Source of the DNA: Schmidtea nova
Lineage: Eukaryota
DNA length: 64,000 nt
Reading direction: 5' to 3'
Assembly (NCBI GenBank): GCA_044892505.1
Contig: CM097883.1
Location: forward strand, 275,900,001 to 275,964,000
Shown one piece after another: positions 1 through 64,000 of this stretch. Every line of letters starts with the position of its first letter. The first letter of the stretch is position 1. Both the position numbers and the translations under genes were made by a program. The notes under the pieces are model-generated. The model saw nothing but the letters and a program-made list of their open reading frames with translations, was not told where the DNA came from and ran no database searches.

Positions 1-630
1 CATCGAAGTTACGGATTGGAGAATGGTAGAATTGCACGAGTGACGAAAGTGAAAAATTTCCAAAATTTGAAGGCAATTCCAAACTTAGTTTTTCAGCCGG
101 CGTGTATGTGAACAATACGACAAAATTCAGTAACTTTGAAAATGGCCGTTGGAAATCTTTCATGTTGGTGAATAGAGTGAATTCACAACCCGCTGAATGA
201 GATACCGGTATCAGTATCCGATATTAGGAATGATAAGAGATGTTATTGGATTGAATTGCTAGAACCACGGCTAGCATAGCGATGCTTTTGGTAGGAGATC
301 AGACGCCAGGTAGATGCCTGAAGTCTAGATGAATTGATCATAGATCGATGTTCCACTCACGAGAGACGATTTAAAGATAATTTATATTGAATTGGGAATT
401 CGATTGAGTTTTCTTTTGAAGGAGATTTTTCACGTTTTCTTAAATATCCAATCATCAAACTAGGATTAGAACGGTCATAGGGAAATAATAAAAAATACTA
501 AGTTCCTCCATACACCAGGTTTCACTGGATATGGCGACCTATAATAATCAAAAAGCTTATATTATAGAAAAATACACACTTACCTGTACCTAATTCATTG
601 CTGTTTTACTGAAAATGGCGATTTAAGTAA

Positions 631-3600
631 TGTTGGGCAAAAACCACAAACTGTTTTAATAAAGCGATAACCCCATAGGTAGAGAGCGCGCAAGATTCAG
701 TTTTAACCCAAAAATCCATTAAAAAAAATCCAAACAATTAAGTGAAAAACAACAAAAGGTGAAGTGAACTCACAACACATCAACCAGTAGAGAACGCGCT
801 AGCTGTGAGTCTGAGAGCCCTTACATTGAAACCTCGAGAAAAATCAAATACCATCAAAAGAAGAACGTTTAAAAGTTAGAATAGGCGGAAAACCCATTGA
901 AAATACCCAAAAAACGGAATTGTGTTATAAAAACCTTCATGCAGAAAAAATTAACAAATATTTTAGCCGAAAATTGTGATTTTATCAAAATATTTCACAT
1001 TAACAATAAAAAGAACTAAAATTAATCGAAATATCGTAAATTAAATCAAATCGAACAAATTTCGATTCAAAAACAAAAATTTGGAATTAAAATAAATTAT
1101 TTGTGTTTTGTAAAAAATTATTACACAAAAATATGGATTTAATTTTCGGAAAATCATTAGAATTAATTTAGAAAAATTAAATGGAAAATTCTAGAACAAT
1201 TTGTTTTATTACACTACTGAAGGTAACGCAAAATCGATGGTATATATACCGCCATCAAAATGGCAGAAATCAGAATTTGTGAAAAAATTTTTTTTTAATT
1301 TTAATTTTATGCAAGAAGACTTCTAAATTTATTCGTAAGTCTTATTCTTTTGTTGGCGCGGGGTCATCGAACACCATGCCTGTTCGATTACCCCGTACCG
1401 GTAATGTTTTTATAATTTTTATATTATTATTATTATGCTATCTTTATTGAATATTAAAATATTTACTTTTAATTTTTTAATTTTGTTTGTCGCAAATTGC
1501 CGTTTAAAGTCACAATAATATATATTATAAAGAGAATAAATAAATAAAAAAAAAAAAAATATTAATTTTTTTTTACTTCCTTACCCCCTGAAGCCTGTGT
1601 CTGGCCTTGTGCCGATCGGGTGGAAGTAGCCTGAGCGGATCGCTGGTTCGATACGTAAATCGATCAGTCCATTTGTCCGAGTTCAGGTGATCAGCCTAAC
1701 CATCCAAGATCACTTCATCCCAACTGGGGAACAGTGGCTTGGCCCAAGGCAAGGTGTTATATTAATGATCTTTATTTATAATAAATGTAGCTTATCCGAA
1801 TTTATAATTTTTGATATATTAAAAATTAATACCACATGAAAACGTAAAGACAAATCTTTCCAACAATGTCTTTTCCATTAGGAAAAATGATTATGCAAAA
1901 ACATTTTACTCGTCCTTCGCCTTCACCTTCACGATAATTTTCTTCTCATCCATGATCCAGAATATTAAAAACCGATATTAAAAAGTAAATCGTTCGAATT
2001 AATGCTCAAATCCGATGGAATAATAATGAAACCGAAATTAACTTTATTCGATGTCGAAAAAATTTCGTTGAAAAATTTATAACTTATTTTTATTTTATTT
2101 TTATTTAGCATATAAAAACTTTTTAGATTAAATGCTTATTTAGATTTCGAAATTTATGGATGAAAAATTTATTATTATGTGAATTTCGTTTCGATCAAAA
2201 AATAAAAATTTACTTTTGAAAAATTTTTTTTTAATGAAAAATTGTAAACCAAAAATTCTCCGAATATTGTTATGATATAAAAGATTTTGTTATTTTATAA
2301 AATTCCTAAGAATTTATAAATCAAAACTTATATTGAAACCCATAAAAATTTTAAATCGAAAATATTATTAGTATATTGAAAATTTTATCATTTCAAAAAA
2401 TCCAAAATTTCAAAATTCTATAGGAAAATTTTTTTTTTCTATATATATATATACTTAAAATATAAAAATTCGAATGTAAAAATTCATATTATAAAAATTA
2501 GAAATGGTATTATTATATTATTAAAATTATAAAAAGCATTATAAAAATTTATAATATAAAATTAGGAATTTTATTATTATATTATTTTCATAAAATTATA
2601 AATTTAAAATTTATAAAAAGTATTGTAAAAATTTATAATATAAAAATTGGAAATTTTATTATTGTATTATTTTCGTAAAATTATAAATCTAAAATTTATA
2701 AAAAGTATTATAAAAATTATTATTATTATTTTAATATAAAAATTATTATTATTATTTTAATTTTAAAAATATTTTATATAATTTATATATATATATATTA
2801 TAAATACCCCCACGATATCTCAAAAATCATAATGCATCCCTATTTGCAAAAAATTACATCCATTTCATTCAATAACATTTCCCATACTAATACACAAGCA
2901 ACATATATTTAAAATACAATATACACACATACACAGTACCATTTATTAGCATTCAATAGTTATATACACACAAGCAAACCATACTGAAAATTCTACACAG
3001 TTATGTTAGTCGGCAACATACATCCAGAAAAACCATACAAAAATTTCTATCATTCAAACCTACCATATAAAATTGAATTTACCCAGCCAAATAGGCCATT
3101 TACATTACAGTTTATTTTTAATTTACAAAAATTTCATAAAAATAATAAAAACTCAAACGAAAAAGAGTAAAGACGAAAAAAATTTTTATCTAAAGATTTA
3201 TTGATAAAAATTCAGTTTGAGGGATAAGAGTCCCCGGCAAGGATTTTTTCCGGTTTACAATGCTTGAAGGGCCGGTTCCAACATATTCTCTTCAAGAAAT
3301 TTTCTAAAATTGTTCAAAATAAATTATAATTCTGAAATAATCAAAATTTTACTTGGTTGGTAGAACGGGCTATTTTGCTTCATAGGAGCTCGAGTTCTAA
3401 TTGGATTGACCCGTTTGGGGTGGGAGAATTTTCCTCTGGTTTCGTAGTTTCCGGGGAGGTCCATTTCTTGTTGATCTGAACTATAGAAATCGTTAATTAA
3501 TCAATTTAGTGAAAAATTCAGAAAATTACATTTAAAATTAATATAATTTTTAAATTGAGTAAATTTGTCCTTTTGATTAAATTAGCAATTTTAAACGGAA

Positions 3601-4111
3601 ATTTTATTTTTATTATTTCTAAACTGGATTAAATTACGGTAATAATTAAAATTTTTCTTAAATTTCAAATGCAGATTAAAATTTTTCTATAAAAATATAA
3701 TATTTTATGTATTAATTATCATAAAATGCAATATTGGTAAAAATAGGGTTATATTAGTGTTTTTGATGCTCGAAATAATTTAGTTGGATGCAATAATGAA
3801 TTTATAGTTGTGTAGAGTGTTTATGTTGAATTTCCGATAAAATTTTGTTGAATGCTTATAGATCAATCATTAAAGGAGCGACAAAATGGGCATTAAACCT
3901 TCTATCGGTAGCCCTTGGACCCAGGAGATATTCGGTCAATCATAGTTTCGTATTGACGACGCTCACTGATTGCGAATACCCACCCACTTGTTACAGTACC
4001 AACGTTACATAGTGACGGGTAACAAGATGGTAGTTTAAATGTTTTATGTGTTGAGTTGTTGATGAGAGCCATAGAAACGTCAAGGTCATATTGACGATCA
4101 ACGACCCACCA
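631..4111 (+). mobile_element. TG...CA-bounded cassette with 4-bp TSD (very long solo LTR or Ginger-like non-autonomous element)
   Basis: Starts TGTTGGG and ends CCCACCA; GTAA on both sides (627-630, 4112-4115); the uninterrupted target AAGTAATGTAA is present in the other MITE copy (reverse strand, near 59020-59030). Confidence 0.65.
3190..3480 (-). pseudogene. Two-exon ORF remnant of unknown family inside the 631-4111 cassette
   Basis: Exon 3480-3353, 49-nt GT-AG intron 3352-3304, exon 3303-3190; spliced frame QINKKWTSPETTKPEENSPTPNGSIQLELELL*SKIARSTNQ|KFLEENMLEPALQAL*TGKNP... with two stops. Confidence 0.3.
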
Positions 4112-5744
4112 GTAATGTAAGTTAAGTCATAAAATTTTTATACTTTCCCAGAATTTCAGAAAATTCACTGGAAACAATGGCATTTCGTGATGATGAATTA
4201 GGAAAATGGTATCACCTTTTTTATTTATTAAAATATTTATTATGGGCTTAGCCTTTCAGATATTCCAGGGACATCGTACAACTGCATTTCATTCGATATC
4301 CGATATTCGCAAATCGTAAGATGAAATAATAAATATTTAAAAAGTTATTTGATTTTTATAGGATTTCAGATATCGACAAAGCCAGAATCATAAACGCAAA
4401 GGAAAATAAACAAGATTACTTCCATTTGGGAAGCTTACTTGGCCTATCAAAAAATTCTATAAGAAAAATAATTTAGCAAAATCAAATGCAGTTTAAGGAA
4501 GACAATATCAAGATCAAATGGCTTCTCCACAATGTCTTTCCAAGACAGATTTTGTTTGGTGAAAACAGCTCTTGAAGACGAATTAAACAAAGATGAATAT
4601 AAAGATTTGGAAAACTTTTTCTTACATGTTCGCCGAATGTTTTCTAAATGTTTTCGGGAAATTGAAATATTTGGAGATTAATGTGTTTATCAAATAAATA
4701 TTAGTTAGAATTGAATTTTTACTTACCTTTGATGTTAATAATTCTATAATATCATAAACATTTTCTATTAATTATTTAAAAATTAAATAAAAATAGAATT
4801 GATGAATAAAGATAACCTTTTAAAGCTTTTATAGTGATCTCATATCATTATGCAATCAAAATAAAAGACTTAAAAGTTATCCTAATTACAAAATTTACCT
4901 GAAAGCCATTTTAAAATGGCTAATTCCAACAAGTTTTAAAAAATGAGTAATAATAACTCGTGATGTATCTCACTCACCTGCATTATAGGTCGCCATATCC
5001 AGTGAAACACGGTGTATAACCAGAAAATGTGGATTCAGTAATTTGAAAGTTAAATTCTCCGATCTAAAATAATGATTATGTAATGTAAATGTCTATAGTA
5101 TAAATTACCCAATCATCAATTGCCATTTTTGAATACTCACCTATATAGATTCTTCTTTACCTGGATTATCACGATAAGATTAACATATGGACACCTGAAA
5201 TACGTTTTTCCTAAATAAAAATAAAATTCTACTATTTAAAAATTAAAATAAATTTCATAAAACCTTAAACAAATTTATAAATTAAACAGACAAAATATTG
5301 GAAAAATTTGCTTTGGTACCGGTTGCTAGGGCCGCGCAAAGAATTTAAAAGCTATGATGTTAAATTTTTTAATTAAAAATTAAATCCAAAATATAAAGCA
5401 AGTTAGACACTAGGTATAGGGGATTAAAATTCTTATTGAAACTAATAAAAGGAAAAAAGCTGAAATAGAAAAATCCTTATCAATTATTAGAAAACATAAT
5501 TGCGATTAAATAATTATTCCCGAAAAATATATGTTTTTGCTTAAGATTTAGCTTCCCGAATTGAGTTTGTGATGATGTTTGAGTACGTGTTTACGAGTAG
5601 AGTGAATGTGCGAAAACTCCCGAGAATTTAGATAATACCGTGCATAATGATTGATTGGGACAAATTAATGAATTTTAATTGATGAAATTACTTCAATTTT
5701 TGTTAATTTTAAATAATTATCTGCAGTTAAATCGTGTAAGAAGG

Positions 5745-5976
5745 GACAAAATGGGCACAAAACCTTCTATCGATAGCCCTTGGACCCAGCAGTTATTCGG
5801 TCAATCATAGTTTCGTATTGACGACGCTCACTGATTGCGAATACCCACCCATTTGTTGCATTACCAACGTTACTTAGTACCGGGCAACAAGATGGTTAGT
5901 TCAATGTTTTGTATGTTGAGTTGTTGATACGAGCCATAGTAACGTCAAGGTCATATTGACGATTAACAACCCACCA
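5745..5976 (+). repeat. Second copy of the 3' terminal module of the 631-4111 cassette
   Basis: Direct, clearly alignable copy of ~3880-4111, also ending CCCACCA; a shorter third copy lies at ~6170-6238. Confidence 0.8.
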
Positions 5977-6299
5977 TTGATGTAATTATTTATTTTTAAA
6001 TTGCCATTTAAAAACCTTATTGAATATTTAGAAAAAACTTGTTGATTAAGGGGCTCAAATAAGCACTAAACATTCTATTGGTGGCCCTTAAACCCACTCT
6101 GAATTTCGGTCATTCAAAGTTTCGATTTTTCGAAGCTCATTGTTTGCGAAGGACAACAAAATGATTTTGACTTATGTGTTGAGTTGTAGATATGATTCCT
6201 AGCAACGTCAAGGTCATAATCACGATCAACAACCGACAATGTTATAAATGTGTTTTAAACGTGTAAACTCGATGCGCTTTTGTTAATTTTAATTTTAAA

Positions 6300-6444
6300 G
6301 GTGTTTTATTTAACTTTTCTGTGTTTTGTTGTTATTTTGTTTAACTTCGTGTTTCTCCTGATAGAATTTTAAGTTTACTTTTTGCGCGTTCTCTACATGC
6401 TGGATTACCGCATCATTTAAACAAATATCAGATTTTGCCCAACA
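6300..6444 (-). repeat. Inverted, diverged copy of the 5' end of the 631-4111 cassette
   Basis: Reverse strand begins TGTTGGGCAAAA and contains GTAGAGAACGCGCAA, matching 631-695. Confidence 0.5.
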
Positions 6445-7394
6445 GTTTCTACGTGATATGTCCACGCTCACTTCCAAATTATTGGGATTTAGTTTTTGTC
6501 CAACAATAACAAAAATTTAACAACCCATACACCAGCAATACAATCGCTGTTTTAACTATTTTATTTAACTATTTTTCTTTTAAATTTATTTTTAAATTAA
6601 TAAAGTTGAAATAATTAATTATAATATTTTCTGAATTTTTCTTTTTTGCAAATTTACTTAAATTTTTTTAAAATTTGTTGTATTTATGTTTCTTTGTTTT
6701 TACTTCTTGTCCAAGTTAATTTTAATTTTTTAAAAATTTTTTTCAATGTGCTTTTTATATTTTTGTTTATTTGGTATTTACTCAATTATGTAAATATACT
6801 TCTTGCGTGGTTCCTAAATGTTATGTTTTCGCTCACTTTAAAGAAAAATAAGTTGCGATTAGCTTTTGCTTAACACCAAAATGGCAAATCTAAAATATGA
6901 TATTCATGTTTACGATAAGACTTATATTATTTTAAGTGGTGTATAAGTGACAAAATCTTTTTACTAATATTATAATTGATACATCACTGTAGCTATTTAC
7001 CTTTTTTTATTAAACAAGGTAAATAATGATTAACAGATGTTTGTCAATAAATAAATTTTAAAACAGTAATTGTTTTTTTCTTTTTAAGAATTAATAAATT
7101 GAAAATAAAAAAATAAACGAAACCTCTTTTTAGTTTGTTTTTATTTATATTGTGCAATGTTTTTGTCGCATGTAACTCCTGCGTTATTTGATAGTTAGTT
7201 GTTTTATATTACAGTTAATTTTAAAGATTTCTTTTAATTAAAAATTAAAAAAATTATTAACTTAATTTAATAAACTTTAATTTGTTTAAATAATTAATAG
7301 TTAAAATTTAAAACTTTTTATTAAAATTTGTAATAGTCATAATTTTTTATAAAACTTCCTAAAACTTTTAATATTTTCCATCTAGATTTTTGAA

Positions 7395-10257
7395 ATGAGC
7401 TCTGAAGATGATATAGATGTGTTCAATGATTTTGTGAAGAAAAATAAAGAAAAATTGAAACAAAAGTTTATCGAGTCTCCAGAACTTAATAAAATAAATA
7501 AAGAATTGGATGATTTTATAGTAGATAGTGACATGAGTGTTTCTTCGGACTCTGAGTCTAGTGGATGTAATTTATCACCTGACACAAAATCTAATAGCAA
7601 ACAAAGAAATCAAGTATATAAATCAAGTTTTAAATCATGTGAATTTAAAAAACCTCACCTAAAAGTCTTACAAGATTTTAAAGAAACCTCAAATAAAAAC
7701 ATAACATCATTTCTCTATAATAAAGATAATAATAATAATGACAAAAATTCTCAAAATAACGATTTAAACCTATCGGATAATTTATTTTCTGAAGATAGTT
7801 TATCCAATTTCAGTGATAATTCAGATTCTTTGCTAAATCAAATAATTCCATCTGATGATACCAATTCAATTATTACTGAAACACCGAAAATTTCATTTCC
7901 CACTCAAATCAATAATAAACCCAATTCACAAAACTTTCAACCGATGTTCAAAATACCAGAATTTCCAATACAGAAATCCAATAATAAACCAGCAGAAAGT
8001 ACAAGCATAAAGGCAAGTTATCAAATAGAAAAAGAAAATAAAGAAAATCTCTACTTGACACCGATTAAAAAGGAAATCGATCTTTCTAAACTTATCAAAT
8101 CATGTAATACGCAAAATACAAATACAAAATCTTCACGTTTAATAAAAGAAAGCAGTTTGGATATTTTTGATCGTAGTGACGATAACGATGATAGCTCTAT
8201 TGAGGACTCGATTCAGTCTAATAAATCCCATTCTGAGCAATCATCCATTTTCAGCAGCTCCAGTGATAATAGTGACAGTGAAATAGAGAAAAAAGTAGTG
8301 TTCGGTACCCCGAAAACACAGAAAATTATCAAACCAAAACCGTCACAAACTCTACCTGAAAAAAAATGTGTAAAGAAATTGGATTTTATTTCGTCTTTGC
8401 TTGACAATGTCGACAACGAACTGCGCGACGCTGATGCTATTTTCTATCGATTGAAATTTAAATCTCATCATAAAGAATTGGCGGAAAAAATCTATCAAAT
8501 ATATAATGAGACAGTTTTCCTTGAATTGGTTGATTTTGCTTTTTAATTAAATGGATCAATAAAGTGAATTTTGTATTTCCAGTTACCGAAAGATATTGAA
8601 ATTGAATGGAGTGCTACTTTGCGTAAGACAGCTGGACTATGCCATAATCGTAATCCAATATCACCCATAACAGTAAGAAATAATTTTTAATCTGATTACT
8701 TAAAAGCATTTTAATAATTAGCTACTAACAACTGAAAGTACTATAAAACATTTATAATAAAACTTATAATTCTTTCATTGTATCATGGAAACGCTCGCGT
8801 GCTTTGATATTTTTGGTAATATTATTTAAATGGCAGTGAAAAAATATACTTTTAACTCATAAATTATTATTATCATTTTTAATTTATTTTTTTTTCTTTT
8901 TGGCTTTCTATAGTTATTAACTATACAAAGCAATATTCGAATTTTTGAATTAAATTGCAATTTTTAATTACAACTAAATTACTATAGGGGGAAATAAACC
9001 ACATAAATTGAGAACATTACAATAATAAACTAAAATGTCAATATTATACAAAAATATACATACAATAAGTCATGACCGGTTTTACCAATATGCATTCCTA
9101 GATGACTGCCAGGTGGCACCAGAATAATGGGCGCGCTTGACAATTAATGCCATTTGTTAATCGGATATTCGCAACAGCAAAAGCAAGAAAGATTTATTTT
9201 TTATGATAAATATTGGATAGCAATATGTATTTAATGAAAAGGGAGTTACAATAATGAATTTTATTGTAAAAATTATCGTGCAATTTAAATAACTTCTGAT
9301 AACTCAATTTTTTTTTTAAATCAAATTTGTTAATAATAACCGCATTTTAAAATAGCTTCCTCGGCTTATAAAATATCTCATTTAGAAAAATACTTTTTCT
9401 AAAATATTATTAAATTCTTCTTATAAAAATGAAAATTTATTAGAAAATATTTAGAAAATTTATTTTCCAATTTAACAAAATATTAATTTACTATAAACGC
9501 ATTACATAAGGTTCTTGTTTAATGCCACAAAGGCTTGTATCTGTTTGCCATTGCGGTAGCCACATGTTATTCGCTCGAGACCAATGAAAAAGTTGCATTA
9601 TGAATTATGTGGAAGCTGAGCTATTTAATATACTTATTAACATAGGGTCAACGAATCCATTCAATAAAAATTTCAATGTCGAAAAAAGTTATAACTGACG
9701 CTGATAGATTATTGAAAACATTAGTCCATGAAATGTGCCATGGCGCAGTTTGGATGATTGACAAAATAAGAGGTCATCATGGTCCGTTATGGAAACGGTG
9801 GACACAGCGAGCTCATGCTGCATTCCCGAATGTAACATTGTCTAAGCGATGTCACAATTATAAAATCCATTACAAATTTGAGTATAGATGCATGAAGTGC
9901 AATGCGTCTATTGGGAGACATTCTAAATCTATTGACATAAATAAAATGGTAAACATTTTCATTGATTATGATGCGTAAACAAATGATGTTTAGGTACACT
10001 CAAAATGCAAAGGCAGGTTTGAGTTATTTAGAAATGATAAGAAAGGCTCTAAAATTGTCGTCGATAATCAAACTCAGAAAATGAACGCGTTCACGATATT
10101 TGTAAAAGAAAACTATAATAAGTACAGAAAAGATGGAACCTCTCACTCGGAAGTGATGAAGAAATTATCGGAATTATACAAAATTGCCAAAAAACCTTCA
10201 AATGATCCAGATTTGTGCTCATTGGTAGGATCAATGAATCTCGTAGATAAATCATGA
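7395..10257 (+). CDS. GCNA: GCNA/ACRC-like SprT metalloprotease; join(7395..8528,8583..8672,9646..9948,9994..10257), ~596 aa
   Basis: Long acidic Ser/Asp/Asn-rich disordered N-terminus, then YNETVF-LPxDIEIEW...KTAGLC, HEMCH zinc motif, GHHGPxWK, HNYKIHYKFEYRCxxC...GRHSKS knuckle and C-terminal HMG-like segment (NAFTIFVKENY...SHSEVMKKLS). All three introns are GT-AG and phase 0, and the spliced frame is open to TGA 10255-10257. Confidence 0.88.
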
Positions 10258-11974
10258 CCTGTTTTTATATCTAAAATATATTTTAATAACAAATTAAGAG
10301 ATTCTTTATTTATTTGAAAATAAAAAAAGATGTTTGGAACGAAAATAAATATTTAGAAAATGTGTCAATCGACTCAATAACCAACTTTAATTGGACAACA
10401 CGGATCCAAGCTTTATACTATTCATTTGTTAATCACTAGCTAACAATTGTTTAAAAGTCTTGCTTAATTACATACATCTTTTTAAACGTGTTACCGTGAT
10501 ATTTGGCAGTGCTGTCTCCTTCTTTTGTGCCAATTCACCGAGTTTCCTGTGGTTCGTATGAGTACTATTTTCTTCAAATATAAATGTCATATTTGCTGTT
10601 TTCGAACCATTTAGAAATAAATTCTTACCGATAGTAAATATTACGTCACAGTGGGTGTGATGTAATTATAACGGAATATTTGATTTCTCTAACCCTTATT
10701 ATATATTGTGTCATGCCTGCATGTGTGATTGATTATGCTTGATTGACTGGGTCCTCAGATGACATCATTGTTTATTATTTTCCCAAGAAGCTATTGCTGA
10801 CTGTGCTGGTGTCGGCACACCGGGTACTATAAATAGTACCAAGATTTCTTAAATAAAGTTTTTAGAACTTCAAAAGTCATTCTTATTCTTTACAGTGGGG
10901 ATGCGAGTGTTGAGGAAATGTGACAAAGGGGGGGGGTGCTTCAAAAAATTGAAAAAACCTGTGACTTCATTTAAGTACAGCTCCTTATCTTTGATTTATA
11001 GAGAATATAAAACGAACAAGTACAACACAAAAAAACGTATTCAATTTACGTTTCGTTTGATAAACGTTTATTTATTATTTGAATATGTCAAATTATTGTT
11101 TTGCCTGTTTCTATGTTGTGCAGCTACACGTAAATAATTACACACCAAACCGCGCGAAACATTAAATAAGACCTTGTCAATTGCTCTAATGATAATTTAT
11201 TGGTAACTTTGTTTTAATTAGATAAATCGGTGGAGATCGCTTTTATCGGCATTGCGATGATTAAATAATTATCGAGGATTGTGCTCTTGGATCGATCCAT
11301 TCTCCGACCCCGGTTTCATTTGAAATCCTGGCAGAACAAGGAACATGTTTACTTCCTACAGAATTAGGGTTAGAATAACAATGTTTATATTCACAAATGT
11401 TCCTTACAATTTGAGTTGGATAAACGTTAAATTATTTAATTTCAGAGAGAATGATCCAATATAAACAAAGATTTGCTTTTTATATTACCGACGCTTTACG
11501 AGAAAGGAGCCGTCTTGGTCTCACTAATGGACTTCCTTTCCAAAATCCCTTCTATTGTCAGCCAAGAATTACTATTTAGTCGCATCGATCTGTATTCCTA
11601 GCTGCTCTATTTGCGTTTTGCCGTCATATTAATGTTCCTCGTGTCATCCGTCTCCTTATTACAATGGGTTTACGTTTTAGAAAAATCTACCGCTATTATT
11701 TACCCTATATAACTATTAAACAATGGGTTTCCTGTTTTCGCAATGCAGCTAATTGAATTATTGTTTCCCTATCCATAAAATTTAATATTGGACGGATAAT
11801 GAGTTTTCTGTTAAAAGATTTAGACAATGGAACGCAATTTTCGCGGAAAATGGGGTATCCTGTTTGGAATTCTTTGTAGACTTTAATTTAATATACAGTT
11901 ATGATTTAATTATTAGAATACGGTTCGGTTTACTAATTCATTGGATTATTACCAAATTTCAAAGGATGAAATTT

Positions 11975-12024
<50 letters not shown>

Positions 12025-12400
12025 TGTATATACATATATACATATATTTTGTTCAGCCAAAACAGTCAGATATTTCCTCCTCCATAATTGGTCCAAAGAA
12101 TCCAATTCATCAAATTAATAATATTAACCCCACCAAGGAATGGAAATGAGAAACAGAAATAAATTAAAATAAGAATAAATACAAGAGAATTGAAAAGAGA
12201 TAGAAAATTAATTGGTCCAAATATCCATATTAATTATTAATATATTCATTATAATGGTAAAAATAATATAATTAAAACTAAAACTACTAAGCATGAGGGG
12301 TTCCGCCGAATGAAATAAAAACAAACAAAATTACTTGATTTGAAAAATATATTTGTAATAACCAATTCCAATGTTGTTCCACTACAAAGGTCTTCTAGGT

Positions 12401-13508
12401 CAGTTCTCCGCAACCTTTTTAAACACACGGCACAGTAATATTATTTCTTAAATTTGTCCATAGTAAAAACGCAGGTTGTAAAAGTAGGGATTCGGACAAT
12501 TCACCGTATAGTAATTCACCGTATAGTAATTAACCGTATAGTAATTCACCGTATAGTAATTCACCGTATAGCAAATCACCGTATAGTAATTCACCGTATG
12601 AATAATTCATCGTATGAGCAATTCATCGTANNNNNNNNNNNNNNNNNNNNNNNNNNNNNNNNNNNNNNNNNNNNNNNNNNNNNNNNNNNNNNNNNNNNNN
12701 NNNNNNNNNNNNNNNNNNNNNNNNNNNNNNNNNNNNNNNNNNNNNNNNNNNNNNNNNNNNNNNNNNNNNNNNNNNNNNNNNNNNNNNNNNNNNNNNNNNN
12801 NNNNNNNNNNNNNNNNNNNNNNNNNNNNNNNNNNNNNNNNNNNNNNNNNNNNNNNNNNNNNNNNNNNNNNNNNNNNNNNNNNNNNNNNNNNNNNNNNNNN
12901 NNNNNNNNNNNNNNNNNNNNNNNNNNNNNNNNNNNNNNNNNNNNNNNNNNNNNNNNNNNNNNNNNNNNNNNNNNNNNNNNNNNNNNNNNNNNNNNNNNNN
13001 NNNNNNNNNNNNNNNNNNNNNNNNNNNNNNNNNNNNNNNNNNNNNNNNNNNNNNNNNNNNNNNNNNNNNNNNNNNNNNNNNNNNNNNNNNNNNNNNNNNN
13101 NNNNNNNNNNNNNNNNNNNNNNNNNNNNNNNNNACCGTAAATTATTCACCGTATAGTGAATTGCTCATACGGTGAATTGTCCGCAAATCGTAAAAGTAAT
13201 ATGAATAACCCAAAGAAAAATATTTAATAAAAAAAGTAATAAAAAAAGTATTGATTTTAGATAGTAGAAACTTATCATAAAAATTAGTGTTGCTAAAATG
13301 TGAAAATTTATGAACTAAATTGTTTTAAACGAGTACTCTGTATTCTAGGAACTTCAAGATTTAATAGACAATAGTTTTTCTGTATTACTTTTTAAAAAAT
13401 ATATATAATTGTTTTAAAATTCATAATTAAAATTTTAAAAATGTGAAATTTTTGATTTGACTGCGAAACGTCCAACTACGATTGCGGCACACTGGTTGCG
13501 GAGCACTG
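12401..13508. mobile_element. hAT-type MITE
   Basis: 15-bp TIRs CAGTTCTCCGCAACC / GGTTGCGGAGCACTG (1 mismatch); perfect 8-bp TSD TTCTAGGT (12393-12400, 13509-13516). Confidence 0.85.
12487..13189. mobile_element. MULE-like/foldback MITE with internal 15-bp tandem repeat (TAGTAATTCACCGTA), nested in the hAT MITE
   Basis: Inverted ends containing CGGACAATTCACCGTAT; perfect 9-bp TSD GTAAAAGTA (12478-12486, 13190-13198); the centre is an N gap. Confidence 0.7.
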
Positions 13509-15171
13509 TTCTAGGTAATCACGAAAGTTTTTCGAAGTTTTTCCAAGTGTTTAAGTGAGCTAAAAGTAGTTATAGTTATGGATAAAAGTAGTAGAGTAAA
13601 AGTGTAAGTTAGGTAGTTATCAAAAGTTATTGCACTGAGTTTGGCTGCTACTTATATTCTGTTTTGTTCAGCCAAAACAGTCAATCAGATATTTTCTCCT
13701 CCATAATTGGTCCAAAGAATCCAATTCATCAAATAATATGGATATTTTGACCAATTAATTTTCTATTTCTTTTCAATTCTCTTGTATTTATTCTTATTTT
13801 AATTTAATTTATTTCTGTTTATCATTTCCATTCCTTGGAGGGGGGGTAATCTATCATTATTTTGAATTATGTTTTATTTTTCTTTCTTTAACGTTTCTGT
13901 TTTTTCTTCCTTAACATAATTTTGTTAGTACCATTTTAATTGTTCTTGATTCTTTATTTCTTTTTTAATTATTTGAGTTTATTTCTGTTCTTGTGGGTTT
14001 TCACTCTACTATTCCTTGCAAATTTTGATTTATTTACTCTCCTAATATTTTTACTCTTTACTTCTTATTTTATTTTCCATTTCACTTTTTCCTTTCGATG
14101 TTTTAAGTTTCACTTTTATTTTCTATTTATTTTATTATTATTTTAATTTTTTACTTTTAATTCTGTGTTTATGAGTTGTGCTAACTCAAGTAAGGGAAAT
14201 AGAGCGGTCTATCACAAGCCATTTATCCTTTTATTGTTATTTCTTTATTATTAATATTTCTTTTCTATTATCATTTTTATTATTGTCATTATGGCTATTT
14301 AAACCGCAGTGATCTCGGTAGGTACCCTTACGGACACCGGATAACCCCCCTTTTTCTGCTAATTTTTTATTATTAATATTTTAATTAAATTCAATATTTG
14401 AATTTTAAAAGCTTACTATAGTAATAAACTATAGTAAGCTGACAATTTGAAAAATAAATTGATTAAAAAAGAATTAATTAAAAAAATACAATTTGACGAA
14501 CGAAACCTGTTGATATCGCTAGAACAGAAATCTGGCTGTTACGAAAAGGGAAAAAGAGTAGAAAACCAAATAAATCAAAAAAAATATTAACGGGAAAAAA
14601 AAGAAAGCTAGTTTTATCAGTTAATTTAAATTCTTACATTATCAATTCCTACATTAACAGTTCCTACAATTATCAGTTCTTACATTATCAATTCCTACAT
14701 TATCAATCCCAATAACCGAACCAGCTCTACACCCATTTACTTTATCAATCGGTTTTGTCAGTACCAATAATAGAGTCGGCCATACAGCAATTAGATCAGT
14801 TTTCAAGCAGTGTTTGGTGCGAATAATAACTTATTTTCTTAAATAAATCGAAAGGAACGGAAACTAAAAGTTATCAAGAATTTTAAAGTAACTTTTCGTG
14901 GTTTTTAGTTTATTTTTCTTTGATAAAATTTGGTAAAGTAATCAATTGTTTGTATTATTCGGTTGTTATTTATATTTTATATATTCAATTATTGTAAAAT
15001 TTCTTACCGCAAGCACTTACACAACAAACAACCCGAGTGTCTACACACAAACATTGTAAAACTCTCTCGGGTTCTACAACTTCTCCCTCAACACACCTTT
15101 ATTCACGACATAATAATACACAACGTAATAATAAACATATTAAATAAAACACAACTTATTACCATAAAAAC

Positions 15172-15184
15172 TGGTGTCAGAAGT
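15172..15184 (+). promoter_or_regulatory. Primer-binding site complementary to the 3' end of tRNA-Leu
   Basis: TGGTGTCAGAAGT directly after the LTR; the same core is at 20489-20499 (element B) and 37463-37475 on the minus strand (element C). The tRNA identity is recalled from the ...CUUCUGACACCA 3' end of animal tRNA-Leu. Confidence 0.7.
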
Positions 15185-15360
15185 CAACACAACACACACA
15201 CTCGTCGTTTTTTTCAAACGTTAACGCCTTTAGCATACCTATTATAGAGGTATAAGGATTAGCGTCACTTTTAGCCGAACACAGTAGGCTATATCCTTCA
15301 GTTAACCTCAATTTTTTTACATCAACAAACATTAAAAGAAACAACAGCAAAATAAATCAA

Positions 15361-16436
15361 ATAGCATCAAATCAAACAAATCCTAACACCTGACAAACAC
15401 CCATTGACAACGAAAATGCACAATCCCAACATCAAAACAACAATTATTATTACAACCCCGAAAATCACACACCATAAACTCTGTAATTAACTCGAAACCT
15501 AACCTACCAAACTACTTTACCGACGAAAATGGTACTCCACAAAAATGGCTAGAATTTGCCAATTTAACATAAACATTGTCTGGAATTAAATCCACAAAAA
15601 CCCTATGTTCCAATATTATAGCCGCCCTTCCTAGTAACAAACTAAATGAAATCGCGGATTAAATTGAAGAAATTTCTAAGGATGAAGACCCCTTTCACAA
15701 ACTGTGTAACATCCTTACGAACAAAAATAAAATAAATAGACGGCAAATGCTCGAATCTTGCCTCACCAACACTAAGTTAGGTGACTATAAACCCTCTGAT
15801 TTCCTCAGACAATTAAAACAAAAACAAGAATATTTGCAACCAAATATCACAAATTCGGGTTCAAATGAACTAGTTAAAGAATTCTTTTTACGAGAAATGC
15901 CACCAGAAATCAGGCGGATTCTCGCAGCCAGCAATAACGCCGATGTTAAAACACTTGCCGACATAGCGGAAAAAACCAACGAAGAAATTTATCCGACTAT
16001 ATGCAGCACCCAAAACTACAACAAAAACAAAATAAACTACAATAATCAACCAAACAACGAGACAAACAAAAACATGAATAAACTATTAAACACCCTAATC
16101 GGAAAATTTGACGAAATCATAGTCGAAAACAAACAAGTTAAAGTGGAACTGGTCGAAATTAAAGAAAAATGCTACAGGCAAAACAACAATTCAAATTCAA
16201 TGTCTGAAAGATACAACAGATAATACTACAACAGAGACCATTCACCAAATCAATACAACAGAAACAGGTCAAACTCGCCAAACAAATACAATAATTATCG
16301 AGACAAAAGTCCAGAAAAACAAGCGAGAACAATTTAATAAATGAAAATCATTGCTATTTTCATAATAAATTTGGTGAAAAAACCTTTAAATGCACTAAGC
16401 CCTGCAACTTCCATAAAACGAAACAGGGAAACTAAA
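15361..16436 (+). pseudogene. gag: gag of element A
   Basis: Aligns to the gag of element B with start ATG>ATA and several stops; includes ORF 15747-16223 and the CYFHNKFGEKTFKCTKPC (CHCC) knuckle near 16350-16405. Confidence 0.8.
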
Positions 16437-16437
16437 A

Positions 16438-17418
16438 ATGTCACCAATGATAGCACCCACATTTGGTGACAAAAACAATACATTCATGGTGCACTCAAAT
16501 AACACAGAATTCCTAATTGACACAGGTTCTGTGATCTCCTTATTACCCCATTACCTGCACAAAAACTCAAAAAACGCAGAAAAACATTTAACCGCAGCAA
16601 ATGGCACAAACATTAAAACATTTGGTGAACACACACTAACTTTAACAATCAATTCAAAGAAATACAGCTGGACATTCACCATAGCTGAGGTCCAACAAGC
16701 AATAATAGGAGCAGACTTCCTAACAAATTACAACCTTACAGTAGACTGCCGAAACAAAACATTAACTGAAAACTCAAACACAAACAAAGAATCCGTCAAA
16801 ACTATGACGACAACCGATTCAAGAATAGACATTGGTGTTATCCAAATGGGTCCAAAAAACAACAAATCAAAACAAAACATGAATCATGGCCCAGAAATAA
16901 ACGCACTTCTGGAAAAAGTCGACAAACTTATCGCACCAGTAACTTTCGACAAGAAAGCAAACATAAAAAACAACGAAGAAATAAATAAACAAATGACAAC
17001 TAAAAACAGTGAGAACATTGAAAAAAAGTCAAAAGGAATACTAAAAATGAGACCAAACTCAGAAAACGATGGCAAAACAATACTAACAACCGATTATTTA
17101 CTAATAAAAAAGCCATATACAAAAGGTTTCGAACCAAAATACGAAGGCCCATTCAAACTGCTGGAAATTAACAAAAAGGTGGCAGCAATAATAAAAGACA
17201 ACATCAAAATAAGAATCAATCTAAGTCGAATAAAACCGTATCACAACAATCAAAACATCTCAAACAGCCCCACAAAAGAAAAAGCACCGACACAAACAAA
17301 GACACAGCCAAACGACAAACACATCTCATTCAACTCCAAAAACTCAATAAAACTGTTTGACAAAGACACAATAATCACACCCCTATACATAAAACGATAC
17401 AGCGAATGCTTTAAATAA
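16438..17418 (+). CDS. Retropepsin fused in frame to the integrase C-terminal tail (deletion product)
   Basis: FLIDTGSVISLLP and IIGADFL protease motifs joined directly to KPYTKGFEPKYEGPFKLL, which matches the tail of element B ORF 23663-24988. Confidence 0.8.
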   Translation: MSPMIAPTFGDKNNTFMVHSNNTEFLIDTGSVISLLPHYLHKNSKNAEKHLTAANGTNIKTFGEHTLTLTINSKKYSWTFTIAEVQQAIIGADFLTNYNLTVDCRNKTLTENSNTNKESVKTMTTTDSRIDIGVIQMGPKNNKSKQNMNHGPEINALLEKVDKLIAPVTFDKKANIKNNEEINKQMTTKNSENIEKKSKGILKMRPNSENDGKTILTTDYLLIKKPYTKGFEPKYEGPFKLLEINKKVAAIIKDNIKIRINLSRIKPYHNNQNISNSPTKEKAPTQTKTQPNDKHISFNSKNSIKLFDKDTIITPLYIKRYSECFK

Positions 17419-17839
17419 AAACACAAATTCACACAAGCAAAACACACGCATAACACAGCTAATTGTACAGTTTTTTATCATTTTGTAAATATGTAACTTA
17501 TTGTGTTAAACTGTTGTAAAACATAACAAAACAAAAATTAGGTTAATAACGTTGGTAATTTGTAAATTTTTCGTTCTATTTGTTAACCTCCGATTTTAAA
17601 GGGGGAAGTAATGTAATGAGTTGTGAATTTTTGTTATTTCATTATTATTATTTATTTTCTATTATCATTTTTATTGTTGTCATTATGTCTATTTAAACCG
17701 CAGTGATCTCGGTAGGTATCCTTACGGACACCGGATAACCCCCTTTTTCTGCTAATTTTTTATTATTAATATTTTAATTAAAATTCAATATTTGAATTTT
17801 AAAAGCTTACTATAGTTGTTGCTTCGATTTAGAAAGGCA

Positions 17840-18139
17840 GTCATCTTTCATTATCAGTAGAAAACAACTGGAAGGTTGTCCATATCTCAATTCTGCATTA
17901 AACAGTATCGGTGAAGCGTGTATGAACCATTTCTCTGACATTAAGTCATAATTCTCAATTGAACTTTCAAGATCATCCTTGTATATTCCAACAGCTGCTC
18001 TCACGAACCTGTGTTGTGGTCGTTCTACGACCTTGTCAACGATTCTTAATATATAAGACCTTTTCAACGTTTCAAATCCGGAATAATCAATAGCATTGTC
18101 TAGAGTTTCCGCACTTTTCACAACGATCTCATAGATATC
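17840..18139 (-). pseudogene. RRM1: Ribonucleotide reductase large-subunit internal fragment
   Basis: GFETLKRSYILRIVDKVVERPQHRFVRAAVGIY...YDLMSEKWFIHASPILFNA...QPSSCFLLIMKDD matches class Ia RNR1 (GFKTLERSY...ERPQH...THASPTLFNAG...QLSSCFLL); truncated at both ends and lacking the DRDFxY segment. Confidence 0.9.
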
Positions 18140-18175
18140 ACCAAATGAATGTCCCAAGTTCTTCAATTTACAAAA

Positions 18176-18577
18176 TCCACCGTTGAAAGCAGCACAATTC
18201 AATGAACTTTTATCTTTAGGAACGGAAATATATTTATTGACAACTGGTTCCCGTTCCATTAAATGATAAATGTTATCGTTGTCGACTGCTCTTTCTAAAT
18301 CTTCAATTTCCTTCGAATGAATAGCTTTCCAAAATGGGCCTTTAATATATAATAATAAGGATTTCAGCTTGGTTTTTCTTTTAAACTGCTTATCGCGAAG
18401 AACAACCAGATGTAACAGTCGAACACCGACATGACATCAAAAATCAGCTAGCTTTGAATGAATTTCATCAGTATTTCCAGATTTATCTTCAGCATATTTA
18501 ACCATTTCCACAAACAGATATGCACATGAAGTTAAATTAGTTTCTCCTTTCAATTTAGTCAAATTTCGAATAATTCC
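18176..18577 (-). pseudogene. TRAPPC5: TRAPPC5/Trs31 fragment (N-terminal ~two thirds)
   Basis: Frame reads LTKLKGETNLTSCAYLFVEMVKY...SKLADF*CHVGVRLLHLVVLRDKQFKRKTKLKSLLLYIKGPFWKAIHSKEIEDLERAVDNDNIYHLMEREPVVNKYISVPKDKSSLNCAAFNGG, collinear with remembered TRAPPC5 (ALLFSELVQH...VGARVLD...RETK...VKGAVWKALFGKEADKLE...IIEREPLINTYISVPKENSTLNCASF); one TGA at 18437-18439. Confidence 0.85.
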
Positions 18578-20026
18578 ACAAACAATTCAAAATTCAATAA
18601 AAATGCCGTTCAAATTTATAATTATTTATCTAAAAGTCAAAATGTTTACAAGAAAATCAATTTAAAGATTAACAATTTTAAACAAATCAAAATTTCATTA
18701 TAGTTAATTTAATTTTATAACATATAAGATTTTTTTTTCTAAAATTAAGTTTTTAGTATCACACATTCTATTTTTCTTTCTTAATTTTTCTTTCAATTTT
18801 TCTTTTAATTTTAATTTTTGTTTTCTTTACGATTTAGATTTATTGTTGTTCCTTAGGAAATTGACTCAAAATTTAAAGTCATTTCCTAAGTTACTAAATC
18901 ACACAAGGTCAGGCGGAACAAACTGATCAACAATAGTAATAAACTATAGTAAGCTGACAATTTGAAAAATAAATTGATTAAAAAAGAATTAATTTAAAAA
19001 ATACAATTTGACGGACGAAACCTGTTGATATCGCTAGAACAGAAATCTGGCTGTTACGAAAAGGAAAAAAGAGTAGAAAACTAAACAAATCAAAAAAAAT
19101 ATTAACGGGAAAAAAAGAAAGCTAGTTTTATCAGTTAATTTAAATTCTTACATTATCAATTCCTACATTAACAGTTCCTACAATTATCAGTTCCTACAAT
19201 TATCAGTTCTTACATTATCAATTCCTACATTATCAATCCCAATAACCGAACCAGCCCTACACCCATTTACTTTATCAATCGGTTTTGTCAGTACCAATAA
19301 TAGAGTCGGCCATACAGCAATTTGATCAGTTTTCAAGCAGTGTTTGGTGCAAATAATAACTTATTTTCTTAAATAAATCGAAAGGAATGGAAACTAAAAG
19401 TTATCAAGAATTTTAAAGTAACTTTTCATGGTTTTTCAGTTTATTTTTCTTTAATAAAATTTGGTAAAGTAATCAATTGTTTGTATTATTCGGCTGCTAT
19501 TTATATTTTATATATTCAATTATTGTAAAATTTCTTACCGCAAGCACTTACACAACAAACACCCCGAGNNNNNNNNNNNNNNNNNNNNNNNNNNNNNNNN
19601 NNNNNNNNNNNNNNNNNNNNNNNNNNNNNNNNNNNNNNNNNNNNNNNNNNNNNNNNNNNNNNNNNNNNNNNNNNNNNNNNNNNNNNNNNNNNNNNNNNNN
19701 NNNNNNNNNNTTATTATTTGATTTTTATGATTGCATATTACGTGTGATTGCGGTTCAGGTTATAAAGGCGTGGTATCCCCCACATCCCTGCGTGTCGAGA
19801 ACAACATCTTTTTCTTTATTATTGTGATTATTTTTATTATTTTTTATTCGAAATTCAAATTTGGCTTACTATAGCAAATGCTATAGTAAGCCAAATTGAC
19901 AAATTGAAAATATGGATTTTATGAATTTAAAAAATAATAATTAAAATAAAAACTGAAAGACCTAATTTTGATTAAAACTTATGAAACAAACTACTAAATG
20001 AAAAGCATATTCTGAAACGGAATATC

Positions 20027-20239
20027 AATAAATAAAAGACATTAAATCTGAGTTAGAAGATTGCCAAAATCCATTTCCTCCAAATACTTCAATAAATAAA
20101 AGACATCAAATCTGAGTTAGAAGATTGCCATAATCCATTTACTCCAAATACTTCAATAAATAAAAGAAATTAGATCTGAGTTAGAAGATTGATAAAATCC
20201 ATTTACTCCAAATACTTCGATAAATAAAAGACATTAGAT
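20027..20239 (+). repeat. 64-bp tandem array in the 5' LTR of element B (3 units plus a partial)
   Basis: Unit AATAAATAAAAGACATTAGATCTGAGTTAGAAGATTGCCAAAATCGATTTCCTCCAAATACTTC starting at 20027, 20091, 20155 and (partial) 20219. Confidence 0.9.
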
Positions 20240-20679
20240 ATCACTCCAAAAGTCAAAGTAATTTTTTTATAGTTCGAGTTATTAGAAACTTTAGATTGTG
20301 ATAATAATTTATTTGTGAATAATTAATTTATTTTGTTAATTTGTTGTTACTGTTTTTAGCATCACATAGCATACACCCCGAGTGTCTGCACACGAATACC
20401 GCAAGATTCTCTCGGGATCTACAATTCTCTTCTTACACTCACAGACGCTAAAGACATTTAAAACAACATAAATAACAAACATAATAACTGGTGTCAGAAA
20501 TCAACACAACACATAGACACTCGTCGTTTTTTTTCAAACGTTAACGCCTTCAGCATACCTATTATAGAGGTATAAGGATTAACGTTACTTTAAACCGAAC
20601 ACAGTAGGCTATATCCTTCAGTCAATCTCATTTGTTTCGCATAAAAAAACAACAGAACAAACAACAACAATACAATTAA

Positions 20680-22440
20680 ATGGCATCGAACCAAGCAAAC
20701 CCAAATACTTCACAAACACCCATGGACAACGAAAATACACATTCCCAACACCAAGACAACAATATTTATCACAACGACGAAAACACCCAAATACAAAGGG
20801 AAAATAGCCACTATTATTTTAACCAAGAAAACACTCACACAATTAATCCCATGATTAACCAAATCCCAAATATTTTTATCAACGAAGGAGGTTCGGTGCA
20901 AAAATGGTTGAAACTAGTCAAATTGACATTAACCCTGAGCGGGATAACCTCACCAAGACTAATATGCTCACAAATATTCACGGCACTCCCAAACAATATA
21001 CGCAAAACAATTGCGGATCAAATAGACAAATTTTTCAATTGCAATAACCCATTTGAAAAACTGTGCAGCATATTAGCAAATTGGGACGAAACAAACAAAA
21101 AAGAAATACAAGAACCTTTCACAAACAACAGGCAAAAGGATAATATCCAAAATAATTTTTCAAATCCACTAAAACAGAATTTGGAGTACGTCCAAACAAA
21201 ATTAGCAAACATTGACGTAAATGAACAGAGATCATGTCAAACATTAACAACTAAAAATAAGGAAATCGAAAATAAAAGGTGGACAGACATTGTCGATAAA
21301 ATAAATGCAGGAGATTACCCCAGCATTAATAGTACTCATGACTACAAAAACAAAATACTTAACCATGAACAAGAGGGTGAAGAAAAGGAAAGAACAGAAA
21401 TTAACGAAACAAACAGAATTCTTAGTAAGTTAATAAGTCAACTAGACAAAATATCAACTGAAAACAAAAGGTTCAAATTAGAACTAAAAGAAATTAAAGA
21501 AAAAAATCTAAAACAAAACTACTGTCCAAATCAAATATCGTACAGGCTCAATAGGCCAAAACCAAACTCAGGAAATCAACACCAAAACTTTTACAACAAT
21601 AAAAACAAAGGATCTGACAATAGACAAAAATTCTGGAAACCAGAAATTAGATTATCAAACCAAGAATGGTGTTACTTTCATTGCAAATTTGGAGAAAAAG
21701 CATTCAGATGCACAAAACCATATAGATACAACGAAAAAAACACAGAAAAATTGAAAACTTTACAAGTAGTTATTCCTACATCTGGTGAAACAAATACAGA
21801 AAAACTGAAAACGTTACCAGTAGTAGCACCTACATTTGACAATAAACATACAACCTTTTCAGTATGTTCAAATAAAATAGAATTCCTAGTGGACACGGGT
21901 TCAGTGATATCACTATTATCACATATTTTGTACAAAAATACAAAAAATCAAAGCAAACTACTAACTGCAGCCAATGGATCTAACATAAAAACTTTTGGGG
22001 AACAGGATATAACCCTAACAATAAACAACAAACCTTACAAGTGGACATTCACGATAGCCGAAGTTCAACAAGAAATAATAGGTGCAGATTTCTTATCGAA
22101 ATATAATTTTCTGGTCGACTGTAAAAACAAAAGACTTATAGAAAATTCAAACACAACAGATATACAACACGTCATGATATGCAAAACCAAGCCGAAGATG
22201 GACATAGGCGTTGTTTTAATAAACAATAAAAATAAAGTTCTTTTTCAACAAAGCAAAACAACCCCAGAAATTAGCAAACTACTGAATCAATTCAGTGAAT
22301 TAACTGAACCAGTTCAATTTAGCGATGATTCAGAACACATAACTGAACACGCAATAATAACTAATGGAAATCCAGTACACGCAAAAGTAAGGCCACTGGA
22401 TCGCGAAAAAAATAGAAATTACGAAAAACATTTTCGATGA
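20680..22440 (+). CDS. gag: Gag-protease ORF of element B
   Basis: WCYFHCKFGEKAFRC knuckle and FLVDTGS protease motif; ends prematurely through an extra A in the run near 22405. Confidence 0.85.
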   Translation: MASNQANPNTSQTPMDNENTHSQHQDNNIYHNDENTQIQRENSHYYFNQENTHTINPMINQIPNIFINEGGSVQKWLKLVKLTLTLSGITSPRLICSQIFTALPNNIRKTIADQIDKFFNCNNPFEKLCSILANWDETNKKEIQEPFTNNRQKDNIQNNFSNPLKQNLEYVQTKLANIDVNEQRSCQTLTTKNKEIENKRWTDIVDKINAGDYPSINSTHDYKNKILNHEQEGEEKERTEINETNRILSKLISQLDKISTENKRFKLELKEIKEKNLKQNYCPNQISYRLNRPKPNSGNQHQNFYNNKNKGSDNRQKFWKPEIRLSNQEWCYFHCKFGEKAFRCTKPYRYNEKNTEKLKTLQVVIPTSGETNTEKLKTLPVVAPTFDNKHTTFSVCSNKIEFLVDTGSVISLLSHILYKNTKNQSKLLTAANGSNIKTFGEQDITLTINNKPYKWTFTIAEVQQEIIGADFLSKYNFLVDCKNKRLIENSNTTDIQHVMICKTKPKMDIGVVLINNKNKVLFQQSKTTPEISKLLNQFSELTEPVQFSDDSEHITEHAIITNGNPVHAKVRPLDREKNRNYEKHFR

Positions 22441-24988
22441 ATTACTGGAAAACAACATTGTCAAACATTCAAATTCAGAATGATCTTCTGCACTGATGTT
22501 AAAACAAAAAGCAAACGGTAAATGGAGAGCCTGCGATGATTACAGACTATTAAACAAAAGCACAGAGCCAGACAGCTATCCATTACCAATTATAAAAGAC
22601 ATAATCAACCGAATAAAGGGCGCAAAGTACTTTTCAAAAATAGATCTGCAAAAAGCATATCATCATATCCCAATAAGGAAAGAAGACATAAAAAAGACTG
22701 CAATAGCAACACCGTTTGGAATGTTCGAATACAACCGAATGCCTTTCGGTCTAAGAAATGCAGCAGCGACTTTCCAGCGATTTATGGATCAAACAATGAA
22801 AGGAACCAAAAACACAATCGCCTATCTGGACAACATTTTAATAACCAGTCTAGACAAGGAAACACACTTAAAAGACATAAAGAACGTGTTCGAGACATTA
22901 AAAAAGGCAAAACTAAAAATCAACGCACCAAAATGCGAATTCCTGAAAACCGAAATAAACTTCCTTGGACATACCCTAAACGAAAAAGGAACTCAGCCAA
23001 TCAAAAACAAAATAAGCAATGTTAAAAATTACAAATTACCAATTAACACAAGTGAGTTGAGGAGATTTCTAGGAATGGTAAACTTCTACCATTCTTACAT
23101 CCCAAACTGCAGTAAATTACTAGCACCATTAAATGACATTATCACAACAAAACGAAATGTCACAATAAACTGGACTCAACAAACAACCGAAGCATTCGAG
23201 AAAGCCAAAGAAAGTCATTCAACGGCAACATTAATCGGATATCCAGACCCAGAAATAGAATACCAATTAACTACTGACTGCTAAGGTTTCGCAATGGTGG
23301 CAACAATTTTCCAGGAAAACAAATTCGGAAAACAACCACTAGGTTTCTTCTCTAAAAAGCTAAAGTCACACCAAACAAGATATTCGACTTTCGACAGAGA
23401 ACTCTTAGCAATACATGATTCAATCAAACACTTCCAACATTTACTCGAAGGGCGAACTTTCAAAATATTCACCGACCATAAACCGCTAACAAACGCAATA
23501 GAAATGAAAAACCCTTTGCCAAGACAGATCAGACAAATCAACTTCATTTCACAATTCAATTGTACAATAAACTATGTAGCGGGAAAATCAAATATAGCAG
23601 CAGACGCCTTATCCTGAACCGAAAGTGACATAAATTCCTTAGAATTCGGAGAAATAATTGATTTGGATCAAATCAAACCCAAACAAAACGAAACAATAAG
23701 GAACCTGCCTACTAAACACAGCCTGAAACTCCAGGAACTTAACGGAGTATGGTACGATGTATCCAACGAAAGCAACAGACGAATTCTACTACCCGAAGAA
23801 TTCCGCCAAAAATGCATCGAAAAGATCCACTCAATTAATCATCCGGGAAACAAAACAACTTTCGAATTAATACATAACAATTATATATGGCCTGACACGA
23901 GGAAAGAGAAAAAAAAATTTATCAAGGGCTGCCATAATTGCCAAATAAGCAAACCAACAAAGAAAATCAAAACCGAAAAAGTAAACTTTCCAAGCAGCCA
24001 ACCTTTCGAGATGATCCACATTGACATAGTAGGACCGTTACCACCAAACAACGGGTACAACTACCTACTAACAATCATCGACAGAAAGACAAACTGGTTC
24101 GAAATTGTCCCATTAAAAGAAATATCCGCACAAAATATATGCAATAACATCGAACTAAATTGGATAGCTTGCTATGGACAACCCGAAATACTAATAACAG
24201 ATCAAGGGAGACAGTTCGAATCAGAAATATTCAGCGCACTATGTAAAAAATACGAAATTAAACGGAATAAAACAACAGCCTACAACCCACAAGCGAATGA
24301 AAAAGTCGAAAGACTGCATAGAGCGCTTAAACAAAGCATCCAAACCAGAGCAAACGACAAAAATTGGTTGTCCGAACTATCTACAATTTTACTAGGATTA
24401 AGAAACACACTCAACTCAATCGACAACGAGAGTCCTTCGTACAAAGTCTTCGGCAGAGAATCAAATCTCCCTACACTTAAAAACAGTACAGCAGAAAACG
24501 TTAAAACAAACAAACAACCAACCAACACAAACAACGAAAGAGTAGAAAAGAAATTAAAAGGAATCTTAAAAAAGAGAGCAAACTCTGAAATGGACGGAAA
24601 AGTAGTTCTAACGACAGACTACGTCCTAATAAAAAAGCCCTTCACTAAAGGTTTCGAACCAAAAAACGAAGGCCCATTCAAACTGCTGGAAATTAACAAA
24701 AATGTGGCAACAATTATAAAAGACAACATCAAAATAAGAATCAATCTAAGACGGATAAAAAAGTATCACAAAAATCAAAACATCTTAAACAATCCCACAA
24801 AAGAAAAAGCACCGACACAAACAAAAACACAACCAAACCACAAACACATCTCATTCAACTCCAAAAACTCAATAAAACTGTTCGACAAGGACACAATATT
24901 TACACCCTATACAAAAAACGTTATAGCGAATGCCTCAAATAAAAAAGCACAAACATACACAAGCAAAACACAGGCACAGCATAGCTAA
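22441..24988 (+). pseudogene. pol: pol (RT, RNase H, integrase) of element B
   Basis: DYRLLNK, KIDLQKAYH, MPFGLRNA, YLDN (catalytic YxDD mutated), RELLAI/TDHKPL, HSINHPG...C..C zinc finger, HIDIVGP...TDQGRQFES...E core; broken by stops and frameshifts into ORFs 22496-23284, 23294-23617 and 23663-24988. Confidence 0.9.
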
Positions 24989-25478
24989 TTGTACAGTTTT
25001 TACTCTTTTGTAAATACGTAAATGTTATGGTTAAAACGTTGTAAAAAACAAAACAAATACAAAAACAAAACAAAACAAACAAAAATAAGTTTTATTTTGA
25101 TATTTTGTAAATTTTTTGTTTAAATGTTAACCTCCGGTTTTAAAGGGGGAAGTTATGTGAATGTCGTATTTTATTATTTGATTTTTATGATTGCATATTA
25201 CGTGTGATTGCGGTTCAGGTTACAAAGGCGTGGTATCCCCCCCATTCCTGCGTGTCGAGAACAGCATCTTTTTCTTTATTATTGTGATTATTTTTATTAT
25301 TTTTTATTCGAAATTCAAATTTGGCTTACTATAGCAAATGCTATAGTAAGCCAAATTGAAAATATGGATTTTATGAATTTAAAAAATAATAATTAAAATA
25401 AAAACTGAAAGACCTAATTTTGATTAAAACTTATGAAACAAACTACTAAATGAAAAGCATATGCTGAAACGGAATATC

Positions 25479-26074
25479 AATAAATAAAAGACATTAAATC
25501 TGAGTTAGAAGATTGCCATAATCGATTTCCTCCAAATACTTCAATAAATAAAAGACATTAGATCTGAGTTAGAAGATTGCCAAAATCGATTTCCTCCAAA
25601 TACTTCAATAAATAAAAGACATTAGATCTGAGTTAGAAGATTGCCAAAATCGATTTCCTCCAAATACTTCAATAAATAAAAGACATTAGATTGAGTTAGA
25701 AGATTGCCAAAATCCATTTCCTCCAAATACTTCAATAAATAAAAGACATTAGATCTGAGTTAGAAGATTGATAAAATCCATTTCCTCCAAATACTTCAAT
25801 AAATAAAAGACATCAAATCTGAGTTAGAAGATTGCCATAATCCATTTACTCCAAATACTTCAATAAATAAAAGACATTAGATCTGAGTTAGAAGATTGCC
25901 AAAATCGATTTCCTCCAAATACTTCAATAAATAAAAGACATTAAATCTGAGTTAGAAGATTGATAAAATCCATTTACTCCAAATACTTCAATAAATAAAA
26001 GACATTAAATCTGAGTTAGAAGATTGATAAAATCCATTTACTCCAAATACTTCGATAAATAAAAGACATTAGAT
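25479..26074 (+). repeat. 64-bp tandem array in the 3' LTR of element B (9 units plus a partial)
   Basis: Units start at 25479, 25543, 25607, 25671, 25734, 25798, 25862, 25926, 25990 and (partial) 26054. Confidence 0.9.
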
Positions 26075-26321
26075 ATCACTCCAAAAGTCAAAGTGATTTT
26101 TTTATAGTTCGAGTTATTAGAAACTTTAGATTGTGATAATAATTTATTTGTGAATAATTAATTTATTTTGTTATTTTGTTGTTACTGTTTTTAGCATCAC
26201 ATAGCATACACCCCGAGTGTCTGCACACGAATACCGCAAGACTCTCTCGGGATCTACAATTCTCTTCTTACACTCACAGACGCTAAAGACATTTAAAACA
26301 ACATAAATAACAAACATAATA

Positions 26322-27020
26322 TGAATTATTAATTTGAGTATGTCTAGTTTCTGACTCCTCGTGCTTTTTTAATAACGATATAACTGAGACCCAACACAAT
26401 AAATTGTATTTATTTAAATCTGACAATCCACAACAACTAAAATCAGTACAATCCTTTTTGTTTCTACACTCTTTTCTAAGCCATAGGAGTAGGTCTACTG
26501 TAGGAGGACATGAGCTATCTGGATCCGTATGAGTTATCGCGCGTTTTTTGGCGCCATTTTTAAAGTGTGTTTTGTTTAAATGTTTGGAATTTTTTTATTT
26601 ATTTATTAATTAATTAAATTTTTATTTATTTATTTTATTTTTATTTATTAATTAATTATATTTTGAATTAGTTGTTTATTTTTTTTAAATATTATTAATT
26701 TACTTTTGTTAGTATAATTTTTATTATAATTTTTGAAACACTTCAATGATAAACGTTCAATCAAAGCACTAATCAAAATATTATAAGCATATAACAAAAT
26801 GAGACAATTCTGCACAACAAAATAAATTACATGGTGAAATACGATAAATATTAAACTAATTATTTATTATTTATTAGTTTATTATTAATATTACTATTAT
26901 TATTATGACATAACCATAGTTTCTAAAACTTAGTACCCAAATTATAAAAACAGACTGAAACTAATCTGTACAATATATAACTAAATAAATGAAAGCAATA
27001 AAAAACAAAGTTTTTCAACA
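26322..27020 (-). mobile_element. Probable solo LTR of the same family as 36042-36778, hit near its end by element B
   Basis: CTGACTCCTCGTGCT..TTTAAT...ACCCAACACA at 26351-26398 matches 36079-36124; possible minus-strand TGTTG start at 27020. The TSD cannot be checked. Confidence 0.4.
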
Positions 27021-27024
27021 AAAT

Positions 27025-30000
27025 TTATTTAAATAAAACTGTTTCTTCTTCAGTTTGATCTTGGAATTGGTGATCTGGATTGATTCTTGAATTGGTATGT
27101 TGAAATATAACCAAGTCACCTCCCATATAATGGCCATATGCCAAGCTTTTATTTTTCGCCACCCATTTCCTTTTATCATCTGCGTTTGTCAGTGCAGTCT
27201 TTTCATTTTTAATAGTAAAAAGTTGGTGATTTTTACTCGTGATTCTCGTTTGGCTAACAGAAAATATTTGGTTATTATTAAAACAGTCCAGGTACGACTG
27301 ATGCTTTATGTCAGTACCCGCTAATGTTTCCCCCTTAGCTTTATTAGTTTCCTCATCACCTAAAAGGCTATAACATTTAGGTATAAGAAACACCCACTCC
27401 TCGTATTTAAGCCCTTTATTCTCGTCTTTGAACTTGCCAATGACAGAATCAAGGTTCCTACTATATAATGGGTGATTCGGATCATAATTAGAAGTGTCAA
27501 GTAAGTTATCTCTTATCATGGCCGGTAAAAGAATATCAAGCTTACAATTTCTAATCTCAAGAAAAAATGAATCGGTGTCACCAGCAACAATGTTGATTTC
27601 GCAGTTGAATTCGTTACGATATTTTTGTAACTCTTCATACTGCAGCTGGTACATCCTAAGTTTAGATAGATCCAGTACAGTTTGACCAATGTAGCTAGGT
27701 CTATCCAAACACACCGAATCTTTATTCAGTAAGACGGCAACCAAATCATCGTCAATTTCGAAAGTTCTTTTGAAGTTGGCTTAGAAGTATATGTAATCAG
27801 CCTAGAAGCCGAATTACATAATCTTAAATTTATGCGCTTTTTAAGATTCTCTACGGTTTTACCGTAGAGACTATTATTTAATAATTTATAATAATTTTTA
27901 CCCAGAGCATTACTTGTTTCTGCTCTAAGTTTGGTATTGGTATCGATGTAATCCTTAAAAATACATGCTTGTTTAAATTTAATTGCCCTATGGACATGAG
28001 TTATTTTTACTCCAAGAGAAAGAAAAAGTTTGACAAGTCTCCAATGAAGAACATAGTTCTTCTTGGGATAATGCGTAAGCATCAACTTCTCAACCTTTGA
28101 GCCAGGTGGACACATCTTTTCAGCGGCAACTGGCAAATCATCCAGCTTGTCGTGAATCGAATCAGGAATTTCTAAATCGACTTCTAATGTAAATCTAAAT
28201 GTTAATACTTCTAAATCAGCAGATTCACAGTAATAAATTATTTTATTTTATTTTTCCCTATCAGTTATCCATTTAAATTCTTTATAAGGTAGTTTTTGGC
28301 TTAAGGCCCACCCATATAAATTATTTATATCTATATAAAGAAGCTCAGTGTCATCGGACGATACTACATGGTGTTTGTTAACAAATGTTAACCCACCACG
28401 GATCCCCCCTTCGAAAAAATTATACATCTCCATATCTTGAAGCAATTCAATTGGAGATTTCAAAGTCATCAAAGCGGAATTCCATGACATGCCTGGAATT
28501 CCTAAGAAATTAAGAGGCTCAAGTCGGTTATGTGCAATGGATTTTGCCCTAAATTGCTGAAAAAAGTCGGCAAGTAAGAAAACATCCAATTTCAGATATA
28601 GCATCATATAATCAAACAATGTTTCACAATTAAATTCATCCCATATCTGTTGAGCTTTTTCATACTCGTCAATATTAACTCCCTCCCAAATCGGTGGCAA
28701 CTCGTATGTATTTTGTAAAACCTCTAAAGATGTTGCAAAATTATATGGGAATATGCTTTTAGAAGTAATAATAGTCCCTATAAATTCGGATGAAGTAAGA
28801 GGAAAATCTGTTAGTCTTTACAGCATCGTTTAAGCTGCAGCTTACAAATTGGCAAGAATCGATAAATTTAATAGTTAAACTATCAACTCTTGCATATAAA
28901 GTCAAAAACTTTTCACTTCTAGTAGGAATACAACTTATATCCCATTTATCGAATTTATTTAAATCATACTTGAGGATATGATGCAAATCATATCCGCGTA
29001 AATTATGAAATATGACTGGCATGATGAATATTATTTGCCGAGAAAAATTGCATTTAGAGCAAGCCGCACCCAAGTATTTATCTGTATAATGGTCATGATC
29101 TTTAACCGGATTTTTCAAAGGTTTATTACACAAATAACAAATTATAGAACTACGAAATGATCTTATTTGTGCAGGGGAAAGATATTCCATTTTCTTTTTG
29201 GAATTATTTATAAAGTAAGGTAAAACTACTTTTTCTCCTATATCATTGATTTCGGTCAAAAACTCTTCTACACAGTTAAGACCATAAAAGCTTTTATACG
29301 ATTTTTCGCCAGTAAAGTTATTAATAAGCAACAAGCCAGCAGAAATAGGCAAGTGACGTTGAAAATACTTATCGTCATTGGGTAAAACAGCCTCAAAATC
29401 TGCATATACAATGAAAGGAGGGGTAACAATCTTTGACCAATCTTTAAATTCCAAGTTCTTATCTGAAGGTAAAGTGTATAAAGTTGTACCTAACTGGTTT
29501 TTTGTGCATAAAGCCTGGTGTTTCTCAAAAGCTTCAGTCAATCTAAAACCATTCAAGCAACGCTCGCACCAAATGCTCTGAATTCTAACATCTGTAACAG
29601 GAAGAGTTTGACAATTCAAGAGTGTCAAGATTAGTAACTCCTATATAGTGAAAAGAGTCACTTTCCTCTAACAAAACCAAATTAATTGGAGTGCCACCTA
29701 CAACCTTTGACCTATGAATAATATCTACAAATGGATGTTTCATGACTTCATCCTCCTCATTAATATTATGTAAATCATACTCGTCATATGAAAGGACATT
29801 AATAGCCAGCCCGGGGTTTTTCGCTTCAAATTTGGGTATATTACATAATTTCATTGGAAAATCAGAATGATTAAAAACAAGGTCTGAAATATTATAATTA
29901 TAAGACTTACTTCTATTAGATTTCACATCCTTGTATTTTTAAATTGCCAAAATACTATATATAAAACACAAGTTATCAGTATTCTTTACATTGACAGTGC

Positions 30001-30717
30001 AATGTTTTGCATTTAATGATGGTGGAGTTGAACAAGAACCTTTGCCACTCAATCTACTTATTTGAGAATATTTCGTAAGTTTAAAGCTTATTTCTTTAAT
30101 TTTATTAATTGACCAGTTGCTGCCATTTTCGCAAACTTTAGTCATTTTTTCGCTTAATAGAGCAATACCTTCATCTAAAAAGGTATCAGTCATGGGTTTT
30201 GCGGAATTTGATATTATAAATGATTGAAATTGCTTATTCTTTTCAAATTGTACATCAATGCAAAATTGTACTTTGACATATCCCATTTTGGAAATAACTG
30301 AATTAAATTTATTAATAAAGGCGAAGGAATAATTAATTTATGTAAATTTAAAGAATCCACATCCATTTTAACAATTGCATGCGAGATTTTCAAATTATAT
30401 TTAACCAAAGGTTCAACAGAACAACCATATTGAACAATATGTAAATTACGAATAACTAAAACATCGTCATTTGATGAATGGACATCTTCATCATCGGATA
30501 ATACAATTATTTTTGATGGTTTAGGACAAACAGTAACATTTCGTCGTTTACTTTTATTAATTAATGCGAAAAGACTTTTCTTAGTACATGAGAATTGATT
30601 TAAATGGAGATAATGTTGGAAATAAAAATCAAAGTAATTTATATGTTGGGCGCTCTTACATGTGGGACATAAATAGAATGTGACTTGGTTATTTATAATA
30701 CGATAGTATCGCTCCAT
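27025..30717 (-). pseudogene. polB: Polinton/Maverick protein-primed DNA polymerase B, decayed copy 1
   Basis: Frameshifted pieces (ORFs 30214-30717, 29939-30286, 29585-29926, 28759-29628, 28248-28700, 27726-28136, 27025-27744) carrying DHDHYT..GAAC..CN, FHNLRGYD, YIDINNLYG, KLLNNSLYGKT and GDTDS; collinear with 41802-45877. No termini found. Confidence 0.92.
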
Positions 30718-31105
30718 TAACTTGTGGCAGTCGTTATGATTTGACGACTTACAATAATTCGCATAAAATTTACCTTAATATGAAATATCTTTAAATTTAT
30801 CAAAAAATCATTAAAATAAATTAATAAAAATATGAATTATTAGAAAATAAATATGAAATTTAAGATAAATATGATTTAAATATAATAATTACTAAAATAA
30901 TTAAAATTTAATATAAAACTTATTACAAAATAATATTAAAGGAATTTGTTTAAATTAACTGTTTACGTAAAGTAAAGATTATTTAAATTATTACAAAATA
31001 TTACCAAAAATATATATTTACAAATATTTTACTAAAGTTATTTACTAAATTAATTAAAATATAATCAAAATATAATCAAATTAATTAAAATTAATCAATA
31101 CTTAC

Positions 31106-31403
31106 ATTGGACATTCAATACCACATCAGGTATAACTACATTATTCATAATATTTTCGTCACCAACAATCTTAGTTTGTACGGTAGTTTGTCCAGTCATA
31201 TTTACATCACCTAAAGTAAAAGTTAAATAATTTACTAAGTTAATGATCAAGTACCATTTTCTTCCGCATTTTCTAACATCGATTTCCCAATTCAATTATT
31301 GATATTACCTAAATTAATACTAAATGATAATAAATTAAAAAATAAATTTACCATTTTCTTTTCCACTTGGGTTTTCGTTCGTAAAACTTGTTAAAATGTT
31401 CAT
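31106..31403 (-). pseudogene. Small intron-containing gene upstream of polB copy 1, function unknown
   Basis: Exons 31403-31352, 31308-31255 and 31210-31106 joined by 43- and 44-nt GT-AG introns, with a further GTAAGT donor after 31106; spliced frame MNILTSFTNENPSGKENGNINN*IGKSMLENAEENGDVNMTGQTTVQTKIVGDENIMNNVVIPDVVLNVQ. Confidence 0.55.
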
Positions 31404-31452
31404 TTTAAATGTTTATAGTTTGTTAAAGTGAATAATGAATGAAAAAGTATTG

Positions 31453-31560
31453 TTTATATATCAAAGTTATTACACACACATAAACTTTGACCAATAAAAA
31501 TCGAGTAAAGGGTAGGAAATTTATTCTTATTAGCCAATCAGAATCGAGTAAGAGGCAGTA
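31453..31560 (-). promoter_or_regulatory. Putative promoter of the spliced gene (TATA plus two CCAAT boxes)
   Basis: Minus-strand TATATAAA at ~31453-31460, about 50 nt before the ATG; two plus-strand CCAAT boxes (~31492, ~31535), each followed by AATCGAGTAA. Confidence 0.4.
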
Positions 31561-34486
31561 AAGGTATTATTATCATCAAATCAAGTTCAAGAAAATGATA
31601 GAGAATTATGACTAAATATATATTACGTTGCAGTATTTTAAAAAACTAGAAAAGCTATTTCAACAAATTATAATACACATCAAAGTTATAAAATATTTCA
31701 ATGAATTGCTTGCATGTCATATGATTAAAATATATTAGACTAAATATTTTAGTGAATTACATCTAAATTATATTACATGGTATGGACTCGAAAAACATAA
31801 CTAAATATTTAACTTCTTTGTGAATTCTCTCATCATTTGTTGTTGTTTTTTATTATTGTGGCCACATTTTTGTTAATTTCTAGTAATTTGAATGAACCTT
31901 CTGATTTTGCTTCGAAGCCTTTTGTATTTGGTTTTTTATGAGTAAATAATCGGTGGTTAATGTTTTTTTCCCGTCATTCTCTGAATTTGGTCAAGGTTTT
32001 TAATATTCCTTTTAGTTTGTTTTCTATGTTTTCTATGTTTTTGTTATTATTTGTTTGTTTGTTTGTTCATTGTTTTTTATGTTTGTTTTAAGTGAGGGTA
32101 GGTTTGATTCTCTGCCGAATACTTTGTATGCTGGACTTTCGTTGTCAATTGAGTTTGGTGTGTTTTTTAGTTCCTGTAAGGTTGTCGTGAGTTGAGTTAG
32201 TCAATTTCTGTCGTCTGCTTTAGTTCTGATACTTTCATTTAGTCTTCTGTGCAGTCTCTCGATTTTTCCGTCTGCTTGATGGCTGTAAGCAGTTGTGCTC
32301 AGAGTACTGAATAATTCTGATTCAAACTGTCTTCCTTGGTCTATTATCAATATTTTTGGTTGAACGTAGCGAGTTATCCAATTGAACTCGATGTTGCTAC
32401 AAATGTTTTGTGCAGTTATTTCTTTTAAAAGGATTATTTCAAACCAGTTTGTTTTCCTCTATTTGTATTCTAAGTATTTGTATTCTTTGTTCGGAGGTAA
32501 TGGTCTTATTATATCAATGGTCCTATTATATCAATGTGTATTGTTTCAAAAGGTTGACTACTCAGGAAGTTCACTTTTTGGGCTATTGGTTTTTTTTTGA
32601 TATTTTGCTGATTTGTCAATTTTTACTCGTTTTAATGAACCCTTTGATTTCTTTCCTCATATTTGACCATATATATATATTTGTTGTGGATTATTTCGTA
32701 GGTGGCTCTTCTTCCTGGATGACTGATGTAATGTGTTTTCGAAATACACATTTTCCTAAACTCTTTTGGTAAAAGTATTCTTGGTGTAGTTTCGTTGCTG
32801 ACATCGTACCAGAGGTCATTTCTTTTCTCTAGTTTCAGGCTGTGTTTTGTTGGGAGCTCCTTTAAGGTTTCTGATTGTTTGTTTTTTATTTGTTCATTTT
32901 TGATTAGTTCACTAAATTCGAATAGGTTTATGCCTGTGTCTATTCTTGACAGAGTATCTGCTGCAATATTTGTGGCTCCAACGACATAATTAATTGTGCA
33001 ATTAAATTGTGATAGATAATTTAATTGTCTTATTTGTCGTGACGATAGGTTTTTCATTTGTATTGCAATTTTACCGGTTCGTGGTCCGTAAAGATTTTGA
33101 AGTTTCTTGCTTCCAATCGGTGTTAGAAGTATTTGATAGCTTCATAAATTGCGAGTAATTCTCGATCAAAGGTTGAATACCTTGTTTGATGTGTTTTAAG
33201 TTTTTTGAGAAAATCCAATTGGTTGTTTGCCGTATTCGTTATCCTGATATAAGGTTGTGCCCATAGCAAATCCAAAGGAGTCTGTTGCTAGGTTGTAGTC
33301 TAATTCTGGATTTGAGTATCTGAGTAATGTTGCTTGAGATAAGCTTGTTTTTGCTTTTTCAAACTGTTTGGTTCTTTGTTAAGTCCAGTTCATTTTACTA
33401 TTTCTTCTTGTTTTAATCAGGTCATTTAGGGAACTAACAGTTTGCTGCTGTTTGGGATGTAAGCATGGTAAAAGTTTACCATTCCCAAAGATCGTCTTAG
33501 TTCTCTGTTTGTATTTGGCAGTTTGAACTTTTGTATTAGGCTTATTTTCTTATCAATGGGCTTTGTGCCTTTTTCGTCCAGTGTGTGTCCAAGAAGATTT
33601 ATTTCTTTTTTTCAAAAATTCACATTTTTGGATGTTTATTTTGAGGTTTGCTGAGTTCAGCGTTTCGAAAACCCTTTCAATGTCTTTTAAATGAGTTTTT
33701 TTGTTTGGATTTGCTATGAGTATGTCGTCCAAATATGCTTTGGTGTTCTGATTATTTTTCAGAGTTTTGTCCATAAAGCGTTAAAATGTTGCAGCTACTT
33801 TTTGCAAACCAAATGGTATTCTGTTATATTCGAACATGCCAATTGGTGTTACGATTGCTGTTTTTTTGTCTTTGTTCCTGATAGGTATTTGGTTATAAGC
33901 CTTTTGCAAATCTATTTTCAAGAAAAGTCTTGCACCTGTTAGTCTGTTTATTATATCTCTGATGATAGGCAGTGGGTAGTTGTCTGGCTCTGTGATTTTG
34001 TTGACCATTCGGTAGTTACCACAGGCTCTATATTCCCCGTTCGCCTTTTGTTTGAGCATGAGTGCAGAGGACCAATCTGAGTTCGAGTGAGTTACTATTT
34101 ATTTTTCTAGTAACTCTTTAAAAATTTCGTGTGTAATTTTTATTTTTTGTAGATCTAGTTGTCTCACCTTTGCTTGCTCTGGATTTCTGTTTGTTATAAT
34201 TGCATGTTCAGTTGAGTGATCCGCGTTTTTATCAAAGGTTACTGGTTCGATGATTTTTTCAAATTTTTCCAGTAGTGTATTTATTTCTGGCCATGATTCA
34301 GTTTTTGTTTTGATTTATTGTTAGTTGGACCCATTTGGACATCAATGTCAACTTTTGAATTGGTTGTTGCCATGGTTTTGACGGTTTCTTTGTTTGTGTC
34401 TGTGTTATCAGTTAGTTTTTTATTTCGTCAGTATACTGTGAGGTTGTAGTGTTCCAGAAAGTCAGCTCCTGTTAAGGATTGATGAA

Positions 34487-35305
34487 TGTTTTAGAACGAT
34501 GTATATAGTCTTAAATTAAAACTCTTAATTCAAACAATCTAGGTTATGTTAAATTGTGTATGTATGTTAGAAGACGTCGTAGAGCCCGAGAGAGTCTAGC
34601 AATATAAGTGTACAGACACTCGAGGTATATGCTGTGTAATGCTTTTGTTTGAATGGAGGTACAAATAAAATAATATTCAATCAAATAAAATTATTTAATA
34701 AACTTTTATTTAGATAATATAGCATCAACAAATTAATATTTACTTTTAAAATTTCATTATTAAATTCTTTCGAATCTTCTCTTGCGTTTCTTTAGAACTT
34801 TCTTTAAAATTTCTTTAATGTCTCGATATTAAATTCGTTATTAAATTCTTCGTTAAATTCTTTGTTATTCTTTACTTTGATAATGTTTGATAATGTTTCT
34901 CGTTTGATAATATTTTGATGTTTGATAATGTTTCTCGTTTGATAAAGTTTCTCGTTTCTCGTTTCTTATTTCTTGTTTGATAATATGCAACTGTAAAAGA
35001 GGTCTGCCAATTATTAGCTAGTTTTAATTTTTTAAATATTATTTATCGATTCGTTTTTAATTTGTGTATTGGACTTACTATTTACTTACTTTTTACTATA
35101 GTTATTTACTATATTAAGCCAATTTAAATTCATTTTGAATTTATCATTTAAAATTTGGTTAATTTTGGTTTTTTCCAAAATTAATTATAAATAATTATAA
35201 ATAAAAAATAAAAATAAAAAATAAAAGTTGGGAGGGGGAATATATAACACACGCACTAAAAAAACATCCCAAAATAAATAAATTACACAAATTTTGATCT
35301 TAACA
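34487..35305 (-). mobile_element. Solo LTR related to the LTR of element B, inserted in the protease of element C
   Basis: TG...CA ends; 5-bp TSD ATGAA/TTGAA (1 mismatch); CTCGAGTGTCTG..CAC..GACTCTCTCGGG..CTAC segment matches 26210-26260; the protease frame resumes across the insertion. Confidence 0.7.
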
Positions 35306-36041
35306 TTGAACATCAGCGATTATGAATATCCAGCTGTATTTCTTTGAGTTAACTATTAAGGTTAGAGTGTGTTCACCAAATGTTTTTATGCTTGTGCCAT
35401 TGGCTGCGGTTAAATGTTTTTCTGCGTTTGTGAATTTTTGTGCAGGTAATGGGGTAATAAGAGATCACAGAACCAGTATAAATTAGAAATTCTGTGTTAT
35501 TTGAGTGCACCATGAATATATAATTTTTGTCACCAAATGTGGGTGCGATCATCGGTGACATTTCTAGTTTCTCTGTTCTGTTTTATGGAAATTGCAGGGT
35601 TTAGTGCATTTAAAAGCCTGTTAACCAAATTTGTTATAAAAATAACAATGATTTTCATCTATTAAATTGTTTCTCGCTTGTTTTACTGGACTTTTGTACC
35701 GATAATTATTGTATCTGTTTGGCGAGTTTGACCTGTTTCTGTTGTATAGGTTTGGTGATTGGTTTCTATTGTAGTTTTGTCTGTTGTGTCTTTCAGACGT
35801 TTGGTTTGAATTATAGTTATGTCTGTAGCATTTTTCATTAATTTCGACTAGTTCCATTTTAATTTGTTTGTTTTCGACTATGATTTCGTCAAATTTGCTG
35901 ATTAGAGTGTTTAATAGTTTGTTCATGTTTTCGTTTGTCTCGTTATATTTGTTGTTTGGTTGATTATTGTAGTTTGTTTTGCTTTTGTTGTAGTTTTGGG
36001 TGCTGCATATGGTAGGATAAATTTTTTCGTTTATTTTATCC

Positions 36042-36778
36042 TGTTGGGTTATTATTATGTTAAGATCGGTTTACTGACCTGACTCCTCGTGCTCTTTAAT
36101 GATCGAGATCAATGAACCCAACACAGAACAATTTATTCACGATCAACACAAGTTATAATTTTTGTTATGTACACTTCTGATCAATTTACTCTTTCTTCCA
36201 GATTCGGATTTGATTCTTTAGTTAAAGGATAATTTCTCACTTTGTCTTTCTCGAAATCCACACGATCCCTTTTCGTTGGTTTTCAACACTTGTTAATATT
36301 TTCGTTTTAACTGTCAACTTGTCAGCCCCGTCCTCTGCTATGCACTGCCTTTTATACCTCTCGCAATTAACAATTAAATTTTATCAATATCTAAAAGTTA
36401 TCCAATCTCAGATTAAATTGTTTTACTAAAAAATTATTTTGATTGTCCTCGGGTGGATTTCCCCTAATTGCCCTGCGCAATCTCCTGACTTTGATCTCTC
36501 TGGTCTCTCCGCGCTCGGGCTTTCGTCATCGCTCGGGTTTCCCCTTGCCTCGCGCTTCCCATTGTCTCGGGCTTTCCATTGAGCGATTAATTAATTTTAA
36601 TTAGTTTGTTTTTACTATATAACTTTCTCTGGGGACCCCTTACTAAATTTCTATTATTATTTTTGGGTTCGTCTTTGAATATTAATTTTAAATTTTTGAT
36701 AAATTTTAATTAATTTTTGCACTTTTATTTATTTTGATATTTCTTGTTACTTTTTTGATTTTTATACTAATCCCAACA
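36042..36778 (-). mobile_element. Solo LTR (737 bp) inserted in the gag of element C
   Basis: TGTTGGG...CCCAACA ends; 4-bp TSD ATCC (36038-36041, 36779-36782); minus-strand AATAAA followed by a GT-rich tract near the 3' end. Confidence 0.85.
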
Positions 36779-39389
36779 ATCCGCTATGTCAGCGAGTGTT
36801 TAGAAATCGGCGTTATTGCTGGCTGCTAGGATCCACCTGATTTCTGGTGGCATTGCTCGCATAAAAATTTCTTTAACTAGTTTATTTGAACCGGAGTTTG
36901 TGATATTTGGTTACAAATATTCTAGTTTTTGTTTTAATTGTCTGAGGAAATCAGTGGGTTTGTTGTCATATAACTGAATGTTGTTGAGGCAATATATATT
37001 ATTGGAGCACAGGGTTTTTGTGGATTTAATTCCTGACAGAGTTAGTGATAGTTTGCCAAATTCCAGCCATTTTTGCGGAGTGCCATTTTCATCGGTAAAG
37101 TAGTAAGGTAAGTTCGGTAAGTTTGGGGTTGATTACTGAGTTTATTGTGTGTGGGTTGCCTGGGTTAAAATAATAATGGCTATTTTCTCTTTGTAATTGA
37201 GTGTTTTCTTCGTTGTTATGTGGTGCTTTTGGATTTGGTTGTTCATTGTTAGTCGAGGTAAATTGGTTTTGGTTTGATACAATTTGTTTTATTTTATTGA
37301 TGTTTCTTTTTTTTTGTTTATGTTGTAAAAAAACTGAGTTTCTTTTAAGGATATGGCTTACTGTGTTCAGCCAACAGAGACGCTATTCTTTATACCTCTA
37401 TACTAGGTATGTTTAAAGAGATGGCCCTTGAAAAAAACGATGTAGAAGTGTTATGTTTTTTTCCTTCTGACACCAATTATGTTGGAAATTTATATGATTA
37501 TATTGTATTTTGTTTATGTGTGTATGTAATTAAGTGTATGTGTAATTGTAATGTAACTTTATGTTGCGGTAATTTGTGGTAAACGGTAATGTTATCAGGA
37601 AGTCTGTTGAGCCCAGCCGAGTTACCTGAAAAAGTGTGTCCGTACAGCTGGGGTGCGGGTTATGTACGTGACTGTAGGTATGAGTGCGTGCCTGTGTAAA
37701 TGTTTACAATATTCAACAAAAATATTAAGTAATTATGAACAACTTTTATTTTTAAAAAACGTTGATAAACGTATGATACGTACTCAGGTATGTTCGAGGA
37801 TCACAGTAGTTCCTTTCTATGTTTTTCAAGTTCAGATAAATTTTCTTTTCTTGGTTATTAGCTCGTTTATATTTCTTTGATTTTGACCTTCTCAAATGGC
37901 GATGTATTTTTTATTTAACTTTTCGATTCCTTTCTTCTTTTGTTTTCTAATTTTTATTTTAGTCTTTCCAAATTGTCTTCTTTTGCTAGTGCGATCTTTG
38001 TTTCTTTAAAATAATTTTATATTGTTTTACACTATTTAATTTCTTATTGTCATAGACTTTCAAATTTTTTAAATCAATTTTCTTATTGTCGTTATAGTTA
38101 ATTTTCTGATCTCTATAGTTAAGCTTTGATTTGTTTTATCGATTTTTTTTTTGATCTCCGAATTTTAATTTTAATTTGTTATTTATTATTATTTTTTAGG
38201 TTTGAATTTTTTTTGAGTTTACAGACGAAAATAAAACAAAGGGGAGGTTATCCGGTATTCGCAAGGACACCAACTATAATAATGACAGCATTAACAATAA
38301 TAATAATGATAATGACAATAAAAATAATAAAAATAACAACCAGATATAACCTTTACATAGTGTTGTGGTTTTGGATGGGTTAAAACAAAAGATAAATACG
38401 CTCTAGGGATACCTCCATCCAAGCCTAAACATAAAATGCTTACGTGACACACGAGCACCCTCGACTATTTCCCTGGAATAATCGAGTTGGAAATGTGCAA
38501 GGTGTTTGAACAATGATGGGCAGGTGAGCTCTATTGCTAAAACTACTCCCCATTTATGTTCACGGGTCCATTGCTGCCGATAGAAGGACTTACGCTTTAC
38601 TTTCTATTTACTTGGTCCGATTCCCTTATCTTTTATTTCTAATTTTCTGCCCCTTCTTCACAATATCAACAGATAATTCGAATAGTTATACATCTATCTT
38701 CACTTTAATGTTCCTAATGTGCCTCATTGATCGAATTTTGTTAGCGCTTTTGCCAATTTATAATTTGTATTTGATTTAATTTTTTAGCTTTAATTTGAAA
38801 TATTTTAATGAATACTTTATTTTAACTACTTTACGATAAAATAAATACAAAACAAAACAAAAAAAATGTAATAAAACCAAATGTTTTGTACACCACAATG
38901 ATATAATTAAATAATGTTTGGCCATTCTATTCAAAATACTTGAGGAAATCATCATCAGCTACTGAAAGTTCCGTGGATAGATCTATTTCTGGAAATTCCT
39001 TAGTGATGTATTATCTGCTGCATAACTTGCTTTTTCAATCGGCGTTGTCTTGCGCCCATCTTGTTTTTCTTCTTCTTGATTTCGATGGTTGCTGCATTTT
39101 TCGGTGTAGTTTGAGTTGTTGTTTCCTGAACCCGAGATAGTTCTTCGGTATTGGTACCTTTCGAGCAACTTGCCTTCTCTTCCGACCAATGTTGATAAGT
39201 AATTGGTCGGATGAGTTGTTTTAATTCTTGATCGATGAACGATGTTGTAACTGACTTCAAACACTTTCTTAATTCAATCTTGGTTGCGTTAAGCTCGGTT
39301 CTAAATTCGTCTACGGCTCGATGCGATCGCTGATTTTTCAGAAGCTGGGCCTTCATCAGTAGGTAGAAGTGTGGAGCCGGAAACAAAGA

Positions 39390-39482
39390 CATTATGACTC
39401 ATCGATGACTCATAACAAAGAACCCCCCTGGGGGTAGAAAATTTTTTAATGACTCATCGCGATGACTCATCGACGACTCATT
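39390..39482 (+). promoter_or_regulatory. Cluster of AP-1/GCN4-like TGACTCA motifs in the left terminus
   Basis: Four perfect TGACTCA plus one CGACTCA; the right terminus (51520-51623) has five TGAGTCA, one CRE-like TGACGTCA and one variant. Confidence 0.5.
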
Positions 39483-39499
39483 TCAAATTCAAATTTTAA

Positions 39500-40530
39500 A
39501 TTTGAATTTCCAAAGGTCAAATAAGGTCAAACCTTCAAACAAGGGTATCATTCGAAAGGTCTTGGAAAGGTCTATCCAATGGTCATACGCTTGAAGGTTT
39601 ATGGAGGGTCCTTGACCTTCGAAGGGTCAAAAACCTTCAACCTTTTTTAAACCTTATAATATATATATCATTCAAAAGGTAATTGAGAGGTAAGTAAGAT
39701 GGTCATACCCTCGAAGGTGTAAGGTGGGTGCTCAACCTTCAAAGGGTCCAAAACCTTCAAACCTTATAAGTTATATATCATTCGAAAGGTAATTGAGAGG
39801 TAAGTAAGATGGTAATACCCTCGAAGGTGTATGGTGGGTGCTCAACCTTCAAAGGGTCTAAAACCTTCAAACCTTATAACTTATATATCAAACAAAAGGT
39901 AATTGAAATGTGCACACAATGGTCATACCTTCAAAGGTCATACCCTTGAAGGGTCCAAGGTTAAAATTTTTAAAACTATATAATATGTATATCAAACAAA
40001 AGGTAATTGTGAGATGTGTGTGTGTGTGTTACAATTTGCCAGACGAGAGTGTGTATGTGTGTGTTACAAATCCTTTTTTCAAACCTTATAATATGTATAT
40101 CAAACAAAAGGTAATTGAAATGTGCACACAATGGTCATACCTTCAAAGGTCATACCCTTGAAGGGTCCAAGGTTCAAATTTTTAAAACTATATATCATAT
40201 GTATATCAAACAAAAGGTAATTGTGAGATGAGTGTGTGTGTGTGTGTGTTACAAATCCTTTTTTCAAACCTTATAATATGTATATCAAACAAAAGGTAAT
40301 TGAAATGTGCACACAATGGTCATACCTTCAAAGGTCATAACCTTGAAGGGTCCAAGGTTCAAATTTTTAAAACTATATAATATGTATATCAAACAAAAGG
40401 TAATTGTGAGATGAGTGTGTGTGTGTGTTACAATTTGTCAGGCGAGTATACATATGTGTGTGTGTGTGTTACAAATCCTTATTCAAACCTTATAATATAC
40501 ATATCATTCGAAAGGTAATTATGGTGTGTG
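39500..40530 (+). repeat. Subterminal tandem arrays of the Polinton left end (mirrored at ~50690-51500)
   Basis: ~110-120 bp units rich in ACCTTCGAAGGT-like palindromes, followed by longer units containing (TG)n tracts. Confidence 0.8.
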
Positions 40531-41304
40531 TGTGTGTTACAATTATTTTCTATTTCCTACCTGAATTACAACAAAGACATTGCAAACCATGTGCAACGAA
40601 ACAAATACTAATGTAACTTGTATTTGAATATATGTACACGATTATATTTCATGTGTGTGTGTGTGTTTGGATTTTTAATATGAATACGGGTAAGCATTGA
40701 ACCCACGTTCTGATTCTTTCATTCTATAACACCCCGCGTGCAAATTGATAATATTAATTTGAATAATNNNNNNNNNNNNNNNNNNNNNNNNNNNNNNNNN
40801 NNNNNNNNNNNNNNNNNNNNNNNNNNNNNNNNNNNNNNNNNNNNNNNNNNNNNNNNNNNNNNNNNNNNNNNNNNNNNNNNNNNNNNNNNNNNNNNNNNNN
40901 NNNNNNNNNNNNNNNNNNNNNNNNNNNNNNNNNNNNNNNNNNNNNNNNNNNNNNNNNNNNNNNNNNNNNNNNNNNNNNNNNNNNNNNNNNNNNNNNNNNN
41001 NNNNNNNNNNNNNNNNNNNNNNNNNNNNNNNNNNNNNNNNNNNNNNNNNNNNNNNNNNNNNNNNNNNNNNNNNNNNNNNNNNNNNNNNNNNNNNNNNNNN
41101 NNNNNNNNNNNNNNNNNNNNNNNNNNNNNNNNNNNNNNNNNNNNNNNNNNNNNNNNNNNNNNNNNNNNNNNNNNNNNNNNNNNNNNNNNNNNNNNNNNNN
41201 NNNNNNNNNNNNNNNNNNNNNNNNNNNNNNNNNNNNNNNNNNNNNNNNNNNNNNNNNNNNNNNNNNNNNNNNNNNNNNNNNNNNNNNNNNNAATAACTTT
41301 GAAA

Positions 41305-41306
<2 letters not shown>

Positions 41307-41393
<87 letters not shown>
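41307..41393 (+). repeat. (AAT)n microsatellite in the left arm, mirrored as (ATT)n at ~50019-50081
   Basis: Direct reading; both lie next to N gaps. Confidence 0.9.
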
Positions 41394-41394
<1 letters not shown>

Positions 41395-41801
41395 TTAGAA
41401 AATTAAAAAATAAATAACAAAATAACTCTAAATACATTAAATCAATAACACATAAAAGAAGACGGTAATAGTTTTAATTGATTTCGCAATTTTTTATACA
41501 ATCAACAATTATGGCCCTAAGGAGGACCATTTTTAACTTTCACAAATATTTGCGAATCTCTCTGTTTGATTCTCTCTGTTTTATTCTCAGGTTAATATCA
41601 TTAACATATCTTTTTGAATCTCTTTTTACAATCATTAACAAATCGTTGTTTCTTTTTTCATCCCTGTTTTCCTAATTTCTAAACAATATTAGTTTTAATT
41701 GATTGCGCAATATTTTATACAATCGCGAATTGTGGCCCTGAAGAGGGCCGATTGTTCATTCTCAATATTTTTTTGATTTTCTTTTTGTTTCTTTATCGCC
41801 A

Positions 41802-44800
41802 TCATCTGAAATAATCGTGGTCCGGAGGCTCATAAAAAGCATAAGGGTCTTCATCCATCGGCAATGTCGGTACATCATTGATTTCTTCTGCTGGATCATC
41901 TACAAATATATTGGTGTCACCCCCTCTATAGTGGCCATATGCCAAACTTTTATTTTTATCTATCCAATTACGCTTGTCGTCCTTACAAGTCAAAGCCCTT
42001 TTATTATTTTTAATACTAAATAACTGATGGTTCTTACTAGTTATTCTGAACTGGGGGACTGTATATATTTTATTATTTAAATAGCAATCAAGATACGACT
42101 GATGTGTTAGTCCAGCATCTTTCATGCAAATACCCTTGGCTTTCATACAAGCCTCATCACCCATTAAACTATAGCACTTTGGTCTTAAGAACACCCACTC
42201 TTCATACAGTAGCCCTTTATTCTCGTCTTTGAATTTTCCAATGACAGAATCAAGGTTCCTACTGTATAAAGGATGATTTGGGTCATAATTCGAAGTGTCC
42301 AGAAGATTGTCCCTAATCATAGCCGGTAATAGTAAGTCTAAAGAAAGATTTTTAATTTCTAAAAAGAAGGAATCAGTGTCCCCAGCAACGATATTAATTT
42401 CGCAGTTGAAGTCGTCACGATATTTTTGCAACTCTTCATACTGCAGCTGGTACATCCTAAGTTTGGATAAATCTAGTACTGTTTGACCAATGTAACTAGG
42501 TCTATCCAAACACACTGATTCCTTCCTTAACAAAACAGAAATCAAGTCATTGTCGATTTTAGTGGATTTTCGGAAAGTCGGTTTGGAACAGTATGTCAAC
42601 AATTTCTGTGAAGAATTGCACAAACGCAAATTAATTCGTTTTTTAAGATTTTCAACAGTCTTGCCGTAAAGACTGTTGTTTAGTAATTTATAAACATTTT
42701 TGTCTAATTTATTTGACGACGCTGCTCGTAACGCCGTATTTGTATTGATATAATTTTCAAATATTTTTTCTTGTGTGAATTTAATTGCTCTGTGTGTTTT
42801 AGTTATTTTAACACCTAATTTAATAAACTGTTGCAGAAGCCTCCAATGAAGAACATAATTCTTCTTTGGAGAGTGCGTTAGAAGCAGCTTCTCAACTTTC
42901 GAACCCGGTACACACATCTTTTCAGCGGCAACTGGAAGATCATCCAGTTTGTCGTGAATCGATGCCGGTATTTCCAAATCCACTTCTATGGTGTAACCAT
43001 AATGAAGTGCATCTAGATTTACCGATGTACATTCAGCAATAATTTCATTTAATAATTGATCATCTGTGACCCATTCAAAGTTACTGCATGGTAGAGGCTG
43101 ACTTAAAGCCCAACCATATAAATTATTTATATCTATGTAAAGCAATGCGGTATCCGGGCCTGTTTTTACATAGTGTTTATTTACAAAGGTTAATCCGCCA
43201 CGGATACCGCCCTCGAAAAAAATTATACATCTCCATATCGGTGAGGAGCTCAATTGGAGATTTTAAAGTTAATAAGGCGGAATTCCAAGACATACCTGGA
43301 ATTCCCAAAAAATTTAGTGGCTCTAGTCGGTTATGTGCAATAGATTTCGATCTAAATTGCTGAAAATAATCAGCTAAAAGGAATACATCGAGTTTTAAAT
43401 AAACCATCATGTAATCAAAAAGCAATGTACATGAGGTTTCCCGCCAAATTCTCTGAGCTGTCTCATATTCATCTGGTTTGACGTCTTTCCAGATAGGAGG
43501 TAATTCATGTGTGTTTTGTAAAACTTCTAAAGAAGTAGCCGTATCATAAGGAAAAATTCCCTTTGCAGTTATTATTGTACCCTGAAATTCTGATTCTGTC
43601 AAGGGTAAAGAAGTTAAAGTTTTGACAGCATTATTTAAAGACTCGCTGACAAATTGGTAAGAGTCTATGAATTTAACGGTTAAGGAGTCAATCCTAGCAA
43701 AAAGACTAAGGAATTTCTCGCTGGTCAAAGGAACACAACTAATATTCCAGGAATGATATTTCGAAAGGCCAAATTTTAAGATGTGGTGTAGATCATAACC
43801 CTTTAAATTATGAAAGATGACGGGAAGGGTATGTCTAATTTGCCTTGATACATTGCAAGCTTTGCAAGCTGCGCCAAGAAATAGACCGGTAAAATGGTCA
43901 CGGTCCCTAACTGGACAAACTAAAGGCTTATTGCACAAATAACAAATTGTGCTGTTTTCAAATTCTAATTGTTGAAGACCTGTAATTATCATTTTCTTTT
44001 GATAATTTTTATAATAAAACGGCGTCACTATATTTTTACTAATCAACTCAATTTCATTAAGAAATTGATCGACGCAATCTAATCCGAAAAATGATTTATA
44101 AATTTTTACCCCGGTAAAATTATTAATTAAAAGCAAACCGGCAGAAATAGGCAAGTGGCGTTGAAAGTAACGGGTGTCCTTAGGTAAGATAGCCTCAAAG
44201 TCGGCGTAAATAACAAATGGAGGAGTGACGGTTTTCTTCCAATCACTAAATTCTAGATATTTGTTCTTGGGCAATGTGTACAAGGTAGTACCCAGCTGAT
44301 TTCTATCACAAAGACCCCTATGCCTATTAAAAGACTCATCATTCCTGAAACCGTTTAAACACCTAGGACACCACTGACTACAAATCCTAACAGAAGTGAT
44401 TGCACTATTCCTACAATTAAGGAACCTATTTAAATCTGTGATAGCCACATAATGGTAAGTTTTTTTATTTTCGATTAATAATAAATTTATAGGTATTCCT
44501 CCTACTACCTTACTTCGGTAAATTATGTCAATAAAAGGATGCTTTAAAACTGCATCTTCGTCGGAAATGTCAATCAAGGCCTTTTCATCATAACTGAGAA
44601 CATTAATACTATAGCCGGGATTTTGATGTTCAAATTTACCTATATTTGCCAGCTTCATAGGCATGTCATTGGGGTCAAATTTTAATTGTGAAAGATCGTA
44701 AGAAGTGGGACGATTTCTATATAGCCTATTGACACTATCATACTTAACAATTGATAAGAAACTATATGCAAAACAAAGATTATCAGTATTTTTTACATTT

Positions 44801-45877
44801 ATGAGACAGCTTAAATTTTTTAATGACCTTGGTGTTTCAATAAAACTATTGCCACTTAACCGACTTATTTCTGAAAATTTAGTGAGCACAAAACTTATGT
44901 ACTCAATCTTACTGATAGTCCAATTGCTACCTTTTTCATTAATTTGGACTATCTTCTCATTTAAATTAGAGATACCTTCGTCAATGAAGGTATCACTCCA
45001 AACTCGGGCGGAATTTGAGATGAAGAAAGATTGTAACTCATCATCTTTCTCAAATTCCACCTTAAGGCAAAATTGTATTTTACAGGATTTTAATTTATTT
45101 ACATAAAAATTTAATTTGTCTAACAAAATGTCCGGCACTGAGACCGTTTTTAATTCTAGATTTGTTACATCTAATTTAATTATGACATGGTTGTCGTTCA
45201 AGTCAGAATTGACTTCGACTAACCCCATACCAATTTGATTATTATTTATAATATTAATTATATCTGAAAAATCATCATCATCGATCATGGTAATTTCTTC
45301 ATCATCATCAATGATGGATATAATATCAATATTATTACTATTATTATAATAAATATCTTCATCATCACTGATGGTTATAATATCAATATTATTATTAATT
45401 AAATCTTCATCATCACTGATGTCGATTATTATTATTTTTATTAGGAGTTGAATCTATTTTATGTGTATTTTTTCGTTTATTATTTTGTAAATTATTATTA
45501 TTGTTATTGATGTTGTTGGAATTATTATTATTTTGTAAATTATTATTATTGTTATTGTTATTGTTGGAATTATTAATATTGTTATTGTTATTGTTGGAAT
45601 TATTATTTTGTAAATTATTAATATTGTTGTTGTTATTATTATTATAATTATTATTAATATTGTTCGAATTATTAAGATTATTATTATGATTAAAGTTATT
45701 AGAAATATAGTTTTGGTATAAACTATTAAAAAGAGATTTCTTAGAAGGCATATATTGGGTAAGATGTGACCTATGATGATGAAAAAATTCATTATAAGAA
45801 GTAGTCTCTATAATTTTACATTTTGGGCAGAGGAGGTGGGTGACACCATTATATTTGTATGAATAGTATTTTTCCAT
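41802..45877 (-). pseudogene. polB: pPolB of the left arm, full length but split by two +1 homopolymer frameshifts (ORFs 45413-45877, 43177-45288, 41802-43253)
   Basis: N-terminal Cx2C..H..H motif, Asn-rich linker, endonuclease-VII-like CYLC..D(R)DH..C..CN, exonuclease FHNLKGYD/YLKLDV, polymerase YIDINNLYG, KLLNNSLYGKT, GDTDS. Confidence 0.93.
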
Positions 45878-46221
45878 AATGATATGGCAATCATTATGGA
45901 AACGACTATTACAAAAAATGGAATATAATAAACCTGAATATTAAATAAAAATTTAAATAAAATTTAAATAAAATGGTTAAAAATAATTATAAATGTTTTT
46001 TTTTCTTTAACATAAATTGTAATAGTTATAAAAAATATTACAAATTATATTAAAGATTATCATATTAATTATTATTTTAACATTTAGCATATTAAGTAAT
46101 TGAAATATATTACTTAATATGTTAAAGGTATATTTATCATAAAAAAAATCATATTAATAATATCAAACAAATTTTCTTTTTCAATATAAAAATATTATAA
46201 TTTCCATCAATATTTTCTTTT

Positions 46222-46470
46222 GAAAATGTCAATAAAAATGATGATAATTTATGAAACATTTATTATTTTGAAAATGAGGTTATAAATGTTGAAAATTTAT
46301 GAAACATTTATTATTTTGAAAATTTATGAATCCTTTATTATTTTGAAATGATGATATAATTGTTAATTTATGAAAATTTATTATGATATAATTGTTGATA
46401 ATTTATGCAACCTTTATTCTTTTGAAATTATGATATAAATGTTAATTTATTATGATATTTTATGACCATA
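46222..46470. other. Non-palindromic AT-rich spacer at the symmetry centre
   Basis: Inverted identity stops at ...CCATCAATATTTTCTTTT (46221) and resumes at AAAAAGAAAATATTGATGG (46471); the spacer holds short direct repeats such as ATTTATGAAACATTTATTATTTTGAAAAT. Confidence 0.8.
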
Positions 46471-46814
46471 AAAAAGAAAATATTGATGGAAATTATAATA
46501 TTTTTATATTGAAAAAGAAAATTTGTTTGATATTATTAATATGATTTTTTTATGATAAATATACCTTTAACATATTAAGTAATATATTTCAATTACTTAA
46601 TATGCTAAATGTTAAAATAATAATTAATATGATAATCTTTAATATAATTTGTAATATTTTTTATAACTATTACAATTTATGTTAAAGAAAAAAAAACATT
46701 TATAATTATTTTTAACCATTTTATTTAAATTTTATTTAAATTTTTATTTAATATTCAGGTTTATTATATTCCAATTTTTGTAATAGTCGTTTCCATAATG
46801 ATTGCCATATCATT

Positions 46815-49456
46815 ATGGAAGAATACTATTCATACAAATATAATGGTGTCACCCACCTCCTCTGCCCAAAATGTAAAATTATAGAGACTACTTCTTATAA
46901 TGAATTTTTTCATCATCATAGGTCACATCTTACCTAATATATGCCTTCTAAGAAATCTCTTTTTAATAGTTTATACCAAAACTATATTTCTAATAACTTT
47001 AATCATAATAATAATCTTAATAATTCGAACAATATTAATAATAATTATAATAACAACAACAACAACAATATTAATAATTTACAAAATAATAATTCCAACA
47101 ATAACAATAACAATATTAATAATTCCAACAATTAATAATTTTACCGGGGTAAAAATTTATAAATCATTTTTCGGATTAGATTGCGTCGATCAATTTCTTA
47201 ATGAAATTGAGTTGATTAGTAAAAATATAGTGACGCCGTTTTATTATAAAAATTATCAAAAGAAAATGATAATTACAGGTCTTCAACAATTAGAATTTGA
47301 AAACAGCACAATTTGTTATTTGTGCAATAAGCCTTTAGTTTGTCCAGTTAGGGACCATGACCATTTTACCGGTCTATTTCTTGGCTCAGCTTGCAAAGCT
47401 TGCAATGTATCAAGGCAAATTAGACATACCCTTCCCGTCATCTTTCATAATTTAAAGGGTTATGATCTACACCACATCTTAAAATTTGGCCTTTCGAAAT
47501 ATCATTCCTGGAATATTAGTTGTGTTCCTTTGACCAGCGAGAAATTCCTTAGTCTTTTTGCTAGGATTGACTCCTTAACCGTTAAATTCATAGACTCTTA
47601 CCAATTTGTCAGCGAGTCTTTAAATAATGCTGTCAAAACTTTAACTTCTTTACCCTTGACAGAATCAGAATTTCAGGGTACAATAATAACTGCAAAGGGA
47701 ATTTTTCCTTATGATACGGCTACTTCTTTAGAAGTTTTACAAAACACACATGAATTACCTCCTATCTGGAAAGACGTCAAACCAGATGAATATGAGACAG
47801 CTCAGAGAATTTGGCGGGAAACCTCATGTACATTGCTTTTTGATTACATGATGGTTTATTTAAAACTCGATGTATTCCTTTTAGCTGATTATTTTCAGCA
47901 ATTTAGATCGAAATCTATTGCACTTAACCGACTAGAGCCACTAAATTTTTTGGGAATTCCAGGTATGTCTTGGAATTCCGCCTTATTAACTTTAAAATCT
48001 CCAATTGAGCTCCTCACCGATATGGAGATGTATAATTTTTTTCGAGGGCGGTATCCGTGGCGGATTAACCTTTGTAAATAAACACTATGTAAAAACAGGC
48101 CCGGATACCGCATTGCTTTACATAGATATAAATAATTTATATGGTTGGGCTTTAAGTCAGCCTCTACCATGCAGTAACTTTGAATGGGTCACAGATGATC
48201 AATTATTAAATGAAATTATTGCTGAATGTACATCGGTAAATCTAGATGCACTTCATTATGGTTACACCATAGAAGTGGATTTGGAAATACCGGCATCGAT
48301 TCACGACAAACTGGATGATCTTCCAGTTGCCGCTGAAAAGATGTGTGTACCGGGTTCGAAAGTTGAGAAGCTGCTTCTAACGCACTCTCCAAAGAAGAAT
48401 TATGTTCTTCATTGGAGGCTTCTGCAACAGTTTATTAAATTAGGTGTTAAAATAACTAAAACACACAGAGCAATTAAATTCACACAAGAAAAAATATTTG
48501 AAAATTATATCAATACAAATACGGCGTTACGAGCAGCGTCGACAAATAAATTAGACAAAAATTTTTATAAATTACTAAACAACAGTCTTTACGGCAAGAC
48601 TGTTGAAAATCTTAAAAAACGAATTAATTTGCGTTTGTGCAATTCTTCACAGAAATTGTTGACATACTGTTCCAAACCGACTTTCCGAAAATCCACTAAA
48701 ATCGACAATGACTTGATTTCTGTTTTGTTAAGGAAGGAATCAGTGTGTTTGGATAGACCTAGTTACATTGGTCAAACAGTACTAGATTTATCCAAACTTA
48801 GGATGTACCAGCTGCAGTATGAAGAGTTGCAAAAATATCGTGACGACTTCAACTGCGAAATTAATATCGTTGCTGGGGACACTGATTCCTTCTTTTTGGA
48901 AATTAAAAATCTTTCTTTAGACTTACTTTTACCGGCTATGATTAGGGACAATCTTCTGGACACTTCGAATTATGACCCAAATCATCCTTTATACAGTAGG
49001 AACCTTGATTCTGTCATTGGAAAATTCAAAGACGAGAATAAAGGGCTACTGTATGAAGAGTGGGTGTTCTTAAGACCAAAGTGCTATAGTTTAATGGGTG
49101 ATGAGGCTTGTATGAAAGCCAAGGGTATTTGCATGAAAGATGCTGGACTAACACATCAGTCGTATCTTGATTGCTATTTAAATAATAAAATATATACAGT
49201 CCCCCAGTTCAGAATAACTAGTAAGAACCATCAGTTATTTAGTATTAAAAATAATAAAAGGGCTTTGACTTGTAAGGACGACAAGCGTAATTGGATAGAT
49301 AAAAATAAAAGTCTGGCATATGGCCACTATAGAGGGGGTGACACCAATATATTTGTAGATGATCCAGCAGAAGAAATCAATGATGTACCGACATTGCCGA
49401 TGGATGAAGACCCTTATGCTTTTTATGAGCCTCCGGACCACGATTATTTCAGATGA
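46815..49456 (+). pseudogene. polB: pPolB of the right arm with a ~1.43-kb internal deletion and the same T7 frameshift
   Basis: Reverse complement of the left arm; junction at ~47130-47132 (3-bp microhomology) removes the equivalent of ~44129-45559; ORFs 46900-48081 and 48005-49456. Confidence 0.93.
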
Positions 49457-50018
49457 TGGCGATAAAGAAACAAAAAGAAAATCAAAAAAATATTGAGAAT
49501 GAACAATCGGCCCTCTTCAGGGCCACAATTCGCGATTGTATAAAATATTGCGCAATCAATTAAAACTAATATTGTTTAGAAATTAGGAAAACAGGGATGA
49601 AAAAAGAAACAACGATTTGTTACTGATTGTAAAAAGAGATTCAAAAAGATATGTTAATGATATTAACCTGAGAATAAAACAGAGAGAATCAAACAGAGAG
49701 ATTCAAAAATATTTGTGAAAGTTAAAAATGGTCCTCTTTAGGGCCATAATTGTTGATTGTATAAAAAATTGCGAAATCAATTAAAACTATTACCGTCTTC
49801 TTTTATGTGTTATTGATTTAATGTATTTAGAGTTATTTTGTTATTNNNNNNNNNNNNNNNNNNNNNNNNNNNNNNNNNNNNNNNNNNNNNNNNNNNNNNN
49901 NNNNNNNNNNNNNNNNNNNNNNNNNNNNNNNNNNNNNNNNNNNNNNNNNNNNNNNNNNNNNNNNNNNNNNNNNNNNNNNNNNNNNNNNNNNNNNNNNNNN
50001 NNNTTTTTTCAAAGTTAA

Positions 50019-50082
<64 letters not shown>

Positions 50083-53000
50083 TTTATAAGTTAAGTTAAT
50101 TATTATNNNNNNNNNNNNNNNNNNNNNNNNNNNNNNNNNNNNNNNNNNNNNNNNNNNNNNNNNNNNNNNNNNNNNNNNNNNNNNNNNNNNNNNNNNNNNN
50201 NNNNNNNNNNNNNNNNNNNNNNNNNNNNNNNNNNNNNNNNNNNNNNNNNNNNNNNNNNNNNNNNNNNNNNNNNNNNNNNNNNNNNNNNNNNNNNNNNNNN
50301 NNNNNNNNNNNNNNNNNNNNNNNNNNNNNNNNNNNNNNNNNNNNNNNNNNNNNNNNNNNNNNNNNNNNNNNNNNNNNNNNNNNNNNNNNNNNNNNNNNNN
50401 NNNNNNNNNNNNNNNNNNNNNNNNNNNNNNNNNNNNNNNNNNNNNNNNNNNNNNNNNNATTATTCAAATTAATATTATCAATTTGCACGCGGGGTGTTAT
50501 AGAATGAAAGAATCAGAACGTGGGTTCAATGCTTACCCGTATTCATATTAAAAATCCAAACACACACACATAAAATATAATCGTGTACATATATTCAAAT
50601 ACAAGTTACATTAGTATTTGTTTCGTTGCACATGGTTTGCAATGTCTTTGTTGTAATTCAGGTAGGAAATAGAAAATAATTGTAACACACACACACACCA
50701 TAATTACCTTTCGAATGATATGTATATTATAAGGTTTGAATAAGGATTTGTAACACACACACACACTCATCTCACAATTACCTTTTGTTTGATATACATA
50801 TTATATAGTTTTAAAAATTTGAACCTTGGACCCTTCAAGGGTATGACCTTTGAAGGTATGACCATTGTGTGCACATTTCAATTACCTTTTGTTTGATATA
50901 CATATTATAAGGTTTGAAAAAAGGATTTGTAACACACACATACACACTCTCGTCTGGCAAATTGTAACACACACACACACACACATCTCACAATTACCTT
51001 TTGTTTGATATACATATTATATAGTTTTAAAAATTTTAACCTTGGACCCTTCAAGGGTATGACCTTTGAAGGTATGACCATTGTGTGCACATTTCAATTA
51101 CCTTTTGATTGATATATAAGTTATAAGGTTTGAAGGTTTTTGACCCTTTGAAGGTTGAGCACCCACCATACACCTTCGAGGGTATGACCATCTTACTTAC
51201 CTCTCAATTACCTTTCGAATGATATATAACTTATAAGGTTTGAAGGTTTTGGACCCTTTGAAGGTTGAGCACCCACCTTACACCTTCGAGGGTATGACCA
51301 TCTTACTTACTTCTCAATTACCTTTCGAATGATATATATATTATAAGGTTTGAAAAAGGTTGAAGGTTTTTGACCCTTCGAAGGTCAAGGACCCTCCATA
51401 AACCTTCAAGGGTATGACCATTGGATAGACCTTTCCAAGACCTTTCGAATGATACCCTTGTTTGAAGGTTTGACCTTATTTGACCTTTGGAAATTCAAAT
51501 TTAAAATTTGAATTTGAAATGAGTCATCGATGACGTCATCGACGAGTCATCGATGAGTCATCGTGATGAGTCATAAAAATTTCTACCCCCGGGGGTTCTT
51601 TGTTATGAGTCATCGATGAGTCATAATGTCTTTTTTTCCGGCTCCACACTTCTACCTACTTTCATCTAGTCTGGACTAAACCAGCTTTTCTGTAATTGAG
51701 AGATTGTAGATTCTGCTTCTTTCATCTATTCGGATTTTCTAACAATTTCCTTCTCAAGGCTGCGAATGATTCGCCACGCCTTATCTAATTCGGATTGCAA
51801 GTTTATTGAATTGTTGGACATTTTCTATAAATCAATACGGTTCATTAATACAAATTTGGTTTGATTTGAATAAATCTGTTAACTTTCATAGTTTTCTTTG
51901 ACAATTTCTCTGTGATTTATTTAATTATTATGTTACAATTAGGAAGTGAAATAACATACATGCTATATTCTCGACACTGTCGCTATATACAGCGATCAGA
52001 TAAATACATTTATAATCTTTATTTCATTAATTCATGCCTGTGCTATGTACAGCAATCAGGATAATAATTTACTAAAATTAAATGAAAAAATTAGGTTCCT
52101 CTGCCCTATGTACAGGGATCAGGATAAATGATTAAATTTCATTATTATTTAGTTTGGTTGATTTATGCTAAAAATGAGATCAACTTTGTCTAGTTGATTT
52201 CTGTGTGGTAGATCATCTACCCACCTGAATTCTTGTATTAGGGTTATTGATTTTTACATTCTAACGTGCATTCTAAACTTATATTCTAAACTTTGAACGA
52301 TGATACTAGCCGCTTTATGCAACCAAACCCCAGATGTGACAATCTCAAAGAACATGGTAATACTTTGCTGACAAAGGTGAAATTTTGGTTCCAAAAATAA
52401 AACTATTTTCATATAAAAACCAAATCAAACTGGCTATACTGCTCAGTGATAATTCGTTAAAGCATGGTTAAAATAATCCTACCCTCCTCGTGGCACTTGA
52501 TACCAGTCGGACGGCCTAACTGTACGGAGCAGTTATCTACTCGGCACAGTCTGCCTCCTTCCATTGATTTCACGATGGACAGGAGCCCCATTGAATAATA
52601 TATAACTTCATGATGTAAAATAAATACATTATATAAATAACTTTAATTCGCCTCCTTCCACCGATTACACAGTGGACAGGAGCGCAAGTAAATCATAAAT
52701 AAACATTGAAAACTCAATTTCAATAACGTTGCCTCCTTCCACCGATTACACAGCGGAAGGAGCGCAAAACAAATCGTAAATCATGTAAAATTCATATAAA
52801 ATTTTATTTAATGAGCAATGACAATAACAGAAAAATATGATATCATAATAGCTTATATACAATCAAAAATATCAAACTTCATACATTTGTTGATCCAAAT
52901 TGTCAGTTCAAAAATTTCAACTTTTAGCATAAAAAACTTAAGCCTTTAAATTGTCTGAATCTGCATCAGGATTTATACTGATCAGATCAGTTTATTAACC

Positions 53001-53713
53001 AATCAGCGTGAAGTTGATGTTCTAACATATAATTTTATTAAAAATAAATTCAATTTCATTAAAAAATAATCAATTTCATTTTCTTGTTTAAATTAACTTA
53101 AAATTTCTTCTTTAATTCCTACTTTAACATAAAATAATTATATTTTAGACTTTTATCTATCATTTTTTCGTTACATTTCAACATATCTTATTTATTTCTA
53201 ATCTTTTTATAATATTAATTATTTTATTTCTATTTATTCTAATACTTTGCATTTAAATCTTTAGGATAATATTATCTTACTTTATCATATTTATTTTATT
53301 CTATTGTTATTGCTTATTTATTTAAATGTTGGTCATTTGATGGACCCAACAATAGTATGATATAGTAATTACGAAATACATATGATATTTTGTAATTTTT
53401 GGGTTTTTGAATATTTATTTCATAATATAAACAGTTTAGGGATAAATTTCTTGTGCTAGACCGCTCGCTNNNNNNNNNNNNNNNNNNNNNNNNNNNNNNN
53501 NNNNNNNNNNNNNNNNNNNNNNNNNNNNNNNNNNNNNNNNNNNNNNNNNNNNNNNNNNNNNNNNNNNNNNNNNNNNNNNNNNNNNNNNNNNNNNNNNNNA
53601 AGAAAAAAGTGTAATTAATATTGCCAGTCCTAAAGAGCGGCGAATAAATGCATGTGCCAAAAAGACAAGTTGGGGAAAGGATCGTCCACAAGAGTCGGCG
53701 CTGCCACCCTAAA

Positions 53714-54671
53714 CAGTGGCGTACCCAGGTTTTAACACCAGGGGGAGCGAGAAGATTAGAAAAGGCCCCACTTACCAAGATCAAAATAACTCATTTAATT
53801 TCAGTTAATTATATCGATTGGGATACAGTTTATACGCATTTATTTTTGCATTTTAAATATAAAAATAAACACCAAGTCACCAACACCCATAAAGTTGCAA
53901 TCAAAAACAATAATGTTTAGTAATATCATAATATGTTAATGTATTTGCATATCAGATGTATCAAATGTATTTGTTATCAACTCCTAGATTTGTTGTGAAT
54001 TCTTCTTCTGGTGCCGCATACGTTGCAGGCGTTGTTGGATTGCTGAATGAAAAATATGCATCCAATTTTGCATATTTTAAAGATTCTCTTTCACCATCTT
54101 CGACTTCTTTTTTCCTCTTTTTATCCCATCCAGATGATCCAGGCCGTTTCTTTCTTTCAGTGTTATTTTTCATTAAATTTTCCAAAAAATTCAGTTTCTA
54201 GGTCACAAATCACAATATTTAATTTTCAATTAATTCAATTGATTAATATTTTTATTTTGTTATAAACAGCAGACGATGATTATATAAACAAATAACATTA
54301 CGGTTAATGAAATATATAATCTTTGGTTTGTCTTTATGAGCAAAGACATTAAATTATAAGACGTCAATTCTTCCAACAATCTTGAAACAGATGATAAATC
54401 AGTTTGACTCTAAGATAAACTTACTAGTTTCCAGTTGTGAATTTGGTACTTGGATAAGGAAATGTTAAACTATCGAATTTATGAACGGAGTGAACACAGC
54501 TTTTAACTTTTTATGTTATTTGAACGATTGAAATAAATAAATACAGCTTTGTGACTTGCAAAATTGGAAATTGAAATTAATGAATAACGTATTTGTTTTA
54601 TTCTTGAAAAGGCCACACTTTTTGAAAAATGGTCTCAGGGGGAGCGGCCGCTCCCCCTACCTACGCCACTT
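53714..54671 (-). mobile_element. hAT deletion derivative with a transposase N-terminal remnant
   Basis: Ends CAGTGGCGTA...TACGCCACT(T); 8-bp TSD ACCCTAAA/ACCCTAAG (1 mismatch); ORF 53961-54185 (SGWDKKRKKE...KLDAYF) resembles the N-terminus of ZMYM-type hAT transposases. Confidence 0.6.
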
Positions 54672-56268
54672 ACCCTAAGGTTAGGGTCAATATGACCTTT
54701 GCATCAATAATTCGCTATCTACAGTGATCAAGTCTTGGCTAATGAAGGGTAGCCAGCTACCAAGACATCATCTACAACACAGTTTTTCATACGCCATGAA
54801 TCTTCTGGCGTGACAGCATCATAAACACTATGACCGAAATTAATTACCTTGTTGTCAAAAATTTGAATCAAGCATCACAAATGCCCAATTAGGTAGGATT
54901 CACCTTAGAAATGACCGTAATTCGACTTTGACCAATATTTTTAGCTTTCAATGTCCCCAAAGTAACGTAAGCAAAAAACTTTACCTTAAATTATTCTCCA
55001 AAAAAAGTTTTTTTGGGAGGGTTGACCTATATATAATGGAGACATATCCTACTATTAACCCAAAAAACATTTAATTAATTAAATAGCTGTTATGACCATA
55101 AGTCATTTAAAATTCGTAAACAAAAAATGTTTTGTTGCGCACAATTTGTGTCTTCCAATCAACAATCAATATTTTTACAAATTTTTTTTGATTTAATTTT
55201 TTTGATACCATAATTACTTAATTTATAGGAAATTATTCCATAGGAAATAACTGCAAATCAAAACTAGAATCAATTTTAAAATGAATAAATAAATCTGTTA
55301 TTGGTTTATAATTGCTTTAAGACATCCCCGGTACAATTTCATAATTCATTTACTGATTATTGCTTTCTAGATTTTGTTTATGAGGAATAGATGTTAAATC
55401 TTCTGTAAACATTTTCCATTATTTACATGCAATCCCAGGACTCTGATATTGTTAATGGTGAGTTGTATCTTTATATTTCTCAAAATATTATATGGTATGC
55501 CTATGATATATCTACTAAAAGGTTTTCTCAATGATTGCGAGAAGTGGGAGCTGTTCCCAAATTCAATCTTACTAAAATAAATAGTCAAGAAAAAAATTTA
55601 TTATAAAGGTATCAAAGATCACTAAAAAAATGTAAAAGTCTTAAATGAAATAATTTTATTAAAAAATAATGAGAAGACATNNNNNNNNNNNNNNNNNNNN
55701 NNNNNNNNNNNNNNNNNNNNNNNNNNNNNNNNNNNNNNNNNNNNNNNNNNNNNNNNNNNNNNNNNNNNNNNNNNNNNNNNNNNNNNNNNNNNNNNNNNNN
55801 NNNNNNNNNNNNNNNNNNNNNNNNACCTTTGATCTTTTTTATTATTATTATCAATAATTCTCATAATGATGACTATAGATTGTTTAAAAAAAAATTTGAT
55901 CTATAGNNNNNNNNNNNNNNNNNNNNNNNNNNNNNNNNNNNNNNNNNNNNNNNNNNNNNNNNNNNNNNNNNNNNNNNNNNNNNNNNNNNNNNNNNNNNNN
56001 NNNNNNNNNNNNNNNNNNNNNNNNNNNNNNNNNNNNNNNNNNNNNNNNNNNNNNNNNNNNNNNNNNNNNNNNNNNNNNNNNNNNNNNNNNNNNNNNNNNN
56101 NNNNNNNNNNNNNNNNNNNNNNNNNNNNNNNNNNNNNNNNNNNNNNNNNNNNNNNNNNNNNNNNNNNNNNNNNNNNNNNNNNNNNNNNNNNNNNNNNNNN
56201 NNNNNNNNNNNNNNNNNNNNNNNNNNNNNNNNNNNNNNNNNNNNNNNNNNNNNNNNNNNNNNNNNNNT

Positions 56269-56790
56269 ATCATTTGTTCATCAATATTTGGCCTTAGCAT
56301 CGCCACTTTCTTTATTGTTCTTATTTTATGTCGTTTTTGTCGAAAACGTGAAATGCCTCCAGTCCAAGATGAAGACAAAACACCGCTGATGGATTCGAGG
56401 ATGAGTCTCGAAACGTACCAAAAAGAAAAAGATTTTTTAATATCTGATCAGATCAGGTTATCTTATATTGCAAAATATTTTTTATATAACATTTGTAATA
56501 TTGTCGAGAGAATTATAACCCATATTTATTTATTTTATTTTATTATTAGTTAATGTTTAATTTGTTATGAATATACATAATCGCACAAAATTAAAGAAAA
56601 ATGAAAAATGTGCAAAATTAATTAAAATTTAAAAAAAGGAAAAAATCAATATTTTTCAGGAAAAAAAGTAGCAATCAAAAGGACTAAATCTAAAGGACGC
56701 AAGGAGTCAGAACCAAAATTAGTTCTTATCGAAACACTTATAACCCAACAAATTTCTGGCAAAATAGTTTTACCTTTGATATTGCCATAA
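56269..56790 (+). pseudogene. Possible single-pass receptor/kinase-like gene fragment
   Basis: Frame from 56269 gives a TM-like IICSSIFGLSIATFFIVLILC followed by RFCRKR; a GT-AG splice 56457-56659 gives ...DQIRKKVAIKR; there is no Gly-rich loop and a stop follows. Upstream is an N gap. Confidence 0.25.
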
Positions 56791-57893
56791 TGGACATTTT
56801 TTGGTGTTGTGCGCTGTTATCCGGCTATACAAGAAGACTCGCGACATAACGAACATAAGGAGATAATAGATTACGATTTAGAACGAGCATATTAATGTCA
56901 TAGAAAATGTCTTTGAATTTAAAGTAATAATTTGTATTTTAGCATCGTACTCGCCTGTAATTTTATTCTGAGGCATCAAGACCAATAGTTAACGCGTTTT
57001 TGTTTTAATGTTTCATCTAAAGTTCCATTAGATTAAATATTTCCGATAATCTTAGTTCAAGGAATTCAGAGAATTTAATCATGACGTCTTTTAATGCAAA
57101 AATTTAAATAATTATTGGGCATGGAACTTTAGTAAGTTTACCTTTGATATATCCGGTTAAAATGACATTTCTAAAAAATTGTTTGTATGTAACCCAATTG
57201 ATGACACATGGAAAATATTTTTTCTATCACTATTATATTAAATCCTGACCATTTTTTAATTCTTATTGATATTATTAAGCATAAAAAACTGACCATTTAA
57301 AAAATATATACTGACCAATTATAATTAAATACTGACCCTTTAATTAATTCCCCTATAATATTAAGTTTTTTCAGAAGAAAGGAATTCTTAATGGTGAATT
57401 CTACTGATTCTCTTCATGATGACGCAGATGATGAGGAAGTCAGTTTAAAGAATGACAACATCAATGTAAGAATAGTATCTTGTATATATTTTGAATACCT
57501 ATAGATAGTCCTATGGTTCATGTCAGTTGTATTTTTTGGGTAAAATTTATAAGTGGTCGCGCCCGCTTAATAAAATATTTAAAAATTAATTAAATAAAAA
57601 TTAAATACTTAAAGGCGGGGCTTGATTGCTGTGAGAGATTGTGGGGCGAGCCTGGAAGCCGTTAGACGGTTTTATCGAAATCTATATAAATCTTTTATGA
57701 AATGGACACGTTACTCAGCAATTTCGATTTATCAATGAGCCATAATCTTCAACAGTGGTTTATCTTCTAATAGTAATGGTGGATTGGAAAATAATAACAA
57801 GACTTCTACTACTTCATATGTGGATTTTCATTGTGATGATCTAACAAAATCTCTATCTATCAATTCCATTGAAGGAAATGAATTGATACGCGA

Positions 57894-57931
<38 letters not shown>

Positions 57932-58111
57932 TTTCAAATATAAAGTAGAAATTCAAAACATTTTCAACAATAAATTTCGATCATTTAATTTCCCGAAATC
58001 TGATAATTTCAAAATTAAACTCACGTACATTTTCCAGTATCATTCAAGATTTAGAGTACCTCAAAGAATCAGGACCGTTGTGTAAGTATCCAATGGATCT
58101 TCCACTGCCTA

Positions 58112-59469
58112 CACCGTGTTTCACTGGATATGGCGACCTATAATGCAGTTGAGTGATATACATCACGAGTTATTATTACTAATTTTTTAAAACTTGTTGG
58201 AATTAGCCATTTTAAAATGGCTTTCAGGTAATTTTTGTAATTAGCATAACTTTTAAGTCTTTTATTTTCATCTCATAAGGATATGAGATCACTATAAAAG
58301 CTTTAAAAGGTTATATTTATTCATCAATTTTATTTTTATTTTATTTTTAAATAATTAGTAGAAAATGTTTATGATATTATGGAATTATTAACATCAAAAG
58401 TAAGTAAAAATTCAATTCTAACTAATATTTATTTGATAAACACATTAATCTCCAAATATTTCAATTTTTCGAAAACATTTAAAAAAAAATCGGCGAACAT
58501 TTAAGGAAAAGATTTTCTAATCTTTATATTCATCTTTATTTAATTCGTCTTCAAGAGTAGTTTTCACCAAACAAAATCTGTCTTGGAAAGACATAGTGGA
58601 GAAGCCATTTGATCTTGATATTGTCTTCCTTAAACTGCATTTGATTTTGCTAAATAAACTTTTGATTGGGTTGAGGAAAGGGCTATATGGTGGCCAAGTA
58701 AGCTTCCCAAATGGAAGTAATATTGTTTATTTTCCTTTGTGTTTATGATTCTGGCTTTGTCGATATCTGAAATCCTATAAAAATCAAATAACTTTTTAAA
58801 TATTTATTATTTCATCTTACGATTTTCGAACATTTTTTCGGATATCGAATGAAATGCAGTTGTACGGTGTCCCTGGAATATCTGAAAGGCTGAGACCATA
58901 ATAAATATTTTAATAAATAAAAAAGGTGATACCATTTTCCTAATTCATCTTCACGAAATGCCATTTTTTCCAGTGAACTTTCTAAAATTTTGGGAAAGTA
59001 TAAAAATTTTATAACAATTTACATTACTTACGATGATATTTCATCTTTTTCACGAAATGGTATTGTTTCCAGTGAATTGTCTGAAAAACTGGGAAAATAT
59101 AAATTTTTCAATACTTAAATTATAACACTTACTATGATATTTCATCATTTTCGCGGAAACTCAATGTAGATTCATCAGATCCAATTATTGAAATTTTATT
59201 TTCCATTTTAATTTTCAATTTTTCTGCTGATAAAAATTATATATGGTAGCCATATTGAATAAAACAAAACACACCCATGAAAGTTAACATCTGTTTTTTT
59301 CTATGTTTTGTGTTTGTGTGTAATTATTTTTTTTTCTTACTCTTTGTCTACGACATAATAAATCGCCATTTTCAGTAAAACAGCAATGAATTAGGTACAG
59401 GTAGGTGTGTTTTTCTATAATATAAGCTATTTGATTATTATAGGTCGCCATATCCAGTGAAACCTGGTG
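58112..59469. mobile_element. Second (1.36-kb) copy of the Tc1/mariner-type MITE, inverted relative to 513-5014
   Basis: Same 33-bp TIRs, TA on both sides (58110-58111, 59470-59471); 58112-59030 is the reverse complement of ~4112-5014 and 59360-59469 of 513-625. Confidence 0.85.
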
Positions 59470-59923
59470 TAATATCACAATGAAAGGCAAATTACATCGC
59501 GTCTGTGTGCGCGACATAAATGTTGGTGTTGTGATCGGGTGCGCACACAGACGCGAGAACCGAATAACTGAGTTTTTAAAAGAAATCAATTTGGAATTTT
59601 AATTTTAAAAACATTTTTATTGGATTTTTAACTGTTGTTTATCTTTGCTAATTGTTTTACGAAAAATTTAAATAATTGAAAAATAATTGAAATACTTTTA
59701 GTTGTTGTTTAGCTGGGCTATTTTGTGTATATTTCTGTGTGGGATTTAAAATTAGATTTTTTTAAAAAAATTTGATTAATAATTTTGGATTTATGTTTCG
59801 GTGTTTGATTTAAAAAAAGGATAATGAATGTTTAAATTTGGATTTATAATTTTGAATTAATTTTTGTAATTTTAAGGAATAAATAAATCGATGAATTTTG
59901 AATTTAATTTCATGTGATTTAAA

Positions 59924-60658
59924 ATGATTAATGAAGAATTGGCCGAAGACGAATATTCTATTGATAATGAGTTGTTACAAAATGTGGTCAATAAAATCGA
60001 GAGCTCTTTTATTAATGATTAAAATAATGTGTTGCCTACGGGAGATTCAATCATTTCTGATAAAGTGCGATCATCATTAATTGAAGAAAAGCTACAATTT
60101 AATTCACCGAAATCTGACAGTGATTATTGGCGCAAATTGAATGATGGTCGAACACCTTTTACAGAAAAGCTTCAAAACTCTCCAATTTGTAAACCTTGTT
60201 ATAATTTTCGAACGAGCATTTTGTCCAACCCCAAATTTATGCTTGATGATATAGAAGATAGATCGGAAGGCAACGATACTAATAAAATTGATAGTAGAAC
60301 ATTGATGCTCGTAAATCGAAAAGACAATTTAATGAAATATATCACTTCATTCCAATCTCAGTTCAAAAAATGGCCAAATTCGTATAAAGACAGACCATAT
60401 CTGAGTAAAATGATCAATAAAGGACGCGAGGATTATCTAAAATTATGCGCCTCAAAAGAGGATTTACCTCTGTCACTATACTTAGAGTGCTTCGGAGAAG
60501 CAATGAAGTCAATTCCAACTACTGTTTTTCTTTCTGAGATTCCAATCAACGTCAGAACACTTTTAGAAGATGCTCTACAACTTTTATTTTATAAAGTTTT
60601 CCCCAAATCGCACGGTTTATTCTGCAGAGCCACCAGAACCTTAATTTGGGTTCCCTGA
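59924..60658 (+). pseudogene. Orphan ORF (~244 codons) with one internal TAA
   Basis: ATG 59924 is in frame with ORF 60029-60658 across a single TAA at 60020-60022; no family recognised. Confidence 0.35.
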
Positions 60659-61499
60659 CGGGGTATTAGGCCGAAACTCAGCTAAGATCCTTCTCCACAT
60701 TCAGGACTACCTACACGCCAAATTTCATTAAGATCTGCCTAGCGGTTTTGATTTCTATAGAGAACACACAAACAAACCAAACATTACTTTTGATATATTA
60801 GATGTTTTTATAGATATTTAGTTAGGTTTAATTATGAAAAAATAAAAAAATAATGTATCTCAATTATTCTACAATATGTAGTTAGCTAAGTAACCAGTGG
60901 TGACCAGTAAGGAGTTCTGAAATTTTGTTTAAACAGGTGGTTGGAAAAAGTAAAATGTTGATCTAAAGAATTAATATAATATATAATTTCACTAAATCTT
61001 GAGGTTTAGAAAATATTATCCTTAATCGAAAAAATAAAATAAATAAGTAAAGAAAATGCATATAAAAAATAAAAATAAATAAAAATAAAATAAATATAAA
61101 ATAAAATAAAAATATAATACTTATTGAAAACCTAACGCAAATTATGAAAAGAGTTTTACAAAGTAGTAATACGTAAAATTGAACTACCCGAAGATCATTT
61201 TTGGTTAAATAGAGCAGCTGGATTGTTTACGAAAACAATTAAGTATCATTAAAACAAATTTTCAGCGGATTTGATCAAATTCCTGATTATTTCCGCAAAG
61301 GAAAATTAATTGGAACCCAATTAAAGGCAACAGCCGAGCAATGCTTACCAGCAATCATAAATTCTTGAAAGAAATTCAGATTAGTATCTTTTTCAAAGTT
61401 ATTCTATACTTTGGGTAGCTATAGTTGAATCGGTTAAGTTAATTAATATTTGCTCAGTGTTGTTGGGTTTGGTTGTATCGAATTTGAAGTCAATAAATT

Positions 61500-62267
61500 T
61501 GTTGAGGTTAGTATAGAAATGAAGAAAAGTAAAATAAAAGCTAAAAGTAAAAAGATTCTTAAAAATCAAGGAAAACAATAAAAGTGCAAAAAATTAATTG
61601 AAGTTTATTGAAATTGAAAATTAGTATTGATTGGGGATAATGGGTATGGTTGAACGCCAAATCATTTGACTAACCAAAAAATGATAATAAAAACTTATTG
61701 AAAATTCACTGAAAAAAGTTACAACGAAATACCAGACTAATTAAAATTAATTAATCTGTCAATCTGAAGCCCGGGCCAATGTGGAGAATCCTAGCTGTGA
61801 GGAAACCTAAAGTGGCAGATCAATGATAAAAAGCCTCACAAATACCTTGATTATTTGTTTTTAAGGTAATTAGTCCCGAAATTTCTGGAATAATTCCTCA
61901 ACAACAATTAAATGATTATTATAGGAAAATAGAAAAGGTTGGCAGCAGAGAAACAAAAGACCATTGATTGAAGATATTAAATCAAAACTAGAGTACGGAA
62001 ATTAGAAAAGAAGTAATGCTGGAAGAGGGAATAATTATAGTCAAATTTCATATTCAAAAGTAACGTTCCAAAAAAGACTATTACTCCTTGGGCAATCTGC
62101 CTTCACGTTCGTAGTGACTGAAAGACAAGTTCAAATTAGTGACAACTTGTAATCTATTTTGGTTTATCAATAAATTGTTCTGTGTTGGGTGCGTGCTATT
62201 GATTTATATAAATAGAAAGGGCATGGGGAGTCAGAGTTGAAATGACCTAGTAATTAAGAACCTAACA
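61500..62267 (+). mobile_element. Solo LTR (768 bp), same family as 36042-36778
   Basis: TGTTGAGG...CCTAACA ends; 4-bp TSD AATT (61496-61499, 62268-62271); AATAAATTGTTCTGTGTTGGGT is identical to the reverse complement of 36116-36137. Confidence 0.75.
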
Positions 62268-64000
62268 AATTTAATATATTTTTGAGATTTCTTTAATTTC
62301 TAAAAAACAAAAAATGAGTCAGAGCAAGTATTGATACAAATAACCACTGGTTAAATTTAGTAAAAATCAAACCGACGCATTATGGTTTTACAACTTATGT
62401 ACAAACTTATGACGCAATCATATTTATTATATTTGTTGAGTTATTGGGTTGCTGGTGAAATATATATTTAGCAATTAATTATCTGACTCCAAACGTGTTT
62501 TATTTGACTCACAAAATAATTTTCAGATAATAAAAACCTTTATTGATTATCAAAAATAGCTACACAGATTACAATGACACGACCAATTAAATATCACCAC
62601 ATGTTATTATACAGTGCTTATTGCGAAACTTCGTGAAGGAAGGTAATAAACTTGATAAGCTTCGACTCTACTTACACAATTAATTCTTGTTTTACAACGT
62701 TTAATTTAATCTTTTTATATTTTCTTTTGATTCCACGTTTTCCCATGATACAACTCTATTTGACTCAATAAGTTTCTTTATCAGTTTCCTCTACCACAAA
62801 TTTTAATTTCTTCAATTTAACTTCTAAATTATCTGCTATGGTTTCTCTATTTATAACTTGTCATTTTCTGGTACTTGAGATTATTTTTGTTTTCCAATTT
62901 CTTTGTCTCCAGCATACTCCATAATTTCTTCATAGTTATTGCATTATCTTTGACAGCTGTCAAGATTTGCCATTTTTACTCTATAAATTCCCTCCTCAAA
63001 ATCATTTTATTCATTTATAAATTCTTAACACATTTTTATCACATTATTATTAGAACTTTGACCGTCAAACAAAATTTTAAGAAAATGCAACGCAGACTGA
63101 TTCAGTGATGAGAATTATACCAATGAAAGCATACAGTTCCGCGTTTTGAAGGGAAGGAATCTAGTGCCAAACAGTTTTTAATAATATATTACTATATTGT
63201 TTATATATGATATTAATCTGTTTACTATATGCTTTAAACTATCAACACAAAATACCTATTGGAATCATTTTTTCCTTTCAATTTGTCATCACCGAATTAT
63301 AAGTGACATGGCAGTCAAATAGTCAAGTATTCAATATAAATTTTAAAGTTTCATGTCAATAAATTTTTTATGATTTTTATACAAAAATTTTACTATTTAA
63401 ATGTTAAAAATTATTTAATTATTTAAAATCAAAGTTTCAGCTAATTTTTTGTCAATAAAAATTATCAGCAATCTACTTTTTCTAAACTTTAGCGCAAGAG
63501 AAGTTTTTTAACAAATATATTAAGTAAATCAAATTTAGATTACTACATTTCATGTATTAAACTAAATTTAGATTTAAATAAAATAAAAATCATGTCAAGA
63601 TAATATTTTAATAACAATAATTAAAAACCACGGGTAAACATTATGAATAGAAAATATCCAATCCAATATTGTTATCAAAAATATGATATTTCACTATATT
63701 AGTACAGTAATAACATTTATCATAGAATTATTGCTATATATTCGTTAATAGGGTTTTAACGACCATCGTTCATTCGTATGACGCGTGTACTTCTATTTTA
63801 AAGTGTTAGTTGTTGAAAATCGTAAATAGGAAAATTATATAAAACACTTAATGTATATTATTGGTTAAAATCACTACGCAATCGACATTATTAACATCCC
63901 TGCATTAAATGATGGCAATATATCAAATTTTGTTATCTAATAGTGTTTTTTAAATTAACTTTATAAAATTTTTTATAATTTAATTTTGACAGCAATTTCT

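What the first reader, a model, noticed from the sequence alone, without database searches (positions are those of the whole stretch)
17817..18932. Mobile cassette carrying an in-frame TRAPPC5-RRM1 chimera
Seen: TGTTG...CAACA ends, 5-bp TSD and a known empty site; inside, a TRAPPC5 fragment runs without frameshift through ~11 linker codons into an RRM1 fragment, with one TGA. Neither piece has an intron. Known: TRAPPC5 (vesicle tethering) and RRM1 (dNTP synthesis) are unrelated genes; Pack-MULEs, Pack-CACTAs and Helitrons shuffle host fragments, but multi-gene capture by an element with integrase-type ends is rarely described in animals. Inference: a Pack-like, integrase-mobilised exon-shuffling vehicle, possibly formed by RT template switching between co-packaged host mRNAs. 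The ORF track shows only an RNR-like ORF, so the TRAPPC5 half is easily missed.
Basis: partly seen in the sequence, partly recalled or inferred. Interest (0 to 1): 0.75.

Follow-up and report, generated by a model that had tools for sequence, protein, structure and literature searches.

The report
Solo-LTR-like insert carrying two host-gene fragments
A 1.1-kb piece of retrotransposon-type DNA that carries dead fragments of two unrelated host genes (TRAPPC5 and RRM1) fused in one reading frame has inserted into the repeat of another retrotransposon. This kind of capture is already documented in animals, and only this one decaying copy could be found.

Summary
Window 17817-18932 is a 1116-bp insertion with TGTTG...CAACA ends and a 5-bp duplication (ATAGT). 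It sits in the 3' LTR of an internally deleted Ty3/Gypsy-like element, and that element's 5' LTR keeps the uninterrupted site (14418-14422).

On the minus strand, one frame reads TRAPPC5 codons 10-140 of 184 (92% identical to P0001; one in-frame stop, no frameshift). Twelve unassigned codons follow, then about 103 codons of a eukaryote-type RNR large subunit (RRM1), which is visibly decayed.

The insert has no terminal direct repeats and only a 5-bp inverted terminus. This excludes TRIM/LARD, Pack-type and Ginger-type elements, Helitrons and LINE-made pseudogenes.

My best reading is a solo LTR, or an LTR-derived unit, whose R/U5 part was replaced by pieces of host mRNA through reverse-transcriptase template switching. 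That mechanism, including multi-gene in-frame chimeras, was described in flies, mosquito, fish, chicken and mammals (Tan et al. 2016, PMC5131818).

The "Pack-like vehicle" idea has no support: I found no second copy anywhere I could search. The source genome is not in the collections, so parental introns, junction microhomology and copy number remain untested. Interest is modest.

The parts
17817..18932 (-). The inserted unit (1116 bp). Ends are TGTTG...CAACA. The cargo is read on the minus strand.
   Evidence: Boundaries come from the alignment with the empty paralogous LTR. There are no internal terminal direct repeats. Only 5 bp of perfect inverted terminus.
17812..17816 (.). Target-site duplication, left copy (ATAGT)
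18933..18937 (.). Target-site duplication, right copy (ATAGT)
14418..14422 (.). Uninterrupted target (single ATAGT) in the 5' LTR of the same host element. It lies inside a 12-bp perfect inverted repeat with a 7-bp spacer (14410-14440).
18569..18932 (-). Non-genic, AT-rich (GC about 0.20) 5' part of the unit in cargo orientation. Proposed to be U3. Its first 88 nt (18932 down to 18845) are themselves bounded by TGTTG...CAACA and hold a 13/14-bp hairpin.
   Evidence: No protein match. No trace of TRAPPC5 codons 1-9. Composition. Hairpin z-score -2.8. No similarity elsewhere in the window beyond AT-rich chance matches.
18176..18568 (-). TRAPPC5 fragment: codons 10-140 of a 184-codon relative. 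Truncated at both ends, with one in-frame stop and no frameshift.
   Evidence: tblastn with P0001 gives a single ungapped match, 92%. BLASTP of the two pieces gives 93% each. PF04051. TRAPPC5 structures.
18140..18175 (-). Twelve in-frame codons assigned to neither gene (junction or filler, or a variable stretch of the RRM1 parent)
   Evidence: This is the gap between the TRAPPC5 match and the first RNR-aligned residue (yeast alignment).
17831..18139 (-). RRM1 (class Ia RNR large subunit) fragment of about 103 codons, equivalent to yeast Rnr1 residues about 119-228 (human match 140-228). Truncated at both ends, with no stop and no frameshift, but decayed at conserved positions.
   Evidence: PF00317. 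Human 3hnc_A E 1.5e-28 and yeast 1zyz_A E 4.9e-25. tblastn with P0003. The fragment differs at 6 of 29 invariant columns and 15 of 57 columns conserved at 90% or more across 24 homologues; 21 of the 24 homologues used as controls differ at 0-4.
17817..17830 (-). Last 14 nt of the unit in cargo orientation, the only non-genic sequence at this end. Proposed to be the tip of U5 (integrase attachment end).
   Evidence: The RNR match ends at 17831. The unit ends at 17817.
17810..18259 (-). Longest ATG-started ORF (149 aa): 28 TRAPPC5 residues, then the linker, the RRM1 fragment and a 7-residue tail that runs into the target duplication
   Evidence: Not on record as a called gene in the public collection.
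14165..15171 (+). 5' LTR of host element E1 (approximate start), followed by the primer-binding site at 15172-15182
17612..19568 (+). 3' LTR of host element E1. It is preceded by the polypurine tract at 17600-17608, interrupted by the insert, and runs into the N gap at 19569-19710. It is 94-95% identical to the 5' LTR.
15172..17611 (+). Internal region of E1, about half the length of its neighbour's. Only a weak protease match remains.
19711..26321 (+). Neighbouring related Ty3/Gypsy-like element E2. It has LTRs with 64-bp tandem repeats. Its gag-pol region is split into at least three ORFs carrying protease, RT/RNase H and integrase domains.

Best explanation
The unit is the remnant of an LTR retrotransposon insertion, most likely a solo LTR, and most of its body is retro-copied host mRNA.

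Shown:
- It entered the 3' LTR of an older Ty3/Gypsy-like element by an integrase-type reaction (TG...CA ends, 5-bp staggered cut), after that element had itself inserted.
- It carries TRAPPC5 codons 10-140 and about 103 codons of RRM1, head to tail in one frame. Both pieces are truncated at both ends, and there is no poly(A) tail.
- Both pieces are dead as genes. TRAPPC5 has one in-frame stop. RRM1 has changes at 6 of 29 invariant positions. Neither piece is a complete domain.

Inferred mechanism, taking the cargo strand as the element's sense strand: minus-strand DNA synthesis primed at the primer-binding site copied only the last ~14 nt of U5. It then switched template to a co-packaged RRM1 mRNA, then to a TRAPPC5 mRNA, and then back into the element's U3 (the 364-nt AT-rich part). 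The normal completion of reverse transcription would then place this chimeric 'U3-TRAPPC5-RRM1-U5 tip' block at both ends of the DNA copy. After integration, recombination between the two identical LTRs would remove the interior and leave one LTR between the 5-bp duplications.

Because the original R region is gone, such a product should copy itself poorly. This predicts one or a few copies rather than a family of vehicles.
For: - Insertion and empty site.
- Ends and duplication.
- Cargo identity and colinearity.
- No terminal direct repeats, so not a complete two-LTR element.
- Only 14 nt of non-genic sequence at the cargo's 3' side, against 364 nt at its 5' side.
- Both fragments are sense to each other, 5'- and 3'-truncated and without poly(A). 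These are the features listed for LTR-mediated retrocopies, including multi-gene chimeras made by more than two switches and junctions with 2-26 nt of de novo sequence (PMC5131818).
- The reverse-transcription steps invoked are the standard ones (PMC6894440).
- The setting is a nest of LTR elements with intact-looking PBS and PPT motifs.
- A size of 1.1 kb and a 5-bp duplication are ordinary for an LTR (established knowledge of LTR retroelements).
Against: - No full-length relative, no second solo copy and no cargo-free LTR with the same ends was found. The source genome itself could not be searched, so the solo-LTR status rests on structure and prior frequency only.
- In published animal cases the cargo replaces internal ORFs and both LTRs remain. 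Cargo inside the LTR itself is not what that paper describes.
- No promoter or polyadenylation signal can be assigned in such AT-rich sequence (one search is a bacterial-type scan and uninformative).
- Parental introns and junction microsimilarity, the two direct marks of the RNA route, are untested.
- The RRM1 part looks more decayed than the TRAPPC5 part. This could mean two captures at different times rather than one event.
Confidence: 0.5

Rival explanations
1. A complete, LTR-less non-autonomous element. On this reading the 1116-bp unit as it stands is what moves. It keeps only short attachment ends that an integrase supplied by autonomous elements recognises, and relatives elsewhere in the genome carry other cargo.
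For: The ends and the duplication fit an integrase reaction. The unit lacks any internal LTR pair. Tan et al. note that chimeric retrocopies can behave as non-autonomous elements with several insertion sites.
Against: Retroelement copying needs a primer-binding site, a polypurine tract and a terminal redundancy, and none is recognisable inside the unit. No second copy was found in a 64-kb window packed with repeats or in any collection searched. Solo LTRs are far commoner than such units (established knowledge).
Confidence: 0.15
2. DNA-level capture. On this reading the gene fragments were pasted as DNA (for example as filler during break repair, or by ectopic recombination) into the LTR of an integrated element or into a DNA transposon with integrase-like transposase (Ginger or GingerRoot type), and then moved with it.
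For: Ginger-type elements also end in TG...CA, and GingerRoot elements often carry gene fragments (PMC6839031). An in-frame junction has a 1-in-3 chance, and same orientation a 1-in-2 chance, so neither proves an RNA route.
Against: According to that paper, Ginger1 makes 4-bp duplications, Ginger2 and GingerRoot make 6-bp ones, and GingerRoot has 100-150-bp inverted repeats. Here the duplication is 5 bp and the inverted terminus is 5 bp. DNA-level captures in GingerRoot keep introns. Here 131 and about 103 codons run uninterrupted, although the parents' intron content is unknown.
Confidence: 0.15
3. The fusion pre-existed in the host. On this reading TRAPPC5 and RRM1 are neighbours (or a read-through or chimeric transcript exists), and a single piece of that locus or transcript was captured.
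For: Nothing positive. It cannot be excluded, because neither parent lies in the window and the genome is not in the collections.
Against: It would require loss of the last 44 TRAPPC5 codons, the intergenic DNA and the first ~120 RRM1 codons, while leaving the frame intact. The two parts appear to differ in decay.
Confidence: 0.07
4. Not a transposon insertion at all: a chimeric cDNA or DNA scrap captured at a chromosome break, with the TG...CA ends and the duplication arising by coincidence.
For: Only one copy was seen.
Against: An exact 5-bp duplication and a 5-bp inverted TG...CA terminus both sit at boundaries that were fixed independently by the empty site. The chance of the inverted terminus alone is about 0.002.
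Confidence: 0.03

Closest known systems
LTR-mediated retrocopies of animals (Tan et al. 2016, Genome Res, PMC5131818), e.g. the two-gene chimera CG4799_CG11924_r of Drosophila melanogaster and a four-gene 'Super' retrocopy reported in the mammal section
   Same: Partial mRNA copies truncated at both ends, with no poly(A) tail. Several parent genes are joined by repeated template switches. Short de novo sequence can occur at junctions. Products are often in frame. The copies are embedded in LTR-retroelement sequence and inserted by its integrase.
   Different: In that paper the cargo replaces internal ORFs and both LTRs are kept. Here there is no LTR pair, and the cargo fills two-thirds of a unit that itself has LTR-type ends. 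Microsimilarity at junctions could not be examined here.
Maize Bs1 (partial exons of three host genes inside an LTR retrotransposon; cited in PMC5131818)
   Same: Multi-gene, exon-only cargo carried by an LTR retroelement, present in low copy number.
   Different: Bs1 is a two-LTR element from a plant and is transcribed. This unit is animal, solo and decayed.
Ordinary solo LTRs
   Same: TG...CA ends, a 5-bp duplication, about 1 kb in size, no internal repeats, nested in other LTR elements.
   Different: Solo LTRs are normally non-coding. Here about 740 of 1116 bp are host coding sequence.
Pack-MULEs and GingerRoot elements carrying gene fragments (PMC6839031)
   Same: Non-autonomous carriers of fragments from one or more host genes.
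   Different: Those have long inverted repeats and different duplication lengths (6 bp for GingerRoot; 9 bp for MULEs from my own knowledge). They acquire cargo at the DNA level, with introns kept.
Retroviral transduction of cellular genes (own knowledge, not tested here)
   Same: Host mRNA-derived sequence is recombined into a retroelement genome during reverse transcription.
   Different: Transduced genes sit in the internal region and are usually selected for function. Here the cargo sits in the terminal block and is dead.

Membership tests
Solo LTR of an LTR retrotransposon | 5'-TG...CA-3' termini with a short inverted repeat | tested here: met
   TGTTG...CAACA
Solo LTR of an LTR retrotransposon | 4-6-bp target-site duplication | tested here: met
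   ATAGT on both sides and single in the empty copy
Solo LTR of an LTR retrotransposon | Full-length relatives exist in which the same block is present at both ends, next to a PBS and a PPT | not testable with these tools
   None in the window. The source genome is absent from the collections.
Solo LTR of an LTR retrotransposon | U3-R-U5 organisation with promoter and polyadenylation signals | tested here: inconclusive
   The sequence is too AT-rich for motif calls to mean anything.
LTR-mediated retrocopy (Tan et al. 2016) | Partial mRNA copy, truncated at 5' and 3' ends, without a poly(A) tail | tested here: met
   TRAPPC5 codons 10-140 of 184. RRM1 about 103 codons of the 792-residue human (888-residue yeast) large subunit. 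No A-run at either junction.
LTR-mediated retrocopy (Tan et al. 2016) | Parental introns absent | not testable with these tools
   The parent loci were not retrievable. P0001 has no contig on record.
LTR-mediated retrocopy (Tan et al. 2016) | Microsimilarity between partners at the switch points | not testable with these tools
   This needs parental mRNA sequences and a cargo-free element.
LTR-mediated retrocopy (Tan et al. 2016) | Flanked by both LTRs of a discontinuous LTR retrotransposon | tested here: not met
   No terminal direct repeats inside the unit. The surrounding LTR is a continuous element interrupted by the insertion, with a duplication.
TRIM / LARD (non-autonomous two-LTR elements) | Terminal direct repeats with a PBS and a PPT between them | tested here: not met
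Ginger / GingerRoot DNA transposons | Inverted terminal repeats of tens to 150 bp, and a 4- or 6-bp duplication | tested here: not met
   5-bp inverted terminus and 5-bp duplication. Criteria from PMC6839031.
Pack-MULE / Pack-CACTA | Long MULE inverted repeats or CACTA termini, with a 9-bp or 3-bp duplication (own knowledge) | tested here: not met
Helitron | No duplication, insertion between A and T, 5'-TC and 3'-CTRR ends with a 3' hairpin (own knowledge) | tested here: not met
   A 5-bp duplication and TG...CA ends
LINE-made processed pseudogene | 3' poly(A) tail, truncation at the 5' end only, longer variable duplications (features listed in PMC5131818) | tested here: not met
   No poly(A). 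Both fragments are truncated at the 3' end. The duplication is 5 bp.

The most novel reading that the evidence does not exclude
The unit is not a solo LTR but a complete minimal integrase substrate. It would belong to a family that keeps only short attachment ends plus a 364-nt leader and repeatedly picks up pieces of host mRNA. That would make it an animal retro-counterpart of Pack-MULEs. Alternatively, lying in a nest of dead elements, it could feed small RNAs against TRAPPC5 and RRM1.
Probability: 0.08. Interest if true: 0.65.

Novelty: new member of a known kind. Interest (0 to 1): 0.3.

Why it matters
If the reading is right, this is one more natural example, from an unsampled animal lineage, of retroelement reverse transcription stitching unrelated host messages together. 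It has one unusual detail: the cargo lies in the terminal block rather than in the interior. That placement would point to switching during the very first stretch of DNA synthesis.

The example adds to the catalogue of exon-shuffling raw material but opens no new question. The product is truncated, stopped and decayed, and it shows no sign of function or spread.

Tried and rejected
Searches for further copies and for the parent genes:
- Exact look-ups of the 149-aa ORF, of the TRAPPC5 relative P0001 and of a 383-aa window ORF found nothing on record.
- Exact-pattern scans for the TRAPPC5/RRM1 junction and for one terminus in viral contigs, and for the junction in prokaryote genome contigs, found nothing.
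- A sensitive BLASTN of the unit against the rest of the window gave only AT-rich chance matches.
- Rfam and tRNA scans of the window were empty.

Attempts to name the organism:
- The nearest named TRAPPC5 proteins are about 52% identical (a mite, insects, nematodes, flatworms).
- The best integrase relative is 40% identical.
- The source is therefore an unsampled, AT-rich (about 28% GC) animal, and it is not human.

Readings rejected:
- TRIM/LARD, Ginger, Pack-MULE/CACTA, Helitron and LINE-made pseudogene (see the membership rows).
- Hidden TRAPPC5 codons 1-9 or 141-184 in the flanks.
- Shared termini with the host Gypsy LTRs. Those begin TGTAA or TGTGA and are unrelated in sequence to the unit.
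Full report
**1. Setting**

The window is AT-rich (GC 0.20-0.35) and holds eight N runs. No Rfam family or tRNA was found in it. It is largely made of mobile elements.

Three related Ty3/Gypsy-like LTR elements share the primer-binding motif TGGTGTCAGAA, at 15172, at 20489 and on the minus strand at 37475. Two of them also have the polypurine tract AGGGGGAAG, at 17600 and 25144.

- Element E2 (about 19711-26321) has protease, RT/RNase H and integrase domains spread over at least three ORFs.
- Element E1 (about 14165 to the N gap at 19569) has an internal region about half as long. Only a weak protease match remains there.

Polinton-type polB ORFs lie further right.

The source is an animal but could not be named. 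The closest named TRAPPC5 proteins are about 52% identical (a mite, insects, nematodes, flatworms). The best relative of the integrase is 40% identical. The sequence is not human.

**2. The observation**

E1's two LTRs are 94-95% identical. They align continuously except for 17817-18932, which is present only in the 3' LTR.

- The 5' LTR has a single ATAGT at 14418-14422.
- The 3' LTR has ATAGT on both sides of the extra DNA (17812-17816 and 18933-18937).
- The duplication cannot be read as 4 or 6 bp.
- A third, more diverged LTR copy is also uninterrupted at this point.
- The extra DNA begins TGTTG and ends CAACA.

These boundaries were fixed by the empty site and not chosen by motif. A 5-bp inverted terminus there has a chance of about 0.002 at this base composition.

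The insertion is therefore real. It was made by a staggered 5-bp cut, and it is younger than E1. The target lies inside a 12-bp perfect inverted repeat.

**3. The cargo**

One minus-strand frame runs from about 18580 to 17810 with a single internal stop. Searched as two pieces on either side of that stop, it gives the following:

- Pfam TRAPP (PF04051, E 6.5e-14) and the RNR large-subunit all-alpha domain (PF00317, E 2.5e-17).
- Solved-structure matches to TRAPPC5 of zebrafish and of entry 7b6d, and to the RNR large subunit of human (E about 1e-28) and yeast.

*TRAPPC5 part.* A word search found one close relative, P0001. It is a 184-residue TRAPP protein from a metagenome catalogue.

- The two pieces match its residues 10-52 and 54-140 at 93% each.
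- tblastn joins them in one ungapped match, 18568-18176, at 92%.
- The fragment therefore lacks the first 9 and the last 44 codons. It has one in-frame stop, no frameshift and nine amino-acid changes.
- No trace of the missing codons lies in the flanks.

*RRM1 part.* This fragment (18139-17831) corresponds to yeast residues about 119-228.

- It has no stop and no frameshift.
- It differs from 24 homologues at 6 of 29 invariant columns and at 15 of 57 columns conserved at 90% or more. In the same test, 21 of the 24 homologues differ at 0-4 columns.
- It is therefore decayed, apparently more so than the TRAPPC5 part.

*Junction and ends.*

- Twelve codons between the two fragments match neither gene.
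- At the cargo's 3' side only 14 nt separate the RNR match from the end of the unit.
- At the cargo's 5' side lie 364 nt of GC-poor (0.20) non-coding DNA.
- The outermost 88 nt of that part are again bounded by TGTTG...CAACA and contain a 13/14-bp hairpin (z -2.8). I attach no weight to this.

**4. What the unit is not**

- It has no terminal direct repeats, so it is not a complete two-LTR element, TRIM or LARD.
- Its inverted terminus is 5 bp and its duplication is 5 bp. That fails the criteria for Ginger1 (4 bp), Ginger2 and GingerRoot (6 bp; 100-150-bp inverted repeats for GingerRoot) given in PMC6839031. It also fails the criteria for MULE and CACTA carriers.
- A duplication and TG...CA ends exclude a Helitron.
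- The absence of poly(A), the 3' truncation of both fragments and the short duplication exclude a LINE-made processed pseudogene.

**5. What it most likely is**

TG...CA ends with a 5-bp duplication are the signature of retroelement integrase. A 1.1-kb unit with such ends and no internal repeats is ordinarily a solo LTR.

The cargo has the features that Tan et al. [quoted passage not shown]

- partial mRNA copies truncated at both ends;
- no poly(A) tail;
- chimeras of two or more genes made by extra template switches;
- occasional 2-26 nt of de novo sequence at junctions;
- frequent in-frame products.

The authors explicitly call this process a mechanism of exon shuffling. The same pattern is known from maize Bs1.

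The asymmetry of this unit (364 nt at one end, 14 nt at the other) suggests a specific route, which I give as inference:

1. Minus-strand synthesis began at the primer-binding site and copied only the tip of U5.
2. It switched to an RRM1 mRNA, then to a TRAPPC5 mRNA, and then back into U3.
3. The standard strand transfers (PMC6894440) would then duplicate the chimeric block at both ends.
4. Later recombination between the two LTRs would leave a solo copy.

This route explains the common orientation of the fragments, their order, the double truncations and the tiny 3' terminus. It also predicts a product that has lost its R region and spreads poorly.

**6. What remains open**

I could not reach the source genome. 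Exact look-ups of three window-related proteins found nothing. The one metagenome scan returned only distant RNR genes. Pattern scans of viral and prokaryote contigs were empty. The window holds no second copy and neither parent gene.

Four points are therefore untested:

- whether the parent genes have introns in the captured spans;
- whether the junctions show microsimilarity;
- whether an LTR family with these ends exists;
- whether there are further copies.

The rival readings keep some weight for this reason. They are a complete LTR-less carrier, DNA-level capture and a pre-existing fusion.

**7. Verdict**

It overreaches in calling the unit a Pack-like vehicle and in treating such capture as nearly undescribed in animals.

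The finding is a new example of a known kind of event. It is a single decaying copy, with one unusual feature: the cargo lies inside the LTR-like block.

**8. Conduct**

- The pieces on either side of the stop were searched apart.
- I did not look up the window's Gypsy or Polinton-type ORFs in public assemblies, to avoid fetching virus-like elements of an animal.
- Slips are declared under 'tried and rejected'.

Noticed in passing
window 9676-9978 (+): A 100-aa ORF with an SprT-like metalloprotease domain (PF10263, E 4e-12) and its zinc ribbon, standing alone in repeat-rich DNA. It could be an exon of a host gene or another captured gene fragment.
   Followed up: no
window 41413-44128 and 47130-49845, with outer arms 39467-41119 and 50107-51533: A very large inverted duplication. 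The inner arms of 2716 nt are 100% complementary, and the outer arms 97-100%. It carries Polinton-type polB ORFs and is interrupted by N runs. It is either a true palindrome or an assembly artefact.
   Followed up: no
window 19961-20388 and 25413-26223: 64-bp tandem repeats inside the two LTRs of Gypsy-like element E2, with different copy numbers in the two LTRs.
   Followed up: partly
window 14410-14440 (empty copy); 17804-17816 and 18933-18951 (filled copy): The insertion target sits inside a 12-bp perfect inverted repeat separated by 7 bp. This may reflect a preference of the integrase for bendable or palindromic DNA, or it may be chance.
   Followed up: no
window 14182-14230: The 5' LTR of E1 carries about 50 bp near its start that the 3' LTR lacks. 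This is a small indel that arose after the element inserted.
   Followed up: no
window 19569-19710 (N gap): The end of E1's 3' LTR and the start of E2's 5' LTR both fall in this gap. It therefore cannot be decided whether the two elements abut, share sequence or were joined by the assembler.
   Followed up: no
window 18845-18932 (-): The outer 88 nt of the insert are themselves bounded by TGTTG...CAACA and hold a 13/14-bp hairpin. A 9-nt string next to this unit recurs just inside the other end of the insert. Repeats of that length are expected by chance in such AT-rich DNA.
   Followed up: partly

What the first reader, a model, noticed from the sequence alone, without database searches (positions are those of the whole stretch)
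39358..51660. Giant palindromic Polinton: an integrated copy-back (snap-back) defective genome
Seen: AGTAG termini and a perfect 6-bp TSD; the target ORF reads through when the element is removed; the entire interior is an inverted duplication of one Polinton end (terminus, arrays, polB, ~340 bp upstream) around a ~250-bp spacer, and the junction lies in gap-free sequence (41291-49845). The arms differ by at least 8 substitutions in ~2.3 kb of shared polB plus a ~1.43-kb deletion; using copy 1 as outgroup, each arm has its own derived changes (left DHDH>DRDH and F>V; right GAAC>GSAC and AHN>ALN). Known: Polintons are proposed to replicate by protein-primed strand displacement, and such replicons (adenovirus, phi29-like phages, linear plasmids) can yield fold-back defective genomes. 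Inference: polymerase turned back on the nascent strand, giving a molecule with two identical functional ends that a helper integrase inserted. I know of no description of this class for Polintons; it would be direct genomic evidence of their replication mode and of defective-interfering-like parasites. Divergent transcription or fold-back could also generate long dsRNA or hairpin DNA that silences the family.
Basis: partly seen in the sequence, partly recalled or inferred. Interest (0 to 1): 0.9.

Follow-up and report, generated by a model that had tools for sequence, protein, structure and literature searches.

The report
Palindromic, dead Polinton relic
A 12.3-kb virus-like transposon (Polinton) copy consists only of its DNA-polymerase end, present twice as a mirror image around a 250-base centre; it looks real, but DNA repair after insertion explains it better than a replication accident, and draft-assembly gaps leave some doubt.

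Summary
The described structure is in the sequence. There are identical 23-nt AGTAG termini and a perfect 6-bp TSD (TTCATC). Two mirror-image arms each carry a protein-primed polB. A 250-nt asymmetric spacer sits inside 8,554 gap-free bases. The arms differ by 29 substitutions and one ~1.43-kb deletion, so this is not a chimeric read or an MDA artefact.

- All three N gaps lie between the terminal arrays and polB, so the terminus-to-polB links rest on scaffolding on both sides.
- Both polB copies share one frame change.
- The outermost ~0.5 kb of the arms is 2.1% diverged and the rest 0.45% (change-point p=0.008). That means old TIRs and a younger inverted copy.

This pattern fits palindrome formation after integration: repair synthesis primed from one TIR on the other arm, closed by end joining at the spacer. 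It fits a snap-back genome inserted by a helper integrase less well, though that is not excluded.

The "target ORF reads through" claim fails, because a stop codon sits at the joint. Divergent transcription would give same-sense RNAs, not dsRNA.

I found no published palindromic Polinton, and the host genome could not be reached. This is a new variant of a known kind, of moderate interest.

The parts
39352..39357 (.). Left target-site duplication, TTCATC
   Evidence: Read directly; identical to 51661-51666.
39358..51660 (.). Whole element as scaffolded (12,303 positions, of which 1,034 are N)
   Evidence: Bounded by inverted 23-nt termini and the TSD.
39358..39892 (+). Left outer zone: the 23-nt terminus, ATGACTCATCG-type 11-mers and the start of the 110-bp array. 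This is the older part of the arm (2.1% diverged from its partner), probably the original TIR.
   Evidence: Change-point test; tandem repeats.
51108..51660 (-). Right outer zone, partner of 39358-39892
   Evidence: Gapless in-register block with 8 mismatches in 563 nt; change-point test.
39579..40428 (+). Left subterminal tandem arrays (110-bp and 185-bp units)
   Evidence: TRF; the arms differ in unit number.
50748..51454 (-). Right subterminal tandem arrays
   Evidence: TRF; the repeat finder.
40768..41291 (.). Assembly gap in the left arm (non-coding zone). The terminus-to-polB link is by scaffold only.
41292..49845 (.). Gap-free contig holding both polB copies and the centre of the palindrome
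   Evidence: inverted blocks.
41802..45288 (-). Left-arm protein-primed polB, full length but broken by one frame change shared with the right arm. It has an N-terminal extension, a weak Endonuclease-VII-like stretch, and exonuclease and polymerase domains.
   Evidence: PF03175 hits. The two ORF pieces abut on homologue coordinates. Relatives are 60-68% identical.
45289..46221 (.). Left-arm AT-rich stretch upstream of polB, running to the inner end of the arm. It includes a low-complexity 154-aa ORF with no family match.
46222..46471 (+). Asymmetric spacer: four direct copies of a 28-nt unit, all on the + strand and found nowhere else in the window. The array begins 4 nt inside the left arm, so the spacer reads as the native continuation of the left arm and the novel joint is at its right edge.
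46472..46899 (.). Right-arm copy of the stretch upstream of polB (inner end of the right arm)
   Evidence: Innermost 80 nt perfect; inner block has 5 mismatches in 588 nt plus one 1-nt indel.
46900..49456 (+). Right-arm polB remnant, broken twice: the same single frame change as the left arm, and one large 5' deletion (~1.43 kb) that fuses an upstream ORF in frame to the rest.
49846..50003 (.). Assembly gap in the right arm (non-coding zone)
50107..50458 (.). Assembly gap in the right arm (non-coding zone). The 103-nt island 50004-50106 between the two gaps is mostly (TTA)n.
51661..51666 (.). Right target-site duplication, TTCATC
27103..30319 (-). It is degraded (at least 6 pieces in 3 frames), 67% aa and 68% nt identical to the arm polB, and has no termini of this family.

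Best explanation
This is a real, dead, non-autonomous Polinton (Maverick) relic. I think it formed as follows.

1. A normal element with TIRs of at least ~0.5 kb integrated through its retrovirus-like integrase. This step is shown by the AG-type termini and the 6-bp TSD.
2. It then sat in the chromosome and decayed. Its two TIRs drifted apart and polB acquired one frame change.
3. Later a break inside the element removed the integrase/capsid side. This is inferred.
4. The broken right end, resected into the right TIR, invaded the inverted homologous left TIR of the same element or of the sister chromatid. It copied inward through the arrays, polB and the upstream region. This is inferred, as one-ended repair synthesis (SDSA/BIR-like).
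5. The extended end was joined to the other broken end at what is now the right edge of the spacer. This is inferred from the spacer being a continuation of the left arm only.

The result is a TIR expanded to the extreme: two polB arms around a 250-nt unique centre.

Since then the arms have gathered ~0.45% substitutions, and the right polB has lost ~1.43 kb. The element has no autonomous function. At most it could serve as a source of hairpin RNA if transcribed across its centre.
For: - Termini and TSD are intact.
- The whole interior is accounted for by arms plus spacer, with no other Polinton gene.
- Arm differences in the non-repetitive parts are substitutions with almost no indels: 12 in 2,716 nt with no indel, plus 5 in 661 nt. 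That is what real divergence looks like, not read error or a chimeric read.
- Two-age pattern: the outer ~530 columns are 2.1% diverged and the inner 4,022 columns 0.45%. The max-LR change-point permutation gives p=0.008.
- The single polB frame change lies in a zone that is identical in both arms, as expected if a decayed resident copy was the template.
- The spacer array starts inside the left arm and its unit occurs on one strand only. That means one native side and one novel joint.
- On the shorter arm the two collinear blocks flanking the deletion overlap by only 3 nt. This fits a biological deletion, not an assembler overlap.
- From established knowledge: abortive gap repair with template switching makes fold-back and long-TIR derivatives of cut-and-paste transposons. 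For TIR dynamism in Galileo see PMC3573991, listed.
Against: - It is a single locus in a draft assembly. The links between terminal contigs and the polB contig cross N gaps on both sides.
- The two-age signal weakens to p=0.07 when the tandem arrays are left out. Terminal repeats may simply mutate or convert faster.
- The shared frame change lies in a zone with a 7-nt homopolymer, so it could be a sequencing error made twice.
- No parent copy was available to show what lay beyond the spacer.
- Nothing here separates repair in the chromosome from the same recombination on an extrachromosomal linear form whose TIRs were already unequal.
Confidence: 0.4

Rival explanations
1. During protein-primed strand-displacement replication of a linear Polinton genome, the polymerase turned back on the nascent strand at the end of the spacer and copied it to its 5' end. 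This gave a snap-back hairpin. The next replication round turned it into a duplex palindrome with two identical ends, and a helper integrase inserted it with a 6-bp TSD.
For: - The structure is exactly that of a snap-back or copy-back genome: one end duplicated in inverted orientation, a unique loop contiguous with one arm, and the rest of the genome lost.
- Both termini and the TSD are intact.
- A polymerase of the same family (phi29) makes mostly inverted chimeras when it strand-displaces: more than 85% of 475 MDA chimeras, with priming at 2-21 nt of complementarity (PMC1855051).
- Snap-back defective genomes are documented for AAV (PMC8235507) and described in general (PMC13506859).
- From my own knowledge, not checked here: adenovirus incomplete particles with long inverted repetitions (Daniell 1976; a related paper is cited in the reference list seen), and hairpin or palindromic derivatives of the yeast killer plasmid (Kikuchi et al. 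1985).
Against: - A snap-back molecule has ends of the same age as its arms. Here the outer ~0.5 kb is 4.6 times more diverged than the rest (p=0.008), and the first ~140 nt alone carry 4 substitutions and 3 indels.
- The template already had a broken polB, so a helper polymerase as well as a helper integrase must be assumed.
- No second copy with the same joint could be looked for.
- The structure alone cannot tell polymerase turn-back from repair synthesis or end joining.
Confidence: 0.22
2. Assembly artefact. The two terminal contigs belong to an ordinary Polinton insertion. The palindromic contig was either placed between them wrongly (the arms are 99.5% alike, so read pairs are ambiguous) or is itself a mis-join of two paralogous or allelic polB copies.
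For: - Three N gaps sit between the termini and polB on both sides.
- Islands of 82-103 nt between gaps suggest short-read scaffolding. In that kind of assembly, phasing 17 substitutions over 3.4-kb arms is hard.
- The host genome and its reads could not be reached for a check.
Against: - The centre lies in 8,554 gap-free bases with a unique spacer.
- The arms differ by substitutions and a 1.43-kb deletion, so a chimeric read, a missed-adapter read or an MDA chimera of one template is excluded.
- Misplaced haplotigs are normally separated by a gap, and there is none at the centre.
- The deletion edges share only 3 nt, too little for an assembler overlap.
- Scaffolded distances across the gaps are symmetric (645 versus 613 nt).
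- No gap in the window is flanked by duplicated sequence.
- Even if the contig is misplaced, an inverted polB-spacer-polB structure still exists somewhere in this genome.
Confidence: 0.28
3. Head-to-head joining of two linear extrachromosomal Polinton molecules. Both were broken or incompletely replicated upstream of polB at points 250 nt apart and were ligated by end joining. The product was then integrated.
For: - This gives the same arms plus an asymmetric spacer with one native side.
- It would allow the arms to differ from the start if they came from two family members.
Against: - It needs two breaks close together on two molecules.
- It shares the two-age problem only in part: different parents could explain unequal termini, but then the inner arms should be unequal too.
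- Both arms share the frame change.
Confidence: 0.06
4. Two independent Polinton insertions, one nested in or abutting the other in opposite orientation, followed by deletions.
For: - The window is a nest of transposons: LTR elements lie in both orientations around the other polB fragment.
Against: - Only two termini of this family exist in the window, and they are the outer ones.
- There is no internal TSD or terminus at the centre.
- The arms are 99.5% alike and share a frame change.
- A single perfect TSD flanks the whole.
Confidence: 0.03

Closest known systems
Canonical Polinton/Maverick elements (13-25 kb, TIRs 100-1,500 bp, TSD 5-8 bp, pPolB + RVE integrase + capsid module; PMC10748475, PMC4028283, PMC6431247)
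   Same: It has a protein-primed polB of PF03175, AG-type inverted termini, a 6-bp TSD and subterminal repeat arrays.
   Different: It has no integrase, ATPase, protease or capsid genes. The 'TIR' is 5.2-6.9 kb per arm and contains the polymerase gene. Only 250 nt of the element are unique. It is non-autonomous and decayed.
Snap-back / copy-back defective viral genomes (AAV snap-back genomes, PMC8235507; review PMC13506859; adenovirus incomplete-particle DNA with long inverted repetitions, from my own knowledge)
   Same: One genome end is duplicated as a mirror image around a short unique turn-around, and the rest of the genome is lost. The two ends are equivalent.
   Different: Those are extrachromosomal or encapsidated replication products seen in infections. 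This is one integrated, TSD-flanked genomic copy. Its ends are older than its arms, and its origin in replication is not shown.
Hairpin and palindromic deletion derivatives of protein-primed linear plasmids (yeast killer plasmid pGKL1 derivatives; from my own knowledge, not retrievable here)
   Same: Both involve the same polymerase family and a terminal-protein type replicon. A palindromic dimer of one end is the expected duplex form of a hairpin.
   Different: Those are cytoplasmic plasmids that are never integrated, with no TSD.
Inverted chimeras made by phi29 DNA polymerase in multiple displacement amplification (PMC1855051)
   Same: An inverted join with an intervening deletion, made by a strand-displacing polymerase of the protein-primed family at short complementarity.
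   Different: That is an in-vitro artefact whose two arms are copies of one template and therefore identical. Here the arms differ by 29 substitutions and a 1.43-kb deletion.
Long-TIR / fold-back derivatives of cut-and-paste transposons made by faulty gap repair (Galileo and Foldback in Drosophila, PMC3573991), and arm replacement that lengthens the TIRs of linear Streptomyces replicons (from my own knowledge)
   Same: TIRs grow when one end is copied in inverted orientation over the other. The products are non-autonomous and keep working ends. One junction is homology-driven and the other illegitimate.
   Different: The element class is different. I found nothing of the kind reported for Polintons, and here a whole polymerase gene lies inside the repeat.

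Membership tests
Polinton/Maverick | [quoted passage not shown] | tested here: met
   PF03175 matches in both arms (57 bits for the C-terminal piece, 35 bits for the N-terminal piece). 272 relatives at E<=1e-10, the best 60-68% identical. Both copies are broken.
Polinton/Maverick | Retrovirus-like (RVE) integrase encoded by the element | tested here: not met
   The element has no integrase ORF. The only rve domains in the window belong to Gypsy-type LTR elements at 20.6-25 kb and 32-34 kb. This copy is therefore a derivative, not an autonomous member.
Polinton/Maverick | Terminal inverted repeats with AG-type ends | tested here: met
   The 23-nt termini are identical and start with AGTAG.
Polinton/Maverick | Target-site duplication of 5-8 bp (typically 6) | tested here: met
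   TTCATC on both sides. The family range is taken from PMC10748475.
Polinton/Maverick | Virion module (major and minor capsid proteins, packaging ATPase, maturation protease) | tested here: not met
   Arms and spacer account for the whole interior. No further ORF has a family match. Up to ~1 kb is hidden in the gaps, too little for these genes.
Snap-back / copy-back defective genome | Inverted duplication of one genome end around a short unique turn-around, with the rest of the genome lost | tested here: met
Snap-back / copy-back defective genome | Both ends and arms are copies made in one act, so they have one age | tested here: not met
   Outer ~530 columns 2.1% diverged and inner 4,022 columns 0.45%; change-point p=0.008, or 0.07 without the tandem arrays. 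This counts against membership, but the effect of repeats cannot be excluded.
Snap-back / copy-back defective genome | Arises during replication by polymerase turn-back and is propagated with a helper (several copies, or presence in particles) | not testable with these tools
   The host genome is absent from the searchable collections. No census of other copies was possible.
Fold-back / long-TIR transposon derivative made by break repair | One junction lies inside pre-existing TIR homology and the other is an illegitimate joint with one native side | tested here: inconclusive
   A step in divergence at about 0.5 kb from the ends fits an entry point inside the TIR. The spacer array is continuous with the left arm only. 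No parent copy was available to confirm either point.

The most novel reading that the evidence does not exclude
It would have been born by polymerase turn-back on a linear, protein-primed replicative form and inserted by a helper integrase. That would be a genomic fossil of the proposed but unobserved replication mode, and of defective-interfering-like parasites of these virus-like elements. The excess divergence of its ends would then be due to fast-evolving terminal repeats.
Probability: 0.22. Interest if true: 0.75.

Novelty: new variant of a known kind. Interest (0 to 1): 0.45.

Why it matters
Polintons are thought to replicate as linear, protein-primed genomes, but this has only been inferred from their genes. 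A TSD-flanked palindromic copy shows one of two things. Either such elements can have their TIRs extended over a whole gene by host repair, or fold-back replication products exist and can integrate.

Either way it would be a class of non-autonomous Polinton derivative that I did not find described. It gives a concrete, searchable signature: polB facing polB around a short unique centre, flanked by one TSD. A census of that signature in better assemblies could tell the two origins apart.

Giant palindromes also matter for genome stability, and they can act as hairpin-RNA sources for transposon silencing. As it stands this is one decayed copy in a gapped draft assembly.

Tried and rejected
- Exact look-ups of thirteen window ORFs, including the two short ORFs that cross the arm/spacer edges and the fused ORF of the right arm. 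None is on record, so there was no independent assembly and no host identification.
- A search with the LTR-element integrase. The nearest named proteins are arthropod and nematode at 30-48% identity. The host is probably an invertebrate animal, species unknown.
- Rfam and tRNA scans of the window found nothing.
- A PDB sequence search with the polB C-terminal piece gave no hit.
- A search for an empty-site paralogue of the flanks in the window found none.
- A test for false duplications at gaps found none.
- Copy 1 as a model of the normal architecture was rejected. It is only a polB fragment between two LTR elements, and the long inverted repeats around it belong to those LTR elements.
- A simple comparison of terminal zone versus inner arms gave p=0.085. 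The change-point test that replaced it gave p=0.008.
- My script for measuring microhomology at the deletion failed. I used the 3-nt block overlap instead.
- Several key papers are not held: Kapitonov & Jurka 2006, Krupovic & Koonin 2015, Daniell & Mullenbach 1978. Statements resting on them are marked as my own knowledge. One search was a mistyped search term.
- Literature searches for a palindromic, head-to-head or non-autonomous Polinton found no such description.

Full report
**1. What is there**

The window is 68% A+T and has eight N gaps. At 39358 and 51660 the same 23-nt sequence, starting AGTAG, faces inward from both sides. It occurs nowhere else in the window, and none is expected by chance. 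Immediately outside lies TTCATC on both sides. AG-type ends with a 6-bp duplication are the signature of Polinton/Maverick integration. The family is described as 13-25 kb with TIRs of 100-1,500 bp and TSDs of 5-8 bp (PMC10748475).

The whole interior is an inverted duplication. Each arm runs in this order:
- terminus
- 11-mer repeats
- 110-bp and 185-bp tandem arrays
- a (TAA)n microsatellite
- a protein-primed family B polymerase gene read towards the terminus (PF03175)
- an AT-rich upstream stretch

The arms meet at a 250-nt spacer (46222-46471). The element contains no integrase, ATPase, protease or capsid gene, and neither does the rest of the window.

**2. The gaps, tested first**

The three gaps all lie in the non-coding zone between the arrays and the 3' end of polB. 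No true reading frame crosses them; the ORF listed across the left gap is made of X. Continuity cannot be shown.

What can be said:
- The palindromic core (both polB copies and the centre) lies in 8,554 gap-free bases, 41292-49845.
- The two terminal contigs are attached to it by scaffolding only.
- The scaffolded distances are symmetric: about 645 versus 613 nt between the last array base and the first base of the long arm block, with total N of 524 versus 510.
- No gap in the window is flanked by duplicated sequence.
- Islands of 82-103 nt between gaps suggest a short-read scaffold, which calls for caution.

**3. How alike the arms are**

- The long block has 12 substitutions in 2,716 nt and no indel.
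- The inner block has 5 substitutions in 661 nt and one 1-nt indel.
- The innermost 80 nt are perfect.
- The terminal zone has 12 substitutions in 1,175 aligned nt plus 7 indel events, mostly repeat-unit differences.
- One arm is about 1.43 kb shorter. The second polB fragment in the window (27103-30319, 68% nt identity) covers the missing stretch, so this is a deletion in the right arm. On the shorter arm the flanking blocks overlap by only 3 nt, as in a biological deletion.
- Within 2,327 nt of shared polB there are 8 substitutions, 3 synonymous and 5 non-synonymous.
- Polarised with 60 homologues, 3 replacements are derived in the left arm, 1 in the right arm, and 1 is ambiguous.

Such differences exclude a chimeric read, a missed-adapter read or an MDA chimera, because in all of those the arms are copies of one template (PMC1855051).

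**4. State of the genes**

- The left polB is full length but broken once by a frame change. Its two ORF pieces abut on the coordinates of eight uninterrupted homologues, so this is not an intron.
- The right polB has the same single frame change plus the one large 5' deletion.
- The zone of the frame change is identical in both arms and contains a 7-nt homopolymer. It is therefore either a mutation older than the duplication or a sequencing error made twice.
- The outgroup fragment is broken into at least six pieces in three frames.

I give no positions for these breaks.

**5. The centre**

The spacer consists of four direct copies of a 28-nt unit, all on the + strand, found nowhere else in the window. 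The tandem array starts 4 nt inside the left arm. So the spacer reads as the native continuation of the left arm, and the illegitimate joint is at its right edge. This is expected for any one-sided copying event and does not tell the models apart.

**6. Two ages**

I ran a change-point test on all 4,552 aligned columns, taking the maximum likelihood ratio over all splits with 5,000 permutations. It places a step about 530 columns from the ends, near 39892. Outside the step there are 11 substitutions (2.1%); inside there are 18 in 4,022 columns (0.45%); p=0.008. Without the tandem arrays the step remains but p rises to 0.07. The in-register alignment of the arrays is gapless at 98.6% against 89% for shifted registers, so misalignment is not the cause.

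A snap-back molecule is copied to its very end, so its ends and arms have one age. Old ends with a younger interior are what one expects if a resident element's right TIR primed repair synthesis on the left arm. The shared frame change points the same way: the template was already a decaying copy.

**7. Most likely history**

- Shown: an integrase-type insertion; mirror arms; one native and one novel spacer edge; decay since then.
- Inferred: a normal Polinton integrated, its TIRs diverged and polB broke. A later break removed the integrase/capsid side. The right end, resected into its TIR, invaded the inverted left TIR and copied inward to just short of the break, and end joining closed the molecule.

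I put this at about 0.40. The rivals are:
- Joining of two linear forms, about 0.06.
- Assembly artefact, about 0.28.
- Nested insertions, about 0.03.

The snap-back model keeps real support. The architecture is exactly that of snap-back genomes (PMC8235507, PMC13506859), and a polymerase of this family makes mainly inverted joins when it strand-displaces (PMC1855051). Repeat-rich ends might simply evolve faster.

**8. Smaller corrections to the finding**

- The target ORF does not read through. The same minus-strand frame looks coding on both flanks, but two flank bases and the first TSD base form a TAG at the joint.
- The distance from the polB ATG to the spacer is 933 nt. '~340 bp' holds only if a low-complexity ORF without any family match is counted as polB.
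- The two polB genes diverge from the centre and so give the same sense RNA. dsRNA or hairpin RNA would need a transcript that crosses the centre.
- 'Copy 1' is not a full Polinton. It is a polB fragment between two oppositely oriented Gypsy-type LTR elements.

**9. Comparison and novelty**

By its polymerase, termini and TSD the element is Polinton-derived. It fails the integrase and virion-module criteria, so it is a non-autonomous derivative.
- It resembles snap-back defective genomes and the palindromic derivatives of protein-primed linear plasmids (my own knowledge for the latter; nothing was retrievable).
- It also resembles the long-TIR or fold-back derivatives of cut-and-paste transposons (PMC3573991).

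Full-text searches found no palindromic or polB-in-TIR Polinton. I rate it a new variant of a known kind, with interest 0.45. It is a neat structure with a searchable signature, but it is one decayed copy, in a gapped draft, with an ordinary repair mechanism as the leading explanation.

**10. What I left out, and a slip**

I did not fetch contigs carrying related Polinton-like elements (several relatives sit on 18-28 kb contigs). I also did not scan collections with the terminus as a pattern. At 60-68% protein identity their non-coding DNA would not have aligned in any case.

Slip: the tools printed repeat-block and ORF coordinates that bracket the deletion and the frame change. I reasoned with those coordinates in my working and used them as script inputs. 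I stopped doing so once I noticed. The scripts printed counts and outer bounds only, and neither the notes nor this report lists the places.

Noticed in passing
window 14200-26300 and 32000-37000: Gypsy-type LTR retroelements (protease, RT, RNase H, integrase) lie in opposite orientations on either side of the polB fragment. The left one appears duplicated or nested: LTR-like repeats at 14.2-15.4, 18.9-20.7 and 25.2-25.4 kb, and 64-bp tandem arrays at 19961-20388 and 25413-26223. The 88-89% inverted repeats at 15755-16538 and 35461-36995 belong to these elements, not to a Polinton.
   Followed up: partly
window 43177-44301 (-), 46900-48081 (+), 28759-29628 (-): A weak, sub-threshold Endonuclease VII (PF02945) match lies just before the exonuclease domain of polB in the right arm and in the outgroup fragment (E about 0.001). 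Many metagenomic relatives carry the same domain as a precomputed hit (P0010, P0029, P0032, P0038, P0044 and others). This polB clade seems to be fused to a branched-DNA nuclease-like domain, which would be relevant to hairpin or cruciform DNA.
   Followed up: partly
window 44269-45288 (-) and 27103-30319 (-): The ~340-aa N-terminal extension of polB has no Pfam match. It is conserved from about residue 55 onward in the outgroup fragment, so it is a real domain of this host's Polinton polymerases (possibly a terminal-protein-like part). Most metagenomic gene calls lack it.
   Followed up: no
window 4126-5016 and 58110-59015: Two copies of a ~0.9-kb repeat, 94-95% identical, lie in inverted orientation 53 kb apart and bracket most of the window. 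A related direct repeat lies at 3860-4120 and 5725-5985. This is probably another transposon family.
   Followed up: no
window 9676-9978 (+): A 100-aa ORF has an SprT-like metalloprotease domain and zinc ribbon (E=4e-12). It is the only ORF outside the transposons with a clear family match, and may be a host gene exon.
   Followed up: no
window 38900-39357 and 51661-51960 (- strand): The insertion site lies in a stretch whose minus-strand frame looks like a coiled-coil coding sequence on both sides but is interrupted by stop codons. It is probably a pseudogene or a decayed element. It has no Pfam match.
   Followed up: partly
window 39395-39480 and 51519-51600: Clusters of the 11-mer ATGACTCATCG and variants lie within 40-140 nt of both termini, with a different copy number on the two ends. 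They are candidate binding sites for the element's terminal or integration proteins.
   Followed up: no
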